This document shows, piece by piece, positions 1 to 64,000 of a stretch of 64,000 nt of DNA. How positions within the stretch are numbered: position 1 is the stretch's first letter; each line of letters starts with the position of its first letter. Both the position numbers and the translations under genes were made by a program. The stretch covers positions 3,612-67,611 of the forward strand of contig CAZPVH010000005.1 in the NCBI GenBank assembly GCA_964589975.1, in the 5' to 3' direction. The stretch is from an uncultured Candidatus Saccharibacteria bacterium. Its GTDB lineage: Bacteria > Patescibacteriota > Minisyncoccia > Phycocordibacterales > CSBR16-119. Under the pieces are notes generated by a model. The model did no database searches. It had not been told where the DNA came from and saw only the letters and a program-made list of their open reading frames with translations.

Positions 1-1
1 T

Positions 2-138
2 GGGGTTTTCTATCACTTCTTCACGCCAGATGATTTCATAAAAGTGTTGGGGCCAGATTTTAAAATGACAAAATCTGAGACAATTTTTCTACCGAAGCAT
101 AATGAAACTCTACTCATCTCTTTGTTTCGAAAAATGTA
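2..138 (+). CDS. C-terminal fragment of an unidentified gene, truncated by the window edge
   Basis: Open frame from the window edge to TAA at 136-138. A GC-rich intrinsic terminator hairpin follows at 150-180. Confidence 0.3.
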
Positions 139-184
139 ATGCTCAAATGAAAAAGCCCCCGACTTGTCGGGGGCTTTTCTTTCA

Positions 185-859
185 TCAGAATGCACAGGAG
201 ACGGAGAAGACGCTACCAAGGTCTTCGCCTGACCAAGACAATCCTAGGCCGGGCTTCAACTGAAAGACGTCTCTTCGGATCTCATATCTGCTTCCAACGG
301 CCAACCGGTACAACGTGTCATAAGAGAAAAATGGATTCCAGTGTTTCTTGGAAAATCCAATTTCAGCTTTGATATGTTGTGCAGATCTGTCGTCATAGAA
401 AGCGTTGACGAGATATCCTTCTCCATAGAGCATCTCCTTGTAGGCAACCCTGCTGAATGTGTGCAGGGCGAAAGCTAGTTCCGGCTGACCAGAAATGTGA
501 TCTGATTCGGAAGCCACATCACCGAGCTCTTTGCGCTGAACAAGCAGAAATCCGGGTCCACCCTCGACTTCGAACATCACGAATTCAGAGAGAGCAAATC
601 TTCGACCCGGCATTGCACCGAAGGCAAGGAAGTTTTCTTCCTGAAGACCGGATGCTTGTCCGGATAGACGCAAACAGAATTTGCCTTTGGCGCCTGCGTC
701 AATGTCAGTCTCGGCGCTGAAAGAGAAAAAGCCACTAGGGCTTTCTTGTTCGGACTTCATTCCACTCAGTGCCTCGAGCTTGGACAAGTTCTCTTCATCT
801 TGAGATCTCGCAAGCAGTGCCATGAATGCAAAGATGGTTATAAGGTGCAGGCGTAACAT
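185..859 (-). CDS. Secreted hypothetical protein with N-terminal signal peptide and C-terminal aromatic residue, possibly beta-barrel-like
   Basis: ORF-track 224 aa with a hydrophobic signal-like N-terminus (MLRLHLITIFAFMALLA). Alternating amphipathic segments, and the protein ends in ...SCAF. Local GC is higher than the window baseline. Bounded by two copies of the same 27-nt terminator hairpin (150-178 and 936-962). Confidence 0.45.
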   Translation of the reverse strand: MLRLHLITIFAFMALLARSQDEENLSKLEALSGMKSEQESPSGFFSFSAETDIDAGAKGKFCLRLSGQASGLQEENFLAFGAMPGRRFALSEFVMFEVEGGPGFLLVQRKELGDVASESDHISGQPELAFALHTFSRVAYKEMLYGEGYLVNAFYDDRSAQHIKAEIGFSKKHWNPFFSYDTLYRLAVGSRYEIRRDVFQLKPGLGLSWSGEDLGSVFSVSCAF

Positions 860-980
860 TGGTTACAGGTTTTGGTTTTGCCTATACGATACTACAGGGC
901 TAGTGAATTCACCAAACCAATGTGTGAAAAAGGAAAAGCCCCCGACAAGTCGGGGGCTTTTCCAAATCCATACTGCATGC

Positions 981-1862
981 TCAGGCGACCCGTCGCAGCA
1001 GAGCCTTCGGGGAAACCTGTTCCTCCTCCTCATGTTTGAGGAGCGAATTGTTTCCCTTCATGCCCATGATGGTGTCGGCCGTCTCGCCCGCACCTTGCTC
1101 TCGCAGGGTACGCAGGATCCGGTTCAGTACCAAGCGCGACAACTCTTCGTTGTCGTAAAGGTACATCATGTCGGCTTCTTCGGGCTTCTTCGCGATGCGC
1201 TTTGCGAGGGCGAGGAAGAAGTTGTCGAACCGGTGCTCTCCGCGACGATCTTCGAGGATGCCCATGAAGCGTTGGTACATGTCGCTTTGGTTCTTGGCCA
1301 GATGGTTCTTGGCTGTCTTCAGCTCATCGATCATCTTCTCCTCGATGCGCAAGAGGTCCTCACGCATGAGCGACGTCTTGGTACGATTGAGTCCCTCGCG
1401 CATGGTAGCGGTCAGCGGATCATCGCTCGCGTAGAAGGGGTTCGATTTGCGGAACTCCTCCAAGAGGTCGAGCTTCAGCTCGATGTCGAACTTTCCGTTC
1501 CTCGTGTTCATGGCCGGCAGGAGCGCGTGGATGATGTTGCCACCAGCGGTCGCGAACCATGCTTGCATGTGCGCCTTGAATGGCTTGTCGTCCCCGCTGA
1601 CTCGCAGATGGTTGTCATAGTGGGTCCGGATCATGCCCAAGATGGCCGTGATGGTACCATGGATGAGCCCGATACTGTTGTCCTTGGCGAAGTGCTTCAC
1701 CTCGCCGAAGTTCAAGAGATCAACCGGAGCCATGATGTGCTTCGGATGAAGGTTCATGGCCAGTTTGCCGGGCACGGGACGAGGGGTGAACTTTTCTTTG
1801 CCGCTCTGCATGTTGATATGGATTTGGTTGTTAAGGAACGAGTTACCTATATACTCTATCAT
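981..1862 (-). CDS. Hypothetical protein, 293 aa, in a GC-rich patch
   Basis: Protein-like composition, whereas the overlapping 822..2051 plus-strand ORF looks like antisense. A TTGACA-17-TAGAGT/TATATA-like promoter lies immediately upstream on the minus strand (1863-1895). Confidence 0.5.
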   Translation of the reverse strand: MIEYIGNSFLNNQIHINMQSGKEKFTPRPVPGKLAMNLHPKHIMAPVDLLNFGEVKHFAKDNSIGLIHGTITAILGMIRTHYDNHLRVSGDDKPFKAHMQAWFATAGGNIIHALLPAMNTRNGKFDIELKLDLLEEFRKSNPFYASDDPLTATMREGLNRTKTSLMREDLLRIEEKMIDELKTAKNHLAKNQSDMYQRFMGILEDRRGEHRFDNFFLALAKRIAKKPEEADMMYLYDNEELSRLVLNRILRTLREQGAGETADTIMGMKGNNSLLKHEEEEQVSPKALLRRVA

Positions 1863-2150
1863 ACTTATTATATTTTGTCAATAGCAAAAGACCCCCTTGT
1901 GAGGGGCCTTGCTATACTACGTTTTCCGCTAGGCAACGGTGTAAATGAACACGAGTGCCAATGCGAGGAAGGATGCCGTGCCGGCCTTCTTCCAATGTGC
2001 GCGAACTTCTTCGCAGGAATATTTGAGGATCTGCATGTCTTTGGGTGCTAGGTTTATGAATATATACTAGCACAGATAATCTATATTGTCAATAGACACA
2101 AAAGAAGAAGCGCGGACCGTAGTCCGCGCTTCGTTTCCTTCTTGATTCCC

Positions 2151-2540
2151 TCACATCCGGAACAGACTGTCGATCGTGGCTCGGTAGGCCCGAGAGCCCA
2201 CACGGGTTTCGGCTGATACATCACTGTAGTCATGGACCGAGTTTCCCCGAAGCGTCCCCGTTGAGTCGTTCTTGGCATTGGTAACCAAGTAGTACATATT
2301 TGGGGAACGTTTTGCCTCATAGTCCGTAGCGGTCGAACGCACGAAAACCTTGTCGCCCGTTGCCAATGAGTGAGCTTGGGCCCGACCATTGATCCAAAGC
2401 GTACCGCGAGTGCCATCTTCCAAGGTAATAGCAGCATAGTCCTTTTTCGCGACACGATTGCCGCTGGTACTGCCACAGGAGGCGCAGATGAGGGAAAGGA
2501 TGAGAACGAGGAGGGCAACGTAGGAAATGCGCAGTTTCAT
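2151..2540 (-). CDS. Small lipoprotein, hypothetical
   Basis: 129 aa with a signal peptide and a lipobox-like LICASC. Minus-strand TTGACA-17-TATTAT promoter at about 2575-2612 and a terminator hairpin at 2109-2136. Confidence 0.55.
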   Translation of the reverse strand: MKLRISYVALLVLILSLICASCGSTSGNRVAKKDYAAITLEDGTRGTLWINGRAQAHSLATGDKVFVRSTATDYEAKRSPNMYYLVTNAKNDSTGTLRGNSVHDYSDVSAETRVGSRAYRATIDSLFRM

Positions 2541-2651
2541 GATGCTTATGTGTTGAGGGTTTGTGAAGATCAGTGTCTTAATTATATAATAGCATAAATG
2601 GTGTATATTGTCAAGATAGAAAAAGCCTTATAAATAAAGGATAATTGGGGG

Positions 2652-3422
2652 GTGAAAATCATCAGCTGGAATGTAAATGGAATCAGAGCAAACTTTAAAA
2701 AAGGTGCTTTTGCCGAGATTTTTAAATTAAAACCTGACATATTGTGTCTTCAGGAAACGAAGGCCGAGCCATCTCAACTTACACCAGAGATCCTCTCCCC
2801 TGTCGGATACACTTCATATTTCTCCAGCTCAAAAATAAAAAAAGGCTATAGTGGTGTTGCGATCTATACAAAAGAAATTCCAGAAAAAGTGACATTTGGA
2901 ATAGATATGCCGGGTGATGATGACGAAGGTCGTACTGTTACCGCGCACTATAAAGATTTTGTTTTGATTAACTGCTACTTCCCTAATGGTGGCGGTGCGC
3001 CAGAGAGGCTCGGGTACAAACTCGAGTTCTATGATGCATTTTTAAAATACGTAAACAAATTGAAAAAGGCCGGTAAGAAAATAATTTTTACTGGCGACGT
3101 AAACGTCGCGCACACCGAGATAGACATAGCTCGACCAAAAGAAAATGAAACACACGTCGGCTTTCTTCCCGAAGAACGTGCTTGGGTAGATGAAGTTATT
3201 GCTGACGGTTATGTCGACATCTTTAGAAATTTCAATCCGACGAAAAAAGACGTCTACACATACTGGGACCAAAAATCCGCCGCCCGTGAAAGAAATGTAG
3301 GTTGGAGGATAGATTACTTTTTCGCTTCACCAAATATTCTCTCAAAAATAAAATCATTCAAGACTCACGCTGACATCTACGGCTCAGACCACTGCCCGAT
3401 TTCTATCGAAGTAGATTTATAA
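2652..3422 (+). CDS. xth: Exodeoxyribonuclease III / AP endonuclease (Xth family)
   Basis: GTG start. N-terminal WNVNGIRA and QETK motifs and a C-terminal SDHCP motif are typical of ExoIII/APE1 EEP-fold nucleases. Upstream TTGTCA-17-TAAATA promoter. Confidence 0.85.
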   Translation: MKIISWNVNGIRANFKKGAFAEIFKLKPDILCLQETKAEPSQLTPEILSPVGYTSYFSSSKIKKGYSGVAIYTKEIPEKVTFGIDMPGDDDEGRTVTAHYKDFVLINCYFPNGGGAPERLGYKLEFYDAFLKYVNKLKKAGKKIIFTGDVNVAHTEIDIARPKENETHVGFLPEERAWVDEVIADGYVDIFRNFNPTKKDVYTYWDQKSAARERNVGWRIDYFFASPNILSKIKSFKTHADIYGSDHCPISIEVDL

Positions 3423-3549
3423 GAGCAATCACTTCGTTCGTCTCATATATTTCCTTCGCTCACAAAACATAAAAATAATTTTGCGTTATTGCTCGCTCGA
3501 AAATATAAAATTAAAATGAGAAAACCCCGGACTGGTCCGGGGTTTTTCT

Positions 3550-3810
3550 TTAGCGGGGAAATACTTTCTTTTTCCACTTTTCAAATTCATCTACCACACT
3601 TTGACTCATTCCGAGATCTTGGACTGGATCAAAGTTTAGATTACTAAAATCCATTTGGACAGCACAGTCATTTTTATCGCACTGAGGACATCTCTTCTCT
3701 ACACTTGTAATCTCATTGTTTTCGTATTTAGTAAACATCCAACTATCTACATGTCCGGTGTACCCACAACCACCTTTGGAGGGTTTGCAGAGATAGATTC
3801 CTGATTTCAT
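3550..3810 (-). CDS. Small zinc-ribbon protein with acidic tail, paralog 2 (start adjusted to the internal Met MKSGIYL)
   Basis: Shares the pattern C-x-P-K/S-x-GGCG...W-x-F...CPxC...DPV-D-G-QS with the adjacent gene. Two CxxC-type pairs. Confidence 0.5.
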   Translation of the reverse strand: MKSGIYLCKPSKGGCGYTGHVDSWMFTKYENNEITSVEKRCPQCDKNDCAVQMDFSNLNFDPVQDLGMSQSVVDEFEKWKKKVFPR

Positions 3811-3868
3811 TTTTGTGTTGGTTTTTGTGTTCGTTGGAAGAAAGGTTGTAACAAGCAGGTGGTTCTTT

Positions 3869-4153
3869 CTATGCTGGTGACATAGAGGAGCTTTCATCAT
3901 CCCAGTCGTCGTCTGCATTAGATTGACCCAATCCGAAATCTCGAACCGGATCAGGGTTCATCAGCTTAATAGTTTCTTCACCAGCACCACAACTAGGGCA
4001 GGTCATTTCATGTTGTTCGTCTTCGTCACCATCCTCATCTTCCCAAAACATTGAACCCGTAAAGCGCCATTTCCAATCAAGTCCAGCGGCAACTCTTCCA
4101 CATCCGCCAAACTTAGGTGCACATATGAAGATTCTCTGCTTACTGTGACACAT
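3869..4153 (-). CDS. Small zinc-ribbon protein with acidic tail, paralog 1
   Basis: 94 aa, MCHSKQRIFICAPKFGGCG ... CPSCGAG ... DPVRDFGLGQS followed by an Asp-rich tail. Clear tandem paralog of 3550..3810. Confidence 0.5.
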   Translation of the reverse strand: MCHSKQRIFICAPKFGGCGRVAAGLDWKWRFTGSMFWEDEDGDEDEQHEMTCPSCGAGEETIKLMNPDPVRDFGLGQSNADDDWDDESSSMSPA

Positions 4154-4327
4154 GGTTGGTTTGTTTTTAAGGTTCTTTTACCTATATTATGCGTAATAAA
4201 TTAAACTTTGTCATTTTTTATATTTATATGGAGTGATAAATAGCTTTATATATCAAGATATTTTAACGATTTTATAATTGTTGTCAGAATTATTGACAAA
4301 AACTTTATTTTTTATTACACTTTAGAC

Positions 4328-5053
4328 ATGAACGAAGAAAAAGCCTTAAAATACTTCGGGCTTACTAATAAAGAATCCGCTGTATATTTGGCGCTTTTGA
4401 GCTTGGGAAGTTCGAATGTTACCGCTATTTCTACTACGGCAAAGATCAAACGTCCGACAACATATCTCATTTTAGAAGACCTCCGGAAGAAAGAATTGGT
4501 TTTGAAAGTCCCCCACGCGAAAAAGGCTATCTATACCGCCGTCGAACCAGATCATTTCTTCCATTCAAAGCTTGGAGATTTCAAAGAAGCCTTCAATGTC
4601 CTGCCAAAACTGAAAGCTCGATACAAAACCGAAGCAAAAGTTTCGACATCATATTTCGAAGGCGAAGAAGGGATAGAAGATGCGTTGTTTTATAAAAAAG
4701 ATGAATTAAAAGATTCTGAAATCGTCGGATTCTTCGCAAAGGGAACAAAAGTTAGCGAAAAACTTCTAGATGTCTCGCACGAATGGCGCAAAGAGATGAA
4801 GAAGCGAAACGTGACGCTCCGCGGTATCGCTCCAGAACACGAGACGCTCGAATCATTCCGTAAAACCGACAAAGATCTTGACCAAGTTTTCAAAAGCGTC
4901 GGTCTGGATGAATATTCATCAGATGTCTCGATAGAAGCCACGAATTCATTCGTCCGTATCGTCCTATTTGATTCGAAACAGGCAATCATTATTGAAAGTC
5001 CGGCTGTTGTGAAAACCGTTCGTGAAATCTTCGAGATGGTCTGGAAAAAATAA
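4328..5053 (+). CDS. TrmB-family HTH transcriptional regulator, paralog 1 of 4
   Basis: N-terminal winged-helix signature (ESAVYLALLSLG...ISTTAKIKRPTTYLILEDLRKKELV) similar to three other ORFs in the window (11446..12192, 19745..20506, 41379..42101). TTGACA-17-TACACT promoter upstream and a terminator hairpin at 5067-5095. Confidence 0.7.
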   Translation: MNEEKALKYFGLTNKESAVYLALLSLGSSNVTAISTTAKIKRPTTYLILEDLRKKELVLKVPHAKKAIYTAVEPDHFFHSKLGDFKEAFNVLPKLKARYKTEAKVSTSYFEGEEGIEDALFYKKDELKDSEIVGFFAKGTKVSEKLLDVSHEWRKEMKKRNVTLRGIAPEHETLESFRKTDKDLDQVFKSVGLDEYSSDVSIEATNSFVRIVLFDSKQAIIIESPAVVKTVREIFEMVWKK

Positions 5054-5128
5054 ATTAATTGTGAAATGAAAAACCCCGCACAAGGCGGGGTTGGGAATCT
5101 TTAACCATCTCCCTAGGTTCTGTTGGAC

Positions 5129-5377
5129 TCAAACAGTGTTAGCCTCTCGACCAACTTCCTGCTTCGTCTTGTCCGTCATCCTCTTAACGTCTTCATGAAG
5201 TCTTTCTACTTGGTCCTTCATGATCTCGCAGGCGAGCAGGTGGATTTGCTTGCACTCCGGATTGTCGAGGTCCTCGGTGACTTCGGCAAGCGATTTTTTC
5301 ACTTTATCGAAGGCTTCCCGTATCCGCTTTTCCAGGATGGCCTCAACGAACTTAAGGGCGGCTTCTTTCTTTTCCAT
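5129..5377 (-). CDS. Small hypothetical protein, 82 aa (start placed at MEKKEAALKF after the conserved CA-rich leader)
   Basis: ORF preceded by E1 copy A plus the shared CA-rich leader. Charged, helical-looking sequence. Confidence 0.35.
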   Translation of the reverse strand: MEKKEAALKFVEAILEKRIREAFDKVKKSLAEVTEDLDNPECKQIHLLACEIMKDQVERLHEDVKRMTDKTKQEVGREANTV

Positions 5378-5415
5378 GATGGGTCTGGTTTGTTGGTTTT
5401 TGTTTAAAGAACGTT

Positions 5416-5481
5416 CCACTCTTTGAAAACTCGAATCACTTCAAGTTCTCAAAAGTGGAGGCCAGCTGAGCAGGCCTCTTA
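5416..5481 (-). promoter_or_regulatory. E1 module copy A: terminator hairpin + approximately 46-bp imperfect palindrome + CA-rich leader
   Basis: CCACTCTTTGAAAACTCGAATCACTTCAAGTTCTCAAAAGTGGAGG followed by the hairpin GAGGCCAGCTGAGCAGGCCTC. Near-identical to copy B at 6861-6923. Confidence 0.55.
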
Positions 5482-5484
5482 CTT

Positions 5485-6279
5485 CTAGCCAGTGATCTCA
5501 TTGACCATGGCCTTGTGCGTCTCGACGATAAAGGGGTTGTCCTTGTCGTAGAGACCAACCGTGCTCGGCAAGATTGCTCGTGCAATCGTAATGAGCTCTT
5601 TGCGAGACAGATTCTCTGCATCAATAGCAATCAGGGCGAGACGCTCCTTCAAGCTTTTCGATGAAATCCATGCGGCCATCAAGCTTTCAAGCGCAGTCGC
5701 AACATGTTCGGGCATACCACTTGTTACCGGACCCTTCACCGCTACACTCTCAGAAATCTGAAAGTTTACAATGAAGCCGGGGGTGGTAGCTCGTCCACTC
5801 AACTGTTTGTGCTGTACCGCATAACCTCGTGATTCCACCAGAGCATAGAGCTTTGCTTCTTCAGCCTTGTTGTGAACATTCAGCTGGATTCGCAAGTGTC
5901 CCTTTTTGTCGAGACTTGGAAAATATTTCTTGACCCGTGGCTTGCACAAGGTGAGAAAATCATCCAAGTCTGGATTCAGAAAGGAATATGGTACAGCCCA
6001 GATCCGAGAGACCTTCCCGTCTTCGTGAATGTCGAACCTGACGCGAAGAGACCGGAATAATTCTTCCGACGTCGTTTTCTGTAGATCGAAGACCAAACGA
6101 AAACCTTCTTTGATTTGGGTTTGCTCAATGATCTTCGGCTCTACCAAGACTCCCTCTTTCTCAAGGAAACGTCTTTTAAGCTCCGATGCCAAGTTGATCA
6201 AAAGACTCCGGCCAGCGTGACCATGATCGTAAAGACCAAGGCAACCGGCTTTCGGTACAAGTTTTTTATACTGACGCAT
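5485..6279 (-). CDS. Hypothetical protein, 264 aa, driven by E2 copy b
   Basis: Long clean ORF. The start lies about 67 nt downstream of the E2 repeat on the minus strand. No family recognised. Confidence 0.5.
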   Translation of the reverse strand: MRQYKKLVPKAGCLGLYDHGHAGRSLLINLASELKRRFLEKEGVLVEPKIIEQTQIKEGFRLVFDLQKTTSEELFRSLRVRFDIHEDGKVSRIWAVPYSFLNPDLDDFLTLCKPRVKKYFPSLDKKGHLRIQLNVHNKAEEAKLYALVESRGYAVQHKQLSGRATTPGFIVNFQISESVAVKGPVTSGMPEHVATALESLMAAWISSKSLKERLALIAIDAENLSRKELITIARAILPSTVGLYDKDNPFIVETHKAMVNEITG

Positions 6280-6346
6280 GGTTTCTGCTTTTATGTAAAA
6301 GTGCTGACCTACAGACTACCACTTTTGTGGTAATTTGTCAATGTTA

Positions 6347-6408
6347 CCCTAAAGATTCGCGAACTGAATTCGTGAACCTTATAGAGAGGGGAAAGCTTTG
6401 CTTTCCCC
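6347..6408 (-). promoter_or_regulatory. E2 module copy b: hairpin + conserved 42-bp element with two near-palindromic TTCGYGAAC 9-mers
   Basis: CCCTAAAGATTCGCGAACTGAATTCGTGAACCTTATAGAGAG plus the hairpin GGGGAAAGCTTTGCTTTCCCC. TTGACA-17-TAGTCT lies just downstream on the minus strand. Confidence 0.55.
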
Positions 6409-6544
6409 TAGCGAGAGCGTTCGCTGGTGTTTGCCAGCACACAGTCATATTGAGGTTGGATTTCTCCAATACCCCGCTCTCTAAGTGTGCCCAGAAATGA
6501 GCCGATCTCGGCTTTGTGCTCCGGATGGGTCGCCGGCTGCGTCC

Positions 6545-6814
6545 TTACGCGCCTTCGTCGACGCTTACTCGCTCGACTCGGCCATACTTCTCGAGGATAC
6601 GAGACATTTCTGCCACGAATTCCTCAAAAGAAGTGAAGTGATCCTCGACCCACGGATTGCATCCGGCAGTCTTCTGGCATCCCGCCACAAAGGTGTTGAC
6701 CCGAGGCCGATAACCAGCCATCGCAGAAATTTCACACAGCCTATCTACGACTTGGAAATTCTCGTAGGTTTGGACAGCCAGACGAAGCTTCGTGATCTCA
6801 GAAATCATGATCAT
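6545..6814 (-). CDS. Small hypothetical protein, 89 aa (MIMISEITKL...); start placed after the E1-B leader
   Basis: Protein-like tail of the over-long ORF-track entry 6545..7261. The ATG sits directly after the conserved leader CTTTAAAACAAAAC...ACCCAC. Confidence 0.4.
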   Translation of the reverse strand: MIMISEITKLRLAVQTYENFQVVDRLCEISAMAGYRPRVNTFVAGCQKTAGCNPWVEDHFTSFEEFVAEMSRILEKYGRVERVSVDEGA

Positions 6815-6860
6815 GTGGGTTTTAATCTGACCGTTTTGTTTTAAAGAGCTCTGAGTGTTT

Positions 6861-6923
6861 CCACTCTTTGAAAACTCGAATTGCTTCAAGTTCTCAAAAG
6901 TGGAGGCCCGCCGAGCGAGCCTC
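6861..6923 (-). promoter_or_regulatory. E1 module copy B
   Basis: Differs from copy A by 2 nt in the core. The downstream leader on the minus strand, CTTTAAAACAAAACGG..AAAACCCAC-ATG, is conserved. Confidence 0.55.
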
Positions 6924-6938
6924 TCCTTCTTCGTGCAC

Positions 6939-7124
6939 CTAATCACTCTCGTTGCGATCGTTGATCGCATCCTGCATGTCGACCAAGCTGTGCAGCTTGT
7001 CGTCACGGTTGGTCTCGCAGGATCGCGACGAGGCAACCAGCCACTCGTTACGGGACGAACGCTCGTCCGCGCAGGCGAACTGCTCGTCAAAGAAGCTCCC
7101 GCAACAGACTTGTCGGTATACCAT
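6939..7124 (-). CDS. Small Cys-rich hypothetical protein, 61 aa
   Basis: ORF-track entry. The start lies about 40 nt downstream of E2 copy c on the minus strand. Contains CC and C-x-x-x-C. Confidence 0.3.
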   Translation of the reverse strand: MVYRQVCCGSFFDEQFACADERSSRNEWLVASSRSCETNRDDKLHSLVDMQDAINDRNESD

Positions 7125-7164
7125 GGTGGTGGGGGTGTTAGGTGGGTTATGTAAAGGTACAATT

Positions 7165-7235
7165 CCCTAAAGATCCGCGAACTGAATTCGTGAACCTTAT
7201 AGAGAGAAGAATATAGTCGTGAGAAAATATTCTTC
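7165..7235 (-). promoter_or_regulatory. E2 module copy c
   Basis: CCCTAAAGATCCGCGAACTGAATTCGTGAACCTTATAGAGAG (1 mismatch versus copy b) plus the hairpin GAAGAATATAGTCGTGAGAAAATATTCTTC. Confidence 0.55.
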
Positions 7236-7389
7236 TGTCTACATATTTGGCAATATTCCACTAAAGCAAAACAAATTTCTTTGCGTTGCTTAGAATGCGG
7301 TCGAACTTTAATATGGGGGTCGACCTAAATTTCAGCCCCTGAGCCCGTAAAAATTTCTTAAACCGGTACTCTTTTGTTTTTTCCCGCCT

Positions 7390-7683
7390 CTACAGGATCG
7401 GCAGATCCAAGGCTTCTCGGAAGAGCGCCTTGATCTCCTCGTCGGACATCTCCGACTTCGGCTTCGAAAGTCCGACCCAGAGAGTACGTCCGCCTCGCGG
7501 GAAGCGGTCATGCAGGTGGCCGTAGTCAACCTCGAGCTTCTTCACCTTAACCACGCTTCGCACATGATAGATGCGAGCTTGGCACGTCGAGCAGTGTCCC
7601 TGCTCGGCGACCTCGAAGTAGAGGCAGCCTTCATGTTCCAAGATCTCACGGCGAGTCTGCCATCCGGCAAGTGCAACCATCAT
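7390..7683 (-). CDS. Small hypothetical protein, about 97 aa (start at MMVALAGW after a CA-rich leader)
   Basis: The conserved leader TTAAAACAAAAAAACCAAAACCCCCCACACCC runs immediately into ATGATG. The upstream residues of the ORF-track entry are leader translation. Confidence 0.4.
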   Translation of the reverse strand: MMVALAGWQTRREILEHEGCLYFEVAEQGHCSTCQARIYHVRSVVKVKKLEVDYGHLHDRFPRGGRTLWVGLSKPKSEMSDEEIKALFREALDLPIL

Positions 7684-8049
7684 GGGTGTGGGGGGTTTTG
7701 GTTTTTTTGTTTTAAGGAACATTTCTGTTTCGCTCTTTTGAGCTCATCAGCGCGAACATACATTCGCGGACAGACAGGAGGAGACAGTGACGTCTCCTCC
7801 CCAGCGTAGAGAGTGATCATCTCTCTATCGCTGTACCCATTTTTTTCTTGTACATGACGGTACAATTGTCGCTTACGAGATCCGTGTCTCGCTGGGGTGC
7901 GCAACAAGAGCTTTTTCCTTCACGGGTTTTTGGTTGTGATTGCAACCATCTATCCGTCTTTGGGCTGGCGCTCAAGCCCTCGCAGTTTCTTCTAAAGAAC
8001 TTTCCCTTCTTCGTAGGCACTTCACTTCAAACTCAAGCCGATATCGCAC

Positions 8050-8388
8050 TTACTGAACGACACAATGGAGAAAAAGCGTGTCATTCATCCACCTGTGTAC
8101 AGTATCTAGCTCATCAATCAGCCTACTGGGGCCATCCCCGCAATCGGCATAATGGAAATCGGCTGAGCTGAAACGATTGATGTCTGACCCTACTACCTGA
8201 CACGTTTGAAGATAGAGCTGATAGTGCTCCCTCGTAAACGGGAATCCTACCAGATGCTTATTTCGCGTCTGGTCTACAAGACAAGACAACTTGGCAAACA
8301 ATCTTGCGATTGTTGGCGCATTGAAGCCGTTGATCATTGTGTCGGCGTATATTGTCATATCACCGACCTTTAAAGTGACTGCCTCCAT
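8050..8388 (-). CDS. Hypothetical protein, 112 aa, driven by E2 copy a
   Basis: Clean ORF. E2 repeat 36-75 nt upstream on the minus strand. Confidence 0.45.
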   Translation of the reverse strand: MEAVTLKVGDMTIYADTMINGFNAPTIARLFAKLSCLVDQTRNKHLVGFPFTREHYQLYLQTCQVVGSDINRFSSADFHYADCGDGPSRLIDELDTVHRWMNDTLFLHCVVQ

Positions 8389-8423
8389 TTTTGCTTTTTA
8401 ATGTACAAGTAATCGGGCGCAGA

Positions 8424-8491
8424 CCCTAAAGATTAACGAACAGAATTCGTAAACCTTATAAGGGGGAGGAGATGTTACAGCATCTCCTCCC
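8424..8491 (-). promoter_or_regulatory. E2 module copy a (more diverged)
   Basis: CCCTAAAGATTAACGAACAGAATTCGTAAACCTTATAAGGGGG plus the hairpin GGAGGAGATGTTACAGCATCTCCTCC. Abuts the 15-nt motif AAGTAATCGGGCGCAG. Confidence 0.5.
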
Positions 8492-8693
8492 TGCAGACTT
8501 CATCGACCACCCGCCTTCAGGGTGGGTCTGCTCGATCCAACTTTATTCCCCCAACATTACTTTTCGCCTGACTTGTCCGGCGACAAAAAGCAGTCGGGGC
8601 CCAGATAATCTAGCTTTGCTCTTAGGCAGCAAAGTGTCGACTGTCCTTCTTGCGGATTGGAATCCCGCTTGTGCATCGTTTTGGAAAGAACTT

Positions 8694-8757
8694 CCACATT
8701 TGAAAATTCGAATGTCTTCAAATACTCAAATGTAGGGAGAAGGCTTTGCCTTCTCCC
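8694..8757 (-). promoter_or_regulatory. E1 module copy C (diverged), immediately downstream of rsr
   Basis: CCACATTTGAAAATTCGAATGTCTTCAAATACTCAAATGTAGG plus the hairpin GGGAGAAGGCTTTGCCTTCTCCC. Followed on the minus strand by a 39-codon ORF (8557..8676). Confidence 0.45.
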
Positions 8758-8833
8758 ACAGATCTACCCCGGAGCCCCCGCCCCTCGATCTGTTTATTAC
8801 ACACCTATGGGCATAGGTGGCGAACGCCCGAGC

Positions 8834-10441
8834 TCACTTGCAGAAGTCTGCGATGAGGCTCGGCACGTTGGAGTCAAACCCAACCAGGTCGAGCATGCCA
8901 GCGTCACTAGGGTCTGCAATACTGAAGTCCGTGGACATCGTAGAGCAGACAACCAGCTTCGCGGGAATGCCCATCTCCTGTCGGTACCGCTTGAGCGCCT
9001 GAGACGGGTGGATTTCTCCAGCCCACGTCTCGTTATCCGTCCAGATCTGAAAAACGTCGACCGGAGTCTTCGCCCTCAGAGCATGGAGGATCGGCAGCGA
9101 GCAGTCGGTACCACCGAAATTGAGACCGTTCACCGCATGCATGTTGTCATCGAGCCTCTTGCGAGGTGAGACGTTCATGTCCTGCAGGCCGGTTCCACTT
9201 CTCCATCCGCGGTCAGCGGAAGTAAAAGCTTTCAGGTGATAGTTGCTTTCGGTCTTCATGACCGCCATGATCATAGCCATTGAGGCCTGCATAGCATTCA
9301 TGAATGGCATCCCAGCAACAGGGCTGTCCCACATCGAGCCGGACACATCCAGTCCGACGAAGATCCTCTTCCCGGTCGCTTCCAGATTCCCGAAGGAACC
9401 GTAGAAAGCGGCGTCAAGAATATCGATCACTCGCTGGACCGGCTTCCAGGTCAATGAGCCGCGCGCGCTCTTCCCGCTTGCGTACGTCACCAGTGCGGCG
9501 AGTACGTTCACAGGGTGGATCCTGGCCTTTTTCAAAGCGACAGGATCCGCGAGCTTCTGCTCGACGACTTTGAGCGCTCCGCTCATCGGCACAATGAGGC
9601 CGTTAGCCGTCATGCGCGCCAAGTTACGAAGCACCGCGGTCATCGGCATACCGGGCAAGAGGGCTTCCCATACCTTCGGGTCGCCGAGGAGCTCGGTTGG
9701 AACGAGCTCCCAGGTTACGCCTTGGTAGTCACCGATGATCTTCACCGCTTCCGCTGCCGTGGTGGCCGCTTGAAGCTTGGTGAAGGCCTCGATGATTTTC
9801 GGGACGCCATCCCCCATCTTTTCCTGAGCCACCCAACGGAACAAGTCCTGGTGCGCTTCGGAAGACGAGTGACTCTTGCGGAGCAGGTCGCGAAGCGACC
9901 AGCCCGAGCGTTGACGATATTTGACAGCTTGGTATGCCAGCTTCTCAGCCGACATGCTCGTCAAATATCCTGCCCAGCCGTTACGGTACTGACGGCTCCA
10001 CGTTCTGCCGAGCTGTTTCGCATTTTCAGCGAAAGCATAGGCGAACGAAAGAGTCCGGAGGACCGCAGGCATGGCCATAAGCGCATACTTCCTGGTTGCC
10101 TCATCGGCAAACTTCGGAGATGCAGCCATGGCGAGGACGAACAGAGCAGGGTCTTGCTTTGCAGCGCGACCCTCCGTCGAAAGTTCGACGACCGTGTCAA
10201 CGACACGCTTTCCGTTCATCTTCAAGCAACGCTGCACGGCTTCGGCATTATCAGTCGTGAGCTCGCGCCCGCCGACGTAGTAGCTGCCGCCGTCGCTACC
10301 AAGGATAATGAACCGCTCAAGGCGCTTCCAATCATCTACCGGGTAAGCGAAACCCCCGGCATTGTTCATCACCATGTTCGATCCTGGAATCGGAGCGTCT
10401 TGTGACGTCCTTTCCGTAGAAAAGTGCTGGGTGTATCTCAT
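8834..10441 (-). CDS. rsr: Ro60-like RNA-binding protein Rsr (TROVE domain with C-terminal vWA/MIDAS domain)
   Basis: N-terminal NNAGGFAYPVDDWKRLERFIILGSDGGSYY matches the conserved TROVE N-terminus of Ro60/Rsr. C-terminal LDVSGSM (a DxSxS MIDAS motif) with downstream T and D residues. GC-rich relative to neighbours. Its 5' leader is the same CA-rich leader used by the adjacent small genes. Confidence 0.8.
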   Translation of the reverse strand: MRYTQHFSTERTSQDAPIPGSNMVMNNAGGFAYPVDDWKRLERFIILGSDGGSYYVGGRELTTDNAEAVQRCLKMNGKRVVDTVVELSTEGRAAKQDPALFVLAMAASPKFADEATRKYALMAMPAVLRTLSFAYAFAENAKQLGRTWSRQYRNGWAGYLTSMSAEKLAYQAVKYRQRSGWSLRDLLRKSHSSSEAHQDLFRWVAQEKMGDGVPKIIEAFTKLQAATTAAEAVKIIGDYQGVTWELVPTELLGDPKVWEALLPGMPMTAVLRNLARMTANGLIVPMSGALKVVEQKLADPVALKKARIHPVNVLAALVTYASGKSARGSLTWKPVQRVIDILDAAFYGSFGNLEATGKRIFVGLDVSGSMWDSPVAGMPFMNAMQASMAMIMAVMKTESNYHLKAFTSADRGWRSGTGLQDMNVSPRKRLDDNMHAVNGLNFGGTDCSLPILHALRAKTPVDVFQIWTDNETWAGEIHPSQALKRYRQEMGIPAKLVVCSTMSTDFSIADPSDAGMLDLVGFDSNVPSLIADFCK

Positions 10442-11021
10442 GACGAGGGTTTTTGGTTAGGTTTGTTTTTTGAAAGACCGGAGAGACCAGAAGCGGATAA
10501 GGTGTGAAGAAAGGGTTAAAGATGGCGGCCAAAGCTCGCCATCCAGGTCAAATATTTGGGTAACCTTCCTTCTTCGACCCGCTTCTGGTCTCAATTATCA
10601 ATGCTCGAAACATGCTTTCGAGCGGATTTTGAGAGAAATATTAGTGATTTCTTCCAAAATCCGCCCAAGAGCCAACTGTATACTAATCAATCGAAGCCAT
10701 ATAAATATATTTTGCTTGATCCAGATCAGTTTTGTTGCTGTTGTTTTGAGACTGTTCTAAATGTTTCTGGGTAAAGCTTAGCAGATTCGAAATGATTTGT
10801 CAAGTATTTTTGTCGAGAATTCTATTTTTTGTCAGAATAGCCTTATTTTACAACATATTTTTGTTTATGTAAAAAAACAAAAATTGACTATTTTTATTTA
10901 TTCTTGAAAATATTTTTGCAAATAAAATAATTATTTTTCTAATACGTCAAAGATTGTTTTTGAATGAAAACTTATAAAATCTTGCAGTGAAATACTTTTT
11001 TGGAACTAATTTAAATATAGT

Positions 11022-11440
11022 TGACAAAAAATGACATGTCTGATATACTCCCCCCAGATGTGATTCATAGCTCAAGCGTTCATGGGAAGCGGGTTATCTG
11101 CATAGACAAAGAGAAATCTACGCAGAAATGATGGGTATCCAGACAATTACGATGACTGGAACCCAGATGTGAACAGTCACAGAACCGTCCCACACCTAAC
11201 CTCACGGCCATGAACGACTAGGGAGCACCCGTCCTGCATCCGCCAGCCCACCCTTTGTGGGCGGCGGATGCGGAAGGGTCACCTCGAGCAATCAATTCGC
11301 AGTAAGCACATGCACGACTAGAACAGAAGACATGGAAAACCTCATTGGAAATGGTCAGGATCACTACCCCTGACCACGCACCACAGTCATGAATGACTGA
11401 AGAGAACAAGAGCCCGCAACGGATGTTGCGGGCTCTCTTT
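11022..11440 (+). ncRNA. Candidate structured non-coding RNA (about 390 nt) with its own sigma70-like promoter and intrinsic terminator; class unknown
   Basis: TTGACA (11022-11027), 17 bp, TATACT. No ORF over 25 codons on the plus strand. Strong internal hairpins (11236-11275, 11364-11387). Ends in a GC hairpin plus T-run at 11404-11440. The motif CATGMAYGACTRG occurs three times. Confidence 0.5.
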
Positions 11441-11445
11441 TTTAT

Positions 11446-12192
11446 TTATTTGGATCCGCCAAAGGCGAGCTTGAACAAACTTCGGAGCGTTTCAGCCACA
11501 TCAGCGCTTTTTATAAAAATCGTACCAGCATGCTTGCCGAATATGTGAATCCTAACGCTTTCATTGTATATTCCAATTTCCGCTTTTATAGGATATTTTT
11601 CAGGATCTATCCTCTTTCTGTCCATTGTTATATCGGATGTATACTCGCCTTTGGAATATGAGTAGATTGAAACTATTTTTACGTTTTTTTCAATTCTTTT
11701 TTTCTTTACAGGCTCAAGCTCTTTTGGAGTAAAACTCTTCTCCACTTCATCGCGCGGATAAATCACATACATGAGACCGCCTTCTCCTCCGTCAAACATA
11801 TTTCTTGCCGATCGCAGAATCTCTTCCTGACCAGTGTAGTATTCGACGATGGGCCTCTCGCCAAGTCCTCTTGCCACTGCTTTGAATTTCGGGACCATAT
11901 CTTTTACGATCTTCGACTGTTCTGAAAGTTTTATCTTCTGCTCCTCTATATAGCTCTCTATTCTCTCCGGCGGGAGAGCGTGGATGTAAGTTTTTTCATT
12001 TTTCGTTATCTCCTCTACCAAACCTTTTTCAGTAAGAGAATCTATGACTGGATAAATAGTTGTTCTGTTAATTTTAGTTTTTTTGGAAATTTCTGCCACA
12101 TTTGGCTCATCCACCGTCAGCAAGAACATATAGACCTTTGCTTCTTTATCTGACAAACCAACCTCGACGAGAAATTTTTCTAGGTTTTCCAT
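11446..12192 (-). CDS. TrmB-family HTH transcriptional regulator, paralog 2 of 4
   Basis: N-terminus SDKEAKVYMFLLTVDEPNVAEISKKTKINRTTIYPVIDSLTEKGLV. Confidence 0.7.
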   Translation of the reverse strand: MENLEKFLVEVGLSDKEAKVYMFLLTVDEPNVAEISKKTKINRTTIYPVIDSLTEKGLVEEITKNEKTYIHALPPERIESYIEEQKIKLSEQSKIVKDMVPKFKAVARGLGERPIVEYYTGQEEILRSARNMFDGGEGGLMYVIYPRDEVEKSFTPKELEPVKKKRIEKNVKIVSIYSYSKGEYTSDITMDRKRIDPEKYPIKAEIGIYNESVRIHIFGKHAGTIFIKSADVAETLRSLFKLAFGGSK

Positions 12193-12240
12193 GGAGACAT
12201 TTTACTTCAAAAAGAAGATTCGAGGAAGTATAATTAATCC

Positions 12241-12642
12241 ATGCAAAAGGAGACTACCCATAAATCAGAAAAAGAAGCTTTCAACATTGTGAAGCGCGCA
12301 AAAAGCTTCGGACATGCAACACGCGGGATCGCTGTTTTCATAAAGACGACGCATAATGCCTGGATTCACCTATTAATCGCGTGCGCCACTATCATCCTTG
12401 GAATACTATTCGACATTACTACGACTGAATGGCTTTTCCTTGTTTTTGCCATCGGCTTCGTTATGGTCGCCGAATGTTTCAATACTGCTTTTGAGTTCGA
12501 CATAGACCTGACTTCCCCGGAATATCATCCGTATGCGAAATACACGAAAGACGTCGCGGCCGGCGCTGTCCTAATCTCCGCCATCACGGCAAGCGCTATT
12601 GGTCTCATCATATTCCTCCCCAAAATTTTCTTTGCCTCATAA
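12241..12642 (+). CDS. dgkA: Diacylglycerol kinase / undecaprenol kinase family membrane protein
   Basis: 133 aa with three predicted TM helices. The motifs ...VAECFNTAFE... and an N-terminal amphipathic helix are typical of the prokaryotic DAGK fold. Confidence 0.65.
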   Translation: MQKETTHKSEKEAFNIVKRAKSFGHATRGIAVFIKTTHNAWIHLLIACATIILGILFDITTTEWLFLVFAIGFVMVAECFNTAFEFDIDLTSPEYHPYAKYTKDVAAGAVLISAITASAIGLIIFLPKIFFAS

Positions 12643-12653
12643 GGTTTTTCTAA

Positions 12654-12880
12654 TTTGACTTTTTATCTTAAACATGCTATTATATAGACATGGAAGCAGT
12701 TCTTTCTTACCTCCCGCACGTTGCGTGCACCATGATGATCGGCTATGCCCTGTGCACAGCCTTCGACTACTGGGGCCCCAAGCCCCAGGAAGATGCGCAA
12801 CCCTGACGGAACTGTCCATAACCAAAACCTGCGGACTTCGGTCCCGAGAGAGGCCTGCACATGCGGGCCTTTTTCCTTTT
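12654..12880 (+). ncRNA. Candidate small non-coding RNA (about 200 nt), GC-rich, promoter-to-terminator unit; class unknown
   Basis: TTGACT-17-TATTAT promoter at 12654-12688. GC-rich body with hairpins (for example GCACGTTGCGTGC and CGGACTTCGGTCCCG). Intrinsic terminator GGCCTGCACATGCGGGCC plus T-run at about 12846-12878. Overlapping ORFs on both strands are not protein-like. A separate TTGACA-16-TAGTAT promoter for the next gene follows. Confidence 0.4.
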
Positions 12881-12939
12881 ATTGACAAAGTATAATTCGT
12901 ATGTAGTATTCAGAATAAATCTCCTTTCAAAACTGCAGC

Positions 12940-14019
12940 ATGACTACCGGCAAACCTCCTCCGACCAGAATTCAGATCTTCATAGATGGACGAAACTTTT
13001 ATCATGTAAGCCGACACTACCGCTTCGATCACCCTGTTGGAAGTTTCATCAATCTCCGCGGACTTCAGGGATTCATACGCAAAAAGGTCGCAGAATTTCT
13101 AGGCATGGAACTTGAAGCTGCAACGATCACCAGGTGCCACCTGTTCATGGGAACAGACAGAGATAAAAAGGATGCCTTGCACGAGATCCTTCGAAACCGT
13201 GGCGTTCGACTTCACTGGCACGCTCTCGTAAAAAGAGAAGACGGACAAAAGAAAGAACTTGGTGTCGATGTTGGCTTGGCGACATCCGCACTGTCCGCTG
13301 CCTATGAAGACAAGATGGATGTGATGGTACTGCTCGGCGCAGACGGCGACTTCTACCCCGCAATCGCCCAAGTCCAGCATCTAAAGAAAAAAGTGGTGCT
13401 CGCATTCTGGGATATTCTGCCTTCTCCGAACAACAAGCTCTCGAAGCGCATAACCACAAGCAATTCATTGATACGGATGGCGGATTTCATCATCAATATG
13501 CGCGTGGAGATGAACGCGATGCTGGAAGGGCAAACCGAGGAAGCAAAATTTATCTTCGGGACCAAAGGCGAAAACTTCACCCCGACGGAAAATCAAGTCT
13601 ATCAAGACGTCTCTCCGGTCACTCCGCCAGAGACAACCCAACCACGTCCGCAAAAACCTCCGATCACTCCAGCTCCAACAGTGCACAAGGCTCCCGAGCA
13701 GCCACGTGCGCCCAAGGTAGCTGACAAGAAGCCCGTTCCAACACTGAACCCAAAACAACACGAAAGACGGAAACGAAGAGAGTCTCCGAAGTTCGATACC
13801 ACCAAACAGCGCGGCAGAATCACTCAGAAGAATAACAATGTCGGCTACATTCTCCCGCTTGAAGGAAAAGAACTGATCCCTTTCCTCAAGTATGATCTGA
13901 AACTTACCAACACCGACTTTGACGCTCTCTCTGCCGGATCTTTGGTGGAGTACACAGTTGCCAAGGGGGCCCGAGCCGGCAAGGATCTGGCCACCAACAT
14001 CTGCATCGTACATGAATAA
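12940..14019 (+). CDS. NYN-domain (LabA/PIN-like) ribonuclease fused to a C-terminal cold-shock-like domain, paralog 1
   Basis: IFIDGRNFYH ... GVDVGLATSA ... DVMVLLGADGDFYPAI is characteristic of NYN/LabA. The C-terminus GRITQKNNNVGYILP...FLKYD...GSLVEYTVAKGARAGKDLATNI resembles a CSD/S1 fold. A Pro-rich linker sits between the domains. Confidence 0.65.
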   Translation: MTTGKPPPTRIQIFIDGRNFYHVSRHYRFDHPVGSFINLRGLQGFIRKKVAEFLGMELEAATITRCHLFMGTDRDKKDALHEILRNRGVRLHWHALVKREDGQKKELGVDVGLATSALSAAYEDKMDVMVLLGADGDFYPAIAQVQHLKKKVVLAFWDILPSPNNKLSKRITTSNSLIRMADFIINMRVEMNAMLEGQTEEAKFIFGTKGENFTPTENQVYQDVSPVTPPETTQPRPQKPPITPAPTVHKAPEQPRAPKVADKKPVPTLNPKQHERRKRRESPKFDTTKQRGRITQKNNNVGYILPLEGKELIPFLKYDLKLTNTDFDALSAGSLVEYTVAKGARAGKDLATNICIVHE

Positions 14020-14103
14020 GAAGCGCCGCCCACCCGGGCGGCGCTTTTTGACAAACAACATTTTATAAGTACTATATGTCACAGACAAAACACGTAAAGC
14101 ACC

Positions 14104-14973
14104 ATGAAAACAGACAGCCCTTTGCGCGCAGGGGTGTTTATTGACGGTACATATTTTGGCATCGTAAATAAGCACTACCAAGACCTTCCGGGATTACAAA
14201 AACCAATAGATCATGCCGGGCTACTCTCGTTCCTCCAACGACAAACAGCAGAATTACTCAGTGTCACAAGAGATGGCCTGACTATCACCCGGCGTCACAT
14301 GTATCTTGGGCTCCCTTTAGGAGCAAGCATCTCCAACATGCGATGGCAACAAGAAGCAATGCTCAAAGTCGACATTGATCTCCAGCACTTCCCCATAAAG
14401 AATAACGGCGGAGGAATAGCAAAAGAACAAGGCGTCGATGTGGCATTAGCCTGGGACGCCGGCTACGAGTCTTCGAAACTCGACGTCTACATACTCATCA
14501 CCGGTGATGGGGATTTCATTCCCCTAGTCGATAAGCTGCAGAGTATTGGGAAAAAGGTAATCCTGGCATACTGGCATGTCGGCTCCGAACCGGGCAAAAC
14601 CTCTCGTACCAATACCGACCTCATCAGATCCGCAACACACTCTGTCAACATGAGACAAAAGATAGAGGTTGGCCTAGCGAGCGGAGACAAGCATATCTGT
14701 AAAATCTTCGGCCCCAATCATCAAATACCCGAAGCAAAACCGAAAAAGAATGGCGCACTCGAAATATTCGAAGGAGTCATTCTCTCTCAAACGACAACGG
14801 GGGGCCGCATCAGAAAGATTCCGATCGGAAACAAGAAGAGAACATTGGTATTTTTCAAGGAAGAGGTGGAGGGCGCGCCGTTCAAACACTTTGAACCAGA
14901 TCGCAAGGTTCAATTTTCCATTGTTTACGAAAACAACATGAAACGAGCTATCCACGTAAAGCTCATCGCATAG
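14104..14973 (+). CDS. NYN-domain ribonuclease fused to a C-terminal cold-shock-like domain, paralog 2
   Basis: VFIDGTYFGIV ... GVDVALAWDAGYE ... DVYILITGDGDFIPLV. C-terminus EGVILSQTTTGGRIRKIP...FFKEE...QFSIVYENNMKRAIHV. Same architecture as the upstream gene. Confidence 0.65.
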   Translation: MKTDSPLRAGVFIDGTYFGIVNKHYQDLPGLQKPIDHAGLLSFLQRQTAELLSVTRDGLTITRRHMYLGLPLGASISNMRWQQEAMLKVDIDLQHFPIKNNGGGIAKEQGVDVALAWDAGYESSKLDVYILITGDGDFIPLVDKLQSIGKKVILAYWHVGSEPGKTSRTNTDLIRSATHSVNMRQKIEVGLASGDKHICKIFGPNHQIPEAKPKKNGALEIFEGVILSQTTTGGRIRKIPIGNKKRTLVFFKEEVEGAPFKHFEPDRKVQFSIVYENNMKRAIHVKLIA

Positions 14974-15011
14974 CACAACCGAAACGCCAGCTTCTTAGGA
15001 AGCTGGCGTTT

Positions 15012-16526
15012 TTATTTCACTTTATATTCGTCCCGGATTTTTTTTATTTCTTCTCCTTCGGCATCGTCCTTTGCGCTCTTCCCCGCCTCGCCGAGCTTCC
15101 GGAGGTGCTCATCTGTCATTTCCAGTAATTGCTTGGCGCGAGTCTGTAGGTATTCTTCGGTATTTTTATTCGGATCGTCTAAGACTTCTTCTAGGAGTGC
15201 ATGAAGCGTCCAGCTGAAGCGCGGCCCCGGTTTCTCCCCCATCTCTTTCAGCTTATTGCCATCAATCTTGAGCATCCCGACGTTGATCGGATCACGCATC
15301 ACTTCTTCAATCATGGACTCAAATTTCCTGAGGCGATACGGCTCCTCCTTCGGGCGGCCCATCCCAATCCTGTCGCAGATCCTGAGGTCTATGAGGTCCC
15401 AAACGTTCTCGGCGCCAACTTTCGCGACCAATCTCCGCACGGCCGAAAGCGTGATCTGATCCGTGTCAGAGAAAAACATGTGATACCGAACGAGTCGATA
15501 AATTTTTTCCGTGAAGTCGCTCCCCATTTTAAGCCTCTCGCAAATTTTCCGCGCGAGCTTTCCGCCCACCACGTCGTGGCCATAAAACGTGTAATCATTT
15601 TTTTCTTTGGACCATTCTCTGGTATGAGGTTTCGCGATATCGTGCAGAAGTCCCGCAAGCCGGATATGGAGCGGCCAGTCTTTATCCGCCGCGTGTTGCA
15701 TAGTGCGGAGATTGTGTTCCCAGACATCATAAATGTGTTCCCCGTTTTGTTCGACACCAATGCCGATTTCGAGCTCGGGAATAATATATTTCAAGATTCC
15801 AAGTTTCTGCGCCATCGAAATACCGACAATTGGTTCCGGCGCCATGAGCATTTTGAGAAACTCATCGCGAATACGTTCGGCGGAAATATTTTTGAGGAGA
15901 TCAACATGCTTTGCCATAGCCATCATCGTTTCGGCCTCTATCACAAATCCGTGCTGCGTTGAAAATCTAACAGCGCGTAAAATTCGGAGCGCATCTTCCT
16001 GAAAACGCTCCTCAGCATTTCCGACTGCCTTGATCATCTTATCTTTGATTGCCTCCCTACCATCGTACAGGTCAACAAGCTCTCCGCTCGCTGGATCATA
16101 GGCAATGGCGTTCATGGTGAAGTCGCGACGTTTTAGATCGTCGCTTAAAACTTTTGAAAATTTTACTTCGTCCGGATGTCTGTTGTCCGAATAAGCAGAC
16201 TCAAGCCGGTAAGGAGTAACCTCGATAACTTTTAAGGCTTCATCCTCTGTAATCTTATTCTCTACCCCAACTGTACCGAATTTGTTTTCATAAAAAGTAT
16301 CAGGAAAAATACTCTGGATTTCTTCCGGCGTCGCATTAGTGGTTACATCCCAATCTTTCGGGGTTTTGCCGGTTAAAAGATCACGAACACAACCGCCCAC
16401 AATGTAGGCCTCGAAACCGGCCTTTTGAAGACTGTCAGTTACAAGCCGAACTTCGGCTGGAATATTAAAATTTTCCTTTCCATTCATAGTATAGATTTTA
16501 GCAGATGAGACTTCCCTGTTGTGCAC
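15012..16526 (-). CDS. cca: CCA-adding tRNA nucleotidyltransferase with HD domain (true start may be the internal MNGKENFN at about 16487)
   Basis: YIVGGCVRDLLTGKTPKDWDVTT (Pol-beta-like nucleotidyltransferase head) followed by an HD phosphohydrolase region (HDIAKP). Bidirectional terminator at 14976-15011. Confidence 0.8.
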   Translation of the reverse strand: MHNREVSSAKIYTMNGKENFNIPAEVRLVTDSLQKAGFEAYIVGGCVRDLLTGKTPKDWDVTTNATPEEIQSIFPDTFYENKFGTVGVENKITEDEALKVIEVTPYRLESAYSDNRHPDEVKFSKVLSDDLKRRDFTMNAIAYDPASGELVDLYDGREAIKDKMIKAVGNAEERFQEDALRILRAVRFSTQHGFVIEAETMMAMAKHVDLLKNISAERIRDEFLKMLMAPEPIVGISMAQKLGILKYIIPELEIGIGVEQNGEHIYDVWEHNLRTMQHAADKDWPLHIRLAGLLHDIAKPHTREWSKEKNDYTFYGHDVVGGKLARKICERLKMGSDFTEKIYRLVRYHMFFSDTDQITLSAVRRLVAKVGAENVWDLIDLRICDRIGMGRPKEEPYRLRKFESMIEEVMRDPINVGMLKIDGNKLKEMGEKPGPRFSWTLHALLEEVLDDPNKNTEEYLQTRAKQLLEMTDEHLRKLGEAGKSAKDDAEGEEIKKIRDEYKVK

Positions 16527-16661
16527 CGCTAGGACTCTCGACTACCGTCGCGGGTACTTTTCCACCTCGCTACGCTCGTACGGAAAAGTCTTTCTCGTCC
16601 TGACGGAAGCAAAGCAGTTTGCTTCCTGCGGGTGCACAAAGTTTCGCTCCGCTCTACTTTG

Positions 16662-16733
16662 TGCACCCGCCAGGACTCGAACCTGGAATAACGCGTCCGA
16701 AGCGCGTCGTGATATCCATTTCACCACGGGTGC
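16662..16733 (-). tRNA. tRNA-Arg (anticodon TCG)
   Basis: Manual fold. Acceptor GCACCCG/CGGGTGC, anticodon stem ACGCG/CGCGT with loop CTTCGGA, T-arm CCAGG-TTCGAGTC-CTGG, discriminator A. CCA is not encoded. Confidence 0.8.
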
Positions 16734-16931
16734 AGTCAATTTTTAAAAGCCTAACACTTTTCTATGCGGGTAAGGAGAATCGTCCACAACTCTCGCTGCG
16801 CGAGGTCGCCGGCCCCGCCTCATTCGTCGCCCGCCTGCGGCAGGCCGACATCATTCCGGCTTTCGATTCTCCACGCAGGGCAAGCAGTTGCCCTGCCCTA
16901 CCCGACACATAAAAAGCGAATTTGCTTTTCT

Positions 16932-17002
16932 GTGCGGGTAGGGAGAATCGAACTCCCGTCTCGTCCTTGGCAAGGACGTGTTCTACCACTAAACCATACC
17001 CG
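16932..17002 (-). tRNA. tRNA-Gly (anticodon GCC)
   Basis: Manual fold. Acceptor GCGGGTA/TACCCGC, anticodon stem CGTCC/GGACG with loop TTGCCAA, T-arm GGGAG-TTCGATT-CTCCC. Confidence 0.8.
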
Positions 17003-17089
17003 CAAATTAACCCTGTTACAATATCAATTTTCTCCAATAAATACAAGAAAGCCCGCATTACGCGGACTTTCGGAAAAAAGCTCTGATGA

Positions 17090-17395
17090 TCAGCGTCCCC
17101 ACACCTGATCCTTCAGTCTGTGATAGGAAGGCTCACTGTCTGTAGCAGGGTTCGAGACGAGGTGTTCGTGAAGTGCAACATCAATTTCACAGGTCATGCA
17201 TACATCGCTGTCGGCGCCAAATCCCTGTGACGCCCAACAGTAATTGGACACTCGGGCTGGCTGATGTTCACCAAACAGCCTTGGGAATATGAAGCCATGG
17301 CCAACTTGTATGTGTAGTGGCCAATTTGTAACGTCGCACTGAATTGCGTTCAGTTCTGTTCTTCCACGGGCGATAAAGGTCAATGAGGCTTTCAT
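17090..17395 (-). CDS. Hypothetical Cys/His-containing small protein, 101 aa
   Basis: Clean ORF with C...C and CMTC motifs suggesting metal binding. Family not recognised. Confidence 0.35.
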   Translation of the reverse strand: MKASLTFIARGRTELNAIQCDVTNWPLHIQVGHGFIFPRLFGEHQPARVSNYCWASQGFGADSDVCMTCEIDVALHEHLVSNPATDSEPSYHRLKDQVWGR

Positions 17396-17777
17396 GGTGG
17401 TCGGATTGTTGTTTTCTACATACTATCATGATATTTATCTAATGTCAATTATGTCCTTTATCCCCCTTTCCCACATGTTTGTCCCCAATGTCTCATATAT
17501 TTAGTGAAAAACATTGTGTTGTAAAATAAGGATTTTTTAGTCCACATATGTGGATAACCCTGTTTATAAGGTGTATAAGTATGGTTATTTGTCTTATAAA
17601 CCAAAAAAACTTGTTGATTTATAAGGGTTTTCTGTAAGTGTTTCACATGAAACACTTATTTAGCTCTTATAGTGTTCCACATGTAACTTTGTACTATCCT
17701 TGATATTATAAGTTAAGTAGATTTGTCGATGTTATTCATGAAACATAACAGGATGTCTTTGTGAAAATGAACTAGAT

Positions 17778-18188
17778 ATGAAGACTTTTACATCCAAAAC
17801 TCAGAAAATAGGGGAGATTGGTGAGAAATTGGCCAAAATGTTTCTTATGAAACATGGTTTTGAGATTTTGGAGTCAAACTATACAAAAAAGATGGGGGAA
17901 ATCGATATTGTCGCTAAAAGAGGAGAAATATACCATTTTATAGAGGTTAAGAGTGTTTCCCGTGAAATAGTACCGCTTTCTAAGCAAAGTAATGTTACAC
18001 ATGAAAGCATTGGCTACCGTCCGGAGGAGAATATGCACCAAAAGAAGATAGGGAGGTTTGTCCGGGCAGTAGAACATTACTTGATGGCGAATAACCTGGA
18101 GGTTGAGCACCAGATAGACTTGGCCTTGGTTTACATAGACCAGACTCGAAAGACAGGGAAGGTGAAGCTCCTCGAAAACGTAGTTTAG
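17778..18188 (+). CDS. yraN: YraN-family (UPF0102) endonuclease-like protein
   Basis: 136 aa. GEIGEKLA...GEIDIVAKRGEIYHFIEVK matches the YraN/restriction-endonuclease-like fold signature. Confidence 0.7.
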   Translation: MKTFTSKTQKIGEIGEKLAKMFLMKHGFEILESNYTKKMGEIDIVAKRGEIYHFIEVKSVSREIVPLSKQSNVTHESIGYRPEENMHQKKIGRFVRAVEHYLMANNLEVEHQIDLALVYIDQTRKTGKVKLLENVV

Positions 18189-18234
18189 GGTAATTTCGGG
18201 CTTACTATGCTAATATTCTGAAAAACAGTTTCCC

Positions 18235-18804
18235 ATGAAACAGCTGAAGATTTACGACTTCGATGGGGTGCTGTTCCGGCCTCCAGACTTCTATATCCTT
18301 GAAATGATCGCATTAAAAGAGGTTTCTGAGGTATTGGCATATCGCCTGTACAAAGAAAACCTTGATTTTAGTGAGGAAATGATGGGGGATCCAGCCATCC
18401 GGCCATATTATGAGAAATTTGTTGATCGATATTTCGCCCAAAGAATGAGCCCAGACAGCGTTGCTAGGCTTGAAAGGGAAGCAGAAAGCCAAATCCTGGT
18501 AATTGCTTCTATGAACAATCTGGAAACTATCGAGCGGCATCTAAAACAGTCCGGTGTCAGACATCTCTTTGACGCCATTTACTCGGGAAGTGACAAGATT
18601 TCCAAAAGGGAGATGCTACGGAGGATTGAGCGTCGTTATCGGGCAGACTTCATGTGCTTTGTGACCGATTCAGTAAATGATATAGAGTCAGCAAGGGACT
18701 CTGGCCTCGATTTGAGGATTGAGGCGGTCTTGAGCGGTCAAAGCGATAAGCGAGAGCTCCTTGGATACATTGCCGAAGACCAGATCATTCCAAGCTTCTA
18801 CTAG
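18235..18804 (+). CDS. HAD-superfamily hydrolase
   Basis: N-terminal IYDFDGVL (HAD motif I DxDGxL) and a downstream D-rich motif (FVTDSVNDIESA). Confidence 0.6.
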   Translation: MKQLKIYDFDGVLFRPPDFYILEMIALKEVSEVLAYRLYKENLDFSEEMMGDPAIRPYYEKFVDRYFAQRMSPDSVARLEREAESQILVIASMNNLETIERHLKQSGVRHLFDAIYSGSDKISKREMLRRIERRYRADFMCFVTDSVNDIESARDSGLDLRIEAVLSGQSDKRELLGYIAEDQIIPSFY

Positions 18805-18875
18805 GGCCCCAGAAATGGGGCCTTTAGTTTAATTGTATTTAAGGATTCTTGTGATAAGATATCCTCATTGTTTTA

Positions 18876-18948
18876 CGGGGCGTGGTGTAACGGCTAACAT
18901 GTCTGTTTTGGGAACAGATGACTCCGGGTTCGAATCCCGGCGCCCCGA
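18876..18948 (+). tRNA. tRNA-Pro (anticodon TGG)
   Basis: Manual fold. Acceptor CGGGGCG/CGCCCCG, anticodon stem TCTGT/ACAGA with loop TTTGGGA, T-arm CCGGG-TTCGAAT-CCCGG. Terminator hairpin at 18958-18990. Confidence 0.75.
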
Positions 18949-18997
18949 CAGAAAATAACAAAAGGCCCCATTAAGGGGTCCTTTGTTATTTCTGGCA

Positions 18998-19645
18998 CTA
19001 CTGGACCAGAGGAAGAACTGGCGCATTCTGGGGTATTTTGAACTGTTTTTGCAGAAGTTCGAGTTTCAGTTTTCCCGAGAACAAGTGCAACTGACTAAGC
19101 AAAGACTTAAGCTTTTCGAACATCTCTTGCCCCTTGGCCAAATCTTCGTATGTTAGGGTGTAGATACGCTTGTATCCGCCCTCAATCGGCCGGTCAAATG
19201 AAATCATCTGCATATCCTCAAGGATTTGCAACGCGTAAGCGCTTGATTTCATTACATCGATGGCTAAATGAATGTCGCAGGCCTTTGTGACATCCGGAGG
19301 GCAAGTCTTAAGCTCAAAAGATGGCAACTTGTTTTGCTCCGCCAACTGTCCTTTGGTCAGAGGCTCAAAGAAGATCTTTAGTTCGGAACTGCTCGATTCG
19401 AATTCGAGATCAGCCACTGTTTCCGGATATTGACGCACCAGATCGCATACTTCCTCAAAAAACTCTTCGTTAATAGTGCGAGATCCTTTGTAGGTAGCGT
19501 GGAATTGAGTAGTTGAGCATCTTTTGTTGTTGGTAAAGAGATCTCTTTCGAAGCCCCATGACAATAGGGCGTTAATCAGACTCTGTTCAACCTTGTAACC
19601 AGAGAAATGCAGGTCGTATGTTTTCATTTTTAAGTTTTGTAGCAT
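18998..19645 (-). CDS. Hypothetical protein, 215 aa
   Basis: Clean ORF. No family recognised. Confidence 0.4.
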   Translation of the reverse strand: MLQNLKMKTYDLHFSGYKVEQSLINALLSWGFERDLFTNNKRCSTTQFHATYKGSRTINEEFFEEVCDLVRQYPETVADLEFESSSSELKIFFEPLTKGQLAEQNKLPSFELKTCPPDVTKACDIHLAIDVMKSSAYALQILEDMQMISFDRPIEGGYKRIYTLTYEDLAKGQEMFEKLKSLLSQLHLFSGKLKLELLQKQFKIPQNAPVLPLVQ

Positions 19646-19744
19646 TATTCATAAATTTTAAAGTATTGTCAAAATAGATTATAATCTTTATAATAATAAT
19701 GCCTATAATTATTGATTAATAATGATATATAATTATATTTAATA

Positions 19745-20506
19745 ATGACAATTAATATAAACCTCGGGTTAAAAAATAAACTGAAAGACTTTGGGCTACA
19801 TCCTTCAGAAATTAGGTTATATCTTTTCCTATTAGAAAATGGTGTGCAAACTGTGTCCGAAATCTCCAAAGGAACAGAAACACTCAGAACAAACTGCTAC
19901 GGAATCGTCAAAAGCCTTCTGGATAAGGGCCTTGTGCAGTCGCTTAAACAATCCGGGGTAAAAAAATACACAGCAAACAATCCTCAAGCACTGCTAAGGA
20001 GCATCGAAGACAAAAAACGGATGGTCGCCGATGATTTGGTCCCTGAGCTCTTAAATATATTCAAATCACAAAAGAATAAGCCGATTATAAAATTTTATGA
20101 AGGCAAAGAAGAGGTAAAAGAAATATTCCTTCAAATGTATGAGGCAAAAGAAATATTCGGTTTTACATCTACGAAGAAGCTTCTGCCTTTTTATCCTAAA
20201 TTCTTTGTCGAGTGGCGGAGCGAGCTTAAGCGCCGGGGGATATTCTTGAAAGACATGCTTACAGAGTCATCAAAAGACATCGAGGCGAAACAAGTAAAGG
20301 AAGAACTTGGTGTATTTTTTGAAAATAGAATAGTTCCTGCGAAATTTGGCGACGTAGCGTCTGACATTTTGGTGTGGAACGATAATATTGCACTTATTAC
20401 CCTCGATGAGCCTATATTTGGCACAGTAATAAATAATCCGGAATTAGCCCAGACTTTTAGGGTTATGTTTTCTATTATGTGGAGGAGTCTCGGGCAAGAC
20501 CGGTAG
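19745..20506 (+). CDS. TrmB-family HTH transcriptional regulator, paralog 3 of 4
   Basis: N-terminus GLHPSEIRLYLFLLENGVQTVSEISKGTETLRTNCYGIVKSLLDKGLV. The stop codon abuts the left inverted repeat of the mobile element. Confidence 0.7.
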   Translation: MTININLGLKNKLKDFGLHPSEIRLYLFLLENGVQTVSEISKGTETLRTNCYGIVKSLLDKGLVQSLKQSGVKKYTANNPQALLRSIEDKKRMVADDLVPELLNIFKSQKNKPIIKFYEGKEEVKEIFLQMYEAKEIFGFTSTKKLLPFYPKFFVEWRSELKRRGIFLKDMLTESSKDIEAKQVKEELGVFFENRIVPAKFGDVASDILVWNDNIALITLDEPIFGTVINNPELAQTFRVMFSIMWRSLGQDR

Positions 20507-20707
20507 TTGGTGGAATTATATAACTCTGCTCGAACCCATTTTGAACGAAACTAAGGACTGCGCCTCGCCCGCGCTCGGCAAGCTCGCGCGGGGCAAAGCC
20601 CAAAAATTTCCCACATTTTTTATTTGCGGCTCCCCCCACACCCCCCGCCGCAAGGCGGAAAATTTGAAAGGAAGGAAATTTTTGGTTTTGCCGTCGCCGC
20701 TTCACTC
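20507..20707. repeat. IR1-L: 201-bp perfect inverted repeat, left copy (partner 24698-24898)
   Basis: The identical 55-codon ORFs 20541..20885(+) and 24661..24864(-) in the ORF track reveal the repeat. I compared the two copies in the nucleotide sequence and found no mismatch between 20507-20707 and the reverse complement of 24698-24898, but this was not machine-verified. The outer end is TTGGTGG. Confidence 0.85.
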
Positions 20708-20868
20708 CTCCAAAAAGGCTCGTAGGTGTATTTTAGCACTTTTGCCAGATTTACGCCCGCCTTTTCTCCGTCGTTTGCGTCGGCGCGAGGACGCAGGCAT
20801 TTTTATATGTGCTTGCCCCAACCCACCCAGTGCGCGCACAAATACCGCTCGCTACGCGAGCGGCTCCC

Positions 20869-21660
20869 TTATGTTCGGGAGCTAACCAAGTTATTTTTCA
20901 AACCCTCTAACATTTTTACAAAATGCACCGTGAACGCAAAAAAGGTATTGAAGTATTCGGCTGTTTCATCGGTCGTAACCCCCTCAATAAACGCAAAATC
21001 ACGGTAGTTTGAGCGTATTCGCATATAGTATGGAAAGTCAAAAATGGACACAGAAAAATTGCTCAAATAGTTTTGGTATTTTGTCTTGTCTGATTTTTTC
21101 TTGAGATTGATTTTATTTGTCTGTTTCCAGTTATCTACTTTGTATTTGGCAATTTTTCTGACTGCCATTTTGTACATATCATCATCTGTCGTCCTTGAAC
21201 TCAAATTAGCTCCACTTGTTACTTTATGGGCCAAAATGGTTTGGTCAAAAACCTGATTCAAAATAGTATTTGAAAATTGGATTTCTTGTGCTTGCAATTT
21301 CCGTGTAAATTCATCAACGCATTTTGTATGTCCTAATTTGAAAATTCCTTTTTGAATTTTGATTACATATTCAACAGTCAAAAGTACATTGAAAATGAGA
21401 TAGTAAGATTTTACAGGTAGCCAAGATGTTGAGGCATATGAATAGTCCTTATCAATATCAACAATCTTTTTCTCGTCGTTCAATGACTTTTTTGTGAGGG
21501 CAATAAGATTTTTCTTTTGATCAATATTTGGCAATCCAGCTTTTTGTATAGAATTATTGTATTGCAAAGTTGTGCCGTTCATCAGAGAAGCAAGGCATTT
21601 GATGTAATTCAAATGCGTATCATATGCCTGATGTTCTGGCGTGTTTCGGAGTAAAATCAT
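20869..21660 (-). CDS. Hypothetical protein, 263 aa, inside the R-M cassette (function unknown; second nuclease or specificity factor is possible)
   Basis: Clean ORF whose stop overlaps the start of the downstream methyltransferase by 4 nt. AT-rich codon usage like the rest of the cassette. Confidence 0.45.
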   Translation of the reverse strand: MILLRNTPEHQAYDTHLNYIKCLASLMNGTTLQYNNSIQKAGLPNIDQKKNLIALTKKSLNDEKKIVDIDKDYSYASTSWLPVKSYYLIFNVLLTVEYVIKIQKGIFKLGHTKCVDEFTRKLQAQEIQFSNTILNQVFDQTILAHKVTSGANLSSRTTDDDMYKMAVRKIAKYKVDNWKQTNKINLKKKSDKTKYQNYLSNFSVSIFDFPYYMRIRSNYRDFAFIEGVTTDETAEYFNTFFAFTVHFVKMLEGLKNNLVSSRT

Positions 21661-22442
21661 TTTGTCTGTGTGGCGTAAGAACTTACGCGATTTCTAGCAA
21701 GGGCGACATATTTTTCATCGCGTTCAACACCTAACCATTTACGACCTAATGCTTCGGCTACAACAGCAGTTGTTCCGCTTCCCATAAATGGATCAAAAAT
21801 GATGTCGCCCTTGTTGCTTGCGGCTAAAACGACCTGCTGTATCAATTTGAGCGGTTTCTGTGTCGGGTGCGCTTTTATGCCATTTCCATCTTTCAATCGT
21901 TCCTTGCCTTTACAAAGACCGAAAACCCAATCTGTATCTTTCATTTGAACGCCGCCATTCAGTTTTTTCATCAAGTCGTAATTGAAAGTGTATTTTTTGC
22001 AATCCTTGTTTTTGACCGACCAAATAAGTGTTTCGTGATTATTTGTAAACCTGCGTCCGTTTAGGTTTGGCAAGGCATCAGTTTTTACCCAAATAACATC
22101 GTTCAAAAACCATAATCCAAGATTTTGCATTATCGTGCCAACGCGAAAAATGTTGTGATACATTCCGATAACCCAAAAAGTTCCTGTGGGTTTCAAAATC
22201 CTTTGGCATTCACTAATCCAAGCGTGTGTAAAATTATCGTAGTCCTCATAACCCTCAAAACTATCCCATTCGTTATCCACAGGTATAACTTCCGAGCCGT
22301 CGGCTCGTTTTAGGCGTTTTCCTTTTGGTAGTTGTAGATAATAGGGCGGGTCGGCAAAAATCAAATCAACGGAATTGTCGGGGAGTTTTTTCATTTCCTC
22401 TATACAATCTCCGTGTATGATTGTGCCGAATAACTTTTGCAT
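21657..22442 (-). CDS. DNA methyltransferase, beta-class (N6-adenine or N4-cytosine), with DPPY before the AdoMet motif
   Basis: IFADPPYYL (motif IV) precedes IIFDPFMGSGTTAVVA (motif I), the circular permutation typical of beta-class N6A/N4C methyltransferases. Confidence 0.75.
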   Translation of the reverse strand: MQKLFGTIIHGDCIEEMKKLPDNSVDLIFADPPYYLQLPKGKRLKRADGSEVIPVDNEWDSFEGYEDYDNFTHAWISECQRILKPTGTFWVIGMYHNIFRVGTIMQNLGLWFLNDVIWVKTDALPNLNGRRFTNNHETLIWSVKNKDCKKYTFNYDLMKKLNGGVQMKDTDWVFGLCKGKERLKDGNGIKAHPTQKPLKLIQQVVLAASNKGDIIFDPFMGSGTTAVVAEALGRKWLGVERDEKYVALARNRVSSYATQTK

Positions 22443-22444
22443 AA

Positions 22445-23566
22445 CTAAAAATTGTAGATAATGAGGTGTTCTACATCTCTATCATTGCGACCTTTGACAT
22501 TGTAGAGATAGGTTTTATCAAACCTATCAATTTTTATGCCTTTCTTATCTTTGTATAAACTAGATATGAACGGTGTGTCTTTGATTATGAGAATAAAATT
22601 TGCCTTCGTATCGTATAGACAATTAGCCAATCGTTGTTGATCTTTTTTATCAAACTCGTTTTTTTCATAATCGCTGAAATCTGTATCGTATGGCGGATCA
22701 AGAAAGATAAAATCTTTTTTTGAGAATTGATACTCATTGAATATGTCCTCAAAATCTTGATTTTTAATATCTGTGTTTTGGAATAGTTTTTTTATTGCTT
22801 CGTCAAAAATATAATCCACTTTTCCGCGAAAATCTTTGCTGTTGTAAGCAATCCCACCATAAGGAATGTTGAAATGCCCGTCTTTGTTGAAGCGAAACAT
22901 TGAACCATAGCAAAACTCCCTTATGAAGTAATAATTTGCAACCTTTTTGGGCAAGCTGATTTTATATCTGCTTCCGTTATAATTCATCACATCGCGAAAG
23001 TGCATATAAAATCCGCTACGAAACGCTGTTTCAATGTTTTTTTGCAAATCACCGTCTGGCAATTTTCCGCGTTGTTTTTCAATCTCTCTGGTGCGAGAAA
23101 TTTTTGATATAAGGTTAGAGGTGATTTGCTTTAATAAGTTTTGCTCGTCCAAACAAAACTCTTTATGAAAAAGTCCATTGAAACGATCTTCTTCTTTTTC
23201 TTGTATTGAATGAACCTGTTTTGATAATTCTTCCCTTGTGATTTTTTCTGCTTTATATTTCTCGTAGAGATTTATTATTTTGTTCTCAAAAATACTGATG
23301 TATTTCGGGATTTTGTCCCAATTATCAACATAATCGTAAAGTTCTTTTTTGAATTGTTCGCGTTGTTTTTGGTCTTTGAGTAGAGAATAAAAATTTGTCA
23401 GTTCGGTATTTATATCGTTGATAATTGCCTTTTTTGGCTTGAGTTGAAAAAAAATTGCGCCACCACCAAAAAACGGCTCGATGTAGCGTTCAAAAGTAGG
23501 AATTAAATCCTTAATGTAGGGATATTCTTTTGTCTTGCCACCCGGCCATTTTATAAGTGGTTGCAT
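22445..23566 (-). CDS. Dam-family (D12 class, alpha-type) N6-adenine DNA methyltransferase
   Basis: N-terminal IKWPGGK (Dam motif) and C-terminal FLDPPYD. 373 aa. Confidence 0.75.
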   Translation of the reverse strand: MQPLIKWPGGKTKEYPYIKDLIPTFERYIEPFFGGGAIFFQLKPKKAIINDINTELTNFYSLLKDQKQREQFKKELYDYVDNWDKIPKYISIFENKIINLYEKYKAEKITREELSKQVHSIQEKEEDRFNGLFHKEFCLDEQNLLKQITSNLISKISRTREIEKQRGKLPDGDLQKNIETAFRSGFYMHFRDVMNYNGSRYKISLPKKVANYYFIREFCYGSMFRFNKDGHFNIPYGGIAYNSKDFRGKVDYIFDEAIKKLFQNTDIKNQDFEDIFNEYQFSKKDFIFLDPPYDTDFSDYEKNEFDKKDQQRLANCLYDTKANFILIIKDTPFISSLYKDKKGIKIDRFDKTYLYNVKGRNDRDVEHLIIYNF

Positions 23567-23567
23567 A

Positions 23568-24386
23568 CTAATTTAGATATGTTGCCTTTATTGAATCTAA
23601 CGCTTCGGTAATCAAGTGCGCGTGTTCTTTGTAGGAATCAAGAACAGTGCGATATCCGTCATCGCTTTTGCATACGAAGTTCCAAAAATCACGACCGATT
23701 AACAATTCGTCATCGGCGAAGAATTGACGCACTCGTTCTTGTCGCCACGGCTTATCCTCGCCGTATCGGTTGTAGGCGGTAGCAAATTTGATATTTATCT
23801 TTTCGTTGTCTGGAAGTGTGTTTGAAAGAATTGCAAACTGCTCCAACAATGCTTCTTTTTCGGAACGCGCCTTTTTGTTATCCAAGTCGCCACCAATTTT
23901 TAATTCAATCAAGAAGTTTTCGCCTGTTTCCTTGTCTATCAAGTAATAATCGCTGTCGTGGCGTTTGACTGATAGATTGTGGTCTGTCGGTTTTATGCGC
24001 AAACTTTGATAATTCTCAACGGTTGGCGGCGCAATTTCACGACGCTTGTATTTTTCAAGCAAATCAGCAATCTTTCCTGTTTGTTCTGGTCCAAGCGGTC
24101 CTTGCACTTCTCGCTTTACCTCGTATGAAAATTCAGCAATACCAATCGCCAGTTTTTCAAGCATATTACCGAGTGAGCTATCAAGGGAACGAACGAGCGC
24201 GGAGTAGTATTGAATGTCTGCACCAAGCGCGGCGATGAAGACATTGTGAATTTTCATATTCAAAGTGCCTTCGGGATTTTCCACTTCGCCCTCGTGTCGG
24301 GCTTGAAAACCTGTTGCATACGATTCGACTGCTGTTTTTACCAGCGACCTGATTGCTTCTTTTTTGTCTAATGTATCTCTTGTCAT
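23568..24386 (-). CDS. Putative Type II restriction endonuclease (PD-(D/E)XK-like)
   Basis: 272 aa. DYYLIDKETGENFLIELKIGGDLD fits a D...(E/D)-x-K nuclease core. Positioned between the controller-protein gene and the methyltransferases. Assignment is by context and motif only. Confidence 0.45.
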   Translation of the reverse strand: MTRDTLDKKEAIRSLVKTAVESYATGFQARHEGEVENPEGTLNMKIHNVFIAALGADIQYYSALVRSLDSSLGNMLEKLAIGIAEFSYEVKREVQGPLGPEQTGKIADLLEKYKRREIAPPTVENYQSLRIKPTDHNLSVKRHDSDYYLIDKETGENFLIELKIGGDLDNKKARSEKEALLEQFAILSNTLPDNEKINIKFATAYNRYGEDKPWRQERVRQFFADDELLIGRDFWNFVCKSDDGYRTVLDSYKEHAHLITEALDSIKATYLN

Positions 24387-24391
24387 AATAG

Positions 24392-24601
24392 TTATTTTAA
24401 TAGTTGATCTACGCTCACTCCAAGCACTTTGGCGACCTTTTCCATTGTGCTAATTGTAAGATTTTGTTTGCCGTTCTCGACATTGCTAATATATGCTCGG
24501 TCTAATCCTAACTCTCGGCAAATGTCGCCCTGCGACATTCCTTTTGCTAGGCGTATCTTCTTCATATTTTCGCCAAACTTTTGTGCTGTGCTTTTAGCCA
24601 T
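24392..24601 (-). CDS. XRE-family HTH controller (C) protein of the R-M system
   Basis: 69 aa. IRLAKGMSQGDICRELGLDRAYISNVENGKQNLTISTMEKVAKVLGV is a classical Cro/C1-type HTH, placed first in the cassette as in C-protein-regulated R-M systems. Confidence 0.7.
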   Translation of the reverse strand: MAKSTAQKFGENMKKIRLAKGMSQGDICRELGLDRAYISNVENGKQNLTISTMEKVAKVLGVSVDQLLK

Positions 24602-24697
24602 ATTTTATAAAAACTTATCAACACCTTTATTCTACCATTTTATTGTGTTTTGACTCAATGTTAAGTTATAATACAAGTGTGCAAAACATAAGTTTTT

Positions 24698-24898
24698 ATA
24701 TGAAGCGGCGACGGCAAAACCAAAAATTTCCTTCCTTTCAAATTTTCCGCCTTGCGGCGGGGGGTGTGGGGGGAGCCGCAAATAAAAAATGTGGGAAATT
24801 TTTGGGCTTTGCCCCGCGCGAGCTTGCCGAGCGCGGGCGAGGCGCAGTCCTTAGTTTCGTTCAAAATGGGTTCGAGCAGAGTTATATAATTCCACCAA
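24698..24898. repeat. IR1-R: right copy of the 201-bp inverted repeat
   Basis: Reverse complement of 20507-20707. Overlaps IR2-L by 6 bp (CACCAA). Confidence 0.85.
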
Positions 24899-25006
24899 TA
24901 TCAAACTTTCCGATTTTTTGCCGACTGATTCAGCCGCGCGAAGCGCGGAAAGATGAGGAAAAACAGGGTCGCCGCGCAGGGCGCGGCTCCCCAAGCGGAG
25001 GTTCGA
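24893..25006. repeat. IR2-L: 114-bp perfect inverted repeat, left copy (partner 26439-26552)
   Basis: Shown by duplicated peptide segments (NLRLGSRALRGDPVFPHLSALRAAESVGKKSESLILV) in opposite-strand ORFs. Contains GC-rich hairpins (CCGCGCGAAGCGCGG and GCCGCGCAGGGCGCGGC). Confidence 0.85.
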
Positions 25007-25046
25007 AATCCCTTGCGATTTTAAGTATTTGCTTTGCCTTATGAAT

Positions 25047-26615
25047 ATGGAACAACATAAATTTTTCCTATACGCCCGCAAGTCCACCGATGTGGAGGAC
25101 AAGCAGGTTTTGAGTATTGAAGCGCAGATCACAGAATTGCGCACTTTTGCCAAACAAAATGACCTCGCCATTATTGAGGAACTGACTGAGAAACAATCCG
25201 CCAAAATTCCAGGTCGTCCGATATTCGGCGAAATGATAAAGCGTATTGAAAAGGGCGAGGCGGACGGAATTTTGGCTTGGCACCCCGACAGATTGGCGCG
25301 CAATTCTGTGGACGGAGGCAAGGTCATTTATCTCATAGATTGCGGGCGTATCGCGGCGTTGAAATTTCCTCAATTTTGGTTTGAGCCAACGCCGCAAGGA
25401 AAATTTATGTTGAATATCGCTTTTGGGCAAAGTAAATACTATGTGGATTCTCTTTCCGAAAACACGAAGCGTGGTTTGCGTCAAAAAGTCCGACGCGGAG
25501 AATATCCGAGCGTTGCGCCCATTGGCTATATCAACGATGTGCGGACGAAAAGTATCGTGGTGGACAGAAAGAAAGCGAAAGTTATCCGCGAAATGTTTGA
25601 ATTTTACGCCACTGGCAACGCTCGGCTGGAAGATGTATCGGACTTTTTGGCGAAACGCGGGATACATTCCCGCGGCGGAAAGAGAATCCACAAGACGAGG
25701 GCGACTTTTATCCTTTCCAATCCGTTTTATACAGGATTATTCCGCTACGCTGGCGAATTGCACGAGGGAAAGCACGAGCCAATCATTACAAAGAAACTTT
25801 TTGATACGGCGCAAGCGGTTTTGAAAGAGCGCGGTAAGCCGCAACGCAAACCGAAGAATGAACCGCAAGCGTTTTGCGGTCTAATTGCTTGCGCCGAATG
25901 CGGAATGATGATAACTGGCGAATACAGGGTTAAGAAGCAGAAAAATGGCAATACGCACGATTATACTTATTATCACTGCACCAAGAAAAACAAAGCGGTG
26001 AAATGTTCCCAACCTTGTATTCGCCAAGAGGAACTGGACAGCCAGTTATCATCACTTATTCAAAAAGTTTCTTTGCCTGCGGATTGGGCGGAAAAATTGC
26101 TGGAAATGGCAGAACGAGATAAAGAGCAGTCCGCCCAATCCGTCTCTGCTTTTGTTCAGGAAGCCGAAAACAAAATCCGCGCCATAAATATCAAACTCCA
26201 GCGTCTGCTAGACGGCTATTTGGAGCAAGACATTGAGCGCGAAGTGTATCGCGAGCAAAAAGCAATTTTATTGTCAGAGAAAAAGACGCTGGAGGAGAAA
26301 ATGGCGCGGATTGAACAAAAGCAGAATGATTGGCTCGAACCTTTCCAAGATTGGATAAAAGTCGCTTCAAACCTCGTCAAAATCGCAAGGGATAACAACC
26401 TTTTGGAGAAAAAGGTTGTTGCCAAAGAAATCTTTGGCTCGAACCTCCGCTTGGGGAGCCGCGCCCTGCGCGGCGACCCTGTTTTTCCTCATCTTTCCGC
26501 GCTTCGCGCGGCTGAATCAGTCGGCAAAAAATCGGAAAGTTTGATATTGGTGCGGGATAGGGGAGTCGAACCCCTCACCAGAGTTTGGAAAACTCTTATT
26601 TTACCGATAAACTAA
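25047..26615 (+). CDS. Large serine recombinase (resolvase domain, recombinase domain, zinc ribbon and coiled-coil)
   Basis: N-terminal FFLYARKSTDVEDKQVLSIEAQ (catalytic Ser in the Y-x-R-x-S-T context). Mid-protein Cys cluster CGLIACAECGMM...YYHCTKKN. Long C-terminal coiled-coil. The last approximately 38 codons lie inside IR2-R, and the 3' end overlaps tRNA-Gly(TCC) on the opposite strand. Confidence 0.8.
   Translation: MEQHKFFLYARKSTDVEDKQVLSIEAQITELRTFAKQNDLAIIEELTEKQSAKIPGRPIFGEMIKRIEKGEADGILAWHPDRLARNSVDGGKVIYLIDCGRIAALKFPQFWFEPTPQGKFMLNIAFGQSKYYVDSLSENTKRGLRQKVRRGEYPSVAPIGYINDVRTKSIVVDRKKAKVIREMFEFYATGNARLEDVSDFLAKRGIHSRGGKRIHKTRATFILSNPFYTGLFRYAGELHEGKHEPIITKKLFDTAQAVLKERGKPQRKPKNEPQAFCGLIACAECGMMITGEYRVKKQKNGNTHDYTYYHCTKKNKAVKCSQPCIRQEELDSQLSSLIQKVSLPADWAEKLLEMAERDKEQSAQSVSAFVQEAENKIRAINIKLQRLLDGYLEQDIEREVYREQKAILLSEKKTLEEKMARIEQKQNDWLEPFQDWIKVASNLVKIARDNNLLEKKVVAKEIFGSNLRLGSRALRGDPVFPHLSALRAAESVGKKSESLILVRDRGVEPLTRVWKTLILPIN
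26439..26552. repeat. IR2-R: right copy of the 114-bp inverted repeat, ending inside the tRNA-Gly 3' CACCA
   Basis: Reverse complement of 24893-25006. The final 5 nt are the tRNA 3' C-A-CCA. Confidence 0.85.
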
Positions 26616-26621
26616 TCCCGC
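26548..26621 (-). tRNA. tRNA-Gly (anticodon TCC), CCA encoded
   Basis: Manual fold. Acceptor GCGGGAT/ATCCCGC, anticodon stem AGAGT/ACTCT with loop TTTCCAA, T-arm GGGGT-TCGACTC-CCCCT, then ACCA. Confidence 0.8.
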
Positions 26622-26729
26622 GATTTGGCTATTATACACGATTAAGCTTTTCAGTCTATACACCAAAAACACAAAAGCCCCGTGAGGGACTTTTGTGTTT
26701 TATAGATTCTATAAACTTATTTAATTTTA

Positions 26730-27002
26730 CTATTTGATCGTGTCCTTCAAGGCCTTTGACGCTCGGAATTTCGGTACCTTCTGCGCAGGGACTGCGACAG
26801 ATTCGCCTGTTCGAGGATTTCGCGCCGTGCGGGCTTTTCTCATCTTGGCTGAGAAGATTCCGAATCCTGAGATGGAAACCTCGCCGCCTCGCTTCATTTC
26901 GCCCGTGATTGCATCAAAGATGCCGTCTACGATCTGCTCTGCTTGGGTCTTTGTTGTCCCGAGCATTCCATGGACATGATCTACCAAAGCTGCTTTATTC
27001 AT
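26730..27002 (-). CDS. hup: DNA-binding protein HU
   Basis: 90 aa, MNKAALVDHV...GFGIFSAKMRKARTARNPRTGESVAVPAQKVPKFRASKALKD. Confidence 0.85.
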   Translation of the reverse strand: MNKAALVDHVHGMLGTTKTQAEQIVDGIFDAITGEMKRGGEVSISGFGIFSAKMRKARTARNPRTGESVAVPAQKVPKFRASKALKDTIK

Positions 27003-27168
27003 ATCTATTGTAAATTACTGATAATCTACTTCGCCCGACGTTGTCTTTCAACAACTTTTTGACCTAGGCGTATTATACAGCAACACATTTTGCGCGCAAG
27101 CCTTATTTGGCAATACATTTTTGGAACAGGGGAAAACTACCCATTAAAAAACCGTTGTTTTTCAACGA

Positions 27169-28695
27169 CTATCTAGCGTAGGAGATAATACGATTTTCGC
27201 GAATAACCACGACTTTGATCTCGCCCGGATATTTCAGCTCTTGTTCTATAGCCTTGGCAATGTCACGAGATAGGTCTTTGGCGGCCAAATCCGTTGTATT
27301 TTCAGGGTTTACGAAGACTCTGACCTCTCGGCCGGCTGCGATTGCGTATGACTTCTCAACGCCTTCGAAGCCGTTTATAAGAGTTTCGAGTTCAGTTAGG
27401 CGCTTTAGGTAATTCTCGGCAGTATCGGAGCGGGCGCCTGGCCGGCCGCCTGATATGGCGTCGGCAGTCTGGACGATGTGAGACTCGATCGTCTCATAAG
27501 GGAATTCTTCGTGGTGGGCCTTCATGGCGTCGATAATGGCCTTGTCTGTGCCGAACTTCTGGAGAATTCTCATGCCGATCTCGACATGCGTGCCCTGAAC
27601 TTCGTGGGTTAGGGCCTTACCAATATCGTGAACAAGGCAGCCAGCTTTGGCAACCGCCACATCGGCGCCGATTTCTTCGGCAATGATTCCGCCAACGTGC
27701 GCCATCTCGACCGAGTGCGCCAGAACATTTTGACCGTAAGATGTACGGAAGTGTAGGCGGCCAAGAATTGCCACAACGCGCGGATCAAGATTAAATATTC
27801 CGCATTCGTAAACAGCTTCTTCACCTTTTTGTTTAATGATTTTATTTATGTCTTCTTTGGCTTTCTCTACCATCTCCTCTATCTTTGCCGGCTGGATCCG
27901 TCCGTCGAGGATCAGGTTCTCTAGGGCGATACGAGCGACCTGGCGTCGCACTGGATCGAATGAAGAAATAGTAATAACGCCTGGGGTATCGTCGACAATC
28001 AGCTCAACTCCGGAAGCGCGCTCAAAAGCACGAATGTTTCGGCCCTCCTTGCCGATAATTTTTCCTTTTATCTCGTCATTTGGGATAGAGACTGATGTTG
28101 CCATCATTTCGCCGACGCCGTCGTTCGCGATGCGCTGGATAGATGTGGCTAGAATTTCTCGAGCGCGCATGTCGAGCTTTTCCTTTGAGGCGTTCTCAAG
28201 CTTCTGCATGCGAACAAGAGTGTCTTCTTCGTATTTCTCTTCAATCTCACGAATGAGGAGGGCGCGAGCGTCTTCTTCGGTAAGTCCAGAGATCCGAGCA
28301 AGCTCTGTCTCGACAAGTAATTTCTTCGCTTCGATTTCAGCCTTAACACCCTCAAGAGTTGTGTTTTTTGCCACCAAGTCTTCTTGGGCGCGCTGAAGTT
28401 CTCGATCTTTTAGCTCGAGAGTGTCTTCGCGGCGAATGATGCGCTCTTCGGCCTTTTTTATGTCTTCAAGCTTTTTCTTCTCTTCGGCTTCTGCTGTCTC
28501 AATCTTCTCTTCGGCTTTCTTCGAGGCTTCAGCTAATATTTTCTGTGCGTCTTCTTTGGCGATAATGAGGAGCTTCTTGATCTCAAGCTCGATTCCGCTC
28601 TTCTGCCCGAGGGCGATGATGATACGGAGGTAGTAGCCGACCCCAGCGCCGACAAGTAATGCAAGCGCTCCAAGTATTAATGTTATTTTTGTCAT
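27169..28695 (-). CDS. rny: Ribonuclease Y
   Basis: N-terminal TM helix, long coiled-coil, KH domain (GKIIGKEGRNIRAFE) and HD domain (LAHSVEMAHVGG...HDIGK). Confidence 0.85.
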   Translation of the reverse strand: MTKITLILGALALLVGAGVGYYLRIIIALGQKSGIELEIKKLLIIAKEDAQKILAEASKKAEEKIETAEAEEKKKLEDIKKAEERIIRREDTLELKDRELQRAQEDLVAKNTTLEGVKAEIEAKKLLVETELARISGLTEEDARALLIREIEEKYEEDTLVRMQKLENASKEKLDMRAREILATSIQRIANDGVGEMMATSVSIPNDEIKGKIIGKEGRNIRAFERASGVELIVDDTPGVITISSFDPVRRQVARIALENLILDGRIQPAKIEEMVEKAKEDINKIIKQKGEEAVYECGIFNLDPRVVAILGRLHFRTSYGQNVLAHSVEMAHVGGIIAEEIGADVAVAKAGCLVHDIGKALTHEVQGTHVEIGMRILQKFGTDKAIIDAMKAHHEEFPYETIESHIVQTADAISGGRPGARSDTAENYLKRLTELETLINGFEGVEKSYAIAAGREVRVFVNPENTTDLAAKDLSRDIAKAIEQELKYPGEIKVVVIRENRIISYAR

Positions 28696-28866
28696 ACAGC
28701 GTTTCGGAACGCTTAAGAAATGCTTTTAGAATGCCGTTCCCGGTAAAATAAGGAGATTTTATAGTGCATGCTAAACGGTCTTTAAGCGTCGTTTCAATTT
28801 AAATTATTAAGTTCTGTACACTAAATATACCACAATGGATGCCCGGCTTCTAGTGCGCCCCGAAGG

Positions 28867-29328
28867 CTATTCTTTCTTCCAGGAGATCACCACATGGCGT
28901 CCACGGCCGGTGCCGGCCGACTCGGATTCAATGTCGCCATGTTTAGAGACATATTCATGAACAATTCGTCGCTCGTAAGCATTCATCGGCTCTAGCTCAA
29001 TTTTACTTTTGAAAAAGCGGGCTCTTTCGGCCATCATATGCGCCACTGTTTTTATCCTCTCAATCTTTTCTTTCTGATAGCCGTTAATGTCGAGCATCAC
29101 TCGCGGCGCTTCCTCTCCATGCTTCTTCTCGACAATTCGCCTCAATAGAAAATTTATGTTCTGAAGACCTTCGCCGTCGCGACCGACAAGGTGGCGTGAA
29201 TCGTTCGAGCGAACGCTTGCCACATATGATCCCGAATCCATATCGAGAATGATATCCAATGAGTCAAAATGAAAACCCGCTTTTGTTAGAAATTCTTCGA
29301 TCAGATTTTTGATGTCAGTTTCTAACAT
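28867..29328 (-). CDS. jag: Jag/KhpB-like RNA-binding protein (KH + R3H)
   Basis: 153 aa with an R3H-like C-terminus (YERRIVHEYVSKHGDIESESAG) directly downstream of yidC, the canonical position. Confidence 0.65.
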   Translation of the reverse strand: MLETDIKNLIEEFLTKAGFHFDSLDIILDMDSGSYVASVRSNDSRHLVGRDGEGLQNINFLLRRIVEKKHGEEAPRVMLDINGYQKEKIERIKTVAHMMAERARFFKSKIELEPMNAYERRIVHEYVSKHGDIESESAGTGRGRHVVISWKKE

Positions 29329-29334
29329 GGGAGT

Positions 29335-30063
29335 TTATACTAATTCGACTGTTTTCTCCTCGGTAAGACGTTTGTAAAGCCTGATCTCTTGGATGGTGGT
29401 GAAAATATTGTTCACCGTCCAGTAGAGAGCAATGGCGGCAGAAATCTGATATGAAATGAAGGCGACAAATATAGGCAAGATGTATTTCGTCTGCTTGCCC
29501 ATCATACGAGACATGTTCGCCTGCATGCTGTTGTCGTTTGGGTCGGCGGCTTTTTGGTTTTGCATAGCGATAGAGAAGTGGGCCTGTGCAAACTGAGAGA
29601 GGCCTGCAATGATCGAGAGCACGAGACTCTTCATAGAGAGATCAATGAGTCCCAGGAATTTCAGATTGAAAACCTCCGGCACTTGAATGAATGAATACAA
29701 ATGATGCGCCGAGAAATCGAACCCGCCCATGAAGACGCGATAGAGAGCGAGAATGATTGGAAGCTGAATAAGAATCGGAAGGCAGCCCGAAAAAGGGTTG
29801 ATCTTGTACTCTTTATATAGCTCAAATGATTTTGCCGCCTGTTCCTTTTTGTCTGGGTACTGCTTCTTGATTTCATTTATCTTCGGTTCAAGCTGCTTGA
29901 GACGGTACTGGCCGATGATGGCTTTCTTGTGAAGGGGGGAGAGGATGAGTTTTACAATGAGGGTTAAAACAATGATGGCGAGTCCAACATCGTGCCAGGG
30001 CACAACATTTATAAGGAAAACCAGAAAATTATATAGAGGTTCGACAAAAATAGTCTTAAACAT
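29335..30063 (-). CDS. yidC: Membrane protein insertase YidC (short form)
   Basis: 242 aa with multiple TM helices. Conserved ...PFSGCLPILIQLPI...LYW... 60-kDa inner-membrane-protein motifs. Confidence 0.8.
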   Translation of the reverse strand: MFKTIFVEPLYNFLVFLINVVPWHDVGLAIIVLTLIVKLILSPLHKKAIIGQYRLKQLEPKINEIKKQYPDKKEQAAKSFELYKEYKINPFSGCLPILIQLPIILALYRVFMGGFDFSAHHLYSFIQVPEVFNLKFLGLIDLSMKSLVLSIIAGLSQFAQAHFSIAMQNQKAADPNDNSMQANMSRMMGKQTKYILPIFVAFISYQISAAIALYWTVNNIFTTIQEIRLYKRLTEEKTVELV

Positions 30064-30163
30064 CCTTCGATTCTAGCTTAAAAGGCTAGATTATCAAAAT
30101 GGCGCATTTCGGCAGCGAAAAAGCCCGGTGTTGCCGGGCTCCCTGCGTGTGTGTCTAGGGTCG

Positions 30164-30511
30164 TTACCCTTGTTCGGGTATTGTGAACCAGGTTTTTTCA
30201 TCCTGATACTCGACATATTCTCGATCGTAATGGATATCATCTCGGAGTATGGTGAGAGCCCTTTCACAATCGACCTCATCGATATAGAGACCGACATCCC
30301 CCTGCGCCCTGTGATTGCGCTCTTCCTTCGGCACGAAGATGTGTTCAGTGATCAGCTCTTCGATGGCCTTAATCACTTCGGGATCCCATCTTTTTATAGG
30401 AACGTTGTCCCTATCGAACTCGATCCCTTTTGCCTTCATTTCATCAAGTTTGTATGTCAGGCCATCGTACCTTGTTGCCAGGACGATCTTTCTTTTCTGC
30501 CTTTCTGCCAT
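30164..30511 (-). CDS. Hypothetical protein, about 115 aa (start placed at MAERQKRK to avoid overlap with yidD)
   Basis: The ORF-track entry runs into yidD. An internal Met gives a non-overlapping gene. Confidence 0.4.
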   Translation of the reverse strand: MAERQKRKIVLATRYDGLTYKLDEMKAKGIEFDRDNVPIKRWDPEVIKAIEELITEHIFVPKEERNHRAQGDVGLYIDEVDCERALTILRDDIHYDREYVEYQDEKTWFTIPEQG

Positions 30512-30564
30512 TTTTGTACTTTTAAAGTAGCTAATCGTTACAATAGCAGAAATATTTGATTTTG

Positions 30565-30789
30565 TCAATCTTTTGGCACTTCGTCGACACCAGAACCGCC
30601 CCAGGGGTGGCATTTGGAGACTCGTTTCACCGAAAGCCAAAAACCCCTTGTAAATCCATGTTTTTCAAAGGCAGCACGCATATAATGTGAACAAGTTGGG
30701 TAAAACCGGCAATTTACCCCCAGAAGCCTGAAAACACGGGAAATTGTTTGCTGGTATAGCCAAATCAAGGAAATAGCTATATATTTCAT
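30565..30789 (-). CDS. yidD: Membrane protein insertion efficiency factor YidD
   Basis: CRFYPTCSHY signature. Confidence 0.85.
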   Translation of the reverse strand: MKYIAISLIWLYQQTISRVFRLLGVNCRFYPTCSHYMRAAFEKHGFTRGFWLSVKRVSKCHPWGGSGVDEVPKD

Positions 30790-31121
30790 AGGATTTTCGC
30801 CTTTTTAAGCATTTCCAAGATTTGAACCTCAGTCTCGGTAAAAGTAGCCTTTTCCGCGCCTCTTTTGACGAATAGTATTATAAAATAAGGGTTATTCAGG
30901 GATTTGGCAACCTTCCCAAAGACTGAATAACCACGGCGGCGGATTTTGTTTCGTAAAACTGCAGTTTTGGCGACCTTTTTTGATACTACAACAGAAAAAT
31001 GTGTTGTATTTATTGGGTTTTTCAGAAATTTAAGCGAAAAAAGGCTGGAATTTATCATTCCGCCTTTTTTCATGATATTTTCGAAGTTATCCCGATTTAT
31101 CCTCTGGCTCTTCGAAATCAT
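30786..31121 (-). CDS. rnpA: Ribonuclease P protein component
   Basis: 111 aa, basic. QRINRDNFENIMKKG...FSVVVSKKVAKTAVLRNKIRR pattern and position between rpmH and yidD. Confidence 0.75.
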   Translation of the reverse strand: MISKSQRINRDNFENIMKKGGMINSSLFSLKFLKNPINTTHFSVVVSKKVAKTAVLRNKIRRRGYSVFGKVAKSLNNPYFIILFVKRGAEKATFTETEVQILEMLKKAKIL

Positions 31122-31128
31122 AGAGGTT

Positions 31129-31290
31129 TTACTTGCGAGACTTAACGCGAGGCTTAGAGACCGACAATTTCTTGCGACCCTTGCGACGTCGGTTCCTGAG
31201 AACGTTCTTGCCGCTAGTCGTCTTGGAGCGGGCTCGGAAACCGTGAGTCTTGGCTCTTTTTTTCTTTTTCGGGTTATATGTCCGTGACAT
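31129..31290 (-). CDS. rpmH: 50S ribosomal protein L34
   Basis: Manual translation gives [53 protein letters not shown]. Not in the ORF track because it is under 60 aa. Confidence 0.85.
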
Positions 31291-31488
31291 GAGAGGGAGT
31301 ATATACTAGACATAAAAATAAATCAATGCGTGGTGAGCGAAAGTTGCGAGAAAAAATTAGAGTCGTGTATAATTCAATCCACGTTCAGAGTTTTCCACAG
31401 CAATCCACACGTTGTTCACATTTTCAAAATTATCCCCAGAAAAGTTCTGCGTATATAATATCTTTCATAATATTTTAAATCTTTAACT
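31291..31488. promoter_or_regulatory. dnaA upstream region with a DnaA-box cluster (part of the origin region)
   Basis: TTTTCCACA (31390-31398), AATCCACAC, TGTTCACAT and TTATCCCCA are close to the TTATNCACA consensus. AT-rich. Confidence 0.5.
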
Positions 31489-32835
31489 ATGGTTGATAAC
31501 AAGCAAATTTGGGAAAGCTGCCTCGACGAAATAGAGTCGACTCTTTCACGCCCAAATTTCGTCACCTGGTTCAAGAACACTAGCTTCACCAAGCAGGAAA
31601 ACGGCACAGCCTACATCAGCGTTCCGAATGAATTCGTCCGCGACTGGCTGAACACTAAGTACAAAACAAATATCTTAGGACTCCTCATGAACTACTGTGA
31701 GGGTGTTCGAGGTGTAGAGTTCGTGATTTCGAAGCTTTCATCAAAAAAGCCTGAGGAAATGGGAGAAAACGGCGGATTTGTGGAGAACGTTCTACCTCTG
31801 AAGAATCTCTACATAGACAAAAACGATAACCTAAACCCTCGCTATACATTCGAGTCATTCATTGTGGGCCCTTTCAATGAGCTCGCTTACGCTGCGGCTC
31901 AGGCAATCATTAAAAATCCCGGTCACAGTTACAACCCACTTTTCATTTATGGTCCTACCGGACTTGGAAAAACTCATCTCATACAGGCGATGGGGAACGC
32001 TATAAAGGAAAAAATGCCGCAGAAGCAGATTCACTATATCCCTCTCGAGAAATTCGCGATTGATTATGTAAACTCCCTTCGAAACAACAAGCCAAACGAA
32101 TTCAAACAAAAATACCGAAAGTATGACGTCCTTATCATGGACGATGTTCAGTTCATTTCGAACAAGGAAAAGACTCAGGAGGAACTTTTCCACCTCTTTA
32201 ACACGCTTCACGACACAAACAGGCAGATCATCTTCTCAAGCGATAAGCATCCAAACTTCATCCCGGGATTGGAAGACCGTCTTCGCTCTCGTTTCGGCTC
32301 CGGTATGATCATCGACATTACCGAGCCAGACATGGAGTCGAAAATCGCCATCATCAAGTCCAAACTTGATGAAAATTCCCTTAATTTATCGGCTGATATC
32401 ATCGAGTACATCGCATTATCCATAACTGGTAGTATTCGAGAGCTCGAAGGAAGTCTCAATACTATAATTTGCCAAATACAACTCAAGAAGCGCGATTTGT
32501 CAATCAATGAGGTTAAAAAACTCATTAAAAACAACATAAAACCGTCAAAAAATATCTCTATTCAAAATATTGTCAAAACAATCAGTGATTTCTATGAGAT
32601 AAACGAAGAAAGCATCTACGAAAAGACCCGCCGAAAGGAGATTGTAAAGGCTCGCCAACTTATTATGTATATCCTCCGGGAAGACTTTAATATTTCCTAC
32701 CCCCTTATCGGCCAAAAGCTTGGCGGCAAAGACCACACAACCGTTATTCACTCATGTCTTAAGATCAAAAACGATCTAAAAGAGGACCAAAAACTGGTTC
32801 GGGACGTCGAGCAGCTTCGCACCATGTTTAAATGA
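31489..32835 (+). CDS. dnaA: Chromosomal replication initiator DnaA
   Basis: Walker A GPTGLGKTHL, AAA+ core, and a C-terminal DNA-binding domain (HTTVIHSC). DnaA boxes upstream and downstream. Confidence 0.9.
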   Translation: MVDNKQIWESCLDEIESTLSRPNFVTWFKNTSFTKQENGTAYISVPNEFVRDWLNTKYKTNILGLLMNYCEGVRGVEFVISKLSSKKPEEMGENGGFVENVLPLKNLYIDKNDNLNPRYTFESFIVGPFNELAYAAAQAIIKNPGHSYNPLFIYGPTGLGKTHLIQAMGNAIKEKMPQKQIHYIPLEKFAIDYVNSLRNNKPNEFKQKYRKYDVLIMDDVQFISNKEKTQEELFHLFNTLHDTNRQIIFSSDKHPNFIPGLEDRLRSRFGSGMIIDITEPDMESKIAIIKSKLDENSLNLSADIIEYIALSITGSIRELEGSLNTIICQIQLKKRDLSINEVKKLIKNNIKPSKNISIQNIVKTISDFYEINEESIYEKTRRKEIVKARQLIMYILREDFNISYPLIGQKLGGKDHTTVIHSCLKIKNDLKEDQKLVRDVEQLRTMFK

Positions 32836-33064
32836 TGTGGATAAAGGGTTAATGGAGTGAGTAAGAGCTTGGGGAGAGAATTTGAAAACTTTAGAGCAAT
32901 CCAGAGTTTTACCCAAAAGCCAGAAGTTCTTTTGAGTAAGGCGATAGTTTTACCCAGGCGATATTTCTGAAAAACCTCTGATAACAAAAGACATAACGTG
33001 GTTATACACATCATCCACAACCCTAATAGTAATAGTAGATTTAAAAGAGAATATAAAAGAATAA
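32836..33064. promoter_or_regulatory. dnaA-dnaN intergenic region: putative oriC core (DnaA boxes plus an AT-rich unwinding element)
   Basis: TGTGGATAA (32841-32849, a perfect box in reverse complement), TTATACACA (about 33000-33008, perfect) and CATCCACAA, followed by AT-rich TAATAGTAATAGTAGATTTAAAAGAGAATATAAAAGAATAA. Confidence 0.5.
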
Positions 33065-34165
33065 ATGAAAATAGAAATATCTGTCGACAAGTTAAAAGAA
33101 GCTGTGGGGAAAGCTGAGAAGATCACAGGCAAGAATTCAACTCTTGAGAGTCTCAAGTCTATTCTCTTGTCGGCTTCACGAAATAGCTTGAAAATCAGAT
33201 CTACAAACCTTTCTCTCGGGCTCGAGATTGAAATTGCGGCCAAAGTTATGGGGGAGGGCGACGTGTTGGTTTCCGGCGAGGTTTTAAATAATACGCTTCA
33301 GAACATGAACGCCCAAGATAAGGTTATAAATATCGAAAAATCGAACGAAAATATATTTTTAAACAATAAAAGAACGAAAATAGTCATAAAAAGCATAAAT
33401 CCAGAAGATTTTCCGACGATCCCTGTCGTTGAGGGCGATGGATTTGAGATCGAGACGCAGAAATTCATGGAAGGAGTGCGTAGCGTCTTCTATAGCGCCG
33501 CCATAAGCGATATAAAGCCAGAAATCGGCAGTGTGTATATCTACAGCGATCAAGATGAGCTTGTGTTTGTGGCGACCGATTCATTCCGGCTTGGAGAAAA
33601 GCGTATCAAGGTTAAAAACCTAAAGGATATCGATGGAATAATCATTCCGTATAAGAATGTTCTGGAAATTATTAAGCTTCTGTCCGACATAAAGGGCGAG
33701 ATGAAAGTTTTTTATAATAAAAATCAGATATCTTTTGTTGTAGGGGGAATGTACCTGACTTCACGTCTTATTAATGGAGCCTTTCCTGACTATCGTCAGA
33801 TTCTGCCAAAAAGCCATAAAACAAGGGCTATAATAATCAAGAAAGATCTTTTAGAAGCGCTTCGGCTTTCAAATATTTTCTCTGATAAATTCAATCAGAT
33901 AAAGATTAGTATTGACCCAAAGGGAAAGAAATTCGAAGTTAACGCAGTAAATAAAGATATTGGAGAGAATAAGACCGAACTTGACGGGGCGCTGGAGGGC
34001 GATCCGATTGAGATGAACTTTAATCATAAGTATGTTCTTGATTGCTTCCAGTCGATAAACGAAGACTCTGTTATAATTGAAATCGGTGAACCAAATCGTC
34101 CCGTTATCATGAAAGGGAACGGGGACAAGAGTTTCTTATATCTCATCATGCCGATGAATAGATAA
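33065..34165 (+). CDS. dnaN: DNA polymerase III beta sliding clamp
   Basis: 366 aa with three-domain clamp architecture, immediately downstream of dnaA. C-terminus ...LIMPMNR. Confidence 0.85.
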   Translation: MKIEISVDKLKEAVGKAEKITGKNSTLESLKSILLSASRNSLKIRSTNLSLGLEIEIAAKVMGEGDVLVSGEVLNNTLQNMNAQDKVINIEKSNENIFLNNKRTKIVIKSINPEDFPTIPVVEGDGFEIETQKFMEGVRSVFYSAAISDIKPEIGSVYIYSDQDELVFVATDSFRLGEKRIKVKNLKDIDGIIIPYKNVLEIIKLLSDIKGEMKVFYNKNQISFVVGGMYLTSRLINGAFPDYRQILPKSHKTRAIIIKKDLLEALRLSNIFSDKFNQIKISIDPKGKKFEVNAVNKDIGENKTELDGALEGDPIEMNFNHKYVLDCFQSINEDSVIIEIGEPNRPVIMKGNGDKSFLYLIMPMNR

Positions 34166-34175
34166 AATAAAATAG

Positions 34176-34436
34176 ATGCAATCGAACATCTCACAATTTT
34201 TAGAAAGTTTCCAAGTGGCGCTTCTTGGTCAAGATTCTTTTAAAAACGATGTTTGCAATATCATTTTCAATGAGACAAAATTTCCTCTCGAGAAAAGATG
34301 TGTTTCCGAAGCAAACGGGAACATTCGAATAAAAACAGATTCATATATGAAGACGGAGATCATGCTTCATAAAGAAAATATTCTAGCTTCAATTAGAGAA
34401 AAATATAAACAGCGTTTAATAAAAGATATTATTTAA
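34176..34436 (+). CDS. Small hypothetical protein downstream of dnaN
   Basis: 86-aa ORF 10 nt after the dnaN stop. Terminator hairpin at 34446-34472. Confidence 0.35.
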   Translation: MQSNISQFLESFQVALLGQDSFKNDVCNIIFNETKFPLEKRCVSEANGNIRIKTDSYMKTEIMLHKENILASIREKYKQRLIKDII

Positions 34437-34479
34437 GTAAAAGAAAAACCCCGCACTAGGCGGGGTTTTTCTTTTACTT

Positions 34480-37002
34480 CTATATGTCGACTTGAAAATT
34501 CATCACCGCTTCGCCCTTGTTGTAGACCTTGTCTCGGAGGATGACGCGAAGTTCGTTTATGCTTTCAATATTATCTATATCTTTTGGAATGAATGAGAAG
34601 GTGAGTGGTGCGCCTGATTTTGAACCAACATAAACATCATTAATGAAGACATCGATTGCTTCAGCCGGATACTCGGTTTCGTAATCAATCACGATATTTA
34701 CAGGTTCATTGGCGTTGTAAACATTTCCGGCGATCGGATTTTCAATTTCGACAACAGGCTTGTTCTCCAAAGTGTGAACATTATCGTGTCCGGTCGGGAT
34801 ATCATCCTCATCCACAACACTGTATTCGTCTCTGTGAGCGTTCCACCAGTCTTGAACGGCTGTTTCCCAATTGATGTACTGTTGGTTCGTCTGCGGTCCA
34901 GGCGCTGGCCCCATTGGGTCATCTCGGTTTATCCAATAAAGCGTCGAATGAACCTCGCCTGTAACCAATTCCTTTCGCGTCTCTGGAGGTGTCAGGTCTG
35001 TTGCGAGCTTGCCGGAAATAGTATCAATGAATACCGATTCTCCTCCTTGCCAGAGGCCTCGTATAACCGGTTTTAGCTCTGGGGACTCGTTTATGAACGG
35101 CTCAGTAAAAGAGTCCTTCGGAACTTTTGTAAGGGCTACATCCATGAATTCTCGCCAGAGGCGTCCGGAGATGGCAGATCCTTTTTTCATGGGCGTATTA
35201 TCGTTGTTGCCGCTCCAAACACCGACAGCAATGTTTGGATTGTACCCCATCATCCAGGCGTCTTTGTTGTTATTGGTTGTTCCAGTCTTGCCGGCGACAT
35301 CGGTTGAACCGAAGTAAATGAAGGAGTTAGAGCCGAAGAGGGGGGTACGAGCAACATTATCAGAGAGAATGTCTGAAATTAATCTGGCGGCATTTTCATC
35401 CAGTACTCGCTGGCCGCCAATCGGCTTGAATTCCTCAAGAACTTTTCCGTTAGCGTCTTCAACTTTTAAGACTGCCTGCGGCTCGTAACGAATGCCCTCG
35501 GTTGCGAAAACTCCATAAGCCGAAGTCATGTCGAGCAGTGTGACTTCGCCACCTCCGAGCACCAAGGTAAGTCCGTAGGTGTTCGCTGATCCAAGGGTTT
35601 TTATTCCCATATTCTTGGCTGTTTTTAGGGAATCTTCGATCTTGGTCAAGTATAGAAGTTGCACCGACGGAACGTTCCTTGACTGGCCAAGGGCGTTGCG
35701 GAGATTTATTGGCCCCTTGTATTCGCCGTCGTAGTTGTCCGGGCTGTAGCATTTGCTCTGGGCTCCGGTCTTCGCTATGCCGTAAGGATTGCATGTTGAT
35801 TGGAATTCAGTCTTTACGTCAAAAAGAACAGAATTCGGGGTAAAACCCTTTTGCATCGCCGTCGCATAAATAAATGGCTTAAAAGAGGATCCCGGCTGAC
35901 GTTTCGCCAGCGCGATATTAAATTTACCGTCGATATTCTCATCAAAGTAATTTCGTGAGCCAACCATCGTGAGAATCTGACCGGTGTGTGGATCTACCGC
36001 AACCAAGCTTGCATTCTCTGCATCCCAAAGCTCTTCGTTCTCGAGCGCGTGCTTCAAGACTATCTCTTCCGCTTTCTCTTGGAGTTCATAGTCGAGGGTG
36101 GTAATAACCCGGAGACCGCCCTGCTCGACGGCATCAATTCCATATTTGTTTTCAAGATAATCTTTTACATAAAAAACAAAGTGTGGAGCTTTGATGCCGA
36201 TCTTGTCTTGGGGCACGAATTCAACAACTTCAGCCATTGCAGCGTCGTATTCTTCTTGGGTAATGTTTCCGTGCTTTAACATGCGTGACAAAACAGTATT
36301 TTTTCTGGCGTCCAACAAATCTTTGTGGGTACCGTATGGAGAATAGCGGCTTGGCGCCTGTGGGAGGGCTGCCAGGTATGCCGCTTCAGCGATAGTGAGA
36401 TCAAGTGGCGGCTTATTGAAATAGGCACGCGAAGCTTCATCGATGCCGTAAAGACTGCCGCCATAAGGGGATTCGTTAAGATAAACCTCGAGAATCTGTT
36501 CCTTTGAAAGCTCTTTCTCAATCTTTAGGGCAAGGAAGATCTCTTTCAACTTTCTAGAAATTCTTTTGTCTGTTGTCAGTAGGGAGTTTTTAACGATTTG
36601 CTGAGTAATGGTCGAACCTCCCTGAGAAAAGCCTCCAGATTTTAAGTTGGCGAGAACAGCGCGCAGAATAGATCGAAGCTGGACGCCATTGTGCTGGTAG
36701 AAATTCTCGTCTTCAATGGCAACTGTTGCCTCTTTGATATTCTCTCCCATCTGATCGAACGCAATGACCGTACGCTTTATGTCCTGGTGGATATCGTAAA
36801 GAACAATTTCTCCAGTCTTGTCGTAAATCTTCGTTGACTTTGCCACCCGACGATCGTCAAAGGCGTTAAAGTCCGGTACTCGGAGAGTTGCGACCCAAAT
36901 AATGCAAAATGCGCCGATAAGCACGGCTCCGGCTCCGGCTACCAAGCCGGCGTTTATTATATGATGCCTGTTATGGCTCAATTTTTCTCTTATTTTTTTC
37001 AT
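34480..37002 (-). CDS. Bifunctional class A penicillin-binding protein (glycosyltransferase family 51 + transpeptidase) with C-terminal extension
   Basis: N-terminal TM helix. GT51 motifs (IEDENFYQHNGV, ...GGSTITQQ...). Transpeptidase SxxK (SSFKP) and KTG(T) (AGKTGTT). 840 aa. Confidence 0.8.
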   Translation of the reverse strand: MKKIREKLSHNRHHIINAGLVAGAGAVLIGAFCIIWVATLRVPDFNAFDDRRVAKSTKIYDKTGEIVLYDIHQDIKRTVIAFDQMGENIKEATVAIEDENFYQHNGVQLRSILRAVLANLKSGGFSQGGSTITQQIVKNSLLTTDKRISRKLKEIFLALKIEKELSKEQILEVYLNESPYGGSLYGIDEASRAYFNKPPLDLTIAEAAYLAALPQAPSRYSPYGTHKDLLDARKNTVLSRMLKHGNITQEEYDAAMAEVVEFVPQDKIGIKAPHFVFYVKDYLENKYGIDAVEQGGLRVITTLDYELQEKAEEIVLKHALENEELWDAENASLVAVDPHTGQILTMVGSRNYFDENIDGKFNIALAKRQPGSSFKPFIYATAMQKGFTPNSVLFDVKTEFQSTCNPYGIAKTGAQSKCYSPDNYDGEYKGPINLRNALGQSRNVPSVQLLYLTKIEDSLKTAKNMGIKTLGSANTYGLTLVLGGGEVTLLDMTSAYGVFATEGIRYEPQAVLKVEDANGKVLEEFKPIGGQRVLDENAARLISDILSDNVARTPLFGSNSFIYFGSTDVAGKTGTTNNNKDAWMMGYNPNIAVGVWSGNNDNTPMKKGSAISGRLWREFMDVALTKVPKDSFTEPFINESPELKPVIRGLWQGGESVFIDTISGKLATDLTPPETRKELVTGEVHSTLYWINRDDPMGPAPGPQTNQQYINWETAVQDWWNAHRDEYSVVDEDDIPTGHDNVHTLENKPVVEIENPIAGNVYNANEPVNIVIDYETEYPAEAIDVFINDVYVGSKSGAPLTFSFIPKDIDNIESINELRVILRDKVYNKGEAVMNFQVDI

Positions 37003-37040
37003 TATTCCAATATTATCAGAAAAATGTTAAATTTACGTCT

Positions 37041-38246
37041 ATGGTTATAACTGACGAAAAGAGAATCGATGAATTACTCTCCCGTGGTGTTGAGGAGGTG
37101 ATTGACAAGGCTGAGCTTAAAAAGGCTCTCATGTCCGGCAAACAGCTCCGAATAAAGCTGGGTACTGATCCAACAAGTCCGAATCTTCATTTGGGTCGGG
37201 CAATTCAGATTTTAAAACTTAGGGATTTTCAAGAACTCGGACACAAAGCCGTCGTGATCGTTGGAGATTTCACTGGCCTTGTTGGCGACACATCGGACAA
37301 GGATGCTGAGCGGCCAATGCTCGACATGAAGACTATCAAGCACAACCTAAAGACCTACAAAGAACAAATCGGGAAGCTGATTGATCTATCAAAGGCCGAA
37401 TTTCATTTCAACTCTAAGTGGCTTTCAAAGCTAACCTTCGCCGAGATCGGCGAACTTGCCAGTGTTTTTTCCGTAAACGCTTTCATTCAGCGCGACATCA
37501 TCAAGCGTCGTTTGGCGGCAGGCAAGCGTGTGTCGCTTCATGAAGTTTTATATCCGATCATGCAGGGTTATGATTCCGTAGAAGTGTCCGCTGATGTGGA
37601 GCTGGGCGGCACAGATCAGAAATTCAATCTGTTAGCCGGACGCGATCTCCAGAAGAAGTTTGGCCAAAAGGAACAGAACATCGTTATGGGCCCCTTGGTT
37701 GAAGGGACAGATGGCCGCAAGATGTCTTCGAGCTGGGGCAATACAATTAACCTTCTTGACGCGCCAAACGACATGTTCGGAAAAGTTATGTCGGTCCGGG
37801 ATGATCTAATTTTGCGCTACTTCGAGCTCATGACGCGCACATCGCGAGAAGCTATCCGCGAGTACGAGAAGAAATTGAAAGCCGGAGAGAATCCAAAGAA
37901 AGTAAAAATGGCGCTGGCGTTCGAGATTGTGCGGATGTATCACGGTGATAAGGCAGCAATGTCCGCCGAAGATGCTTGGCAGAAAACTTTTTCCGAAGGC
38001 GGTATTCCGACAGAAACCAAAACCATCAAGGTCAAACTAAAAATTCCGCTTGTTGAGATACTAATGAAAGAAGGAATTGTCTCGTCAAAATCAGAATTCC
38101 GCAGACTGATCGAGGAAGGCGCTATCAAGTTCAAAGGCACCCTCGAGGAGAAAAAGATTATTGATCCCAACACTCTCGTTGGCGAAGCTGGAGCACTACG
38201 GATAGGCAAGAAACGATTCCTGAAGATTGAGATAATAAAGAAATAA
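37041..38246 (+). CDS. tyrS: Tyrosyl-tRNA synthetase (class I, with C-terminal S4-like domain)
   Basis: HIGH-type motif (PTSPNLHLGRA), KMSKS-type motif (KMSSS), C-terminal S4-like segment. TrpS cannot be fully excluded by eye. Confidence 0.7.
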   Translation: MVITDEKRIDELLSRGVEEVIDKAELKKALMSGKQLRIKLGTDPTSPNLHLGRAIQILKLRDFQELGHKAVVIVGDFTGLVGDTSDKDAERPMLDMKTIKHNLKTYKEQIGKLIDLSKAEFHFNSKWLSKLTFAEIGELASVFSVNAFIQRDIIKRRLAAGKRVSLHEVLYPIMQGYDSVEVSADVELGGTDQKFNLLAGRDLQKKFGQKEQNIVMGPLVEGTDGRKMSSSWGNTINLLDAPNDMFGKVMSVRDDLILRYFELMTRTSREAIREYEKKLKAGENPKKVKMALAFEIVRMYHGDKAAMSAEDAWQKTFSEGGIPTETKTIKVKLKIPLVEILMKEGIVSSKSEFRRLIEEGAIKFKGTLEEKKIIDPNTLVGEAGALRIGKKRFLKIEIIKK

Positions 38247-38285
38247 TAAGACGAAAGGGCCCCGCGTTTGACGCAGGGCCCTTTG

Positions 38286-38615
38286 CTAGTTGAGAGAAAA
38301 AGGAGCAATGTAGCGGTCTTGTAGGACGACACGCATACCAAGCGCGTATCGGAGAAAATTGATCGGGTCTCCGGTTTTGAGCGTTGGGATCGAAAGCACC
38401 CTTCCTTGCAATGTGCGTATTTCTTGGAAAAACACATTTCGAGAACAGAGTGCCTCTTTGGCTATCCGCAACGCCTCGAACTCAGGCCCATCAACCTTTG
38501 ACTTTCGATAAGTCATTGTTAGTCGGATTTCAGCAAGTTGCTTCATCGGTATGATCTCAATCGTTCTGGGTTCTGGCCACTCGGCGATTAGCACTCCTCC
38601 TCTGAATACGTCCAT
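38286..38615 (-). CDS. Hypothetical protein, 109 aa
   Basis: Clean ORF. No family recognised. Confidence 0.35.
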   Translation of the reverse strand: MDVFRGGVLIAEWPEPRTIEIIPMKQLAEIRLTMTYRKSKVDGPEFEALRIAKEALCSRNVFFQEIRTLQGRVLSIPTLKTGDPINFLRYALGMRVVLQDRYIAPFSLN

Positions 38616-38689
38616 CTTTGTTGGTTTTGCGAAGAGAATACCATGTGCCCGCGCAAATCAAAAGCCCCGAGCGGGCTCGGGGCTTTCTA

Positions 38690-38868
38690 TTACCACTCCT
38701 CTCGGTTGTAATCGTCGAGCGGATTGTAGCTTGCTTCTTCATCGTCATCATCCAGGTCTTCGTCATCGAGATCTTCCTCGTCGAGATCCGGTTCCTTTAT
38801 GTCGTCCCCGAGATCGTCATCGAGCTCGCTGGCGAATAATCCTCTCGAAAACAATTCTTCGTCTCTCA
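38690..38868 (-). CDS. Very acidic small protein, 59 aa (not in the ORF track)
   Basis: Manual translation gives MRDEELFSRGLFASELDDDLGDDIKEPDLDEEDLDDEDLDDDDEEASYNPLDDYNREEW, and the stop abuts a bidirectional terminator hairpin (38660-38687). Could also be low-complexity noise. Confidence 0.25.
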
Positions 38869-38956
38869 TAATTTGTCTAAAATTATTGCTAAGTTTTAAT
38901 TAAGCATAGTTTTAACAAATCCATTTTTCCTTGGCAAGACCTTTTTCAATACAATG

Positions 38957-39475
38957 TTAATTATTCTCTTTTGCAACCCCGCCCGCACCGAATGATGCGT
39001 TCGGCCGGGTGGCGAGCCCCGTGATGGCGATAGCGATGGCGTCTATTTCATCATCTTGTTTTACGCTCGGAGGCAAATTGATAAGTTTTCCAACCATGGA
39101 GTGAACCTGTTCTTTTGTAGCTTTTCCGTAGCCTGTCACGGCGTTCTTTATCTGAAGCGGCGTGTACTCGAGTATCGGGAGCTCGTTCGCGCGTCCAACG
39201 TAGATGATCGCGCCGCGCGCTTCAGAGACACCCATGGCCGTCTTCTGGTTATTTTCGAAATAAAGTTTTTCGATGGAGAGGATATTGGGCGAATATTTCT
39301 TGATCACAGCATCTATTTCGGCGCCAAGAAGATGAATACGTTCAGGCAGGGGAAGCTTCGCGCTTGTCTTGAAGCAGTTCGAGTACAAAAGGTTTTCTTT
39401 TTTGTCGCCCGGATTTTTTTCTAGGACGGCAATGCCGACGCGTTCGTATCCGGGGTCTATGCCGATGATTCTCAT
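38957..39475 (-). CDS. ruvC: Holliday junction resolvase RuvC
   Basis: MRIIGIDPGYERVGIAVLE plus conserved downstream acidic residues, 172 aa. Confidence 0.85.
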   Translation of the reverse strand: MRIIGIDPGYERVGIAVLEKNPGDKKENLLYSNCFKTSAKLPLPERIHLLGAEIDAVIKKYSPNILSIEKLYFENNQKTAMGVSEARGAIIYVGRANELPILEYTPLQIKNAVTGYGKATKEQVHSMVGKLINLPPSVKQDDEIDAIAIAITGLATRPNASFGAGGVAKENN

Positions 39476-39614
39476 CCCGTTAGAGACAGGTCGCGGTCTT
39501 CCCGCTACCCATCTTGATTATTCTATTAATAATTATTTTTATATATTTCATATTATTGATTCATGAGACGCGACCGCAGTCTCTAACGGGACTCATGGGA
39601 CAAGTGTATAGCTT

Positions 39615-40058
39615 ATGACGGAGGGTTGCCAGTGGTTGACAAAAATTAATCTTGATGTTAAAAATCAGAAAAACTACAACATGGCTAGGGTCCTGATCGT
39701 TTCTGATAACGAAGTTGTCCAGGCAATGACGGCTGCTAATTTGCCAGTTCTCGACAAGGGTAAGCATAAGATCGCTTATGCCCGCAGTTCCGGCAGCATG
39801 CATCGCATCCTCGAAGAGGATGATCAGTTTGACTGCATCATTTTGACCGACATGCTGGAGGGCGTCGAAGGTTGGAGAGACGCGCTGGGGCGCATCACCC
39901 CTCGTGAAAAGAAGGTGACAATCGTATTCTTCACCGAGCTTGGCCAGCATATGGCTGAAAGGCTGTCTGACAAAAAGGTGTTCGGTTATGCTTATGGTCG
40001 AGCTCCCAAAGAAAGCCCCGAAAGCCTGGCATCGCAGTCCTCAAAGCTCCTTGGCTAA
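39615..40058 (+). CDS. Hypothetical protein with a degenerate receiver-like (CheY-fold) region (the true start may be MARVLIVSD at 39678)
   Basis: MARVLIVSDNEVV ... FDCIILTDM resembles the beta1/beta3 strands of a response-regulator receiver domain. Weak. Confidence 0.35.
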   Translation: MTEGCQWLTKINLDVKNQKNYNMARVLIVSDNEVVQAMTAANLPVLDKGKHKIAYARSSGSMHRILEEDDQFDCIILTDMLEGVEGWRDALGRITPREKKVTIVFFTELGQHMAERLSDKKVFGYAYGRAPKESPESLASQSSKLLG

Positions 40059-40092
40059 GCAAAAGGCCCCTCGTTAAAACGAGGGGCCTTTG

Positions 40093-40608
40093 TCATTCGG
40101 CGCTGGTGTAGACATCCTGGACATCATCTTGTTCTTCAAGCGCGTCGACAAGGAGTGAAAGTTTTTGATGGTCTTCTTCAGACAATTCGGTCTTCATGCC
40201 GGGAACCCATTCGCCTTCGGTATTCCTGGTGAAGTTCCAGGCCACCGATCCGACGCCCCCGAGAGATGTTTCGTGGAGAGACAGGAGGTGTCGCATTTCC
40301 TGCGCCGTACGGTTGTTATTGTCGGTCAGCGCGGTAATGATTATGCCGACGCCGCCCGGGCCATACGCCTCGAATAGGACGGGGAGCATTTCGGCGCCGT
40401 CGGTCTTTTTGATAGCGCGTTCAATGTTGTCTGTTGGCATGTTTTCCTTTCGGGCTTTTTCTATGGCGGCCTTAAGTCCGGGAGAACTCAAATTTCCTCC
40501 AGCCTTTTTTGCTTCCATGGAAATGAGGCGCGCAAGCTTGCCAAAAATCTTGGATTTCTTTTCGTTATTGTCCGCCATTTTCCCTAGTTTTTTGTGTGTT
40601 GATCCCAT
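40093..40608 (-). CDS. YebC/PmpR-family (TACO1-like) protein, short form
   Basis: KIFGKLARLISMEAKKAGGNLSSPGLKAAIEKARKENMPTDNIERAIKK matches the YebC N-terminal domain. Only 171 aa, so it appears to lack the third domain. Confidence 0.6.
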   Translation of the reverse strand: MGSTHKKLGKMADNNEKKSKIFGKLARLISMEAKKAGGNLSSPGLKAAIEKARKENMPTDNIERAIKKTDGAEMLPVLFEAYGPGGVGIIITALTDNNNRTAQEMRHLLSLHETSLGGVGSVAWNFTRNTEGEWVPGMKTELSEEDHQKLSLLVDALEEQDDVQDVYTSAE

Positions 40609-40672
40609 ACGTGAATATTATATTTACAATTATTAGAAGAAGAAGCAAGTTTTGGTTAAGAAAAAGAGCCGG

Positions 40673-41236
40673 CTAGCCGGCTCTTTTTTGTTCTCCCAAG
40701 ACCTCCTTCCAATTCTCCCAGGTGAGGCGTTTCTTCTCCTGGGTATCACGGTTGTAGGGCCGGTCAAAGATCACATGCTCCCATGAGGGTTCTTTTTCTC
40801 CGCAAATAATCGGCTTGTCGTCAATCAGATAGTCGCCGAAGACAAGCGTCTTGTCGCGGGTTAGGATGAGCCGCTCGGCGAATTTCTGGCCGAAGTGCTT
40901 CCGAAGCCACAAGAATTTCTCCGAGTGGCAAAAGTCGCTTGTCTTCTTCGGACTCGAGCAGATCCAGACAGACAGGTTTGGATTATTAAGCATCTCACCG
41001 ATCGCCTCCTTCGATCCTGGAATCGGATCAAGATCCAGAAAGAATGATTCTTCGAGCGAAAGTTCGTCGACTGGCGCTTGGAAGAGTGGCGGGAAAGCGC
41101 GTTCGGTGTAAAAATCCGAAATGCTCTCAGCGCGTAGACGGGGAAGGTTGAAACGCTCTGTCGCGAGTTCGAGCATTCTTTCGGTGTAGTCGCAGACGAC
41201 TCCGTCCATGTCTATCAAAATCGTTTTCTTTTTCAT
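40673..41236 (-). CDS. HAD-type 5'(3')-deoxyribonucleotidase-like protein
   Basis: ILIDMDGVV (HAD motif I) near the N-terminus and the size are consistent with the NT5C/YjjG-like nucleotidase family. Start placed at MKKKTIL. Confidence 0.5.
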   Translation of the reverse strand: MKKKTILIDMDGVVCDYTERMLELATERFNLPRLRAESISDFYTERAFPPLFQAPVDELSLEESFFLDLDPIPGSKEAIGEMLNNPNLSVWICSSPKKTSDFCHSEKFLWLRKHFGQKFAERLILTRDKTLVFGDYLIDDKPIICGEKEPSWEHVIFDRPYNRDTQEKKRLTWENWKEVLGEQKRAG

Positions 41237-41378
41237 GGTGTTTGTTTTTCTGACCAAATTATGTCGGAAAAACAATTTTCATGTATAAATATTTTACAGA
41301 TTTGTAAATTTTAATAACCAAGTGTATATTTTATATAGAAATTATATGAAAAATTGATTGTAAAAAATAATTACACTT

Positions 41379-42101
41379 ATGGAGGAAATAGAATATCTAA
41401 CGCGACTTGGACTATCGGAAAAGGAGGCGAAAATCTATCTCACGCTCATTGGCGAGGATTCTCTTTCGCTTCTTGAGCTGTCTCGAAAAACCGGCATTCA
41501 TCGTCCGGCGTTATACACGCTGCTTCCAAGGCTCGAGGCCAAAGAGTTGGTGCAAAAACGAAAGGTTGGGAAAAGAGAACAGTATTCTGCCGAGTCGCCA
41601 AAGAAAATTGAAAAGCTGTTCAAGAAAGTCGAGTCGGGGCTACACCTATTCGTTGATCGTTTGAATAACGAATACGAAAGCCGCGGACGAAAGCCGACCG
41701 CGCAGTATTATTTTGGAAAAAACGGCTATAACTATCTTTTTGATGACATCGCTGCTTCTGTGCCTAAAAACGGCATCTATTATCGCTACAGCGCTAGGCG
41801 CGTCGATGAAAAATTTTTCACACCAACGGATTATTACCTAAAGACACGCGAGAACAAGCGCTTTGAAAGGAGAGTAATTACAAGCACTGCCAAAACTAAG
41901 GGGAAGAGTAATCGGCTAGAGAGAGAAATAAAAGCCATACCGTCGAACGTGGATCTATTTGATGACAATGTCTCGTCGTATATCTACGCTGACAAAGTCG
42001 CCTTCGTCGACTTCGACACCCAAACAGTCTTTATCCTGACATCTAAAAAGATCGCCGACTTCCAGCGGAAGCTCTTCGAGATGCTTTGGAAGAGACTATA
42101 A
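41379..42101 (+). CDS. TrmB-family HTH transcriptional regulator, paralog 4 of 4
   Basis: SEKEAKIYLTLIGEDSLSLLELSRKTGIHRPALYTLLPRLEAKELV. Confidence 0.7.
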   Translation: MEEIEYLTRLGLSEKEAKIYLTLIGEDSLSLLELSRKTGIHRPALYTLLPRLEAKELVQKRKVGKREQYSAESPKKIEKLFKKVESGLHLFVDRLNNEYESRGRKPTAQYYFGKNGYNYLFDDIAASVPKNGIYYRYSARRVDEKFFTPTDYYLKTRENKRFERRVITSTAKTKGKSNRLEREIKAIPSNVDLFDDNVSSYIYADKVAFVDFDTQTVFILTSKKIADFQRKLFEMLWKRL

Positions 42102-43061
42102 TTTATTGATTCCTAGATGCTGGTAGGCTTTATCGGTTGCGACGCGGCCGCGGGGAGTGCGTTCGATGAAACCAAGCTGGAGGAGATACGGCTCAATAAC
42201 TTCTTCAATCGTCGCTTCTTCTTCAGATGTCGCTGCGGCAAGCGTGCCGAGTCCGACCGGGCCGCCGTTGAATTTCTCAATCAATGTTTTTAAAACGTTT
42301 CTGTCTGTTTCAAAGAGTCCGACGTCGTCGACCCCGAGGAGTTCGAGAGCCTTTCTCACATTCTCCGTCGTGAGATCAGATTTATTTACCTGGGCATAGT
42401 CCCTGGCGCGCTTCAAGAAGTAGTTCGCGGTGCGCGGCGTGAAGCGGCTGCGCTTACCGATTTCCTTGATCGCCTCGCCTTCAGTTGTGACCCCAAGTAT
42501 TTTACTTGAACGCGCGAGGATTTGTTCCATTTCAGTCGGAGTGTAAAACTCGAGTCTGTGTACTCCACCAGAGAATCGGCTTCGGAGCGGCGCGGACATG
42601 GCGGCTGGACGAGTTGTCGCGGCAATGAGCGTGAACGGCGGCAAGTCTAACTGAATCGTGCGCGCAGAAGGTCCTTTGCCGAGGATGATGTCGAGCACAC
42701 CGGACTCCATAGCGGGGTAGAGGATTTCTTCAACCATTTTATTCAATCGGTGGATCTCATCGATGAAGAGAATGTCTCCAGCTGAGAGATTGGTGAGGAT
42801 TGAAGCCAAGTCGCCAACTTTTTCTATGGCGGGGCCCGACGTGATCTTTATCTGGCGACCGGATTCCTTGGCGATAAGGTGAGCGAGGGTGGTTTTGCCG
42901 AGACCTGCTGGTCCATGAAAGAGAATATGCTCCGGCGCGTGGCCGCGTTCTTCCGCCGCCTGGATGAGGATCCGGATATTCTTCTTTATTTTCTCCTGGC
43001 CAATGTATTCATCCCAAGTTCCCGGCCGGAGCTGATTGTCTAAAAATATATCATTTTCCAT
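42096..43061 (-). CDS. ruvB: Holliday junction branch-migration ATPase RuvB
   Basis: GPAGLGKTTLA Walker A, sensor motifs, C-terminal winged helix. 321 aa. Confidence 0.9.
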   Translation of the reverse strand: MENDIFLDNQLRPGTWDEYIGQEKIKKNIRILIQAAEERGHAPEHILFHGPAGLGKTTLAHLIAKESGRQIKITSGPAIEKVGDLASILTNLSAGDILFIDEIHRLNKMVEEILYPAMESGVLDIILGKGPSARTIQLDLPPFTLIAATTRPAAMSAPLRSRFSGGVHRLEFYTPTEMEQILARSSKILGVTTEGEAIKEIGKRSRFTPRTANYFLKRARDYAQVNKSDLTTENVRKALELLGVDDVGLFETDRNVLKTLIEKFNGGPVGLGTLAAATSEEEATIEEVIEPYLLQLGFIERTPRGRVATDKAYQHLGINKL

Positions 43062-43088
43062 AAAAGGTTGATTTTAGCCTTAGAAAGC

Positions 43089-43519
43089 TTGACAAATCAT
43101 TTCAAACATGCTATATATAAGCGCACAGAGAAATAATTTGAAAAAATCACCGTCTACAGTATAGCATTTCTGCCCACGGTTTAAGGCTTTTTGGAAAAAT
43201 CCAAAATGCCTATTATTTTCACCAGTTTTTTTACAAAATGTAAAGGGTTTTAGGCTTTACAAGCCAGGTGGGTATGTTACATTACTTGTCCACAGAGAAG
43301 AGCTCTTAAACCTCTAAGTAATCGGGCGCAGTTCATATGGCCTCAACGAGGACGCAATGGTTACCACCTTCGGGTGGAGTTACTGCAGCTATCCTTGGCG
43401 ATGTCATTACTTCTGTTTTCGGACAGAAGGATTATTTAGAGGTTTAAGGGCTTTTTTATTTTTACTTACTTCGACTTCCATGGGTGCTCTGTGTATTCTC
43501 TATTTAAACGACTGCACCC
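43089..43519 (+). promoter_or_regulatory. Promoter plus roughly 400-nt structured 5' leader (riboswitch-like candidate) upstream of a small membrane-protein gene
   Basis: TTGACA-17-TATATA at 43089-43118. An 18-bp long-range helix (43304-43321 CTTAAACCTCTAAGTAAT pairing with 43424-43441) encloses two hairpins (CCACCTTCGGGTGG and CTTCTGTTTTCGGACAGAAG). Contains the 15-nt motif CTAAGTAATCGGGCG. Confidence 0.4.
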
Positions 43520-43789
43520 ATGAAAACACTTGAGTCTTTACTGCTTCGCCTGTTTGGTCTCTTTTTGCATCCCGGACTTTTGGTCCTGGGACTCTTCGAG
43601 ACGCTGGGTGGACTTTTGATCTTTTGGTGGATCAACCAACCAGACACACCCGCCATCAACAAGACATGGTTCGGGTATCTTTTTCTTCTGTACGTGTCGC
43701 TCCTTGCCGTGGCTACCGGGTGTTACATCATCAGTCGATGGTATCGCTTCCGCGAAGAGGACAGAGAAGTTCGTCGGATGTATGCTTGA
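43520..43789 (+). CDS. Small membrane protein, 89 aa, 2-3 TM helices
   Basis: Hydrophobic segments LLVLGLFETLGGLLIFWWI and FGYLFLLYVSLLAVATGCYII. Confidence 0.5.
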   Translation: MKTLESLLLRLFGLFLHPGLLVLGLFETLGGLLIFWWINQPDTPAINKTWFGYLFLLYVSLLAVATGCYIISRWYRFREEDREVRRMYA

Positions 43790-43837
43790 TCCTCCAGCGC
43801 TACAGCAAAACGCCCCGAGTACTCGGGGCGTTTCATT

Positions 43838-45571
43838 TTATGTTTTTATTTTTGACGCGGACTCATCGTCTTCGATATATTCGTAAATGTCGACCACCTT
43901 TTTTAATTCTTCGATCGACGTGATGCCGGTAACGCATTTGATGAGTCCGTCTTCCACCATGTTGAGGATTCCTTGTTTCTCGGATATGACTTTTATCTCG
44001 CGCTCTGATGGATTCATGGGCATGATGTTTTGAATTTCTTCATCGGCGAGGATTGCTTCAAAGACACCAATACGTCCCTTGTAGCCGATCCCGTTGCAGG
44101 CCTCACATCCTGGTGCGGTGTAGAGTTCAATCTTTTGTTTTGAAGAAATATTATACTCTGACAAATCTTTTCCGAGTTTTTCCGCCCGCTCCAAAGTTTT
44201 CCTGATGACTTCTTCCTCTTCTTTTGTCACAGGGCGCTTTACTTTGCATTTAACGCAGAGTTTTCGGGTAAGTCGCTGAGCAATAGCCATTGATAAGGCA
44301 GAGGCCAGAATCTTTGGGTTAACGCCCAGATCTATGAGGCGGGGCACCACGCCAGCGGCGTTGTTGGTGTGAAGGGTCGAGAAGACCAAGTGTCCGGTGA
44401 GGGAAGACTCAACAGCGATTTTCGCCGTCTCGCCGTCGCGGATTTCGCCGACCATGATGACGTCCGGATCTTGGCGGAGCGCTGATTTGAGACCCTCCAG
44501 GAAGTCATAGCCGCGCTCGGGATTCGTCTGCGTCTGCGTGATACCGTCCAGGTGGTACTCGATTGGTTCTTCGATCGTTAATATTTTTATTTCTGGAGAA
44601 TATATTCGTCGCAAGAATGCATAGAGGCTGGTGGATTTTCCAGAACCTGTTGGACCAGTGATCAGGATGAGTCCGTTTGGTTTATCAATTTCTCTCGAAA
44701 TTATTCTATACATCTTTTTCTCGATTCCCATGTCTTCAAGTTCTACCTGAATTGATTTCGGGTTCAAGATTCGCATAACGATTCCTTCGCCGAACGCGCC
44801 AGGAATTATTGAAGTACGCATGCTGATCTCTTGTCCGCCGACAAAAATTGCAAAACGTCCGTCTTGCGCTTGGTTGTGCGAGAGCTTAAGGCCGGAGAGA
44901 AGCTTCAGGCGAGAATTTATGAATTCAAAAGTTTTGTAGTCGATATCGGCAACGATGTGAAGAATTCCGTCAAGACGAATTCTGAGATGGACGGCGTTTT
45001 CACCGGGCTCAAGGTGAACATCAGACGCGCCGAGTGCGATCGCGCCGGCAAAAATTATTTCAATAATTTTTGAAACTCTGTGTGTCGCCGTTTCGGCGTT
45101 CGTAGAGTCGATAAGTTTTTTTATGTCTTCGAGAAGTTTTATTTTCTCTGCCGTCTTCATTAGCGTCTCGCCGGAAATCTCGAGACTTCCGGCTTTTATC
45201 TTCTCCGCTTGCGAAACTTCTTCATAGCGCTGCCAAACTTTCTCAAGACTCGCGCGCGAAGCCATGAACCAGCTGACGACATAACCCTCGCGCTTCAGGT
45301 CTTCTTCAAAAGCCCTGAGCCCGTCGTGCTCCGGAGCTCGGGTGGCAATCAGAAGCTTCCTCGACGCAATGTTAAAAGGCGCGATCTCAAGTTCCCTGGC
45401 CTTGTCCTCCGGAACCGCCTTTAGGGCCTCGTTTTCGAGGATAACTTTGGACAAATTGACGTAGGGAATATGGTATTTGGTCTCTGCGAGGACCCGCGCC
45501 AAATCCTCCTCTTCCTCTAAATGAAGGATTTCGAGCCTTTTTGAGTCTTTTTCGTCATTAAATTGGGGCAT
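43838..45571 (-). CDS. pilB: Type IV pilus / type II secretion assembly ATPase (PilB/GspE family)
   Basis: GSPII_E N-terminal-like region, Walker [10 protein letters not shown], Asp and His boxes, tetra-Cys motif (CVKCK...[12 protein letters not shown]). Start placed at MPQFNDEK because the upstream ORF-track residues look non-coding. Confidence 0.8.
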
Positions 45572-45765
45572 AAAAATCAATATAAGTATACACCAAAGCC
45601 CAAAAAAGCCTTGTTTTACTTGGGGAAAATGGGGTAGGGCGTTAATGGATAAGGGCCCTGGAGGGCTTGACATAAACCCTAGGATATGCTAGTATATTAG
45701 AGGAAGAATAGTTCGTTGAAATACGGACCAAAACAAACGAAAACAACCACAAACTCCCATATCTC

Positions 45766-47064
45766 ATGGAAAAGTTCATGACCTCCGTACTCGCCATCAT
45801 TTTGATGGCAACCAGCGCTTTCGCGCAACGCGATCACGACAAAGAGTGGAAAAGCAAGTTCATCAAGAACTTTGCCCTCTCCGTGGATCCGGCTGACATG
45901 ACGACCGCCGAAATGGTGGCCCAGGACCTCTTGAAGAAGTCCCCGACCGACAAGGCGGCATGGATGAGGGATCACACTGTGATCATCGATTCCATTCCGA
46001 TGACCTACGTGGAACTTGGCGCCTTCGTGAACGGCAAGATGACTTTTGTCCCCCAGGACGCCGTCACGATGAACATGCGGTTCATGCGGCTCGAAACAGT
46101 CTTCGCTGATCCGTTCTACACCGGGAAACTCTTCCCGATGTACGGTTTCAGTGGAAACAGCGACGCCAATATGTACAACCCGCCGCTTGTTCTCGATTTC
46201 GACCTCAATGGCGATCTCGAATACGATAGCTTCACCTACAATGAGGCTACCAAGAAGCATAGCGTCGTGTACGGTAACCCTCCGGTAGCGCAGAACACAC
46301 CCGGCAATGTGCCGAGCGTCAGTGTTCCGCAAGGCGCGGTGAAGCTTCCTGACGGCACGATCATGGGCCCCGGCTACATGATCACACCGCAAGGAGTTAC
46401 TCTCTTCCAGCAGACGAATGGTTCATACCTCACCGCTGCTCAGATGCAAGGCCAACAGGCGCCGCCGGCGAAAGTCGACAGCACCAAGCGCACTGCAAGC
46501 TACTCGGTGAACGTGGAGCAGAGCGGCGATCCCAAATTGCTGGCGAGCAATGGAAGCTTCGGCCAAGGTGGCCAGAGTGCTACTGTTCCGAGCGACGCAA
46601 ACCAGGTTGAGTTCTGGAATCAGGATCGGATGCGCGCTGATGGCACCATGGTTGAGTACGAGCGTGGCTCGGAAACCGGTGGCGAATGGCATAAGGTGAA
46701 AGAAGAAAAGCCTGACGTCATTGAGCCCATGACCCTGAAGCCTAACCAGGTCCTGATCAACAAGACGACCGGTGATGTGCTCTTGCAGGAACGCAAGCGT
46801 GAAAGCCGCAAGGTAAGGCGCTTGTATGACCTGGAGGAAGATGCTCCTACCGAAGGTTCTGCTCGCGCAGTCGAAGCCATGAATGGCGGAGGCACGGTCG
46901 GCTGGACTCCTATCGGTATGACATGGGGCGTTGGTGGCTGGGTTGGCGGTGGCTATGGCAACTGCAACAACGGCACTTGTGGCCGTCGTGCTATGGATGG
47001 CCATGGCTGCAATGATCGGGCGTTTCGCCCAGTCATGCGTGGCTCAAGCCTCGGTGGTCTCTGA
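45766..47064 (+). CDS. Secreted hypothetical protein, 432 aa, GC-rich, with a Gly/Cys-rich C-terminus
   Basis: Signal peptide MEKFMTSVLAIILMATSAFA. C-terminus GGWVGGGYGNCNNGTCGRRAMDGHGCN. GC is clearly above the window baseline. Confidence 0.5.
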   Translation: MEKFMTSVLAIILMATSAFAQRDHDKEWKSKFIKNFALSVDPADMTTAEMVAQDLLKKSPTDKAAWMRDHTVIIDSIPMTYVELGAFVNGKMTFVPQDAVTMNMRFMRLETVFADPFYTGKLFPMYGFSGNSDANMYNPPLVLDFDLNGDLEYDSFTYNEATKKHSVVYGNPPVAQNTPGNVPSVSVPQGAVKLPDGTIMGPGYMITPQGVTLFQQTNGSYLTAAQMQGQQAPPAKVDSTKRTASYSVNVEQSGDPKLLASNGSFGQGGQSATVPSDANQVEFWNQDRMRADGTMVEYERGSETGGEWHKVKEEKPDVIEPMTLKPNQVLINKTTGDVLLQERKRESRKVRRLYDLEEDAPTEGSARAVEAMNGGGTVGWTPIGMTWGVGGWVGGGYGNCNNGTCGRRAMDGHGCNDRAFRPVMRGSSLGGL

Positions 47065-47170
47065 CCACGGTCCGTATAGATGAGGTCGGGGGGAAGGTTC
47101 GCCTTCCTCCCTCACTCTTAAGTTCTTGAAAGGTTCGAGAATTTAAAGGTGTTATCAAATCATCAAACAT

Positions 47171-48670
47171 ATGAATAAAACTATAAACATAATCAAATAC
47201 GTCGGTATCATAACGGTTCTCGTTCTGGCTATTTTCGCTGTAGGCAAAACTGCCTCTGCTGCTTGTGAGATGGGACCAATCTATCCTGGTTCTTCTATCT
47301 GGGGCTGTGTCGGTCAGAATTCTGACAACGGCGATGATGACGATGACGACAATGATTCTGGAAACGGCAATCTAAACGTCTCGACTCTTTCAGCTTCGAG
47401 CATCGATTCCGACTCTGCAACTCTTCGCGGCGAGATCACTGACCTTGACTCATCTGAAGACTATGAACGATTCTTCGAATGGGGAACCGACGAAGATGAT
47501 CTTGACCACACCCTATCTATTTCTGGCACAACTGACGATGAAGGCGAGTTCTCTCGAACCTTGACTGGCCTCTCTGATGATCGCGAATATTTCTATCGCG
47601 CTTGCGCCGAAAACTCTGATGACTCAAATGATGATGACTGCGGATCTGTCCGAAGCTTCACAACTGATGATGAAGGCGGATCAAGCAATAACAATAGTAA
47701 CAATGGTGGCGACGAAGCGGTCCTTACGACTGACGCGTCAGCTATCGGCTACAACACTGCGATCCTTAATGGTGTCGTTGTGAACGAAGGCGGCAGCCAG
47801 ACAGTTTGGTTTGAGTGGGGACGTACTGTAAACCTTGGTAACCGCACAGCAGCCAGAACCGTTTCAGATGATCAGAGTCTTGTATCAGTAAATCTATCGG
47901 GACTTTCTTCCAGTACAAGCTACTTCTTCCGAATAGTGTCAAACTCTGGCGAGGCTGGCGACATTAAAGCGTTTACAACCCGATCGTTTAACGCCCCTTC
48001 GACTCCTGCCCCGACAAATAATCCAACAAATCCTCCGACGCACACAACTCCCGATCCGGAAGTAATTGTTGTGCAGACGAATACTATCTCAAGCGATGAA
48101 TTCTTGAATGTAGACCTGGTCTCAAGTCTTAAAGACGCAAAGTCTGGTGATACAGTTATGTTCCAGGCCGTCTACGAGAACTTGACCGACACGACTCTTA
48201 AAAACATCAAGCTCGTTGTCGACATGCCTGTCGGAATCGAGATCAAGAATACTGAATCCGGCACGATTATGGGTCAGAGGGTAGAATTCACTATCCCAGC
48301 TCTCGGCGCGAATGAGTCTGACAGCTTTGCTATCGAGACCCGCATCTCTTCAAAGTCTGCTGATAAGTTCCTCGTCGGAATCATCGAAGCAATCTTCGAT
48401 CATCCAGCACTCGAGAATACGCGAATCGACATCGTCGACTACGCTATCGTGAAAATCCTCCGTGGCACAGCCTCATCTTCAAATTCTGATCATGCAGCCG
48501 GTGCGGCCTTTGCAGGAACATTCTTCCCTAAAGGTATTGGCGGATGGCTAATCCTTGCAGGCTCAATAATCCTCCTCATAGTACTTGCCCGAAAGCTCTA
48601 CAAAGAGAAAGAAGACGAGAAAAAGAAAGAAGAGGATAAAATGAAGCCAGGTCTTAAGATCGCCAAATAA
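47171..48670 (+). CDS. Cell-surface protein with three Fn3-like repeats, a DUF11-like domain and a C-terminal TM anchor
   Basis: Signal peptide. Three repeats of the pattern ...TL(R/N)G.I/V...FEWG(T/R)...Y(F)FR.... Asp-rich linkers. C-terminal IGGWLILAGSIILLIVLARKLYKEKEDEKKKEE. Confidence 0.55.
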   Translation: MNKTINIIKYVGIITVLVLAIFAVGKTASAACEMGPIYPGSSIWGCVGQNSDNGDDDDDDNDSGNGNLNVSTLSASSIDSDSATLRGEITDLDSSEDYERFFEWGTDEDDLDHTLSISGTTDDEGEFSRTLTGLSDDREYFYRACAENSDDSNDDDCGSVRSFTTDDEGGSSNNNSNNGGDEAVLTTDASAIGYNTAILNGVVVNEGGSQTVWFEWGRTVNLGNRTAARTVSDDQSLVSVNLSGLSSSTSYFFRIVSNSGEAGDIKAFTTRSFNAPSTPAPTNNPTNPPTHTTPDPEVIVVQTNTISSDEFLNVDLVSSLKDAKSGDTVMFQAVYENLTDTTLKNIKLVVDMPVGIEIKNTESGTIMGQRVEFTIPALGANESDSFAIETRISSKSADKFLVGIIEAIFDHPALENTRIDIVDYAIVKILRGTASSSNSDHAAGAAFAGTFFPKGIGGWLILAGSIILLIVLARKLYKEKEDEKKKEEDKMKPGLKIAK

Positions 48671-48730
48671 TTAATATAAGAATGAAAAGCCCCCGGAAAC
48701 GGGGGCTTTTCATTGTGGTAGAATGGCCGC

Positions 48731-49153
48731 ATGATTACTCATAGCGCCGATGAGACAAAGGCTCTAGCCACGAGAATTTTGGAAGACATTAAGCCGGGCG
48801 CTCAAGCGACCGTGATTGAGCTTGTGGGGGATCTTGGTTCGGGAAAGACCACTTTTATGCAGGGGGTCGGAGCGCATTTCGGTCTTACGACCGCGCTTGC
48901 GAGTCCGACATTCGTTATAGGGAAGCACTACGATCTGCCGGCGGGATTCCTATGGAAAAGGCTTATTCACATCGACGCTTACCGGATAGAAAACGAAGGC
49001 GAACTCCGGACCATCGGCTGGGAGAGGTACATGGCTGATCCCGGAAATATCATCTTCATTGAGTGGCCAGCGAATATGCAAACAGATTTATCGGCGGCAA
49101 AAAGAATTGAATTCAAACATATAAATGAAAACGAAAGAGAAATCACAATTTAA
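48731..49153 (+). CDS. tsaE: tRNA threonylcarbamoyladenosine biosynthesis protein TsaE
   Basis: P-loop LVGDLGSGKTTF and a size of about 140 aa. Confidence 0.75.
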   Translation: MITHSADETKALATRILEDIKPGAQATVIELVGDLGSGKTTFMQGVGAHFGLTTALASPTFVIGKHYDLPAGFLWKRLIHIDAYRIENEGELRTIGWERYMADPGNIIFIEWPANMQTDLSAAKRIEFKHINENEREITI

Positions 49154-51509
49154 AAAGCGAATTGTTCTGCTAGATACTCACGCGATCATTCATCGCGCCT
49201 ACCACGCGTTGCCCGACTTCGCTACTTCTTCTGGGCGCCCAACTGGCGCGCTTTATGGACTGGCGTCTATGGTCCTCTCTATTGCGAAGGATCTAAGCCC
49301 GGATTACATAATCGCGTGCTACGACTTGCCTGGCGGCACATTCCGAAGTGCTATGTACACCGGGTACAAGGCGCACAGAAAAGAACTGGATGACTCTCTG
49401 GCCATCCAAATAAACGAATCGCGCGAAGTTTTGGACGCCATGAATATTCCTCGGTATGAAGTTAAGGGTTTTGAAGCGGACGACTTGCTGGGAACCATTG
49501 CCGAGACTCTTAAAAAAGATAAAACAAATGAAGTTATCATAGCTTCTGGCGACATGGATACGCTCCAGCTTGTCGATGGAAAGCAAGTAAAAGTTTTTAC
49601 TTTGAAACGAGGTCTCACGGATACTGTGCTATACGACGAGAAAGCCGTAGTCTCGCGCTTCGGCTTTCCGCCGAAGCTTCTTCCTGATTACAAGGGTCTC
49701 CGAGGTGATCCGTCAGACAACATCATCGGCATTCCTGGAATCGGCGAGAAGACAGCCACGGCGCTAATCTCTAGCTTCGGTGGAATAGAAGGAATTTACA
49801 AAAAACTAAAGAATGGAGACGAGGCATTCATATCCGCGGGAATCAAGCCTCGGATCATTGAGCTTCTTCGGAACGGGGAAGAGGAAGCGGAATTTTCCAA
49901 AACTCTCGCAACCATCCGTCTAGACGCTCCGGTGTCTTTCGAGCTCCCAGATAAATCATGGCGAGAGTCTGTGGATCATAATAAGGCCGAAAAGATGCTT
50001 AGCGAATTAGAGTTCCGTTCGCTTATTACCCGGCTTCGCGGCGTGTTAGGAGCGGAAACTCAAGAGATCTCTCTAAAGGAAGAAGCCACAGCAGAAGAAA
50101 CAATTGACCCATTGGAGGTTAAGAAGCTTGGAGTGGCGCTCTCGCTCCTTGATCCCGAGAAATCAGAGCCAGACCTTGAAGATATTTTTTCATACGCGCG
50201 AACGCGCGATTTCTCCGCGGCAAAAGACTATATCATGAAAGCTATAGAGCACAACAGCATGACGAATGTCTGGAAAGAAATTGAAGAGCCGATAATGCCG
50301 GTGATTGCGGCCATGACAGCGCGCGGGATCAAGATTGATAAATTGTATTTAAAAAAGCTTGGCAGCGATTATCACGGAGTCTTGGAGAAAATTGAGCAAG
50401 ACATATATAAACTCGCCGGAGAAGAATTCAACGTGAAGTCTCCGAAGCAGCTTTCAGAAATACTTTTCGGAAAGCTCGGTCTTCCGACGGCGGGCGTTAA
50501 AAAGTCTGCGGGCGGAGCGTATTCGACCCAGATCGAAATACTTCAGAAGCTTGAAGAGGCGCACCCGATCATCCCGAAAATTATCGAATATCGAGAATTG
50601 CAGAAGCTTCTCTCGACATATATTGATGTTATCCCGGATCTGGTGGCTCCAGATGGCCGGCTTCATCCAGAGTTCGTGCAGATCGGCGCGGCCACGGGTC
50701 GATTCTCCTCGAAGAATCCAAACATCCAGAACATCCCGACGAAATCGGAGCTTGGCCGAAATATTCGCCGGGGATTCGTTGCGGACAAAGGCTGGAAGCT
50801 AGTATCATTCGACTACTCTCAGATTGAATTTCGCTTGGCCGCGATCTTTGCCAAGGACGAATATCTAATAAATGCTTTCAAGAATGGCGATGACGCCCAC
50901 ACGGCTGTGGCCGCGCTTGTCTTTGGCGTTCCGATGAATGAAGTTACAAAAGAAATGCGCCGTCACGCGAAAGTTATAAACTTCGGCATTCTTTACGGCA
51001 TGGGAGTGAACGCGCTCAGGAAAAATTTAGGCGGCACACAGAAAGAAGCCGCGGCTTTTTACGAAGACTATTTCAATAAGTTCAAATCTATCGCGGGGTA
51101 TCTAGACTCGACCAAGATGTTCGCGAAAAAGCATGGTTATACCGAGTCTTTGTTCGGTCGCCGCCGGTATTTCCCGAATATAAACTCAAGCGTGCCATTT
51201 ATTCAAAAAATTGCCGAGCGTGCGGCTATTAATGCGCCGCTTCAGGGTACGGCCGCAGACATTATTAAGCTTGCTATGAGATTCATCTGGGCGCGCCTTC
51301 AGAAGGAGAAAATGGCTGACAGTGTGTATCCGCTTCTTCAGATTCACGATGAGCTCATATTTGAGATAAAGGAAGAATTGCTTGAAAAGGCGACAGCTCT
51401 TATTAAAGAAGAAATGGAGGGTGTTTTCGAGGAGTCGTATCTGAAATACAAGTCTTCGGTCCCGCTTGTTGTGAACTATTCGAGCGGCGATACGTGGCAG
51501 GATCTATAA
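49125..51509 (+). CDS. polA: DNA polymerase I (5'-3' exonuclease + polymerase, no 3'-5' proofreading domain)
   Basis: N-terminal FEN-like region (LLDTHAIIHRAYHAL). Polymerase motifs A (DYSQIEFRLAA), B (RRHAKVINFGILYG) and C (LQIHDELIF). 794 aa is too short to include a 3'-5' exonuclease domain. Confidence 0.9.
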   Translation: MKTKEKSQFKKRIVLLDTHAIIHRAYHALPDFATSSGRPTGALYGLASMVLSIAKDLSPDYIIACYDLPGGTFRSAMYTGYKAHRKELDDSLAIQINESREVLDAMNIPRYEVKGFEADDLLGTIAETLKKDKTNEVIIASGDMDTLQLVDGKQVKVFTLKRGLTDTVLYDEKAVVSRFGFPPKLLPDYKGLRGDPSDNIIGIPGIGEKTATALISSFGGIEGIYKKLKNGDEAFISAGIKPRIIELLRNGEEEAEFSKTLATIRLDAPVSFELPDKSWRESVDHNKAEKMLSELEFRSLITRLRGVLGAETQEISLKEEATAEETIDPLEVKKLGVALSLLDPEKSEPDLEDIFSYARTRDFSAAKDYIMKAIEHNSMTNVWKEIEEPIMPVIAAMTARGIKIDKLYLKKLGSDYHGVLEKIEQDIYKLAGEEFNVKSPKQLSEILFGKLGLPTAGVKKSAGGAYSTQIEILQKLEEAHPIIPKIIEYRELQKLLSTYIDVIPDLVAPDGRLHPEFVQIGAATGRFSSKNPNIQNIPTKSELGRNIRRGFVADKGWKLVSFDYSQIEFRLAAIFAKDEYLINAFKNGDDAHTAVAALVFGVPMNEVTKEMRRHAKVINFGILYGMGVNALRKNLGGTQKEAAAFYEDYFNKFKSIAGYLDSTKMFAKKHGYTESLFGRRRYFPNINSSVPFIQKIAERAAINAPLQGTAADIIKLAMRFIWARLQKEKMADSVYPLLQIHDELIFEIKEELLEKATALIKEEMEGVFEESYLKYKSSVPLVVNYSSGDTWQDL

Positions 51510-51533
51510 ACTACTTCATTTTCGGAAATATTC

Positions 51534-52034
51534 TTGGTGGGGTATAATATGAACATGGCACAGCAGACAAAAGAAAATACAATCTCGCACTTGAGCTCAT
51601 ATTCGACGCTCGTATTTGCCTTTGCTCTGATGATCTCGGTGCTACTAGACATAGTTCTCCCCATGAAATTCCTCGCTGAACCAGGGAATAGATATATTGG
51701 CATCGTGGTTGTAATATTTGGAACTTTTATCGTTTTCTGGGCCGAAAACATTGGTCGTCAATATTCACACAAGAGAAAAAAGGGCGAAGTTACCCATATT
51801 TCACATATTTCAAGGGGGGTGTATTCTTATACAAGAAATCCTAAATATGTTGGCCTTGGAATTCTTCTCATTGGCCTTGGAATAATTCTCAATTCTCTTT
51901 TTGTAACCATTTCCGCTTTTGTTTCTATTCTCATTATCCACTTTTTCCTTCTTCACAAAGAAGAAGAGCTTCTGGAATCTCGTCACGGCCACATCTATCA
52001 CGAATATAAGAAAAAGGTTAAGCGCTGGATATAA
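51534..52034 (+). CDS. Isoprenylcysteine carboxyl methyltransferase / phospholipid methyltransferase family membrane protein
   Basis: Multi-TM, 166 aa, with GVYSYTRNPKYVG (the RHPxY-like signature of the ICMT/PEMT family). Confidence 0.6.
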   Translation: MVGYNMNMAQQTKENTISHLSSYSTLVFAFALMISVLLDIVLPMKFLAEPGNRYIGIVVVIFGTFIVFWAENIGRQYSHKRKKGEVTHISHISRGVYSYTRNPKYVGLGILLIGLGIILNSLFVTISAFVSILIIHFFLLHKEEELLESRHGHIYHEYKKKVKRWI

Positions 52035-52035
52035 C

Positions 52036-52731
52036 ATGATTTGCGCTTTCGTCGGAAATGACGCCGCTTCAAAGAAGAAATTCTTATCCGACCTCCTAAA
52101 AACTCATGCAGACAGGGAAGTTGCCTACTTCGACAGCGAAAGCTTTGATATGGGGGCTTTTATGAACACTCTCGGGGGTGGCGATATCTTTGCCAAGAAG
52201 TATTTTGTAGTTATGCGCGGCCTCATGGCCGAAGGCAAGCATGATATCTCTTCAAAACTGACCGACATGAACTCCAGCGAGACAGTTTTTGCCGTTTTGG
52301 AAGACTCGCTTCTGAAGGTGCCACTCGAAGAATTAAAAAAACATGCAAAAGTTTTTAAATCAGCTGAAGTTTCTAAAGGAAAAGACGAGAAATTCAACAT
52401 TTTTTCCATAACTGACGCATACGGCGCGCGGGATAAGAAAAGCGCCTGGGTGCTTATGCAGCAGGCGCTCCGAAGCGGCGTCGCGGCGGAAGAAGTCCTG
52501 AACATCCTCATCTGGCAGACAAAAAATCTACTCTTTGTGAAGCGCGAAACTGATCCTCGTAAAACTGGACTATCACCTTTTGTCTACAACAAAGCAAAAA
52601 AATATTCTGGAAACTACACACTCCCGGAGCTTCAAGAAATATCTCGATCGCTCACTAGACTTTTTCACGAGGGACACCTTGGTCTCGACGTCGAGCCGAA
52701 TTTGGAATTATTTCTCTTAAAAACCCTTTAA
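52036..52731 (+). CDS. holA: DNA polymerase III delta subunit (HolA)-like
   Basis: ATG 1 nt after the upstream stop. Pattern ...NIFSITDAYGARDKKSAWVLMQQALRSGVAAEEVLNILIWQTKNLLFV resembles the delta-subunit C-terminal region. 231 aa is short, so confidence is moderate. Confidence 0.5.
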   Translation: MICAFVGNDAASKKKFLSDLLKTHADREVAYFDSESFDMGAFMNTLGGGDIFAKKYFVVMRGLMAEGKHDISSKLTDMNSSETVFAVLEDSLLKVPLEELKKHAKVFKSAEVSKGKDEKFNIFSITDAYGARDKKSAWVLMQQALRSGVAAEEVLNILIWQTKNLLFVKRETDPRKTGLSPFVYNKAKKYSGNYTLPELQEISRSLTRLFHEGHLGLDVEPNLELFLLKTL

Positions 52732-53241
52732 AATCAACATAAATTAAGTCACAGGCAAAACCCTCCTACGCTAAAGCCTAGCAGGGTAAAAACAAAAGGC
52801 CCGTAATTTGGCATCGTCCGGGGGACAATAGCAAATTACGGGCCTTCGTTGAGAAAAGAACTGGCTTCGCTACAAACTACGCTCTGACTACGCTACAAAG
52901 AACTAAGTAATCGGGCGACGATAAGCGACATTTGATGTCTTGGCATCAGCATTATGACCGTAGAACCAAAAAATAAAACAAAGTTTATATAATTAAAGCC
53001 TTAAGTAGGCTACACATTTGGTCGGTCTAACGTTCGCTTGATTAGAGTATAGACTTTAGTTTCTAAAAGACAAAGTGGATAAAGGACATTGTTGTGGAAA
53101 AGTGACGCTCCGCAGAATGTTTATTTTTTCGTCCTGCGGGATCGCTACGCTAGGTCCTCGGACATCAAAAATAAATATTCTGCTCCGCTGGGAGAGTGAA
53201 GATTGAAGAAAACCCGCTTGCGCGGGTTTTCTTAGGGATTT

Positions 53242-53772
53242 TTATGATTTGAACCTCTTTCTGGTTAGCACAACCAGTATGAGAGAAACGAAGAGTATAA
53301 GCGACATGACCGGAATGTCTATGAAGCCGAAGCCTTTGACGTAGTTCTGAAGGCAGGAAACGCCAGTAGTGTCGCAAGCCAGGACGTCGCGTCCCATAAT
53401 TTTCTCGACATTGTGCCAAATAGCCAGGACACCTCCGATGATAGCCAAAACGAGAGAGTAGTCGAATATTTCTGCTGTTCGGCGGCGGATAAGGGCAACA
53501 AGAGAGATGAACGCTATGGGATACATAAGTATTCTCTGGTACCAGCAGAAGGCGCATGGGACGAAGCCGATGAATTGGTAAGTCAGGCTTCCAGCCATTC
53601 CCGCAAGAGATATGACAAAGATGAGCGGTAGCGCGTTCTTGTTTATCCAGGAAAACGCTGGGCCCTTGTCTCGGGTAATGAGACCAATGATGAGGAAAAG
53701 AGATAGGGCTAGGAGGCCTAAGGTCCCGATAGAGAAGAGGAAGTTTATGGTGTTTATGGTTTGTTCGTTCAT
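53242..53772 (-). CDS. dsbB: Disulfide bond formation protein B (DsbB/BdbC family)
   Basis: Four TM helices. Cys pair in VPCAFCWYQRILMYP and a second Cys pair (LACDTTGVSC). Confidence 0.7.
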   Translation of the reverse strand: MNEQTINTINFLFSIGTLGLLALSLFLIIGLITRDKGPAFSWINKNALPLIFVISLAGMAGSLTYQFIGFVPCAFCWYQRILMYPIAFISLVALIRRRTAEIFDYSLVLAIIGGVLAIWHNVEKIMGRDVLACDTTGVSCLQNYVKGFGFIDIPVMSLILFVSLILVVLTRKRFKS

Positions 53773-53774
53773 TA

Positions 53775-54206
53775 TTATTGCACCGCTGAAGATGATTCGC
53801 CAACGCCTGTAGTTTCGACCGGAGCATTAGGGTCAGGGAGTGCACAGCCAGTCTTTTCAGCTAGAAATCCCAAAGTTTGGACGTTGGAAATCTTTGTACC
53901 GTCGGCGAATTCCCATGTCGGGTATTGAGTAATGCCGTTTTCGATACAAACCTCAGTCTGGCCTTTGGAGTCAGGCGTAGAACATTCTACATAAGGGAGA
54001 AGCTTCTCTGAGCCTTTGAACAGAGCTTTCTGTTCGGCGCAATGAGGGCACCAGAAGGCGCCGAAGAATTTGGCTCCTTTCTCACCAAGGCATGAGGCGA
54101 AAGAGTCGTAAATCTTAGGTTTATTGGCCTCGCGCTGGAGAAGGACTAGGGCGGCGACCACAAGGACGACTATGACGGCGATGGAAATGATGGTTTGTTT
54201 GTTCAT
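53775..54206 (-). CDS. Thioredoxin-fold thiol:disulfide oxidoreductase (DsbA/BdbD-like), membrane-anchored
   Basis: N-terminal TM helix. CPHC active site (FGAFWCPHCAEQK). Adjacent to dsbB. Confidence 0.7.
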   Translation of the reverse strand: MNKQTIISIAVIVVLVVAALVLLQREANKPKIYDSFASCLGEKGAKFFGAFWCPHCAEQKALFKGSEKLLPYVECSTPDSKGQTEVCIENGITQYPTWEFADGTKISNVQTLGFLAEKTGCALPDPNAPVETTGVGESSSAVQ

Positions 54207-54298
54207 TTATATGAATGGCTAATTGATATGGGCTTATTGTAGGTTTTTACCCATTTTTTTGCAATAACAAAATTGACTTGGCGTGCTAAACTTAAAGA

Positions 54299-56350
54299 AT
54301 GCAAAAAAGGGATGTGCCGATGTTTCTCACCCTCTCACTCGCAGCCGCGATCGGTGTCTTGAGTTTCAAAGGATACACCCCATATCACAGCTTTGCCGAG
54401 TCCGCGCCGGTAGCTCAGGTCGCTCGAGCCGCCTCCACCCAGACTTACTATAAAGTCGAGCTTCCGGAAAAAAGGAAAGCCGTGCTCTCCGCGTATGTTG
54501 AGACGCAAAAAGGCGTGAAAAAAGCAACGACCGTTTCTGGTCGGATCGAAGCATACTACTTTGAACCAAGGGATCTCAGAGGACTAGTGGAAGGAGACAC
54601 CACTCTTCGATTTGCCCTCGTCTCGGGGAAAGATGTTTATGAACTAAGGAATCTGCAGGATCGTCTGAGCCCTGCAATCGACGGGACGGATGTGACGCTG
54701 ACAGGTTTCGTTGCTTCTTCGCGTGGTGGAAAAAAAGAAATGCTTGTTGATATCACTTCCGCAGAATCACACAGCTTGGCTCGAGCGAGGAAGATAGAAG
54801 AGTCGAGCAGTCGCGACGAAGGGAATAGAGATCTAAATTGCGTTTCAAATCTATGTGTGTTGGTCATACCTGTAGACATGTCTGGTAATACCGCGGGATT
54901 GCCTACGCCGGCAGAAATTGAGGAGTACATTTTCAATGGCCGGATCAGAGACGCGCTGCTCGAAGAATCATACGGTCAGCTTTCCATCGATGGTTTCGTC
55001 GCGCCTTGGCTTAGCTCTCCGGCGGAAACCCTGAGTCCTTTTTATGCGACAGCGACGATCGAACAATATCTCTTGGCGCAAAATATAAATATTGGAGATT
55101 ACGAGCAGCTGGTCTTTCTCATAAATGGCGGAAGTCAGTCAAATAGCGGGGAATCATCCATAGGATCCGCGCTCTACTCCGCAAATGGCCAATCATATAA
55201 CTTGCCGGTCGCTCTCGTTGGATTTTCTTCTTATACAAATAATGGCAATCTCACAACTTCGAACGGACACCTTTCTTACTTCGACTATTTGTATACCCAT
55301 GAAACAGGACACAGCTTGAACGCGCTTCATGATAATTTCCTGAACTGCCAGAACGGTCCGATGTCTCTGCCGTCACAATGCATCAGTATTGAATACGGAA
55401 ATAAATATAGCATTATGGGTGACGGCTCTTATGGCGGACATTTTTCATTCCTCCAGAAACTTCGCGCCGGATGGATAAATATGCCTCCATTGTCTTCAGC
55501 CGGCACATATTCGCTGGAGCCGCTTGAGATAAGCGGCGCGACAACGCTCGGTATTGATGGCAACCAAAACTATATTCCAGAATTCGCCATGGAGCGTCGC
55601 ACAGACACCGGACTCGACAGCCAAGCGCTTTTCACAGGACTAAATATGTCCGGAGAATTCCTTTATCGGCTCCTTGATCCTGTTTCGCCCGACACTATGA
55701 GCGACCCGATGACATGGCGAATGGAGCTTATTGATACGACCCCGGCATCCTCTTCGGCGACTTGGTTTAACAGCGTGAACGATGTTGTATTCAAGCAGCC
55801 GCAGCGTTACCCTGATCGCCAGAGTGTGGTTCAATTCGCTCAGAGCCTTAATGGCAATAATAATACGATAGTCGTGAGTCCGGGATTCCCGGTTGCAAAC
55901 CCTTGCACCAGGAATCCTATCAGGGCGTTTGAGCCATACGTAAATCAAGGCGACCGCTTCACGGGACAGCTCGCGTCGCATAGGTGGCCGCTCAAGACCG
56001 GACAGCAGAGCATTGCTTCCAATCTGATCCAGGATATCCAAGCGGACACGAGCGATCCATCGGCTCAGGTTCTTCTCTATAAAAACTTCATGCTCTTTAA
56101 CGACGATTTCTTGGCTTGCGGCGACGTCGCATATTCCTTCGAGCTTTTGTATAACGGGACGCCGCTTTCGCTCGTGTCCGATGCCGGGATGACATATCGT
56201 CCGTGGTCCGGACCGCACTATCAAACAATCATGGCATTCATGCCGGTTTATGGACTCCAGTATGGACACCATACAATAACTCTCAAAGTTACGAAACAAA
56301 ACGACGGCAGCATTTTCTCCCGAAGTTTAATTTTTAATCTCGTTCCATAA
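54299..56350 (+). CDS. Secreted metzincin-like zinc metalloprotease, paralog 1
   Basis: Signal/TM N-terminus. HETGHSLNALHD fits HExxHxxGxxHD (an N replaces the G), which is reprolysin/metzincin-like. About 30% identical by eye to 57882..59981 over the full length. Confidence 0.55.
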   Translation: MQKRDVPMFLTLSLAAAIGVLSFKGYTPYHSFAESAPVAQVARAASTQTYYKVELPEKRKAVLSAYVETQKGVKKATTVSGRIEAYYFEPRDLRGLVEGDTTLRFALVSGKDVYELRNLQDRLSPAIDGTDVTLTGFVASSRGGKKEMLVDITSAESHSLARARKIEESSSRDEGNRDLNCVSNLCVLVIPVDMSGNTAGLPTPAEIEEYIFNGRIRDALLEESYGQLSIDGFVAPWLSSPAETLSPFYATATIEQYLLAQNINIGDYEQLVFLINGGSQSNSGESSIGSALYSANGQSYNLPVALVGFSSYTNNGNLTTSNGHLSYFDYLYTHETGHSLNALHDNFLNCQNGPMSLPSQCISIEYGNKYSIMGDGSYGGHFSFLQKLRAGWINMPPLSSAGTYSLEPLEISGATTLGIDGNQNYIPEFAMERRTDTGLDSQALFTGLNMSGEFLYRLLDPVSPDTMSDPMTWRMELIDTTPASSSATWFNSVNDVVFKQPQRYPDRQSVVQFAQSLNGNNNTIVVSPGFPVANPCTRNPIRAFEPYVNQGDRFTGQLASHRWPLKTGQQSIASNLIQDIQADTSDPSAQVLLYKNFMLFNDDFLACGDVAYSFELLYNGTPLSLVSDAGMTYRPWSGPHYQTIMAFMPVYGLQYGHHTITLKVTKQNDGSIFSRSLIFNLVP

Positions 56351-56351
56351 T

Positions 56352-56855
56352 ATGCACAAGAAAGCCATAATCGTAGACAAGGAAGACAAGATTATCGGCT
56401 ATAAGGATTGGAAGAAGATAGATTGGAGCAAAGATCGAATAAGAGCATCGCGTCTTTGGCTCGAAGATTTGGATGGCAATGTCCTGCTGCAAAAAAGAGG
56501 AACCGAAAAAGATTTTAATCCTGGCATGTATGTCTTTGCCGTCGGAGGCGTGAACGACAAAGGCGAGACCTATGAAGCGGCGCTCAGGCGGGCGGCGAAA
56601 AAAGAATTGGGGCTTCATTTGTTCGGACTCCGCAATCTTGGCACTGTCACTTTAGCCGAACCTGTGCGCCGCGGCTTCATCACATATTTCAAATCAGTTG
56701 TGCCTGGAAAGATGCCGCCTATAAAATCCGATCCAGAAGAAGTTTTTGAAGTAGTTTGGGTTTCGAAAAAAGAATTAAAACAGCTCATGGCGAACGGTCC
56801 CAAATTATTTGTCGAGGATCTCCTGAAGGCGGTACTGAAGTTTAAGTTACTGTAA
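56352..56855 (+). CDS. NUDIX hydrolase
   Basis: Nudix box GGVNDKGETYEAALRRAAKKELGL (Gx5Ex7REUxEExGU). Confidence 0.7.
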   Translation: MHKKAIIVDKEDKIIGYKDWKKIDWSKDRIRASRLWLEDLDGNVLLQKRGTEKDFNPGMYVFAVGGVNDKGETYEAALRRAAKKELGLHLFGLRNLGTVTLAEPVRRGFITYFKSVVPGKMPPIKSDPEEVFEVVWVSKKELKQLMANGPKLFVEDLLKAVLKFKLL

Positions 56856-56872
56856 AAGAAAAAGGGCACGCT

Positions 56873-57799
56873 CTAGAGCGTGCCCTTTTGTGAAGTGCGA
56901 AGTCGAGATGTTGTAGTTGGACCACGGTTCATGTCTCTGACCGCGTCGCGCAGGAAGTAGTTCCTTGTAAACGCTGGAATCCACTTTCTTTCTACGACCT
57001 CATACTCGTATTCATCAACGAGTGTCTTCACTATTCCAGATAGATGTGCGGCTCCCCACAGAGCGACAACATTCTTGCTGGAATTTCTGACGATTTCAGT
57101 CACCGCGACTTCGTTACGTCCCCCAAGAATGATCTCATCTCTTAGTACGTCGCGGCTCTCTTTTTTCAACAGATGCATGAAGGCCGAATCGATCCACAGT
57201 ATCGAGAGTCCGAAGATGTATCGATACATGGGTTCGTTCGATTCTTCAAATTCGTGAGACTCTTTTTCGATCGTTGTGTTTTGTGCCAACTTCCTGACAA
57301 GTTCGACCATGGTTATGTCGGTGTTTTGCCAAGTGGGTCCAATAACCATTGCCTCCTTTTGGCTAGCAAGGCGTAACATTTGCCTCACCTTGTTGACCGT
57401 TTCCATTTGAGCCCTTAAGGACTTCAAAACCTTCTGCTCCTTTTTTGTCAGAGTAGAAAGTTCTTCCTCGCTGCTTTTTTTGATCATTTCATAGAGAACT
57501 GAATATCCTGAGCGCTCCAAGACATCAACACAGCGCTGGACTTCGTCGTAGTATTCAGGTTTTCCTATGTGCATCATGCCGAAGAGTACAACGTTGTTGT
57601 TTGTCCACGAATGATGCAGTGTCACTACTGGCATGTAAAGCGTATTGCCTTTGCGTAAAAGCTTGCTTGGACTGAACAGTCGAACAAAAGAGAAATGAAT
57701 GAGCTGAAACATTCTAAAGACAAACATTGTCAGTATGTAGGCAATCCTGATGGGTAGAGCGAGTATGCGCAAGAGAAGCGGAGCCTTGGGTTGTTCCAT
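56873..57799 (-). CDS. TraB/GumN-family protein
   Basis: LFGMMHIGKPEYY and ...ALWGAAHLSGI match the two conserved GxxH-type motifs of the TraB/GumN (PrgY-like) family. N-terminal TM segment. Confidence 0.55.
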   Translation of the reverse strand: MEQPKAPLLLRILALPIRIAYILTMFVFRMFQLIHFSFVRLFSPSKLLRKGNTLYMPVVTLHHSWTNNNVVLFGMMHIGKPEYYDEVQRCVDVLERSGYSVLYEMIKKSSEEELSTLTKKEQKVLKSLRAQMETVNKVRQMLRLASQKEAMVIGPTWQNTDITMVELVRKLAQNTTIEKESHEFEESNEPMYRYIFGLSILWIDSAFMHLLKKESRDVLRDEIILGGRNEVAVTEIVRNSSKNVVALWGAAHLSGIVKTLVDEYEYEVVERKWIPAFTRNYFLRDAVRDMNRGPTTTSRLRTSQKGTL

Positions 57800-57881
57800 T
57801 GTTGATGTGCTTTGGTTTTTGTCGATTCTACTTCCTGAGAAGTATCTGTCAATTAGGTAATTTTTGAGCTAAAATATATTT

Positions 57882-59981
57882 ATGAAAAAACATCTCTACG
57901 CCGGGGCGCTTATCGTAGTCATCGGAGTCTCGGCCTTTGTGGCTCAGAAGCAGTTTATGGAACTTGCCGATTATCGAGCCGATGAGATATATGGTGATAC
58001 TGTTGCACAGGTTGCGAAGTCTTTACCTACTAGAATTCCGACACAGCAAATCGTGACCTCTAAAGAAGACAAGGAATTTTTGAAAAACCTTGTCGCGCAA
58101 GAATACAAGGGCGAAAATTATATAGAAACCACACTCTCGGGGACTATCGTTGTACAGTTTTATGAAGACTATCAGAAAGACGGCACACTTATTATTGAAG
58201 AGGGAAAGAATACTTATAAGGTCTTTTTGAACAGGTCGGGAGGAATGTACGAGCTCGAGAACATTGCGTACCCTCTTACTGAAGAATTGAATGGCGCTAA
58301 GATTACACTTTCTGGGATGGTCTCAGTCCGAGAAGAAAACGGTTACAAAAAGTTCATAGTCAATCTAAACAAGGAAGAAGTCGAGTCGATAATTTCTAGG
58401 GTCTCAGTCACTAAGACAGATTGGGCTAGCGGGGGTAATCGCACTGGGGTGTGTGATGGCAACTATTGCGCATTGGTAATTTTGGTTGACACAATTGGCT
58501 ATGGCACTCTACCTACATCACAAGAGATGTATGAATATATATTTAGCAATCCTGGAAATATCAAGAATAACCTCTTCGAGCAGTCTTATGGCCAGATGAA
58601 CTATGGTGGAACTGTTATTGATGATTGGATACAGATTGATCCAGCCACGACTTATGGAACTGTTCCGCCTGAGGTGGAGGCGTATCTTACGGATCATGCG
58701 ATAAATCTTGCAGACTATGATCAGTTGGTGTATTTGATAAGTTCGTTAAGCTACCAATCTTCTTCAAGCGTGGGGCCATATGAATTCACAATGGGTGGAA
58801 ACATTTACAATATGGCGCGAAGTATTATGAGATTGGGCTTTTATTTGACACCTCCAAGCACCTTAACGGCAAACGGTAATCTTACATGGTGGGAGAGGAT
58901 GTGGATACATGAGACGGGCCACGCACTTGGAGCACAACATGATAATTTCTTAGCTTGTTCTAATGGACCAGTGTCGTTACCTTCAGAATGTGTGGAACAA
59001 GAGTACGGCAATTTGTACAGCAGTATGGGCATAGGAACTCTCGGTAGTCACTTTTCTTTTTATAATAAATACAGGGTCGGCTGGATAGACGAGTCGGATA
59101 TAGCTTTTCAGCAGGAAGGTAGTTTTACACTAAACCCTACCGAATCACCGAATCCAAATTTTGTTAAGACGTTCCCGCTTGCTTTTGGAAATTACGGTAG
59201 TAGGTATGGTTTGGTTTTTGAATTTAGAAAACCAATTGGCTTTGATAGCGTGAAGAAGCGTAAGGACTTAAAGTTTAACGGAGTGTTTGTTTATAGAAAT
59301 AGTAGGTCAGGATACCCAAGATTAACAGATGTTAGCCCTGCCACAGACTCAGCAGATTCTGGTACATGGACCGACATATCTCAGAAGGATGCTGTTTTAA
59401 AGAATGCAGAATCTCTATTTGATGTTAATAGTAGTTCAACAATAACTGGCTCCTACTCCGGCAATACTTCAGATATGGTTGTAGTAAACCCTTTGAGTTT
59501 TACAGGAGGGATTAATATTGCACCCAACATCGAAACTTGCGTCCATAATCCGCTAAAAGTCTTTGACTACACTTATCAAGAAGTAAACCCAGCTATAAAT
59601 ATTGCAGAAGGGCAATTGCCTGGACAAGACTGGCCTCAGTCCAATTTCATGCCTGACCTTAGTGAGATTGCGGTATTTAGTGTTGATAATAGCGATCAAA
59701 ACTCGGAGATATCTCTTAATTTAAAGTATGACGTATACAATAATGACTATCCTTCCTGTGGTAATTCAAATATACAAGGAACAATCTACCTAGATAATCA
59801 GCCAATCGAGACTATCTCTTTCTTCCAAATTCCTTGGTCATGGGGTGTCCAAAATCATAGTATTACGATTCCCGCGTATAACTTATCCTATGGACAACAC
59901 ATAATCACGCTTGATCTAAATAAGCCAAATGATGGCTCAAGCGTTTCTTATGATGTTGTTTTTGAGGTTGAGCCTATATAA
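57882..59981 (+). CDS. Secreted metzincin-like zinc metalloprotease, paralog 2
   Basis: HETGHALGAQHD (HExxHxLGxxHD, close to the reprolysin HELGHNLGMEHD). Collinear similarity with 54299..56350, for example VDTIGYGTLPTSQEMYEYIF versus VDMSGNTAGLPTPAEIEEYIF. Confidence 0.55.
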   Translation: MKKHLYAGALIVVIGVSAFVAQKQFMELADYRADEIYGDTVAQVAKSLPTRIPTQQIVTSKEDKEFLKNLVAQEYKGENYIETTLSGTIVVQFYEDYQKDGTLIIEEGKNTYKVFLNRSGGMYELENIAYPLTEELNGAKITLSGMVSVREENGYKKFIVNLNKEEVESIISRVSVTKTDWASGGNRTGVCDGNYCALVILVDTIGYGTLPTSQEMYEYIFSNPGNIKNNLFEQSYGQMNYGGTVIDDWIQIDPATTYGTVPPEVEAYLTDHAINLADYDQLVYLISSLSYQSSSSVGPYEFTMGGNIYNMARSIMRLGFYLTPPSTLTANGNLTWWERMWIHETGHALGAQHDNFLACSNGPVSLPSECVEQEYGNLYSSMGIGTLGSHFSFYNKYRVGWIDESDIAFQQEGSFTLNPTESPNPNFVKTFPLAFGNYGSRYGLVFEFRKPIGFDSVKKRKDLKFNGVFVYRNSRSGYPRLTDVSPATDSADSGTWTDISQKDAVLKNAESLFDVNSSSTITGSYSGNTSDMVVVNPLSFTGGINIAPNIETCVHNPLKVFDYTYQEVNPAINIAEGQLPGQDWPQSNFMPDLSEIAVFSVDNSDQNSEISLNLKYDVYNNDYPSCGNSNIQGTIYLDNQPIETISFFQIPWSWGVQNHSITIPAYNLSYGQHIITLDLNKPNDGSSVSYDVVFEVEPI

Positions 59982-60132
59982 ATCTTTTGTGGTCCCGCAT
60001 TAATTTCCTGACAGAAATTTTGTTCGACCCAGGCTCGGCATTTTTGCCTTCTGCTTCGCAGAAACAAAAGCAACGCTCCGGCTGGGCCACAAGCACAAAA
60101 ACTTGGCGCAGGCCAAGTTTTTGTGTCTAGTG

Positions 60133-60205
60133 TGCCCTCGCTAGGGATCGAACCTAGGACCTTCTCCTTAAAAGGGAGCTGCTCTACCAGCTGAGCTACA
60201 AGGGC
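60133..60205 (-). tRNA. tRNA-Lys (anticodon TTT)
   Basis: Manual fold. Acceptor GCCCTTG/CGAGGGC, anticodon loop CTTTTAA, T-arm CTAGG-TTCGATC-CCTAG. The ORF-track entry 59948..60238(-) is the usual tRNA read-through artefact. Confidence 0.75.
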
Positions 60206-60275
60206 ATATGACTTCACTCGATTGGGTAAAAATAACATAGTTGCACGCCTGGGTCAATTCGATTAGTATCGCTAC

Positions 60276-60740
60276 ATGACCAAAACAATTCTCATTCTCG
60301 ACAATATCCGAAGTACCCATAATGTGGGTTCTATTTTCCGCACAGCTGATGCCGCAGGTGTTTCAAAAATATATCTGATTGGTACGACGCCGGATCCAAT
60401 CGATCGGTTTGGACGAGAACAATCTGATATCGCCAAAACTGCACTCGGTGCCGAAAAGACTGTTGCTTGGGAACACGCAGATACTACGCTTTCTATTCTC
60501 CAAAAATATCCAAATCATTTCAAAGTTGCGCTTGAGCAAGCTCCGAATTCAAAGGATTATAAAGATGTTACTGCGCAAGAGAATAACATTGTGGTTCTGG
60601 GCGCAGAGGTTACAGGATTGCCGAATGAAATCTTGGAGGCATGTGATGCGGTGGCAGAGATTCCCATGAATGGAGAGAAGGAGTCATTAAACGTCTCTGT
60701 GGCTACCGGAATATTCCTTTTCAGGTTCCTGCAGCGATAA
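60276..60740 (+). CDS. SpoU/TrmH-family RNA 2'-O-methyltransferase (TrmL-like)
   Basis: 154 aa. LDNIRSTHNVGSIFRTADAAGV (SPOUT motif 1) and C-terminal ...LNVSVATGI... Perfect bidirectional terminator hairpin at 60765-60800. Confidence 0.7.
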   Translation: MTKTILILDNIRSTHNVGSIFRTADAAGVSKIYLIGTTPDPIDRFGREQSDIAKTALGAEKTVAWEHADTTLSILQKYPNHFKVALEQAPNSKDYKDVTAQENNIVVLGAEVTGLPNEILEACDAVAEIPMNGEKESLNVSVATGIFLFRFLQR

Positions 60741-60826
60741 TCGCTTGTAAAATAAAGGTTATTCAGGAAATAAAAGAAACGGTTACTCATGAGTAACCGT
60801 TTCTTTTATTTAGGATCTGTAGGTTT

Positions 60827-61159
60827 TTAGAGTGGTGTTACCTGAATTTGTCCGCTTGTGCCGCCCCCTGATTGTCCGCTCTGTCCGGCGCCGCCATTCG
60901 GGTTTGTTGGTCTGGATGTGTTGTTGGCCGGAGAAGTATTGCTTGAGGAATTGTTATTGGGGTTCGTGGCGTTTGACGGAGCTGGCGAAACTTTCTGCGC
61001 ATCGCCGTTTAGAACAGGGGAGGGGGGATTTTCTTTTGCGCGCTCCGGACCCCCGCCCCAAACCCAGAGAAAAAAGAATGCGGCCATAATTCCAAAGAAC
61101 CATAGTACATCGTGCCACGGGTTTGAAGGTTTTCCTGCTTTCGGTTTTGCGTCAGCCAT
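60827..61159 (-). CDS. Small membrane protein with low-complexity N/S/P-rich tail
   Basis: One TM helix (VLWFFGIMAAFFFLWVW) followed by an N/S/T/P/G-rich region. Confidence 0.4.
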   Translation of the reverse strand: MADAKPKAGKPSNPWHDVLWFFGIMAAFFFLWVWGGGPERAKENPPSPVLNGDAQKVSPAPSNATNPNNNSSSNTSPANNTSRPTNPNGGAGQSGQSGGGTSGQIQVTPL

Positions 61160-61169
61160 AGATAAGTGA

Positions 61170-62111
61170 TTAGTTTTTATTGGTTAGTGATTGGTGGGCC
61201 GGGCAGAAGTGGGCTGAGCGGCCGCCGACCACAAGACGAATTATAACACCTTTGCACCCTTGCTTCGAACAGCGTTCGCCGGCCTTTTGATAGACATGAT
61301 GCTTGTTCTGGAACTTGCCCGGCAGACCGTAAATGTTTCTATAGTCGGACATTGAGTCCCCGCCGAAATCTATGCCGCGTTTCAAAAGCGGTTTCATTCT
61401 GGAATACATTTTCTTCATTTTTATTTCTGGAATATTTTGGACACGCTCTTCCGGATGGATGCCGGCTTCCCAAAGCATCTCATCGGAATAAATATTTCCG
61501 ATTCCGGAAATTAGAGTTTGGTCCATCAAGACATTTTTTATTCTTCCAGTATCTCTTTTTAAAATCTGTGACTTGAAAGTTTTGTAATCCATTTTGGGAT
61601 CAAGAGCGTCGATCCCCAGATCTTTCAGGTGTTTGGTGTTCGCAGATTCTTTGGTTTCAAAAAAAGTAACTTTCCCGAATTTTCTGGAGTCGCAAAAAGC
61701 GAGCGAGTAACCGTTTGATAGAGAAAATAAAACACGGACGAATCTGTTGTAAGGATCCTGCAAGTTCTTATTATCAGACCACCACGGCCAATCGTGAAAT
61801 TCTTCTCCGTCAGATTTTTTTCCAACGCGATATTTGCCGTACAAAAGGTGTCCGGTCATCTTCATGTGAATCAAAACTGTTTTTGAATCCTGTAGATGTA
61901 TCAAAATATTTTTTCCACGGCGTTCAGCGCGCAGAATTTTTTTGCCGATGATTTCAGATTTGAATTTGTTCCAGAAATTTAAATTCTTTACCTCATCCTT
62001 TTTCGCGTGAGATTTCTTTGGAAGGGAAGACCAAGCATCAACAATTTTTAACCCCTTCACGGTTTCGTTCAATCCATTTACAGTTGTTTGCACTTCGGGT
62101 AACTCTGGCAT
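61170..62111 (-). CDS. mutM: Formamidopyrimidine-DNA glycosylase (Fpg/MutM/Nei family)
   Basis: N-terminal MPELPEV (catalytic Pro2 and Glu3). C-terminal zinc finger C-x2-C-x16-C-x2-H-like (CSKQGC...HFCPAHQ). Confidence 0.8.
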   Translation of the reverse strand: MPELPEVQTTVNGLNETVKGLKIVDAWSSLPKKSHAKKDEVKNLNFWNKFKSEIIGKKILRAERRGKNILIHLQDSKTVLIHMKMTGHLLYGKYRVGKKSDGEEFHDWPWWSDNKNLQDPYNRFVRVLFSLSNGYSLAFCDSRKFGKVTFFETKESANTKHLKDLGIDALDPKMDYKTFKSQILKRDTGRIKNVLMDQTLISGIGNIYSDEMLWEAGIHPEERVQNIPEIKMKKMYSRMKPLLKRGIDFGGDSMSDYRNIYGLPGKFQNKHHVYQKAGERCSKQGCKGVIIRLVVGGRSAHFCPAHQSLTNKN

Positions 62112-62196
62112 GGTTTGATTCTAATGAAACTCAATATAAAAGCAAAGAGCCGTCCTGGGACGGCTCTTGGTACTTTTGCGAAGGGGCGACTTGTTC

Positions 62197-63246
62197 TTAG
62201 GCGACTCGAACATAGTCTCGGCTCATGATCATGGGCTCCGGAAGATTCTGCTTAATTCCTTGGAGATGGGTAATCCGGATAACAGCCTGCTTTCCCACAC
62301 ACTCATGCTTTAAAACAGAATGTATCGGGATATGCCATTCACGGAGGTCCTTTTCCCATATGCCTCTAAAGGTGCCAAGCAGACGCTTATTCACCAGGAG
62401 GTCAAAGTTCATTGCTATACGGATCTTAGGATCCCAGGGCTCGTCGTCTTGTTGATCTGGCCGTATGATAATGATCTTTTCATCCGCATGACCCTCGCAC
62501 TGCCACCTGAAACTCGAGTGTTTGAGCCATCTCGGATTCACATAGTATGAGTTGTGGATCTCTTGCGAGTCTATAACTCCATTCTCATGGCGCAACTCAA
62601 ACACGAGCATTAGCGGGTTCTTCAAAAGTGCAGCTTCGGGGTTTACCAACAGAACGGCATCGTTCAAGATCCTGGCATCGTGAAGTTCCGAAAGATGTGA
62701 ACCCCCTTTGATTCCGTTAATGAAAACATCGGGGTATTTAAGCAGGTCAGATGTTCTGCCAAAAGCCGTTTTCTTGATATGTATCAAGAATTTATTCGGA
62801 CGCTCGACCGTCGAAAGTATGCTGTCGATTCGCCAGCCTGTACGAAGAGCGGATCGAACTTGTTTGTTTAGTTCAATCGGTTCGACCAATCCTTCCTGAA
62901 CGAGCTTTCTTTGTCGCCGCAGGAATTGGCTCAGGAAGTATCCTCGTTTTCGATCGTATTTGTTCCACTCTCGCGCTACAAAAATAGCGAGAGCGATGAG
63001 TACAGCGACTTCCGTAAAGTGGAGCGTGATGGCCAGGGCGCTGTTGCTCCCGTCCGTGTCTTTCGGCAGGCGGTCGATGAGGCCCTCAATCGTGATGGCT
63101 GCCAACAGCCGGAGTCCTACGTAGACAATAAAAATTCGCACGAGTGCAATTTTTACGATCATGCGCGTAATCTCGGGAGCTTCTTTTGTCATGGTTCTGT
63201 TTTTGCAGATAATACCACGACTTCCATAAAAGAAAAGAGCCTCCAA
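62197..63246 (-). CDS. Hypothetical membrane-anchored protein (start may be the internal MTKEAPEI at 63192)
   Basis: Two N-terminal TM helices followed by a soluble domain of about 250 aa. No family recognised. Confidence 0.4.
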   Translation of the reverse strand: MEALFFYGSRGIICKNRTMTKEAPEITRMIVKIALVRIFIVYVGLRLLAAITIEGLIDRLPKDTDGSNSALAITLHFTEVAVLIALAIFVAREWNKYDRKRGYFLSQFLRRQRKLVQEGLVEPIELNKQVRSALRTGWRIDSILSTVERPNKFLIHIKKTAFGRTSDLLKYPDVFINGIKGGSHLSELHDARILNDAVLLVNPEAALLKNPLMLVFELRHENGVIDSQEIHNSYYVNPRWLKHSSFRWQCEGHADEKIIIIRPDQQDDEPWDPKIRIAMNFDLLVNKRLLGTFRGIWEKDLREWHIPIHSVLKHECVGKQAVIRITHLQGIKQNLPEPMIMSRDYVRVA

Positions 63247-63267
63247 AGAGGCTCTTCGCTAGGGGGA

Positions 63268-63843
63268 TTATCGTCCCAAAATTTTTAGAGCTTCTTTGAT
63301 TCGAGCGTTCGTGCCCACAACATCAGCCGGGATTTCCTTGGCCGCGTTCCTGGCGTCATTTAGAGAGTAGCCAAGGGACTGCAGTGCTTCCAGGACGTCC
63401 GACTCACCGCGAAGGCTGCCGGTTTCGTCTTTGTGTCCAAGGGCTGAAAGCTTGTCGCGGAGTTCCACCACAATCTTTTCGGCGGTCTTTCGGCCGATGC
63501 CGGAAACTTTGGTGAGGTAAGAAGTGTCGCCTGAACCAATGGCTTTCTTTATGGTTATCATTGGCGCGATTGATAGTATGGAAAGCGCGCTTCGCGGACC
63601 GATGCCGGAAACAGAGAGAAGCAGCTCAAAGAAATTTTTCTCATCGATTGTTTCAAATCCAAACAGGTCCATGGCGTTCTCTCGCACAGCCATGTATGTC
63701 CAGAGTTCGGTTGTTTCTCCGAGTGCGGGGGAGCGTGACAGAACATCGGTCGAAACGAAGACCTGGTAGCCAACGCCGCCCGTTTGAAGGATGAGGGACT
63801 TGTCGGTCTTTTGGATAATTTTGCCTGTAATCTGGGCGATCAT
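63268..63843 (-). CDS. ruvA: Holliday junction DNA helicase subunit RuvA
   Basis: MIAQITGKII...GGVGYQVFV OB-fold N-terminus, tandem HhH motifs (LLSVSGIGPRSALSIL and KVSGIGRKTAEKIV), 191 aa. Confidence 0.85.
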   Translation of the reverse strand: MIAQITGKIIQKTDKSLILQTGGVGYQVFVSTDVLSRSPALGETTELWTYMAVRENAMDLFGFETIDEKNFFELLLSVSGIGPRSALSILSIAPMITIKKAIGSGDTSYLTKVSGIGRKTAEKIVVELRDKLSALGHKDETGSLRGESDVLEALQSLGYSLNDARNAAKEIPADVVGTNARIKEALKILGR

Positions 63844-64000
63844 CCCTTGATTTTAGCATATGCCGACACCGTTTGCCTTTTACGGGAAAGCTGGTATTAT
63901 GAGCGAGTTCGTAATTGCGTGTCGCAATTTAATAACGTAAATATATTTATAAATGCCAATATCAGCATCTGCAAAAAAGTCGCTTCGCGTATCCCTTCGA

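Follow-up and report, generated by a model that had tools for sequence, protein, structure and literature searches.

What is made from a strongly promoted stretch of DNA that has no evident protein gene and lies beside the Ro protein gene rsr in an uncultured CPR (Paceibacteria-type) bacterium: a Ro-associated RNA, another known RNA, or something else? CPR bacteria account for a large share of bacterial diversity and have tiny genomes, and to our knowledge their regulatory RNA is almost unexplored; literature searches on CPR hammerheads, CPR RNase P and CPR structured RNAs returned nothing relevant. The stretch had been flagged in a first-pass annotation of 64,000 nucleotides of contiguous DNA (the window, to which all coordinates refer) as an orphan unit without ORF and a candidate structured ncRNA. 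Judged from its sequence and relatives, it is a real, strongly promoted RNA of about 390 bases, unrelated to the neighbouring Ro protein gene, and the group of small RNAs to which it belongs, marked by a Met-X-Asp-stop frame, is previously undescribed.

The transcription unit and its conserved neighbour

The near-consensus sigma70 promoter reported earlier (TTGACA-17-TATACT) is present. With its -35 hexamer at 11021-11026 and its -10 hexamer at 11044-11049 it scores 11/12 plus the TG, it is the top-scoring site within 10300-12300, and transcription would start at about 11055-11057. The strong intrinsic terminator was likewise recovered, with a stem of 12-13 bp (11409-11436), 8 of them G-C, and a U-tract; it is bidirectional, its minus-strand reading serving the convergent gene whose stop codon it abuts. 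As is expected of an independent sRNA gene, the unit has a promoter and an intrinsic terminator of its own, both kept in relatives, and it is structured and conserved, which bears out the earlier description of an independent promoter-to-terminator unit. The statement that no ORF exceeds about 20 codons was inexact, given that the transcribed strand holds GTG-initiated ORFs of 38 codons (11257-11373) and 23 codons, but neither the frame nor the sequence of these two is conserved among the homologues. Blastn of the unit against phage and plasmid collections gave no match.

Homologues detected with nhmmer (loci L007, L008, L172, L173, L176, L177, L174/175 and L009-011; E 3e-53 to 6e-4) come from seven other metagenomic lineages, each lying directly 3' of, and convergent to, a TrmB-like gene, and all full-length homologues share the promoter type. 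The TrmBL2-like gene is the sole neighbour conserved with the RNA; the AlphaFold model of its product (pLDDT 88) matches TrmBL2 over its full length (E = 4e-11). Searches of the neighbours with NCBIfam and PADLOC returned winged-helix and NYN matches only, and no gene for a modifying enzyme or exporter is conserved near the unit. At every locus the terminator faces the convergent 3' end of the TrmBL2-like gene, and not a downstream gene on the same strand. The TrmBL2-like protein would be the obvious candidate for a repressor of the near-consensus promoter.

Table 1. Features of the mini-ORF RNA and of its surroundings in the window
Feature	Position	Strand	Remarks
Y-RNA-like stem-loop	10478-10600	-	directly upstream of rsr, separate from the unit
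Sigma-70-type promoter	11021-11049	+	-35 TTGACA, 17-nt spacer, TG-extended -10 TATACT
Predicted mini-ORF RNA of the window subfamily, about 390 nt	11055-11444	+	bounded by promoter and terminator; nhmmer homologues
H0 5' strand UGUGAUU	11059-11065	+	pseudoknot helix with 11175-11181
H1 5' strand GCUC	11070-11073	+	pairs with GAGC 11286-11289
H2 5' strand GCGUUCAUGG, "anti-mini-ORF" strand	11076-11085	+	partner is mini-ORF 1
Conserved junction GRAAGN, then H3 5' strand GGGUUA	11086-11096	+	
Two variable hairpins (11098-11125, 11133-11164)	11098-11164	+	sequence and length lineage-specific
Conserved block AGUCAC-NGAA-CCGU	11175-11188	+	H0 3' strand, then CCGU
H3 3' strand UAACCU	11197-11202	+	
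Mini-ORF 1, AUG AAC GAC UAG (Met-Asn-Asp-stop)	11210-11221	+	mostly inside helix H2
Long hairpin E	11221-11284	+	inner stem GCAUCCGCC/GGCGGAUGC, the hairpin noted earlier
H1 3' strand GAGC	11286-11289	+	closes three-way junction H1/H2/E
Mini-ORF 2, AUG CAC GAC UAG (Met-His-Asp-stop)	11310-11321	+	A-rich, mostly unpaired linker
Conserved hairpin GGUCAGG...CCUGACC	11353-11375	+	6 pairs, 3 with compensatory changes
Mini-ORF 3, AUG AAU GAC UGA (Met-Asn-Asp-stop)	11389-11400	+	stop codon 8 nt before terminator stem
Intrinsic terminator	11409-11447	+	stem 11409-11436, then U-tract
TrmBL2-like winged-helix DNA-binding protein, 248 aa	11446-12192	-	Pfam TrmB; AlphaFold match

Relation to Ro, RNase P and other RNA classes

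The lead suggested by the surroundings, a Ro60-associated RNA (Y-RNA-like partner or substrate) or else a degenerate RNase P RNA, draws on the closeness of rsr, which indeed lies within 600 bp as stated (rsr start 10441, promoter 11021, a distance of 580 bp), and on the strings GGGAAGCGGG and ACAGAACC, which we take to recall CR-I and CR-V of RNase P. We give this explanation hardly any chance. Rfam 15 at the gathering score over the whole window contains no family match for the unit, and at E<=10 on 10350-11550 and 11050-11410 only terminator look-alikes appeared; the proposed check against the bacterial families, RNaseP_bact_a, RNaseP_bact_b and Y_RNA included, thus matched none, and for this reason the unit is not RNase P, tmRNA, 6S or Y RNA. 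A tmRNA was also rejected on the lack of a tRNA-like domain, ARAGORN giving only five tRNAs in the window.

Similarly to bacterial RNase P RNA, the unit is about 390 nt long and has a pseudoknotted core and two short strings resembling CR-I and CR-V; unlike it, the unit matches no covariance model, has its elements in the wrong order, and lacks the specificity domain and P15. A P4 equivalent is unsupported, the pairing not being maintained in the homologues: the candidate NGG/CCG has C, A or U for the N (in AAG-N-GGG) opposite an invariant G, and the other possible registers disagree between the window and L007. The ACAGAA block, which stands in the 5' third of the RNA, is variable (ACGAAA, ACAAAA). 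The first-pass annotation had itself argued against RNase P, rightly, but had misplaced the RNase P-like stretch GATGTGAACAGTCACAGAACCG, which is at 11166-11187 and not at 11176-11197.

An association with Ro was not supported. The homologues accompany the TrmBL2-like gene and none has rsr nearby, no TROVE gene being found in L009 and L176 (2.4-5 kb of flank), and nhmmer over all stored loci detected no homologue of the unit in the loci of the nearest Rsr homologues (L003-L006). The Ro60 of the window has no relative above 52% identity, the GC content of rsr is 0.53-0.61 against 0.20-0.45 in the intergenic flank towards the RNA, and a separate Y-like RNA abuts the gene (Table 1); rsr gives the appearance of a GC-rich insertion, accompanied by a Y-like RNA of its own. 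The bacterial Y RNAs YrlA/YrlB share with the unit a place near rsr, structure and a non-coding appearance, but the unit has no Rfam match, is about three times longer and is conserved without rsr.

Three-codon reading frames

The 64-kb window has exactly three copies of the motif CATGNNNGACTR, at 11209, 11309 and 11388, all within the unit, and shuffles hold a mean of 0.6 copies; the three copies had been noticed before, with the last two placed 2 nt away from their true positions. The motif, CAUG-NNN-GAC-URR, is a three-codon frame, AUG-NNN-GAC-stop (Met-X-Asp-stop). Across 8 lineages, 24/24 copies read AUG-NNN-GAC/GAG followed by UAA, UAG or UGA, and never by UGG. The first-pass annotation had named a conserved small ORF with coding-type variation as the finding that would count against a non-coding RNA, and such an ORF is present, in miniature form; the description of the unit as a pure ncRNA without ORF was incomplete, and the ncRNA call is only partly right. 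In principle, GAY plus URR could also be an RNA-level or protein-binding motif; no trans targets complementary to the motif were found in the window or in neighbouring ORF-poor regions.

No Shine-Dalgarno (SD) sequence precedes any mini-ORF of the window subfamily. A crude count found SD use at 1/43 long ORFs of the window lineage, and this near-absence would account for the missing SD at the window mini-ORFs. Most family members have roughly 8-11 nt between mini-ORF 3 and the terminator, one has 17 nt, and a terminator-proximal last mini-ORF is restricted to the window subfamily.

A conserved fold that masks the first frame

The unit has a minimum free energy of -149.3 kcal/mol (z = -7.5 against shuffles), and the hairpin GCATCCGCC...GGCGGATGC at 11237-11270 agrees with the strong hairpins claimed for it. 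The strand cannot be identified from folding energy, because the reverse strand folds equally well (z = -8.6). Because the variable hairpins misalign in plain MAFFT alignments, both of the whole RNA and of its thirds, RNAalifold found a single hairpin there; helix strands were therefore extracted by anchors and pairs counted on a pseudo-alignment. Counted on these hand-extracted segments of 7 sequences, representing about 4-5 independent lineages, the core fold has 90% of cells paired, against 26-39% with the partners slid, and seven pairs changed on both sides; the plus strand is supported because the count includes 11 G-U cells, which on the other strand would be A-C.

Helix H0 has 5-7 bp in 7/7 sequences, with double-sided changes at two pairs (C-G / U-A, U-G also occurring at one of them); H1 becomes CAUAC/GUAUG in L009 and L010, so that three pairs are changed on both sides. 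Helix H2 has 9-10 bp with 91% of cells paired, and its 5' strand is also able to form duplexes with mini-ORFs 2 and 3 (-8 to -16 kcal/mol). CCGU of the conserved block can pair with ACGG 11204-11207, a putative pairing that is 100% kept as CCGU/RCGG and nearly invariant; being almost invariant, both H2 and CCGU/ACGG prove little. A hairpin stands at the position of E in every lineage, with a different sequence each time. Two local hairpins were discarded: GUGA...UCAC (11169-11180) exists only in the window and L007, the pairing of GUCAC with the 5' end holding in all members, and one around mini-ORF 3 varies in register between lineages. The fold is thus conserved and pseudoknotted, with a long-range helix that masks mini-ORF 1 and with mini-ORFs 2 and 3 more accessible, the mean unpaired probability across the window family being 0.30 for the first and 0.53-0.54 for the other two.

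Such a fold invites the reading of a purely structural, untranslated RNA (protein-binding, sponge or ribozyme-like), whose CAUG-NNN-GACU-RR motifs would act at the RNA level as protein sites or in alternative pairings with the 5' strand UCGUNCAUGG, perhaps between different molecules. In its favour are the absence of SD at the motifs of the window subfamily, motif 1 forming the 3' strand of a conserved 9-10-bp helix, the pseudoknotted core with invariant junction nucleotides, the very stable fold, and the ability of the anti-strand to pair with all three copies at similar energy. Against these stand the regularities of the frames, above all in more distant relatives, and we consider this reading rather unlikely.

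Equivalent units across Paceibacteria

All loci were retrieved through the TrmB-like protein, so that linkage was measured in one direction only: among 173 TrmB-anchored Paceibacteria loci, 97 have an equivalent promoter-to-terminator unit, with a near-consensus convergent promoter 220-520 nt past the trmB stop. A hairpin followed by a U-tract, as in an intrinsic terminator, ends 65/89 distinct units. The window subfamily itself gave no nhmmer match and no conserved blocks in 160 more distant TrmB loci; the unit sequences are mostly singletons by blastn, and between clades there is no sequence conservation outside the mini-ORFs, which is difficult to reconcile with a purely structural RNA. The frame ATG-NNN-GAY-stop occurs 90 times in the 89 distinct units (2.89 per kb) and 18 times outside the units, where both strands of these loci were counted over 1.1 Mb (0.016 per kb), an enrichment of about 180-fold; shuffled units hold a mean of 1.0 occurrence. 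At least one M-X-D mini-ORF is present in 72/89 units, in one to three copies, and the 9-mers enriched in units include GAAAGGAGG and ATGGGCGAC.

Three sense codons are by far the preferred length (121 ORFs, against 16 of two and 48 of four codons), and the third codon of the three-codon ORFs is GAC in 73, GAT in 16, GAG in 2 and GAA in none. In the window family a stop codon always follows GAC, with all three stops in use; among the three-codon ORFs of the wider set GAT is tolerated while GAA and GAG are almost never seen, and extended variants (MGDK*, MGDT*, MGDD*, MGDSD*, MGDMGD*) stay in frame until a stop, all of which would be unexpected of untranslated RNA-level motifs. An SD-like motif, often a strong SD, precedes 90/130 mini-ORFs in the units of relatives; strong, correctly spaced SDs in most relatives, whose genomes otherwise rarely use SD, likewise argue against the structural reading. 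As a separate observation, trmB looks leaderless, which defeated a cross-tabulation of SD use at trmB and at the mini-ORFs. For an unrelated clade that has SDs, the RNAalifold structure places UCCUCC opposite SD1 and AGUCG opposite the Asp codon plus U, and these masking pairs surround a covarying hairpin (44 pairs, 16 compensatory).

Retention of one genomic position while the anchor protein diverged to about 30% identity indicates selection for something specific. By these comparisons the group is widespread, fast-evolving and convergent to a TrmBL2-like regulator gene, with AUG-NNN-GAY-stop as its only constant element. The mini-ORF pattern, synonymous in both stop and Asp codons, is as evident as the existence, strand, ends and conservation of the RNA, and suggests that the mini-ORFs are translated.

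How the RNA may act

On balance, we favour the explanation that the unit is a discrete sRNA of about 390 nt, within an undescribed group of 220-520 nt, that probably works as a ribosome-engaging riboregulator or minigene RNA. The RNA would engage ribosomes at its mini-ORFs in a manner resembling leader peptides or minigenes, and a ribosome bound or stalled on a mini-ORF, its A or P site occupied by the Asp codon, would change the fold by competing with the masking helices. One possible output is the efficiency of the terminator 8 nt past mini-ORF 3, and with it antisense read-through into the convergent TrmBL2-like gene; another is an effect on translation in trans, in which ribosomes, or tRNA-Asp in the form of peptidyl-tRNA, would be sequestered. 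The TrmBL2-like protein, in turn, may repress the near-consensus promoter. Terminators controlled by uORFs that sense ribosome stalling are established, e.g. rli53/lmo0919 (PMC11550727). A classical attenuator would have no obvious target here, because the loci do not share a protein gene downstream on the same strand, and no antiterminator was identified in the unit.

Minigenes of 3-8 codons sequester tRNA as peptidyl-tRNA, the shorter ones more strongly (PMC2490762). A related proposal is a minigene-type growth brake or toxin, in which release of fMet-X-Asp-tRNA(Asp) would deplete tRNA-Asp, highly expressed three-codon ORFs would load ribosomes and slow translation, and the TrmBL2-like protein would repress the promoter. 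The near-consensus promoter, the strong SDs of relatives, the preference for three codons with Asp as conserved last sense codon, the greatest potency of the shortest minigenes in tRNA sequestration (PMC2490762) and the invariable adjacency of a DNA-binding protein gene all speak for it. However, extended variants such as MGDK*, MGDT* and MGDF* end in other codons, so that Asp is conserved at position 3 and not as the last codon; moreover, the structure partly masks the mini-ORFs and repression by the TrmBL2-like protein is a supposition, and we regard such a brake or toxin as improbable.

More improbable still is a simple polycistronic mRNA whose function lies in the tripeptides that it encodes (fMet-X-Asp, or X-Asp after processing). 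The coding-like conservation, with both Asp codons, all three stops and SDs, is what such an mRNA would display, but position 2 accepts nearly any residue (at least 20 different codons), genes for modifying enzymes or exporters are not conserved in the vicinity, and the extensive conserved structure would be needless.

The ribosome-engaging RNA that we favour has partial counterparts among known systems. Leader-peptide and uORF attenuators (the erm and cat leaders, rli53-lmo0919, the vmlR leader) similarly place a very short ORF within alternative base-pairings, with a specific codon conserved; in relatives of the unit a complementary strand further downstream masks SD and ORF, and the window unit has an intrinsic terminator close behind. 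In contrast to them, the unit has no downstream gene on the same strand, converges on a regulator gene instead of preceding a regulated one, and offers two to three copies of a three-codon Met-X-Asp ORF, with no arrest peptide, in a stand-alone RNA. Phage lambda bar and synthetic minigenes of 3-8 codons also have 2-3 sense codons behind a ribosome-binding site, a conserved last sense codon and an otherwise non-coding transcript; ORFs of 2-8 codons so placed are found in the relatives, whereas the window frames have no SD, and the unit differs from minigenes in being chromosomal, conserved across a class-level clade, heavily structured and multi-copy per RNA. Dual-function sRNAs (SgrS/SgrT, RNAIII/hld, SR1/SR1P) and tmRNA are likewise structured, independently transcribed and offer a short frame to ribosomes, but their ORFs encode peptides of 10 to about 45 residues or a tag where those of the unit have three codons, and the unit has neither a tRNA-like domain (ARAGORN) nor a known base-pairing target.

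Implications

The analysis corrects an easy mis-annotation as a "Ro-associated ncRNA". More tentatively, the group may constitute a "minigene RNA" of Paceibacteria, with ribosome-read Met-X-Asp frames, gated by structure and paired with a TrmBL2-like protein, that would be a new sensor of the translation state or a brake on it, acting e.g. through levels of tRNA-Asp or peptidyl-tRNA or through antisense read-through controlled by ribosome occupancy; we know of no described bacterial RNA class that works in this way. If the frames are read by ribosomes, few known conserved reading frames would be as short, and they would be a natural chromosomal counterpart of laboratory "minigenes", and early-elongation sensing, peptidyl-tRNA drop-off and growth control in obligate symbionts would become testable with simple constructs.

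Transcript boundaries and rejected identities

The sigma70 promoter and strong intrinsic terminator reported in the first-pass annotation are both present. The promoter (TTGACA, 17 nt, TATACT with a TG extension) scores 11/12 in a scan for match to consensus and is the best sigma-70-type promoter of the surrounding 2 kb; the terminator hairpin, which precedes a U-tract, is bidirectional and would also terminate the convergent gene on the minus strand. The ~390-nt stretch between them has a G+C content of 0.55, against 0.20-0.30 upstream, contains the strong hairpin quoted in that annotation, and folds with an MFE of -149.3 kcal/mol (z = -7.5 vs shuffles); its reverse strand folds equally well. 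The description of the region as free of ORFs longer than about 20 codons has to be amended by a 38-codon GTG ORF on the transcribed strand (11257-11373), which is conserved in no homologue.

At the gathering score, Rfam 15 returned nothing for the whole window except five tRNAs, and the recommended search yielded no family match for the unit even at E ≤ 10, where only terminator look-alikes appeared around it; ARAGORN found no tmRNA in the window. The doubt already voiced about RNase P RNA was borne out: besides the missing Rfam match, the likeness goes no further than two short strings, homologues do not keep the would-be P4 helix, and their 'ACAGAA' block is variable.

Features of the unit and its surroundings (window coordinates unless a locus is named)
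Feature	Position	Strand	Remarks
ORF-poor stretch, multi-kb	about 5300-8800	-	L009 4170-5969; L176 6400-10753
Type III hammerhead ribozyme	7722-7776	-	intact CUGAUGA...GAAAC core, GUC cleavage site
Ro60/Rsr	8834-10441	-	TROVE and vWA_Ro60 domains
Y-RNA-like element	10478-10600	-	directly upstream of rsr, co-oriented
Divergent promoter	about 10775-10803	-	TTGACA-17-TAAGCT; alignable to L009, L176
Unit	11021-11447	+
Mini-ORF 1	11210-11221	+
Mini-ORF 2	11310-11321	+
Mini-ORF 3	11389-11400	+
Intrinsic terminator	11409-11447	+	12-13-bp G+C-rich hairpin, then U-tract
TrmB-family winged-helix protein	11446-12192	-	domain match

Homologues and genomic linkage

With the unit as query, nhmmer detected clear RNA homologues beside every close TrmB-like relative (88-57% protein identity), in loci from independent samples (L007, L008, L172, L009-L011, L173, L176/L177 and L174/L175), and nothing in L003-L006, the loci with the nearest Rsr relatives. 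In all cases the homologue is located directly past the trmB stop codon on the strand opposite to this gene. Five of these loci are interrupted by a contig end; all full-length homologues have a promoter of the form TG-extended TTGACA-16/17-TA(T/G)ACT, and the terminator hairpin is present in all homologues. No TROVE gene was found in the 2.4-5 kb past the RNA in L009 and L176. These observations indicate that the RNA belongs with the TrmBL2-like gene and not with rsr, contrary to the Ro association proposed earlier, within a sampling in which every locus was retrieved through its TrmB-like protein and which units elsewhere in the same genomes escape.

The repeated motif as a three-codon mini-ORF

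The 64-kb window has three copies of the motif CATGNNNGACTR (shuffle mean 0.6), at 11209, 11309 and 11388, all within the unit; the three copies had been recognised from the start, with two of their coordinates wrong by 2 nt, and another coordinate of the same annotation was off by 10 nt. Read as codons, these copies are AUG AAC GAC UAG, AUG CAC GAC UAG and AUG AAU GAC UGA, and all 24 copies from eight lineages read AUG-NNN-GAC (GAG once) followed by UAA, UAG or UGA, never by UGG. Judged by this codon pattern, the thrice-repeated motif is a mini-ORF.

The pattern recurs in positional equivalents of the unit in distant loci, where 97 of 173 loci carry a near-consensus promoter at 220-520 nt past the trmB stop, on the strand opposite to this gene, and a hairpin with U-tract ends 65 of the 89 distinct units. 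The sequences of these units are mostly blastn singletons, unrelated between clades apart from the mini-ORF features; enriched k-mers are GAAAGGAGG, ATGGGCGAC and ATGAGCGACTA, and typical examples read GGAAGGAGGTGGCT ATG CCC GAC TAA (L024) and AAAGGAGGGTTCT ATG AAC GAC TAG (L133). The 31.1 kb of units contain 90 occurrences of ATG-NNN-GAY-stop, vs 18 in the other 1.1 Mb of the loci (counted on both strands, antisense of the units included); shuffling the units leaves 1.0 on average and at most 5. ATG-NNN-GAY is directly followed by a stop codon in 90 of 144 instances. Of the 89 units, 72 have one or more M-X-D frames of 3-7 codons, and an SD-like motif, called from short motifs, precedes 90 of 130 such frames. 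ORFs of three sense codons (n = 121) stand beside those of two (n = 16) and four (n = 48), with GAC (73), GAT (16), GAG (2) or GAA (0) as third codon of the three-codon ORFs; longer versions remain in frame, often with extra Asp (MGDD*, MGDSD*, MGDGD*, MGDMGD*, MGDK*, MGDT*). Taken together, stop-codon and Asp-codon synonymy, SD spacing and frame-preserving extensions are the signature of an element that ribosomes read. A motif acting purely at the RNA level seems improbable, and the remaining rivals are rated lower still.

The mini-ORFs of the window have no SD, which fits an SD-poor lineage: by a crude count, an SD precedes 1 of 43 long ORFs in the window vs 20 of 160 in loci with SD-led mini-ORFs. 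The Shine-Dalgarno 5-mer is rare before long ORFs in general (1/43 in the window and 22/211 in the fetched Paceibacteria loci, again a crude count), and against this background the strong SDs of many relatives' mini-ORFs stand out.

A proposed common fold and the exposure of the mini-ORFs

A common architecture for the window RNA and its nhmmer homologues was derived by anchoring on invariant blocks. The 5'-terminal UGUGAUU would pair with AGUCACA in a pseudoknot helix (H0); H1 (GCUC/GAGC, with CAUAC/GUAUG instead in L009 and L010) would close a three-way junction; H2 would be formed by UCGUNCAUGG/CCAUGNACGA; and H3 (GGGUUA/UAACCY) would enclose two variable hairpins and an invariant GUCAC-NGAA-CCGU block, with a possible pairing of CCGU with ACGG. 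On the 3' side of this core come, in order, the long hairpin E, an A-rich linker, the conserved hairpin at 11353-11375 and the terminator. Pairs were counted on a pseudo-alignment of the helix strands of seven sequences, where 90% of cells are paired, vs 26-39% with partners slid, both sides change at seven pairs and the observed covariation score is reached by no shuffle. The count also favours the plus strand, since eleven of its cells are G-U and would read A-C if the other strand were transcribed. Support for the common fold is moderate, given the few independent lineages, the segments chosen by hand and the near invariance of H2 and CCGU/ACGG.

Within this subfamily, mini-ORF 1 supplies the 3' strand of helix H2 (mean unpaired probability 0.30), mini-ORF 2 lies in the open A-rich linker (0.53, and 0.47-0.86 just upstream), and mini-ORF 3 (0.54) ends in the window 8 nt ahead of the terminator stem, a gap that, read off the sequences, is roughly 8-11 nt in other members and 17 nt in one. 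A single 'anti-mini-ORF' strand is predicted to be capable of a duplex with each of the three copies (-8 to -16 kcal/mol), copy 2 being preferred in L176 and L009. In the RNAalifold structure of an unrelated SD-bearing clade (L036, L038, L047, L108, L118 and L027), SD1 (GGAGGA) is paired to UCCUCC, and CGACU, which spans the Asp codon plus a U, is paired to AGUCG; these masking pairs surround a strongly covarying hairpin (44 pairs, 16 compensatory); mini-ORF 2 is again in an open, here purine-rich, stretch. The two folds suggest that masking of the first mini-ORF by a long-range helix is a shared principle achieved with different sequences. This clade also has an invariant loop, GGACCUCAUUGGC, in the hairpin between mini-ORF 1 and the masking strand (alignment A6, columns 129-141), and at its 5' end a conserved hairpin followed by CUUAAAA.

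Neighbouring genes and elements

The AlphaFold model of the TrmB-like protein (pLDDT 88) has a full-length match to TrmBL2 (E = 4e-11), an archaeal chromatin protein/repressor, and its named homologues are from Nomura-, Zambryski-, Lloyd- and Taylorbacteria, which identifies the window as DNA of a Paceibacteria-type CPR bacterium. Many loci carry a -10-like box (TAAAAT/TATAAT/TATACT) 6-8 nt before the ATG of this gene (window 12193-12215 and equivalent sites), with no SD ahead of the ATG at these positions, and the gene looks leaderless, or almost so. Further downstream lie genes encoding a diacylglycerol kinase, a pair of NYN-domain proteins and an enzyme of the CCA-adding/poly(A) polymerase type; an RNA-metabolism cluster at 12940-17003, on the opposite side of the unit from rsr, contains two paralogous NYN-domain nucleases, the latter enzyme with an HD domain, tRNA-Arg and tRNA-Gly.

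Among 5.8 billion proteins searched, the closest relative of Rsr is 52% identical, and the G+C content of rsr is 0.53-0.61 against 0.20-0.45 in the intergenic flank towards the RNA; by this distance and contrast, rsr and the Y-like RNA (8834-10630) look like a horizontally acquired insertion. The segment is located between the conserved divergent promoter and the hammerhead region. The Y-RNA-like element has a perfect 14-bp terminal stem (GAGACCAGAAGCGG/CCGCUUCUGGUCUC), an internal loop and two inner hairpins (MFE -57.9 kcal/mol, z = -6.4), and gave no match to the Rfam Y_RNA and YrlA models at E ≤ 10.

The hammerhead scores 44.2 bits against Rfam Hammerhead_3 (gathering score 48.5; E = 1.4e-7), and its end coincides with the ATG of an unannotatable 110-aa ORF (7390-7722). 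The pattern CTGATGAG-N6-16-CGAAAC is found in 28 of 177 TrmB-anchored loci, with up to 4 copies per locus, nearly always 1-4 kb past trmB and oriented like that gene. The ORF-poor stretch that holds the hammerheads lies beyond the RNA's promoter and is entered from the divergent promoter; it has a G+C content of 0.45-0.55, short nucleotide-level conserved patches in all frames and internal repeats, and gave no match in Rfam. It has the appearance of one or several large structured RNAs, so far unannotated, whose processing is by self-cleavage, and in the window may be partly coding, since ORFs without Pfam match (5485-6279, 6545-7261 and 8050-8388) overlap it.

A possible mechanism and its analogues

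The ends of the transcript, its conservation, elements of its fold and the signature of the mini-ORFs are demonstrated at the level of sequence, and a reading in which the unit engages ribosomes is, taken as a whole, slightly favoured. In this reading the mini-ORFs would be bound by ribosomes, whose presence there, or arrest at the Asp codon, would compete with the masking helices. The output could be modulation of the adjacent bidirectional terminator, leading to antisense read-through into the TrmBL2-like gene, or else a trans effect on ribosomes or tRNA-Asp; the TrmBL2-like gene is the sole conserved cis neighbour of the RNA.

The uORF attenuator of rli53/lmo0919 senses ribosome stalling (PMC11550727), and minigenes sequester tRNA as peptidyl-tRNA, the shorter the more strongly (PMC2490762). 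The unit is similar in logic to leader-peptide attenuators and to minigenes; it lacks the downstream regulated gene that defines the former, and unlike bar minigenes it is chromosomal, structured and multi-copy, with conservation across a class-level clade. No description of such a unit was found in Rfam 15 or in the literature searched. The unit, known here from its sequence, is probably a mini-ORF-bearing regulatory RNA, with a fair chance that it represents a new class.

Follow-up and report, generated by a model that had tools for sequence, protein, structure and literature searches.

Tandem genes for LabA-like NYN proteins with divergent cold-shock domains beside cca in a Patescibacteria genome

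Genes and transcription signals at the locus

In the window, that is, the whole stretch of 64,000 nucleotides analyzed here, two genes coding for an N-terminal NYN domain and a C-terminal cold-shock domain (CSD) are arranged in tandem. They run tail-to-tail against the gene for the CCA-adding tRNA nucleotidyltransferase (cca), upstream of which are two tRNA genes. An rsr gene is also found in the region. The features are listed below by position, strand and content.

8834–10441, minus strand: rsr (Ro60 ortholog); vWA_Ro60 4.7e-57, TROVE 1.2e-33
12882–12909, plus strand: promoter-like site of NYN-CSD paralog 1; TTGACA, 16 nt, TAGTAT; 10 of 12 consensus matches
12940–14019, plus strand: NYN-CSD paralog 1, ORF of 359 aa
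12967–13407, plus strand: NYN domain of paralog 1 (Pfam), aa 10–156
About aa 215–285 of paralog 1, plus strand: Pro/Lys-rich low-complexity linker
13807–14010, plus strand: divergent cold-shock domain of paralog 1, about aa 290–357
14021–14046, plus strand: terminator hairpin of paralog 1; 11-bp stem with 9 GC, then TTTTT
14048–14075, plus strand: promoter-like site of NYN-CSD paralog 2; TTGACA, 16 nt, TACTAT; 10 of 12 consensus matches
14104–14973, plus strand: NYN-CSD paralog 2, ORF of 289 aa
14125–14640, plus strand: NYN domain of paralog 2, aa 8–179
14764–14964, plus strand: divergent cold-shock domain of paralog 2, aa 221–287
14981–15012, no strand assigned: terminator hairpin common to the convergent paralog 2 and cca; 14-bp stem, T-runs on both sides
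15012–16526, minus strand: cca; PolyA_pol, PolyA_pol_RNAbd and HD domains
16661–16733, minus strand: tRNA-Arg(tcg), without encoded CCA (ARAGORN, Rfam)
16932–17003, minus strand: tRNA-Gly(gcc), without encoded CCA (ARAGORN, Rfam)

A first-pass annotation of this DNA had credited each NYN gene with its own promoter and terminator, and promoter-like sites and hairpin/T-run terminators are indeed present for both. The site of paralog 1 lies directly 3' of the terminator of a preceding small transcription unit, and the TTTTT of the paralog 1 terminator extends into the -35 box of paralog 2. The convergent genes for paralog 2 and cca have promoters of their own and end at a common terminator, and are therefore not co-transcribed.

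Domains, paralogy and family of the NYN-CSD proteins

Both proteins matched the Pfam NYN family (PF01936) well above its cut-off of 24.2 bits (paralog 1, 58.5 bits, E 1.5e-15; paralog 2, 57.4 bits, E 3e-15), in agreement with the first-pass annotation. The acidic residues conserved in the family are retained as D16, E106, D110, D135 and D137 in paralog 1 and as D14, E108, D112, D135 and D137 in paralog 2. The corresponding columns are 90–99% conserved over 84 full-length family members, and every acidic position conserved in at least 90% of these members is present in both paralogs. In the AlphaFold model of paralog 2, the sole paralog modelled (mean pLDDT 77.9), the N-terminal domain resembles the LabA-like NYN structure 2qip (VPA0982; Foldseek E 1.3e-8, target TM 0.70). 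Judged from their sequences, both N-terminal domains are LabA-like NYN domains (COG1432) with a complete set of acidic residues, and HMM and fold place them in the same catalytic domain family as the LabA-like proteins.

The assignment of the C-terminal domains was less direct. Neither full-length window protein matched the Pfam CSD family (PF00313) at E<=0.1, and the isolated C-terminus of paralog 1 reached only 13.8 bits (E 0.054), below the cut-off of 27. The CSD proposed earlier was thus not recovered by Pfam directly, but three other lines support it. PF00313 is matched by 65 of the 84 full-length family members. A profile built from nine C-termini of the Patescibacteria (CPR) clade matched the solved CSDs of Unr (1.9e-11), CSDE1 (1.8e-7), CspC (3.8e-4) and CspB (1.7e-3). 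Moreover, the AlphaFold model of paralog 2 ends in a five-stranded barrel similar to that of Bs-CspB (TM 0.80, rmsd 2.3 A), with strands at 221–229, 233–238, 247–251, 268–276 and 279–287 and a pLDDT mostly of 86–93. On the basis of family membership, clade profile and model, the C-terminal domains are divergent CSDs.

Compared with the reference CSD motifs (RNP1 GFGFI, RNP2 VFVHF), RNP1 and RNP2 are retained in part. The equivalents are G-Y-I and P-F-L in paralog 1, which keeps the CSD positions G302-Y303-I304 and F315, and G-R-I and V-F-F in paralog 2, where F250 is retained and the RNP1 aromatic is replaced by an arginine (G234-R235-I236). Since the CSDs miss the Pfam threshold and paralog 2 has no aromatic residue in RNP1, they may bind nucleic acids less well or differently. 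A degenerate, sub-Pfam CSD and a tandem paralog pair set the Patescibacteria clade apart from other LabA-like NYN proteins.

The two proteins share 28–31% identity (31% over 249 aa, E 1e-27), and the two tandem NYN/CSD fusion genes described by the first-pass annotation are confirmed as paralogous ORFs. A tandem NYN-CSD pair was also found in a second organism (L007), in which the ortholog of paralog 1 is 50% identical and occupies the same position, the other copy being 39% identical. The presence of both paralogs in tandem in two organisms shows that the duplication, which gave two diverged products, is old and that both copies have been maintained.

LabA, the cyanobacterial founder of the group, is known only genetically, as a regulator of clock output. 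A 2017 survey of the PIN superfamily counted about 8,750 sequences in the COG1432/LabA-like group, noted LabA as a regulator and listed no member with demonstrated nuclease activity (PMC5499597), and we found no report of such activity for these proteins in the later literature. The NYN-CSD proteins could then be non-catalytic regulators, whose CSD and NYN surface would bind transcripts without cleavage, all the more so as the survey lists the group with one to five conserved active-site residues (PMC5499597), so that some of its members are probably inactive. However, both window proteins keep all the acidic positions conserved in at least 90% of the 84 members across a long divergence (28–31% identity between the paralogs), which would not be expected if catalysis were dispensable, and we consider this alternative improbable.

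The first-pass annotation had regarded the NYN-CSD architecture as uncommon, which does not hold. Full-length profile matches comprise 77 clusters (50% identity) at E<=1e-30 and 396 at E<=1e-10, from Patescibacteria, Bacteroidota, Spirochaetota, Betaproteobacteria and Planctomycetota; members are annotated in IMG as 'LabA/DUF88 family protein/cold shock CspA family protein', and NYN fusions to S1/cold-shock-type OB folds were already mentioned by Anantharaman et al. 2010 (PMC2848206). The NYN-CSD proteins are a multi-phylum family, catalogued but unstudied, and the result for the window is one of annotation level. The homologs from Bacteroidota, Spirochaetota and Proteobacteria, such as WP_264690925.1 of Hymenobacter and MBX2929746.1 of Saprospiraceae, are full-length, carry both domains and are 23–28% identical to the window proteins; their annotation is 'NYN domain-containing protein' or a LabA/DUF88 plus CspA name. 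The representatives P0015, P0020 and P0028 matched the profile at E 1e-36 to 1e-39 and have the same conserved residues. Unlike those of the window proteins, the CSDs of these homologs are canonical, with GFI and FFH motifs and matches to the Pfam family, and their genes are single-copy in unrelated neighbourhoods. Members outside Patescibacteria are in general single genes amid unrelated housekeeping genes.

Gene order around cca and the rsr segment

The product of cca is the HD-domain CCA enzyme that the first-pass annotation had named, with the head (PF01743, PolyA_pol, 1.5e-37), RNA-binding (PF12627, PolyA_pol_RNAbd, 7.8e-20) and HD (PF01966, 2.9e-12) domains all found; its top NCBIfam model, CCA tRNA nucleotidyltransferase, scored 266.5 bits, just under the cut-off of 290. 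tRNA-Gly and tRNA-Arg also flank cca in three relatives (L001, L075 and L082), and in a fourth (L077) only tRNA-Arg is seen before the contig ends. In the window, two GC-rich tRNA-like elements follow the tRNA pair.

An NYN-CSD gene lies tail-to-tail with cca in seven of seven genomes examined of the Patescibacteria clade, window included, the most distant being L088 with about 28% identity. In the same genomes the entire block of exoIII, UPF0102, HU, RNase Y, yidC, rnpA and dnaA is collinear, and the adjacency of NYN-CSD and cca is therefore no more conserved than its surroundings. Neither cca nor rsr was found near any of five members from Bacteroidota, Betaproteobacteria and Planctomycetota. 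The special linkage to cca suggested earlier is not supported, given the collinear block, the separate transcription units and the five members of other phyla without cca; the position beside cca and the tRNA pair is inherited, dnaA-proximal gene order.

The rsr gene is intact, with both TROVE and the Ro60 vWA, although it scored 445 bits against the NCBIfam Rsr model, below the equivalog cut-off of 900. It had been described as next to the NYN genes; it is nearby but not adjacent, since a TrmB-like gene, dagK and non-coding RNA candidates lie in the 2.5 kb that separate it from the first of them. Its segment has a GC content of 50–54%, above that of its surroundings. No Rsr homologue was present in the 4.6–10 kb of upstream DNA available in L001, L077 and L082, and among all the fetched loci one was found only in L005, from the same organism, and in none from other organisms. 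In L001, a conserved hammerhead ribozyme lies about 475 nt from the TrmB-like gene, and in the window rsr sits between the two. These data do not bear out the proposed link between rsr and NYN-CSD: rsr is a separate, recently acquired gene in a variable segment, outside the conserved neighbourhood. Besides the hammerhead ribozyme, several unclassified structured RNAs were noted.

A stem-rich, Y-RNA-like candidate (10482–10593; fold z = -6.8) was found 40 nt upstream of rsr, and it had no match to Rfam Y_RNA or YrlA at E<=10 and yielded no homologous loci. With the Rsr/Y RNA/PNPase (RYPER) system and the rsr-yrlBA-rtcBA operons the window shares an rsr gene, here accompanied by this candidate RNA, but neither rtcB nor pnp is found in its neighbourhood, and none of the other genomes examined links rsr to NYN-CSD.

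The first-pass annotation had joined the two NYN-CSD genes, the HD-type CCA enzyme, the tRNAs and Rsr into one module for quality control of tRNA or structured RNA. Under such a model, the NYN-CSD proteins might, for instance, cleave precursor or defective tRNAs, with the CCA enzyme repairing or tagging the 3' ends of these. The tail-to-tail arrangement in all seven clade genomes (L088 included), the tRNA-Arg and tRNA-Gly genes beside cca in the same genomes, the tRNA-like elements of the window and proposals that tie bacterial NYN domains to tRNA/rRNA processing through gene neighbourhood (PMC5499597, PMC2848206) are all in its favor. Nevertheless, NYN-CSD and cca are convergent units, the region from exoIII to dnaA is collinear throughout, the five members of other phyla have neither cca nor rsr nearby, and rsr lies in a higher-GC segment and is missing from the available upstream DNA of relatives. 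Furthermore, four of the five tRNA genes of the window lack an encoded CCA, so that cca is needed anyway as an ordinary housekeeping gene and does not count as a module component. We find such a dedicated module unlikely; what looked like an 'RNA surveillance cluster' is for the most part accidental gene order, together with an inserted rsr segment. A position by cca and the tRNAs is compatible with a role in tRNA maturation and is not evidence for it.

Variable islands occur on either side of the NYN-CSD genes (5485–10441 and 18998–26500), a setting that, together with weak local PADLOC matches to a LabA-like NYN model (E 8.6e-8 and 2.5e-4) and to the candidate system HEC-09 (E 3.8e-8), could suggest an RNA-targeting anti-phage defence or toxin module. 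However, these matches span only about 55–60 residues of the NYN core, the genes neighbouring the pair had no PADLOC match, and NYN-CSD had neither a PHROG match nor a partner or antitoxin gene. The pair belongs to the stable syntenic backbone, outside the islands, and its position is conserved in seven genomes. The defence role raised by the first-pass annotation is hence highly improbable.

In other Patescibacteria, rpsO and NYN form a conserved pair: at 32 of 41 loci rpsO is followed within 400 nt by a short NYN gene of the same strand, and at a further four rpsO is farther upstream. We count this among the evidence for the role proposed below. The post-rpsO position is that of pnp in E. 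coli and in bacteria of many other groups.

Predicted role of the NYN-CSD proteins

With somewhat better than even confidence, we take as the best explanation that the two genes code for stand-alone endonucleases of single-stranded RNA, duplicated long ago, which would serve in housekeeping RNA processing or turnover in this small-genome Patescibacteria lineage. Both would be metal-dependent enzymes of the LabA-like (COG1432) NYN family, with four Asp and one Glu of the PIN-like NYN domain supplying the active site and the C-terminal CSD binding and delivering single-stranded RNA, aided in paralog 1 by the basic, proline-rich disordered linker. The two diverged copies probably differ in substrate preference, given the loss of the RNP1 aromatic in paralog 2. 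That the proteins are nucleases, that they act on RNA and not on DNA, and that their role is a housekeeping one are all predictions, and an RNA-directed nuclease is the most reasonable reading of the NYN-CSD architecture.

This design has parallels. Bacterial NYN + OST-HTH proteins ('LK-nuclease') have the same N-terminal NYN and a C-terminal nucleic-acid-binding domain, and were predicted to degrade RNA as a stand-alone system, with the substrate recruited by the second domain (PMC5499597, PMC2848206); the window proteins differ in carrying a single divergent CSD and no OST-HTH. The CSD or S1 OB folds of RNase II and RNase R likewise capture single-stranded RNA for an attached nuclease, and OB_RNB was weakly matched by two NYN-CSD family members. 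These enzymes, however, are RNB-family 3' exonucleases with N-terminal CSDs, whereas in NYN-CSD the CSD is C-terminal and the nuclease has a PIN-like endonuclease fold. PRORP, MARF1 and Regnase-1 also join an NYN metallonuclease domain to a separate RNA-recognition module; they belong to other NYN subfamilies, and their binding modules are PPR, LOTUS/RRM and CCCH. PRORP, the protein-only RNase P, acts on pre-tRNA; the relatives have rnpA (PF00825) and so do not require an enzyme of this type.

CSDs can bind single-stranded DNA as well, and flap endonucleases belong to the PIN-like superfamily. Given the nearby dnaA, an exoIII gene only a few positions off in the clade and dnaX as downstream neighbour in L009, the NYN-CSD proteins might instead be single-stranded-DNA nucleases for replication or repair. 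This is very unlikely, as the characterized members of the wider NYN clade (PRORP, Regnase-1 and MARF1) all act on RNA, the top CSD matches are the RNA-binding domains of Unr and CSDE1, and the genes around family members of other phyla do not point to DNA repair.

A broader and quite speculative proposal is that the LabA-like NYN proteins of Patescibacteria are core enzymes of RNA processing or decay that substitute for machinery missing from these reduced genomes, including both the short NYN after rpsO and the NYN-CSD fixed beside cca and a tRNA pair in this clade; the latter might specifically cut tRNA precursors or trailers before CCA addition, or the adjacent tRNA-like RNAs. Since it is core and anciently duplicated in genomes of very small size, a CSD-fused NYN protein is a reasonable choice for finding the RNase activity and the substrate of the LabA-like family, and the NYN-CSD proteins could also help to close gaps in the RNA-processing set of Patescibacteria.

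The NYN-CSD pair and its cold-shock domains

The locus holds two tandem genes in which an NYN domain (LabA-like, COG1432) is fused to a C-terminal cold-shock domain (CSD), with cca and rsr on the opposite strand.

Genes and promoter-like sites
8834-10441, minus strand: rsr, with TROVE and Ro60 vWA domains
12882-12909: promoter-like site of paralog 1, consensus match
12940-14019, plus strand: NYN-CSD paralog 1, 359 aa; Pfam NYN PF01936 at E 1.5e-15, well over threshold
14048-14075: promoter-like site of paralog 2, consensus match
14104-14973, plus strand: NYN-CSD paralog 2, 289 aa; Pfam NYN PF01936 at E 3e-15, well over threshold
15012-16526, minus strand: cca, class II CCA-adding enzyme, 504 aa, with PolyA_pol head, PolyA_pol RNA-binding and HD domains; convergent with paralog 2

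Paralog 1 ends in a GC-rich hairpin followed by TTTTT, and paralog 2 in a terminator hairpin common to it and cca. The top NCBIfam model for the cca protein is CCA tRNA nucleotidyltransferase, and tRNA-Arg(tcg) and tRNA-Gly(gcc) lie immediately upstream of cca on the minus strand. Between rsr and paralog 1 there are about 1 kb of non-coding DNA, a TrmB-like regulator gene and dagK. The first-pass annotation had described the sequence correctly, because the ORF, domain, tRNA, promoter and terminator results agree: the reading frames, NYN domains, CCA enzyme, tRNAs, rsr, promoter-like sites and terminators were all found. Its assignment of an NYN domain and a CSD to each protein was also right, although the Pfam search did not call CSD PF00313 directly in either of them, and the C-terminal part of the assignment needed evidence from the family, from profiles and from structure.

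Three independent lines identify both C-termini as cold-shock domains. Among 84 full-length family members, Pfam detected NYN in all and PF00313 in 65, the family consensus being G-F-I ... F-F-H ... G-D-x-V-x-F ... A-x-x-V. A profile of nine C-termini from the clade of Patescibacteria syntenic with the window matched solved CSDs, namely those of Drosophila Unr (1.9e-11), human CSDE1 (1.8e-7), CspC (3.8e-4) and CspB (1.7e-3). Finally, the AlphaFold model of paralog 2 (mean pLDDT 77.9) shows a C-terminal barrel with five strands, which superposes on RNA-bound B. subtilis CspB with a target TM of 0.80 and an rmsd of 2.3 A, and an N-terminal domain that matches the LabA-like NYN structure 2qip (E 1.3e-8).

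The CSDs of both paralogs are degenerate. The RNP1 aromatic is kept in paralog 1 (G302-Y303-I304) and is Arg in paralog 2 (G234-R235-I236), while the RNP2 Phe is kept in both. Both paralogs also keep all the acidic residues that are 90-99% conserved in the family (D16/D14, E106/E108, D110/D112, D135, D137). Paralog 1 also has a low-complexity linker of about 70-80 residues, rich in Pro, Lys and Arg.

The two proteins are 31% identical over 249 residues (E 1e-27). Tandem NYN-CSD copies were also found in L007, a contig of a related organism, and other clade members carry a single copy. In a neighbour-joining tree, paralog 1 pairs with the upstream L007 copy (50% identity) and paralog 2 falls in a clade that holds the downstream L007 copy (39%), while the two paralogs inside one genome are only 28-30% identical. 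This pairing across organisms places the duplication before the split of the window and L007 organisms, with both copies maintained since.

Gene neighbourhood of the pair

The grouping of the NYN-CSD genes with cca, the tRNAs and rsr had been proposed as an RNA-surveillance module, which as a unit found no support in our comparisons. Related uncultured Patescibacteria contigs carry NYN-CSD orthologs at 28-55% identity, placed tail to tail with cca in L001, L007, L075, L076, L082 and the more distant L088, and also in L077, where one extra ORF lies between. Collinearity in these contigs extends far beyond the two genes, running from exoIII through a variable segment, dagK, NYN-CSD, cca, tRNA-Arg/tRNA-Gly, a small ORF and UPF0102 to tRNA-Pro/tRNA-Gly, HU, RNase Y, an R3H/Jag-like gene, yidC and rnpA, and on to dnaA and dnaN. 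Since the genes around them keep their order just as well, the adjacency of NYN-CSD and cca does not stand out in conservation, and each of the two is a unit of its own, convergent with the other.

Outside the clade, neither cca nor rsr was present in the fetched flanks of five NYN-CSD members. Their neighbours were asd and a peptidyl-prolyl isomerase gene in Bacteroidota (L078), mfd and ydjM in Hymenobacter (L080), a glycosyltransferase gene in L084, a hemW-like gene and dnaX in Zoogloeaceae (L009), and a TonB-type receptor gene and unannotated ORFs in Planctomycetota (L012). A role coupled to cca and the tRNAs in RNA quality control, to which the clade-wide adjacency might point, is thus improbable in view of the background synteny, the convergent units and these other phyla. 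Since four of the five window tRNA genes do not encode CCA, the CCA enzyme is here an ordinary essential gene.

Among all fetched loci, rsr was present only in L005, which comes from the same organism as the window; samples SRR16481186/7 carry that organism. The gene is a lineage-specific insertion, because it was not found in the fetched loci of other organisms, because its segment has a GC content of 50-54% against about 44-45% nearby, and because in L001 about 475 nt separate a conserved hammerhead ribozyme from the TrmB-like gene, where the window has rsr and flanking RNAs.

A search for related loci with a five-sequence alignment returned mostly another, short NYN family. These LabA-like proteins of about 180 aa, without a CSD, are encoded in Patescibacteria loci (L013-L058, for example 3491-4314 of L044 and 9527-10345 of L035) downstream of rpsO (S15) on the same strand, at 400 nt or less in 32 of 41 loci, with rpsO further upstream in four more; at some loci the rpsO stop and NYN start codons overlap. 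The usual order is cca-exoIII-xerC-rpsO-NYN. In E. coli and many other bacteria, it is pnp that sits after rpsO. In 12 other Patescibacteria loci cca lies within 10 kb of an NYN gene, a linkage that we rejected as conserved because the genes belong to this rpsO-linked family. The window proteins match the short family at E ~1e-9, as against 1e-22 to 1e-27 for Bacteroidota NYN-CSD proteins.

RNA elements and variable segments

A hammerhead ribozyme and several candidate RNA elements lie around rsr, paralog 1 and the tRNAs.

Candidate RNA elements
7722-7776, minus strand: hammerhead type III ribozyme, 44.2 bits against an Rfam gathering threshold of 48.5, E 1e-8
5972-6026 of L001, minus strand: hammerhead type III homolog, 42 bits against 48.5
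10482-10593, either strand: Y-RNA-like candidate with a fold z of -6.8 on the strand of rsr; lies 40 nt upstream of that gene's start
11056-11440, plus strand: structured RNA candidate of about 385 nt; MFE -149.6 kcal/mol, z = -6.4
12655-12875, plus strand: small independent transcription unit between dagK and paralog 1, about 190 nt (12690-12875) from promoter to terminator
16530-16660, minus strand: GC-rich tRNA-like element directly 3' of tRNA-Arg(tcg)
16765-16912, minus strand: GC-rich tRNA-like element after tRNA-Gly(gcc), fold z = -4.4; homolog at 9955-10051 of L077

The hammerhead is on the same strand as rsr and about 1 kb downstream of it. Its core (CUGAUGAG / CGAAAC / GUC) is intact, and the window and L001 copies differ by compensatory changes in an upstream hairpin as well as in the stems of both hairpins. 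It abuts the start codon of ORF 7390-7722, whose 110-aa product is not homologous to that of the ORF in the corresponding position of L001. L038 contains the core motif twice, downstream of a close homolog (E 9e-64) of the TrmB-like gene at 11446-12192, and L041 and L071 contain it once each.

The element at 10482-10593 has a perfect 14-bp terminal stem, about 16 bp in the fold, around a branched distal domain, and looks like a Y RNA in position and shape. It gave no match at E<=10 to Rfam Y_RNA or YrlA, and a search for rsr relatives to assess covariation yielded two loci, neither with usable upstream sequence or similarity. The 11056-11440 unit has a near-consensus promoter (TTGACA, 17 nt, TATACT, with TG upstream; 11021-11049), a strong terminator (11409-11436) and three copies of CATGMAYGACTR, a motif found nowhere else in the window without mismatch; searches for a plausible ORF, an Rfam match and a blastn homolog in relatives found none. 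The 12690-12875 unit, directly upstream of the paralog 1 promoter and conserved in position in L082 (4333-4567), may represent an sRNA (fold z = -3.7) or else a leaderless 38-aa ORF (12690-12806). The small ORFs that lie in this dagK-NYN interval were compared across genomes, and homology among them was not convincing. Neither Rfam nor ARAGORN supported placing the 11056-11440 or the 12690-12875 unit among known ribozymes or as RNase P RNA, 6S, SRP or tmRNA.

Each of the two tRNA-like elements (130-150 nt) ends in a near-copy of its tRNA's T-arm and acceptor 3' strand, and a CUGC-loop hairpin is common to both (2 matches versus 0.05 expected). Both are absent from L001, where just 14 nt separate the two tRNAs. 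The elements may represent RNAs that resemble tRNAs, or else what is left of elements that had inserted at tRNA genes. In L075 (3183-3448) the two tRNAs keep the window order (16661-17003) beside cca with both strands flipped relative to cca, which a single inversion does not explain.

Further along, the minus strand at 17047-17413 was rejected as a structured RNA (fold z = -1.1); it more likely encodes a 101-aa ORF, and relatives have ORFs of comparable size, 84-101 aa, in that place. Between this ORF and UPF0102, 17420-17657 shows about 69% identity to L001, L075 and L082, an unusually high value for non-coding DNA at such divergence. Within this stretch lie a single perfect DnaA box (17549-17557) and the best match to a promoter on the minus strand, and GC skew changes sign nearby. 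A replication origin at about 17.5 kb, considered for the skew turn and the box, was rejected: the skew plateaus over 17-33 kb and DnaA boxes cluster around dnaA (31.4-33.0 kb).

A low-GC block (36-45%) of about 7.6 kb at 18998-26500 separates tRNA-Pro(tgg) from tRNA-Gly(tcc). Since only about 90 nt lie between these tRNAs in L001, the block has probably been inserted as an island. It contains unannotated ORFs and the third of three TrmB-like HTH genes in 20 kb (4328-5053, 11446-12192, 19745-20506), all three bordering variable segments.

Family membership and proposed function

A word-index homolog search returned only 1 and 8 matches, and an exhaustive profile search, with a profile built from the five closest full-length sequences, was used instead. 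It matched 2755 proteins at E<=1e-3, of which 396 reached E<=1e-10 and 77 reached E<=1e-30, and the majority of the top matches align end to end. NYN-CSD members occur in Bacteroidota (Hymenobacter WP_264690925.1, Saprospiraceae MBX2929746.1), Treponema, a Zoogloeaceae MAG, a Planctomycetota MAG and Patescibacteria. They are named 'NYN domain-containing protein' by NCBI and 'uncharacterized LabA/DUF88 family protein/cold shock CspA family protein' in IMG. The architecture, taken for uncommon in the first-pass annotation, is therefore not rare: it is spread over several phyla and already catalogued.

Fusions of bacterial DUF88/NYN domains to S1/cold-shock-type OB folds were noted by Anantharaman, Zhang and Aravind (2010; PMC2848206), who proposed NYN + OST-HTH proteins as RNA-degradation systems that stand alone, with the second domain recruiting the substrate. 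According to a 2017 survey of the PIN superfamily (PMC5499597), the function of COG1432 was unknown, no member had been assayed for nuclease activity, and gene neighbourhood was the sole link of bacterial NYN domains to tRNA/rRNA processing. Our literature searches turned up nothing on NYN-CSD proteins in particular. The window proteins are new, divergent members of a catalogued but uncharacterised family.

On balance, we favour a housekeeping role for the NYN-CSD proteins as metal-dependent endoribonucleases. The NYN domain would cleave RNA presented by the CSD, the basic linker of paralog 1 would contribute too, and substrate choice has probably diverged between the two copies. The data show what the domains are, which residues are conserved, that the genes are paralogs and how they are ordered; catalysis, specificity for RNA and a housekeeping role are inferred from what the PIN-like and NYN families and CSD biology suggest. 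The proteins might instead be non-catalytic LabA-like regulators, which we consider unlikely, or nucleases of single-stranded DNA, which is still harder to credit. Least probable of all is a defence or toxin function, the former raised earlier as RNA-targeting defence: PADLOC matches to the NYN proteins were short and confined to the NYN core, a PHROGs search gave none, and the genes lie in a stable backbone, flanked by two variable segments and outside both. The interest of the pair is modest and lies in the prospect of learning what LabA-like NYN proteins do in reduced genomes.

Follow-up and report, generated by a model that had tools for sequence, protein, structure and literature searches.

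The non-coding region at 17440–17775 of the window (the whole 64-kb stretch of DNA analysed here) contains a multi-motif module of fixed architecture, about 250 bp long, in which a cluster of DnaA boxes is joined to parS-like sites. This module is found between the CCA-enzyme/tRNA genes and yraN in all 58 related Paceibacteria loci, and its sequence supports its being a putative DnaA-binding, origin-related, non-coding element. The explanation that we favour, at about even odds, is that it could be an oriC-proximal DnaA-box cluster fused to a parS centromere, with DNA unwinding taking place at dnaA–dnaN. The anatomy of the module, the class-wide conservation of its motifs with fixed spacing, the exclusive location of parS and the coincidence with the local strand-composition switch are all directly observed.

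Anatomy and conservation of the module

The region is AT-rich (69.6% AT, compared to 54.3% for the whole window) and lies upstream of yraN (Pfam UPF0102; start at 17778), in agreement with the AT-rich, non-coding stretch described at this place by the earlier note; dnaA starts at 31489. The module is flanked by the CCA-adding enzyme and tRNA genes on one side and by yraN, followed by a HAD hydrolase gene, on the other, and the transcription of tRNAs and genes runs divergently away from it. The only known RNA found in 16900–17900 is tRNA-Gly. ORF101 (17090–17395, - strand) was considered as a component of the module and rejected: it has its own promoter and terminator and is missing from all relatives except L001, a 2.8-kb Logan contig of 100% identity, and we therefore regard it as a distinct unit specific to its lineage.

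The densest DnaA-box cluster of the window is located in 17440–17775, with one perfect box and six boxes with two mismatches, and the top-scoring 150-bp segment of the 64 kb (17412–17561) contains seven boxes with at most two mismatches, compared to a background of 0.54 per 150 bp. The main box, the predicted high-affinity site and anchor of the module, is perfect and lies exactly at 17549–17557 on the - strand (TGTGGATAA on the + strand, TTATCCACA on the - strand), where the earlier note had placed it at about 17547–17555. The palindrome around it, also announced there, is CCACATATGTGG at 17542–17553, and is formed by the main box together with a weak inverted box, TAGTCCACA (17538–17546, + strand, two mismatches); at the same position, L003 reads TTACCCACA-TA-TGTGGATAA. 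The main box is followed by two weak boxes in tandem with it, at steps of 12 and 9 bp, which occupy 17561–17578 on the - strand (TGTTTATAA, 17561–17569; GGTGTATAA, 17570–17578), and the class-wide consensus over these three boxes, TGTGGATAAct.TGTt.gTAatGtt.ATAA..GAC, is that of one strong and two weak boxes. On the other side, three weak boxes oriented as TTATCCACA, each with two mismatches, make up a left array, which extends over 17458–17487 on the + strand (TTATCCCCC, 17458–17466; TTTCCCACA, 17467–17475; TTGTCCCCA, 17479–17487) and is also present in the closest relatives, L004, L005 and L006. Both additional box-like sites of the earlier note are present, TTTCCCACA in this left array and TGTTCCACA at 17673–17681, but the latter overlaps a degenerate parS-like site.

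The strand and position of the main box, mostly 165–340 bp upstream of yraN, are kept in 58/58 loci, down to 49% identity of the CCA enzyme, and 46 of the copies are perfect. When the box is taken as 0, TAAAGGAC is found at +27, AAATAAGG at +83, TAAAAGAC at +100 and parS at +127. In an unbiased search for enriched 8-mers, parS, the box, TAAAGGAC/GTCCTTTA and AAATAAGG all come out, each at a fixed offset, and the enrichment of the module motifs relative to the flanks is 30- to 250-fold. Absence of the array from relatives, which the earlier note would have counted against its own reading, was thus not encountered in any of the 58 relatives examined.

The heptamer TTATAAG, previously counted five times, exists as three exact copies on the + strand (17564, 17619 and 17706) and one on the - strand (17593), the fifth being the one-mismatch GTATAAG at 17573; four of the 16 matches of the window lie within 150 bp. 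These copies are pieces of three conserved kinds of motif, namely the weak DnaA boxes, of which the tandem pair at 17561–17578 holds two of the five, and two other motifs.

One of these is a lineage-specific 10-bp half-site, ATAAAGGACA, with an exact match at 17452–17461 on the - strand (TGTCCTTTAT on the + strand). GTCCTTTA occurs in 30 of 56 related sites (0.45 expected), with offsets of -43 to -53 relative to the main box, and the half-site forms a perfect 20-bp palindrome, ATGTCCTTTATAAAGGACAT, in L008, L009, L011 and L012. Two degenerate GTCYTTTAT copies are present on the - strand: TGTCTCATAT (17489–17498), which aligns with TTTGTCTTTTAAAA and TTTGTCTCATAAAA in L004–L006, and TGTCTTATAA (17590–17599), which holds the - strand TTATAAG and aligns with TGTCCTTTAT and TGTCTTTTA in relatives. 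A role of ATAAARGACA as a general companion of DnaA boxes was rejected, as the half-site is absent from 62 dnaA–dnaN spacers and nearly absent upstream of dnaA.

The other motif, AAATAAGG, is found in 29 of 56 related sites (0.82 expected) and has two + strand copies in the window. The AAGGA core of copy 1, TTGTAAAATAAGGATTTTTT (17519–17538), ends at a constant 16 nt before the main box in the clade of the window (the window, L004, L005 and L012), and variant cores are found at the same distance in L006 and L008; in Nomurabacteria-type loci, the core mostly lies 11–13 nt before the box. Copy 2, TTGTTGATTTATAAGGGTTTTCT (17611–17633), holds the third TTATAAG, and most relatives have its counterpart at about +83 relative to the box. 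The motif was also considered as a yraN promoter and rejected, because of its poor hexamers and its inversion in L003, L017, L024 and L074.

A predicted parS centromere site within the module

The parS consensus is TGTTNCACGTGAAACA (PMC7022226), and a site with a single mismatch to it, TGTTTCACATGAAACA (17639–17654), lies within a perfect 24-bp palindrome at 17635–17658. Degenerate parS-like sites follow at 17673–17688 (TGTTCCACATGTAACT, overlapping TGTTCCACA), where L004–L006 and L011 have two adjacent sites, and at 17730–17745 (TGTTATTCATGAAACA), and others are located within yraN and at the yraN/HAD junction (17839–17854, 17954–17969 and 18227–18242). The four parS-like matches of the window all fall within 17639–18242, compared to 0.27 expected. 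The paired motifs of the earlier note, TTTCACATGAAACAC (17641–17655) and TTATTCATGAAACATAAC (17732–17749), do exist, but their likeness to parS had been missed: these palindromes are predicted parS centromere sites, to which ParB would bind.

A parS-like site with at most two mismatches is present at 0 to +600 of the box in 52 of the 58 loci, with perfect copies in many relatives, and the parS core 8-mers are found in 37–41 of 56 related sites (0.15–0.28 expected). All 173 parS-like matches in 954 kb of related loci lie at -2.9 to +1.0 kb of the box, none being found elsewhere in the ±10 kb flanks. Furthermore, the dnaA-centred loci (919 kb) have parS only if the CCA-enzyme gene or yraN is present in them, and all the parS-like sites in 1.9 Mb of related sequence map to the yraN-module locus. 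A few sites clustered in the origin domain, the arrangement by which parS is recognised, is what is observed at the module. A search of the window and of 2.05 Mb of related loci for the motifs GERRxRA and KGGxGKT gave no match, and none of the 40 ORFs of the window has a ParBc or ParA Pfam match; as neither ParB nor ParA was thus encountered in this sequence, we infer ParB binding from the sites themselves.

According to the explanation that we favour, DnaA would dock on the perfect box (17549–17557) and oligomerise over the two adjoining weak boxes, and in the clade of the window it may also occupy the three weak boxes that face them at a distance of about 60 bp. ParB, encoded outside the window, would load at parS (17639–17654) and at the weaker sites reaching into yraN, which would mark the centromere and probably recruit SMC, and a further factor, for which HU and the TrmB-family regulators encoded nearby are candidates, could bind the ATAAARGACA half-sites bracketing the boxes. 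Through these three activities, we propose that the module might couple DnaA availability and initiation timing to origin segregation. The DNA itself would most likely be unwound at the canonical BUS of the dnaA–dnaN spacer, 15.5 kb downstream.

Strand composition and the site of initiation

A BUS is defined by one or more DnaA boxes, a spacer of at most 16 bp and at least three DnaA-trios (3'-NAN-5', ideally 3'-GAT-5'), followed by an AT-rich DUE (PMC8287927). The element at 33002–33064 (+ strand), in the dnaA–dnaN spacer, conforms cleanly to this definition, with boxes TTATACACA (33002–33010) and TCATCCACA (33011–33019), a GC spacer, ACCC, the trios TAATAGTAATAGTAG (33024–33038) and then an 85% AT tract reaching the start of dnaN. 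Its gene context is the classical jag–yidC–rnpA / dnaA–dnaN one, and it is kept in L003, L005, L006, L008, L011 and L012 and in nearly all of 62 dnaA loci; it had not been mentioned by the earlier note. Upstream of dnaA, four tandem boxes (TTTTCCACA, AATCCACA, TTGTTCACA and TTATCCCCA) occupy 31391–31438 on the + strand, and boxes at 39-bp spacing recur there in L003, L005 and L006. The cluster at the yraN locus is separate from these ones flanking dnaA, as had been stated. About 13.7–15.5 kb separate the module from the BUS in the window, about 6 kb of which consist of an inserted restriction-modification/recombinase island, compared to 5–7 kb in eight relatives and about 1–3 kb in L142. Looking by flank-gene homology for both modules on one long 'far' contig gave no overlap.

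The strand composition of the window switches at the module. The cumulative GC-skew minimum is at 17114 and not at dnaA–dnaN, so that, within the 64 kb, the skew check put forward in the earlier note does not refute its reading, and a strand-corrected change point (strand as covariate) is found at 16–17 kb, whereas no more than a small dip is seen at 33 kb. When about 59 loci are stacked, GC skew goes from between -0.02 and -0.15 over 12 kb on the left to between +0.03 and +0.15 over 8 kb on the right; this sign flip holds in the 49 loci without dnaA nearby, and remains when genes are split by strand and third-codon positions are used. A positive step is found in 23 of 32 yraN-centred loci, even without dnaA within 10 kb. 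In L163, top-strand GC3 skew is positive in every gene from yraN rightwards and zero or negative in every gene leftwards. Raw per-locus cumulative minima were set aside, because they are confounded by local divergent genes.

The same conclusion is reached for most of the 12 genomes carrying both modules, in which the zone between the modules resembles the right replichore: across the left, intermediate and right zones, GC3 skew is -0.21, +0.03 and +0.01 for + genes and -0.04, +0.11 and +0.16 for - genes. The jag, yidC and rnpA orthologs look head-on here and co-oriented in genomes without a nearby module, and per-genome fits favour a switch at the module in 8 of the 12, including the family of the window. 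L011, L084 and L086, on the other hand, carry both modules yet flip at the BUS, and in the complete genome CP064958.1, which has no yraN nearby and in which the yraN module was not located, the skew flips exactly at dnaA/dnaN. Five dnaA loci with a weak or absent BUS have no switch at dnaA, which indicates that dnaA does not mark the origin in every member of this class. BUS quality and the dnaA skew shift are correlated (rho 0.41, p 0.046, n 24), and no such correlation was found between site 'quality' and the skew step at yraN loci. The skew tests were performed on short flanks, with our own simple ORF calls, a fixed strand correction and related genomes with shared synteny, and in several loci the positive step has both flanks positive, hinting at a gene-content effect.

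The switch at the module speaks against the explanation that we favour, as strand composition points to fork divergence there rather than at the BUS, in this genome and in its closest relatives. One possibility, to which we give serious though lesser weight, is that the module is itself the replication start, either as the working oriC of the lineage or as a second origin beside the BUS, parS then being at the origin. DnaA filaments growing from two facing arrays would separate the strands of the intervening 60-bp spacer (17488–17548, 75% AT), and forks would diverge from there. Both box arrays of the module point towards this spacer, in the way that the R1 box of E. coli oriC points towards its DUE. 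The skew minimum and change point of the window, the stacked flip with its strand, third-codon, three-zone and ortholog controls, the gene-by-gene pattern of L163, the per-genome fits in the family of the window and the absence of a switch at dnaA in the five loci with a weak or absent BUS would all be expected of a start site, as would the densest box cluster and the divergent transcription.

The features of an unwinding site are nevertheless less convincing at the module than at the BUS. A trio candidate, 5'-TAA AAT AAG GAT-3', lies 15 nt from the main box on the correct side and strand, but only one of its triplets fits 5'-TA[G/A]-3', and a run of four NAN triplets is likely by chance in AT-rich DNA. 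The spacer is not among the least stable 30-mers (about -32 to -33 kcal/mol, compared to -28.6 for the BUS and -30.7 for the 99th percentile); helical stability was set aside as not discriminating. The module as start would also have to accommodate the well-formed BUS kept in its classical context, 15.5 kb away and in all relatives, the flip at the BUS in L011, L084 and L086, and the short flanks, simple ORF calls, relatedness of genomes and possible gene-content effect in the skew tests. Two active origins on a natural bacterial chromosome are, to our knowledge, not established.

A further reading, which we put forward tentatively and would rather doubt than adopt, is that Paceibacteria have two separable origin-type modules, the ancestral BUS and the yraN-linked DnaA-box/parS module with an accessory motif of its own (ATAAARGACA, for a putative binding factor), and that the one that fires depends on the lineage, or that both fire. 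The presence of a DnaA-box/parS module at the strand flip and of a textbook BUS 15 kb away does make the group seem to carry two such modules. Forks would then diverge at the yraN module in the family of the window, and, if this is true, the BUS, though well formed, would be kept there without serving as the principal start site.

It is improbable that the module is only a divergent promoter/operator region, where DnaA would control the transcription of yraN and/or of the genes for tRNA-Gly, tRNA-Arg and the CCA enzyme, the other motifs would be ordinary operators, and neither replication nor segregation would be involved. Its constant position between divergent genes would fit, as would a good leftward promoter at 17448–17420, which overlaps its left edge, and the TrmB-family regulator genes that are often its neighbours; moreover, DnaA regulates transcription via promoter-proximal boxes in many bacteria, for example at oriCII upstream of gidAB-parAB in P. 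aeruginosa (PMC13438810). However, no rightward sigma-70-type promoter was detected for yraN, and neither a canonical parS with its exclusive clustering, nor a fixed architecture of several motifs over 250 bp, nor a strand-composition switch over ±10 kb finds an explanation in a promoter.

The probability that the region is AT-rich by chance, or is an iteron-type origin left by an integrated plasmid or phage that has decayed, is negligible: although the DNA is AT-rich and has a DnaA box and short repeated words, as iteron-type plasmid origins do, and although there is, at a distance of 3 kb, a mobile island that carries a serine recombinase, Tandem Repeats Finder detects no array in the region (score of at least 30), the longest sequence common to the heptamer copies is 9 nt instead of at least three regularly spaced direct repeats of about 17–22 bp, there is no adjoining Rep gene, comparison with 72,556 plasmids and 50,697 phages gave no match, and the enriched motifs keep the same chromosomal, syntenic place in 58/58 genomes of a bacterial class. 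The proposal of the earlier note of a replication-origin or DnaA-regulated site thus holds as regards an origin-related DnaA-box element, and its iteron and decayed-replicon part is abandoned.

Known systems and significance for Paceibacteria

Several DnaA boxes outside the unwinding region and near the origin are what characterises the DnaA-box clusters of B. subtilis, and the module presents this arrangement. The oriC-proximal clusters of that bacterium, including the thdF–jag one, act in synergy with Spo0J and restrain initiation (Okumura et al., 2012; PMC3245932). Like the thdF–jag cluster, the module is intergenic, between divergent genes, and lies a few kb to the jag side of an rpmH–rnpA–yidC–jag / dnaA–dnaN origin. 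Unlike it, the module is fused to parS and to two further conserved motifs, is kept in sequence and spacing across a whole class, and coincides with a strand-composition switch in the lineage of the window.

The arrangement is also reminiscent of Caulobacter crescentus, for which DnaA is described as binding parS 8 kb from ori (Mera et al., 2014, as cited in PMC6667618). Both cases have DnaA-binding sites at a parS centromere several kb from the origin (5–15 kb here), an arrangement which could offer a way to couple initiation and segregation. The boxes are, in the present case, of consensus type, in ordered arrays and conserved class-wide, their binding by DnaA being predicted from their sequence, and no ParB, ParA or PopZ was identified in the sequence examined.

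With canonical oriC and bipartite origins flanking dnaA (B. subtilis incAB/incC, H. pylori oriC1/oriC2 and C. difficile), in which looping can make a distal DnaA-box region act together with the site of unwinding, the module shares a box cluster, AT-rich DNA, a strand switch and divergent transcription (PMC6669920; PMC8287927; PMC3479198; PMC7561715). It differs from canonical oriC in having neither a convincing run of DnaA-trios nor a distinctly unstable DUE, the BUS being elsewhere (33002–33064), and from bipartite origins in its separation of 5–15 kb, instead of about one dnaA gene between the halves. P. aeruginosa oriCII, origin-like in appearance and used by DnaA for regulation, is likewise a second DnaA-box cluster near the true origin and a partition locus, but it precedes gidAB-parAB as a promoter element, whereas here parS is in the module and no par genes adjoin it (PMC13438810). 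The likeness to E. coli datA/DARS, clusters of DnaA boxes located elsewhere on the chromosome than oriC and modulating the DnaA pool, is an analogy only. There is no sequence relationship, datA/DARS have no parS, and they are defined by activities (IHF-dependent DnaA-ATP hydrolysis, or ADP release) and specific box arrangements.

We know of no experimental study of origins or centromeres in the Candidate Phyla Radiation, and our literature search found no paper on those of Paceibacteria. A module of about 250 bp common to the whole class is a defined target for DnaA and ParB ChIP and for reconstitution with CPR DnaA, and it could anchor MAG assemblies and replication-rate (iRep-type) estimates. 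The ATAAARGACA half-site, a candidate binding site, points to a possible lineage-specific origin- or centromere-binding protein. Finally, strand composition and the canonical unwinding element disagree by 5–15 kb, reproducibly, which means either that skew-based origin calling is biased near centromeres or that origin function is movable between DnaA modules.

Architecture and conservation of the DnaA-box module upstream of yraN

The region 17440–17775 (the module) is non-coding and richer in AT than the whole window (69.6% vs. 54.3%). It is flanked by yraN (UPF0102; 17778–18188, + strand) and by a small leftward transcription unit, ORF101 (17090–17395, − strand), which has no Pfam match and possesses its own promoter (17448–17420; near-consensus extended −10, TTGACA, 17 nt, TG-n-TAGTAT) and intrinsic terminator (17071–17047). 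tRNA-Gly(gcc), tRNA-Arg and the CCA-adding enzyme gene are located farther left, all on the − strand. ORF101 is missing from all related genomes, and the only other sequence that carries it is a Logan contig of 2.8 kb with 100% identity; this small gene or RNA is lineage-specific and was inserted beside the module. Two tandem NYN-domain paralogs are found at 12940–14973, the first with a proline/lysine-rich C-terminal extension and a strongly negative GC3 skew, and in relatives NYN genes are again found to the left of the CCA-enzyme gene. The product of 8834–10441 is a Ro60/TROVE-vWA protein; bacterial Ro orthologs usually adjoin Y RNA genes, and no Y RNA was found in the window (Rfam, gathering threshold).

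The perfect DnaA box announced by the earlier note is indeed present, at 17549–17557, within the palindrome CCACATATGTGG (main box, from which offsets are counted). When two mismatches are allowed, it is preceded by three boxes in the TTATCCACA orientation (starts 17458, 17467 and 17479) and a weak inverted box (17538), and followed, in 12- and 9-bp steps, by two weak boxes (17561 and 17570) oriented opposite to the TTATCCACA boxes. With 7 boxes in 150 bp vs. a background of 0.54 (64 kb scanned), this is the densest DnaA-box cluster of the window. Another pair of one-mismatch boxes, within the sequence AGTGGATAAAGGACAttgtTGTGGAAAA, is found at 53074–53101, in a 430-bp gap (52731–53165) that also holds GC-rich hairpins; its first box is fused to the only other exact copy of ATAAAGGACA within the window.

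The same note had counted five TTATAAG heptamers and taken them for an iteron-like array. There are three exact forward copies on the + strand, one reverse copy on the − strand, and one near copy. These are not iterons, as their contexts share at most 9 nt and Tandem Repeats Finder reports no array; each is part of a weak box (TGTTTATAAG, GTGTATAAG), the AAATAAGG motif or a GTCYTTTAT variant.

Scanning with the CCA-adding enzyme yielded 77 related loci, from Patescibacteria MAGs labelled Paceibacteria, Nomurabacteria or Vogelbacteria. The divergent CCA-enzyme/yraN layout is kept in 58 of them, and all 58 have a DnaA box upstream of yraN, mostly 165–340 bp away and oriented as in the window; the equivalent of the main box is perfect in 46. 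The core consensus of the box-anchored loci is TGTGGATAAct.TGTt.gTAatGtt.ATAA..GAC. Unbiased 8-mer enrichment, comparing module sites with flanks, reveals four classes of motif that keep fixed offsets and are each enriched 30- to 250-fold: the DnaA box (offset 0), TAAAGGAC (+27, with its reverse form GTCCTTTA at about −45 and TAAAAGAC at about +100), AAATAAGG (+83, also about −20) and GTTTCACGTGAAAC (+127). Four loci contain a perfect 20-bp palindrome, ATGTCCTTTATAAAGGACAT, about 60–100 bp left of the main box. In it the lineage-specific motif ATAAARGACA is present twice, head to head, which suggests a dimeric DNA-binding protein. The window encodes four paralogous TrmB-family regulators (4328–5053, 11446–12192, 19745–20506 and 41379–42101), and many relatives have a TrmB homologue 2–5 kb from the module. 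That such regulators could bind the ATAAARGACA half-sites is pure conjecture.

A parS cluster confined to the yraN locus

The sequence TGTTTCACATGAAACA, at 17639–17654, matches the chromosomal parS consensus TGTTNCACGTGAAACA (PMC7022226) at all but one position, and a perfect site is present in many relatives. Only four parS-like matches occur in the window, all within 17639–18242 (0.27 expected). In yraN-centred loci (954 kb), all 173 matches lie between −2.9 and +1.0 kb from the box; in dnaA-centred loci (919 kb), parS is restricted to those that also contain the CCA enzyme or yraN. The yraN locus is thus the parS cluster of these chromosomes. In most relatives, parS-like palindromes (at most two mismatches) recur within both flanking coding sequences, inside the CCA-enzyme gene (−600 to −2900 bp from the box) and inside yraN (+200 to +600), which points to a centromere about 4 kb wide that constrains coding sequence. 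Neither the window nor 2 Mb of related loci yielded a ParB or ParA gene; we infer from the sites that ParB binds at the module.

The dnaA–dnaN unwinding element and the switch in strand composition

The dnaA–dnaN spacer of the window ends with TTATACACA TCATCCACA ACCC TAATAGTAATAGTAG, an 85% AT tract and the dnaN start codon. This arrangement, at 33002–33064, fits the basal unwinding system (BUS) of Pelliciari et al. and Richardson et al., whose components are two tandem boxes, a GC spacer, DnaA-trios and an AT-rich tract. All close relatives have conserved it, and so have nearly all of 62 non-redundant Paceibacteria dnaA loci. Four tandem DnaA boxes lie upstream of dnaA (31391–31438), and the gene context is classical, with rny, jag, yidC and rnpA divergent from dnaA–dnaN. 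As the earlier note had proposed, the module is distinct from the clusters flanking dnaA: it forms a third cluster even in L142, a relative in which yraN directly precedes dnaA.

The distance between module and dnaA is about 1 kb in two genomes, 5–7 kb in eight and 13.7 kb in the window; in most other loci it exceeds 10 kb. A low-GC (36%) island of about 6 kb (20869–26621), probably an integrated mobile element, doubles it in the window. This island encodes two DNA methyltransferases (N6_N4_Mtase, D12 class), a TdeIII-type restriction endonuclease and then a large serine recombinase (25029–26615), whose 3′ end overlaps tRNA-Gly(tcc) (26548–26621). A metagenome contig of 10,354 bp (L119) is rearranged, with its DnaA-box array TGTGGATAACTCTGTTGATAATGTTGATAAAGGAC inverted 2.6 kb upstream of dnaA, and the CCA-enzyme gene and parS cluster downstream of dnaN. 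In CP064958.1 and one other locus, yraN is not near dnaA, and a type IV secretion-like cluster (PrgI, TraC-like, TraG P-loop, PG-binding protein) fills 0–8 kb left of jag–yidC–rnpA.

Cumulative GC skew, a check suggested by the earlier note and applied here to the window only, goes down to a minimum at 17114, i.e., at the module and not at dnaA–dnaN, stays level between 18 and 33 kb and then rises. Weighted change-point fitting that takes gene strand into account as a covariate places the switch at 16–17 kb, for total and third-position skew alike; a second dip, at 33 kb, is only small. When about 59 loci are stacked on the box, GC skew is negative in 12/12 1-kb bins on the left and positive in 8/8 on the right. 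This sign pattern is also seen in 49 loci without dnaA within 10 kb, and the shift persists after splitting by gene strand and limiting to third codon positions. The single-locus step exceeds 0.08 in 23/32 yraN-centred loci. The skew tests, here and below, rely on short flanks (3–10 kb), ORFs called with a simple in-house script, and related genomes with shared synteny; in several loci the step is positive although both flanks are positive, which hints at a contribution of gene content.

In 12 genomes containing both module and BUS, the zone between them resembles the right replichore: GC3 skew in the left, between and right zones is −0.21, +0.03 and +0.01 for + genes, and −0.04, +0.11 and +0.16 for − genes. 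Coding-strand GC3 skew of jag, yidC and rnpA is −0.15, −0.19 and −0.10 in these genomes, vs. 0.00, +0.06 and +0.06 in dnaA loci without a nearby module. On the 615-kb contig L163, top-strand GC3 skew is zero or negative in the four genes to the left of the module; from yraN rightwards it is positive in nearly all larger genes, with HU and dnaA close to 0. Per-genome fits favour a switch at the module in the window, L003, L005, L006, L008, L142, L163 and L164, and at BUS in L011, L084 and L086. The skew flips sharply at dnaA/dnaN in the complete Nomurabacteria genome CP064958.1, which has no yraN nearby, and likewise at dnaA–dnaN in pooled dnaA loci without a nearby module. BUS quality correlates with this flip (rho 0.41, p 0.046). 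In five loci, BUS is weak or absent from the spacer and none has an origin-type switch at dnaA; the origin is thus apparently not always beside dnaA in Paceibacteria.

Initiation, segregation and the probable role of the module

In the module, an ordered and conserved array of DnaA boxes is joined with the only parS cluster of the chromosome and with two more motifs specific to the lineage. The module occupies a fixed syntenic position and coincides with the strand-composition switch in the lineage of the window, while the canonical BUS is separate from it, at dnaA–dnaN. The most likely reading, with a probability of about 0.5, sees the module as an oriC-proximal cluster of DnaA boxes joined to the centromere, coupling initiation and segregation, with unwinding at BUS. 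We favour it because BUS is highly specific, clearly selected and found in a classical origin context, and because close analogues exist: the Bacillus subtilis cluster DBC[thdF-jag], synergistic with Spo0J (PMC3245932), DnaA at Caulobacter parS, 8 kb from ori (cited in PMC6667618), and Pseudomonas aeruginosa oriCII (PMC13438810). DnaA would bind the strong box and then spread to the weak ones, ParB would be loaded at parS and a further factor could bind ATAAARGACA; the module would thereby couple initiation with segregation, the DNA being opened at BUS.

The main alternative, possible though less probable, is that the module is itself a replication start site in the lineage of the window. The skew evidence favours it directly and is left unexplained by an accessory cluster. 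The R1 box of Escherichia coli points towards the DUE and, by this rule, the two facing box arrays of the module would point at a 60-bp, 75% AT spacer (17488–17548); this spacer, however, shows no convincing DnaA-trio run and no marked helical instability. A purely transcriptional role is improbable, as it explains neither parS nor the long-range skew step. The decayed integrated replicon of the earlier note, or a chance AT-rich region, can practically be discarded given the synteny, the conservation in relatives and the absence of plasmid or phage similarity on search.

DnaA boxes, parS and accessory DnaA-box clusters are each already known, and our literature search found no description of a DnaA-box/parS module. 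What is new is their combination, with lineage motifs, in a fixed module conserved across a CPR class, uncoupled from dnaA and BUS and marking the composition switch in many genomes. The data allow that module and BUS may be used as origins in an either/or or a dual manner.
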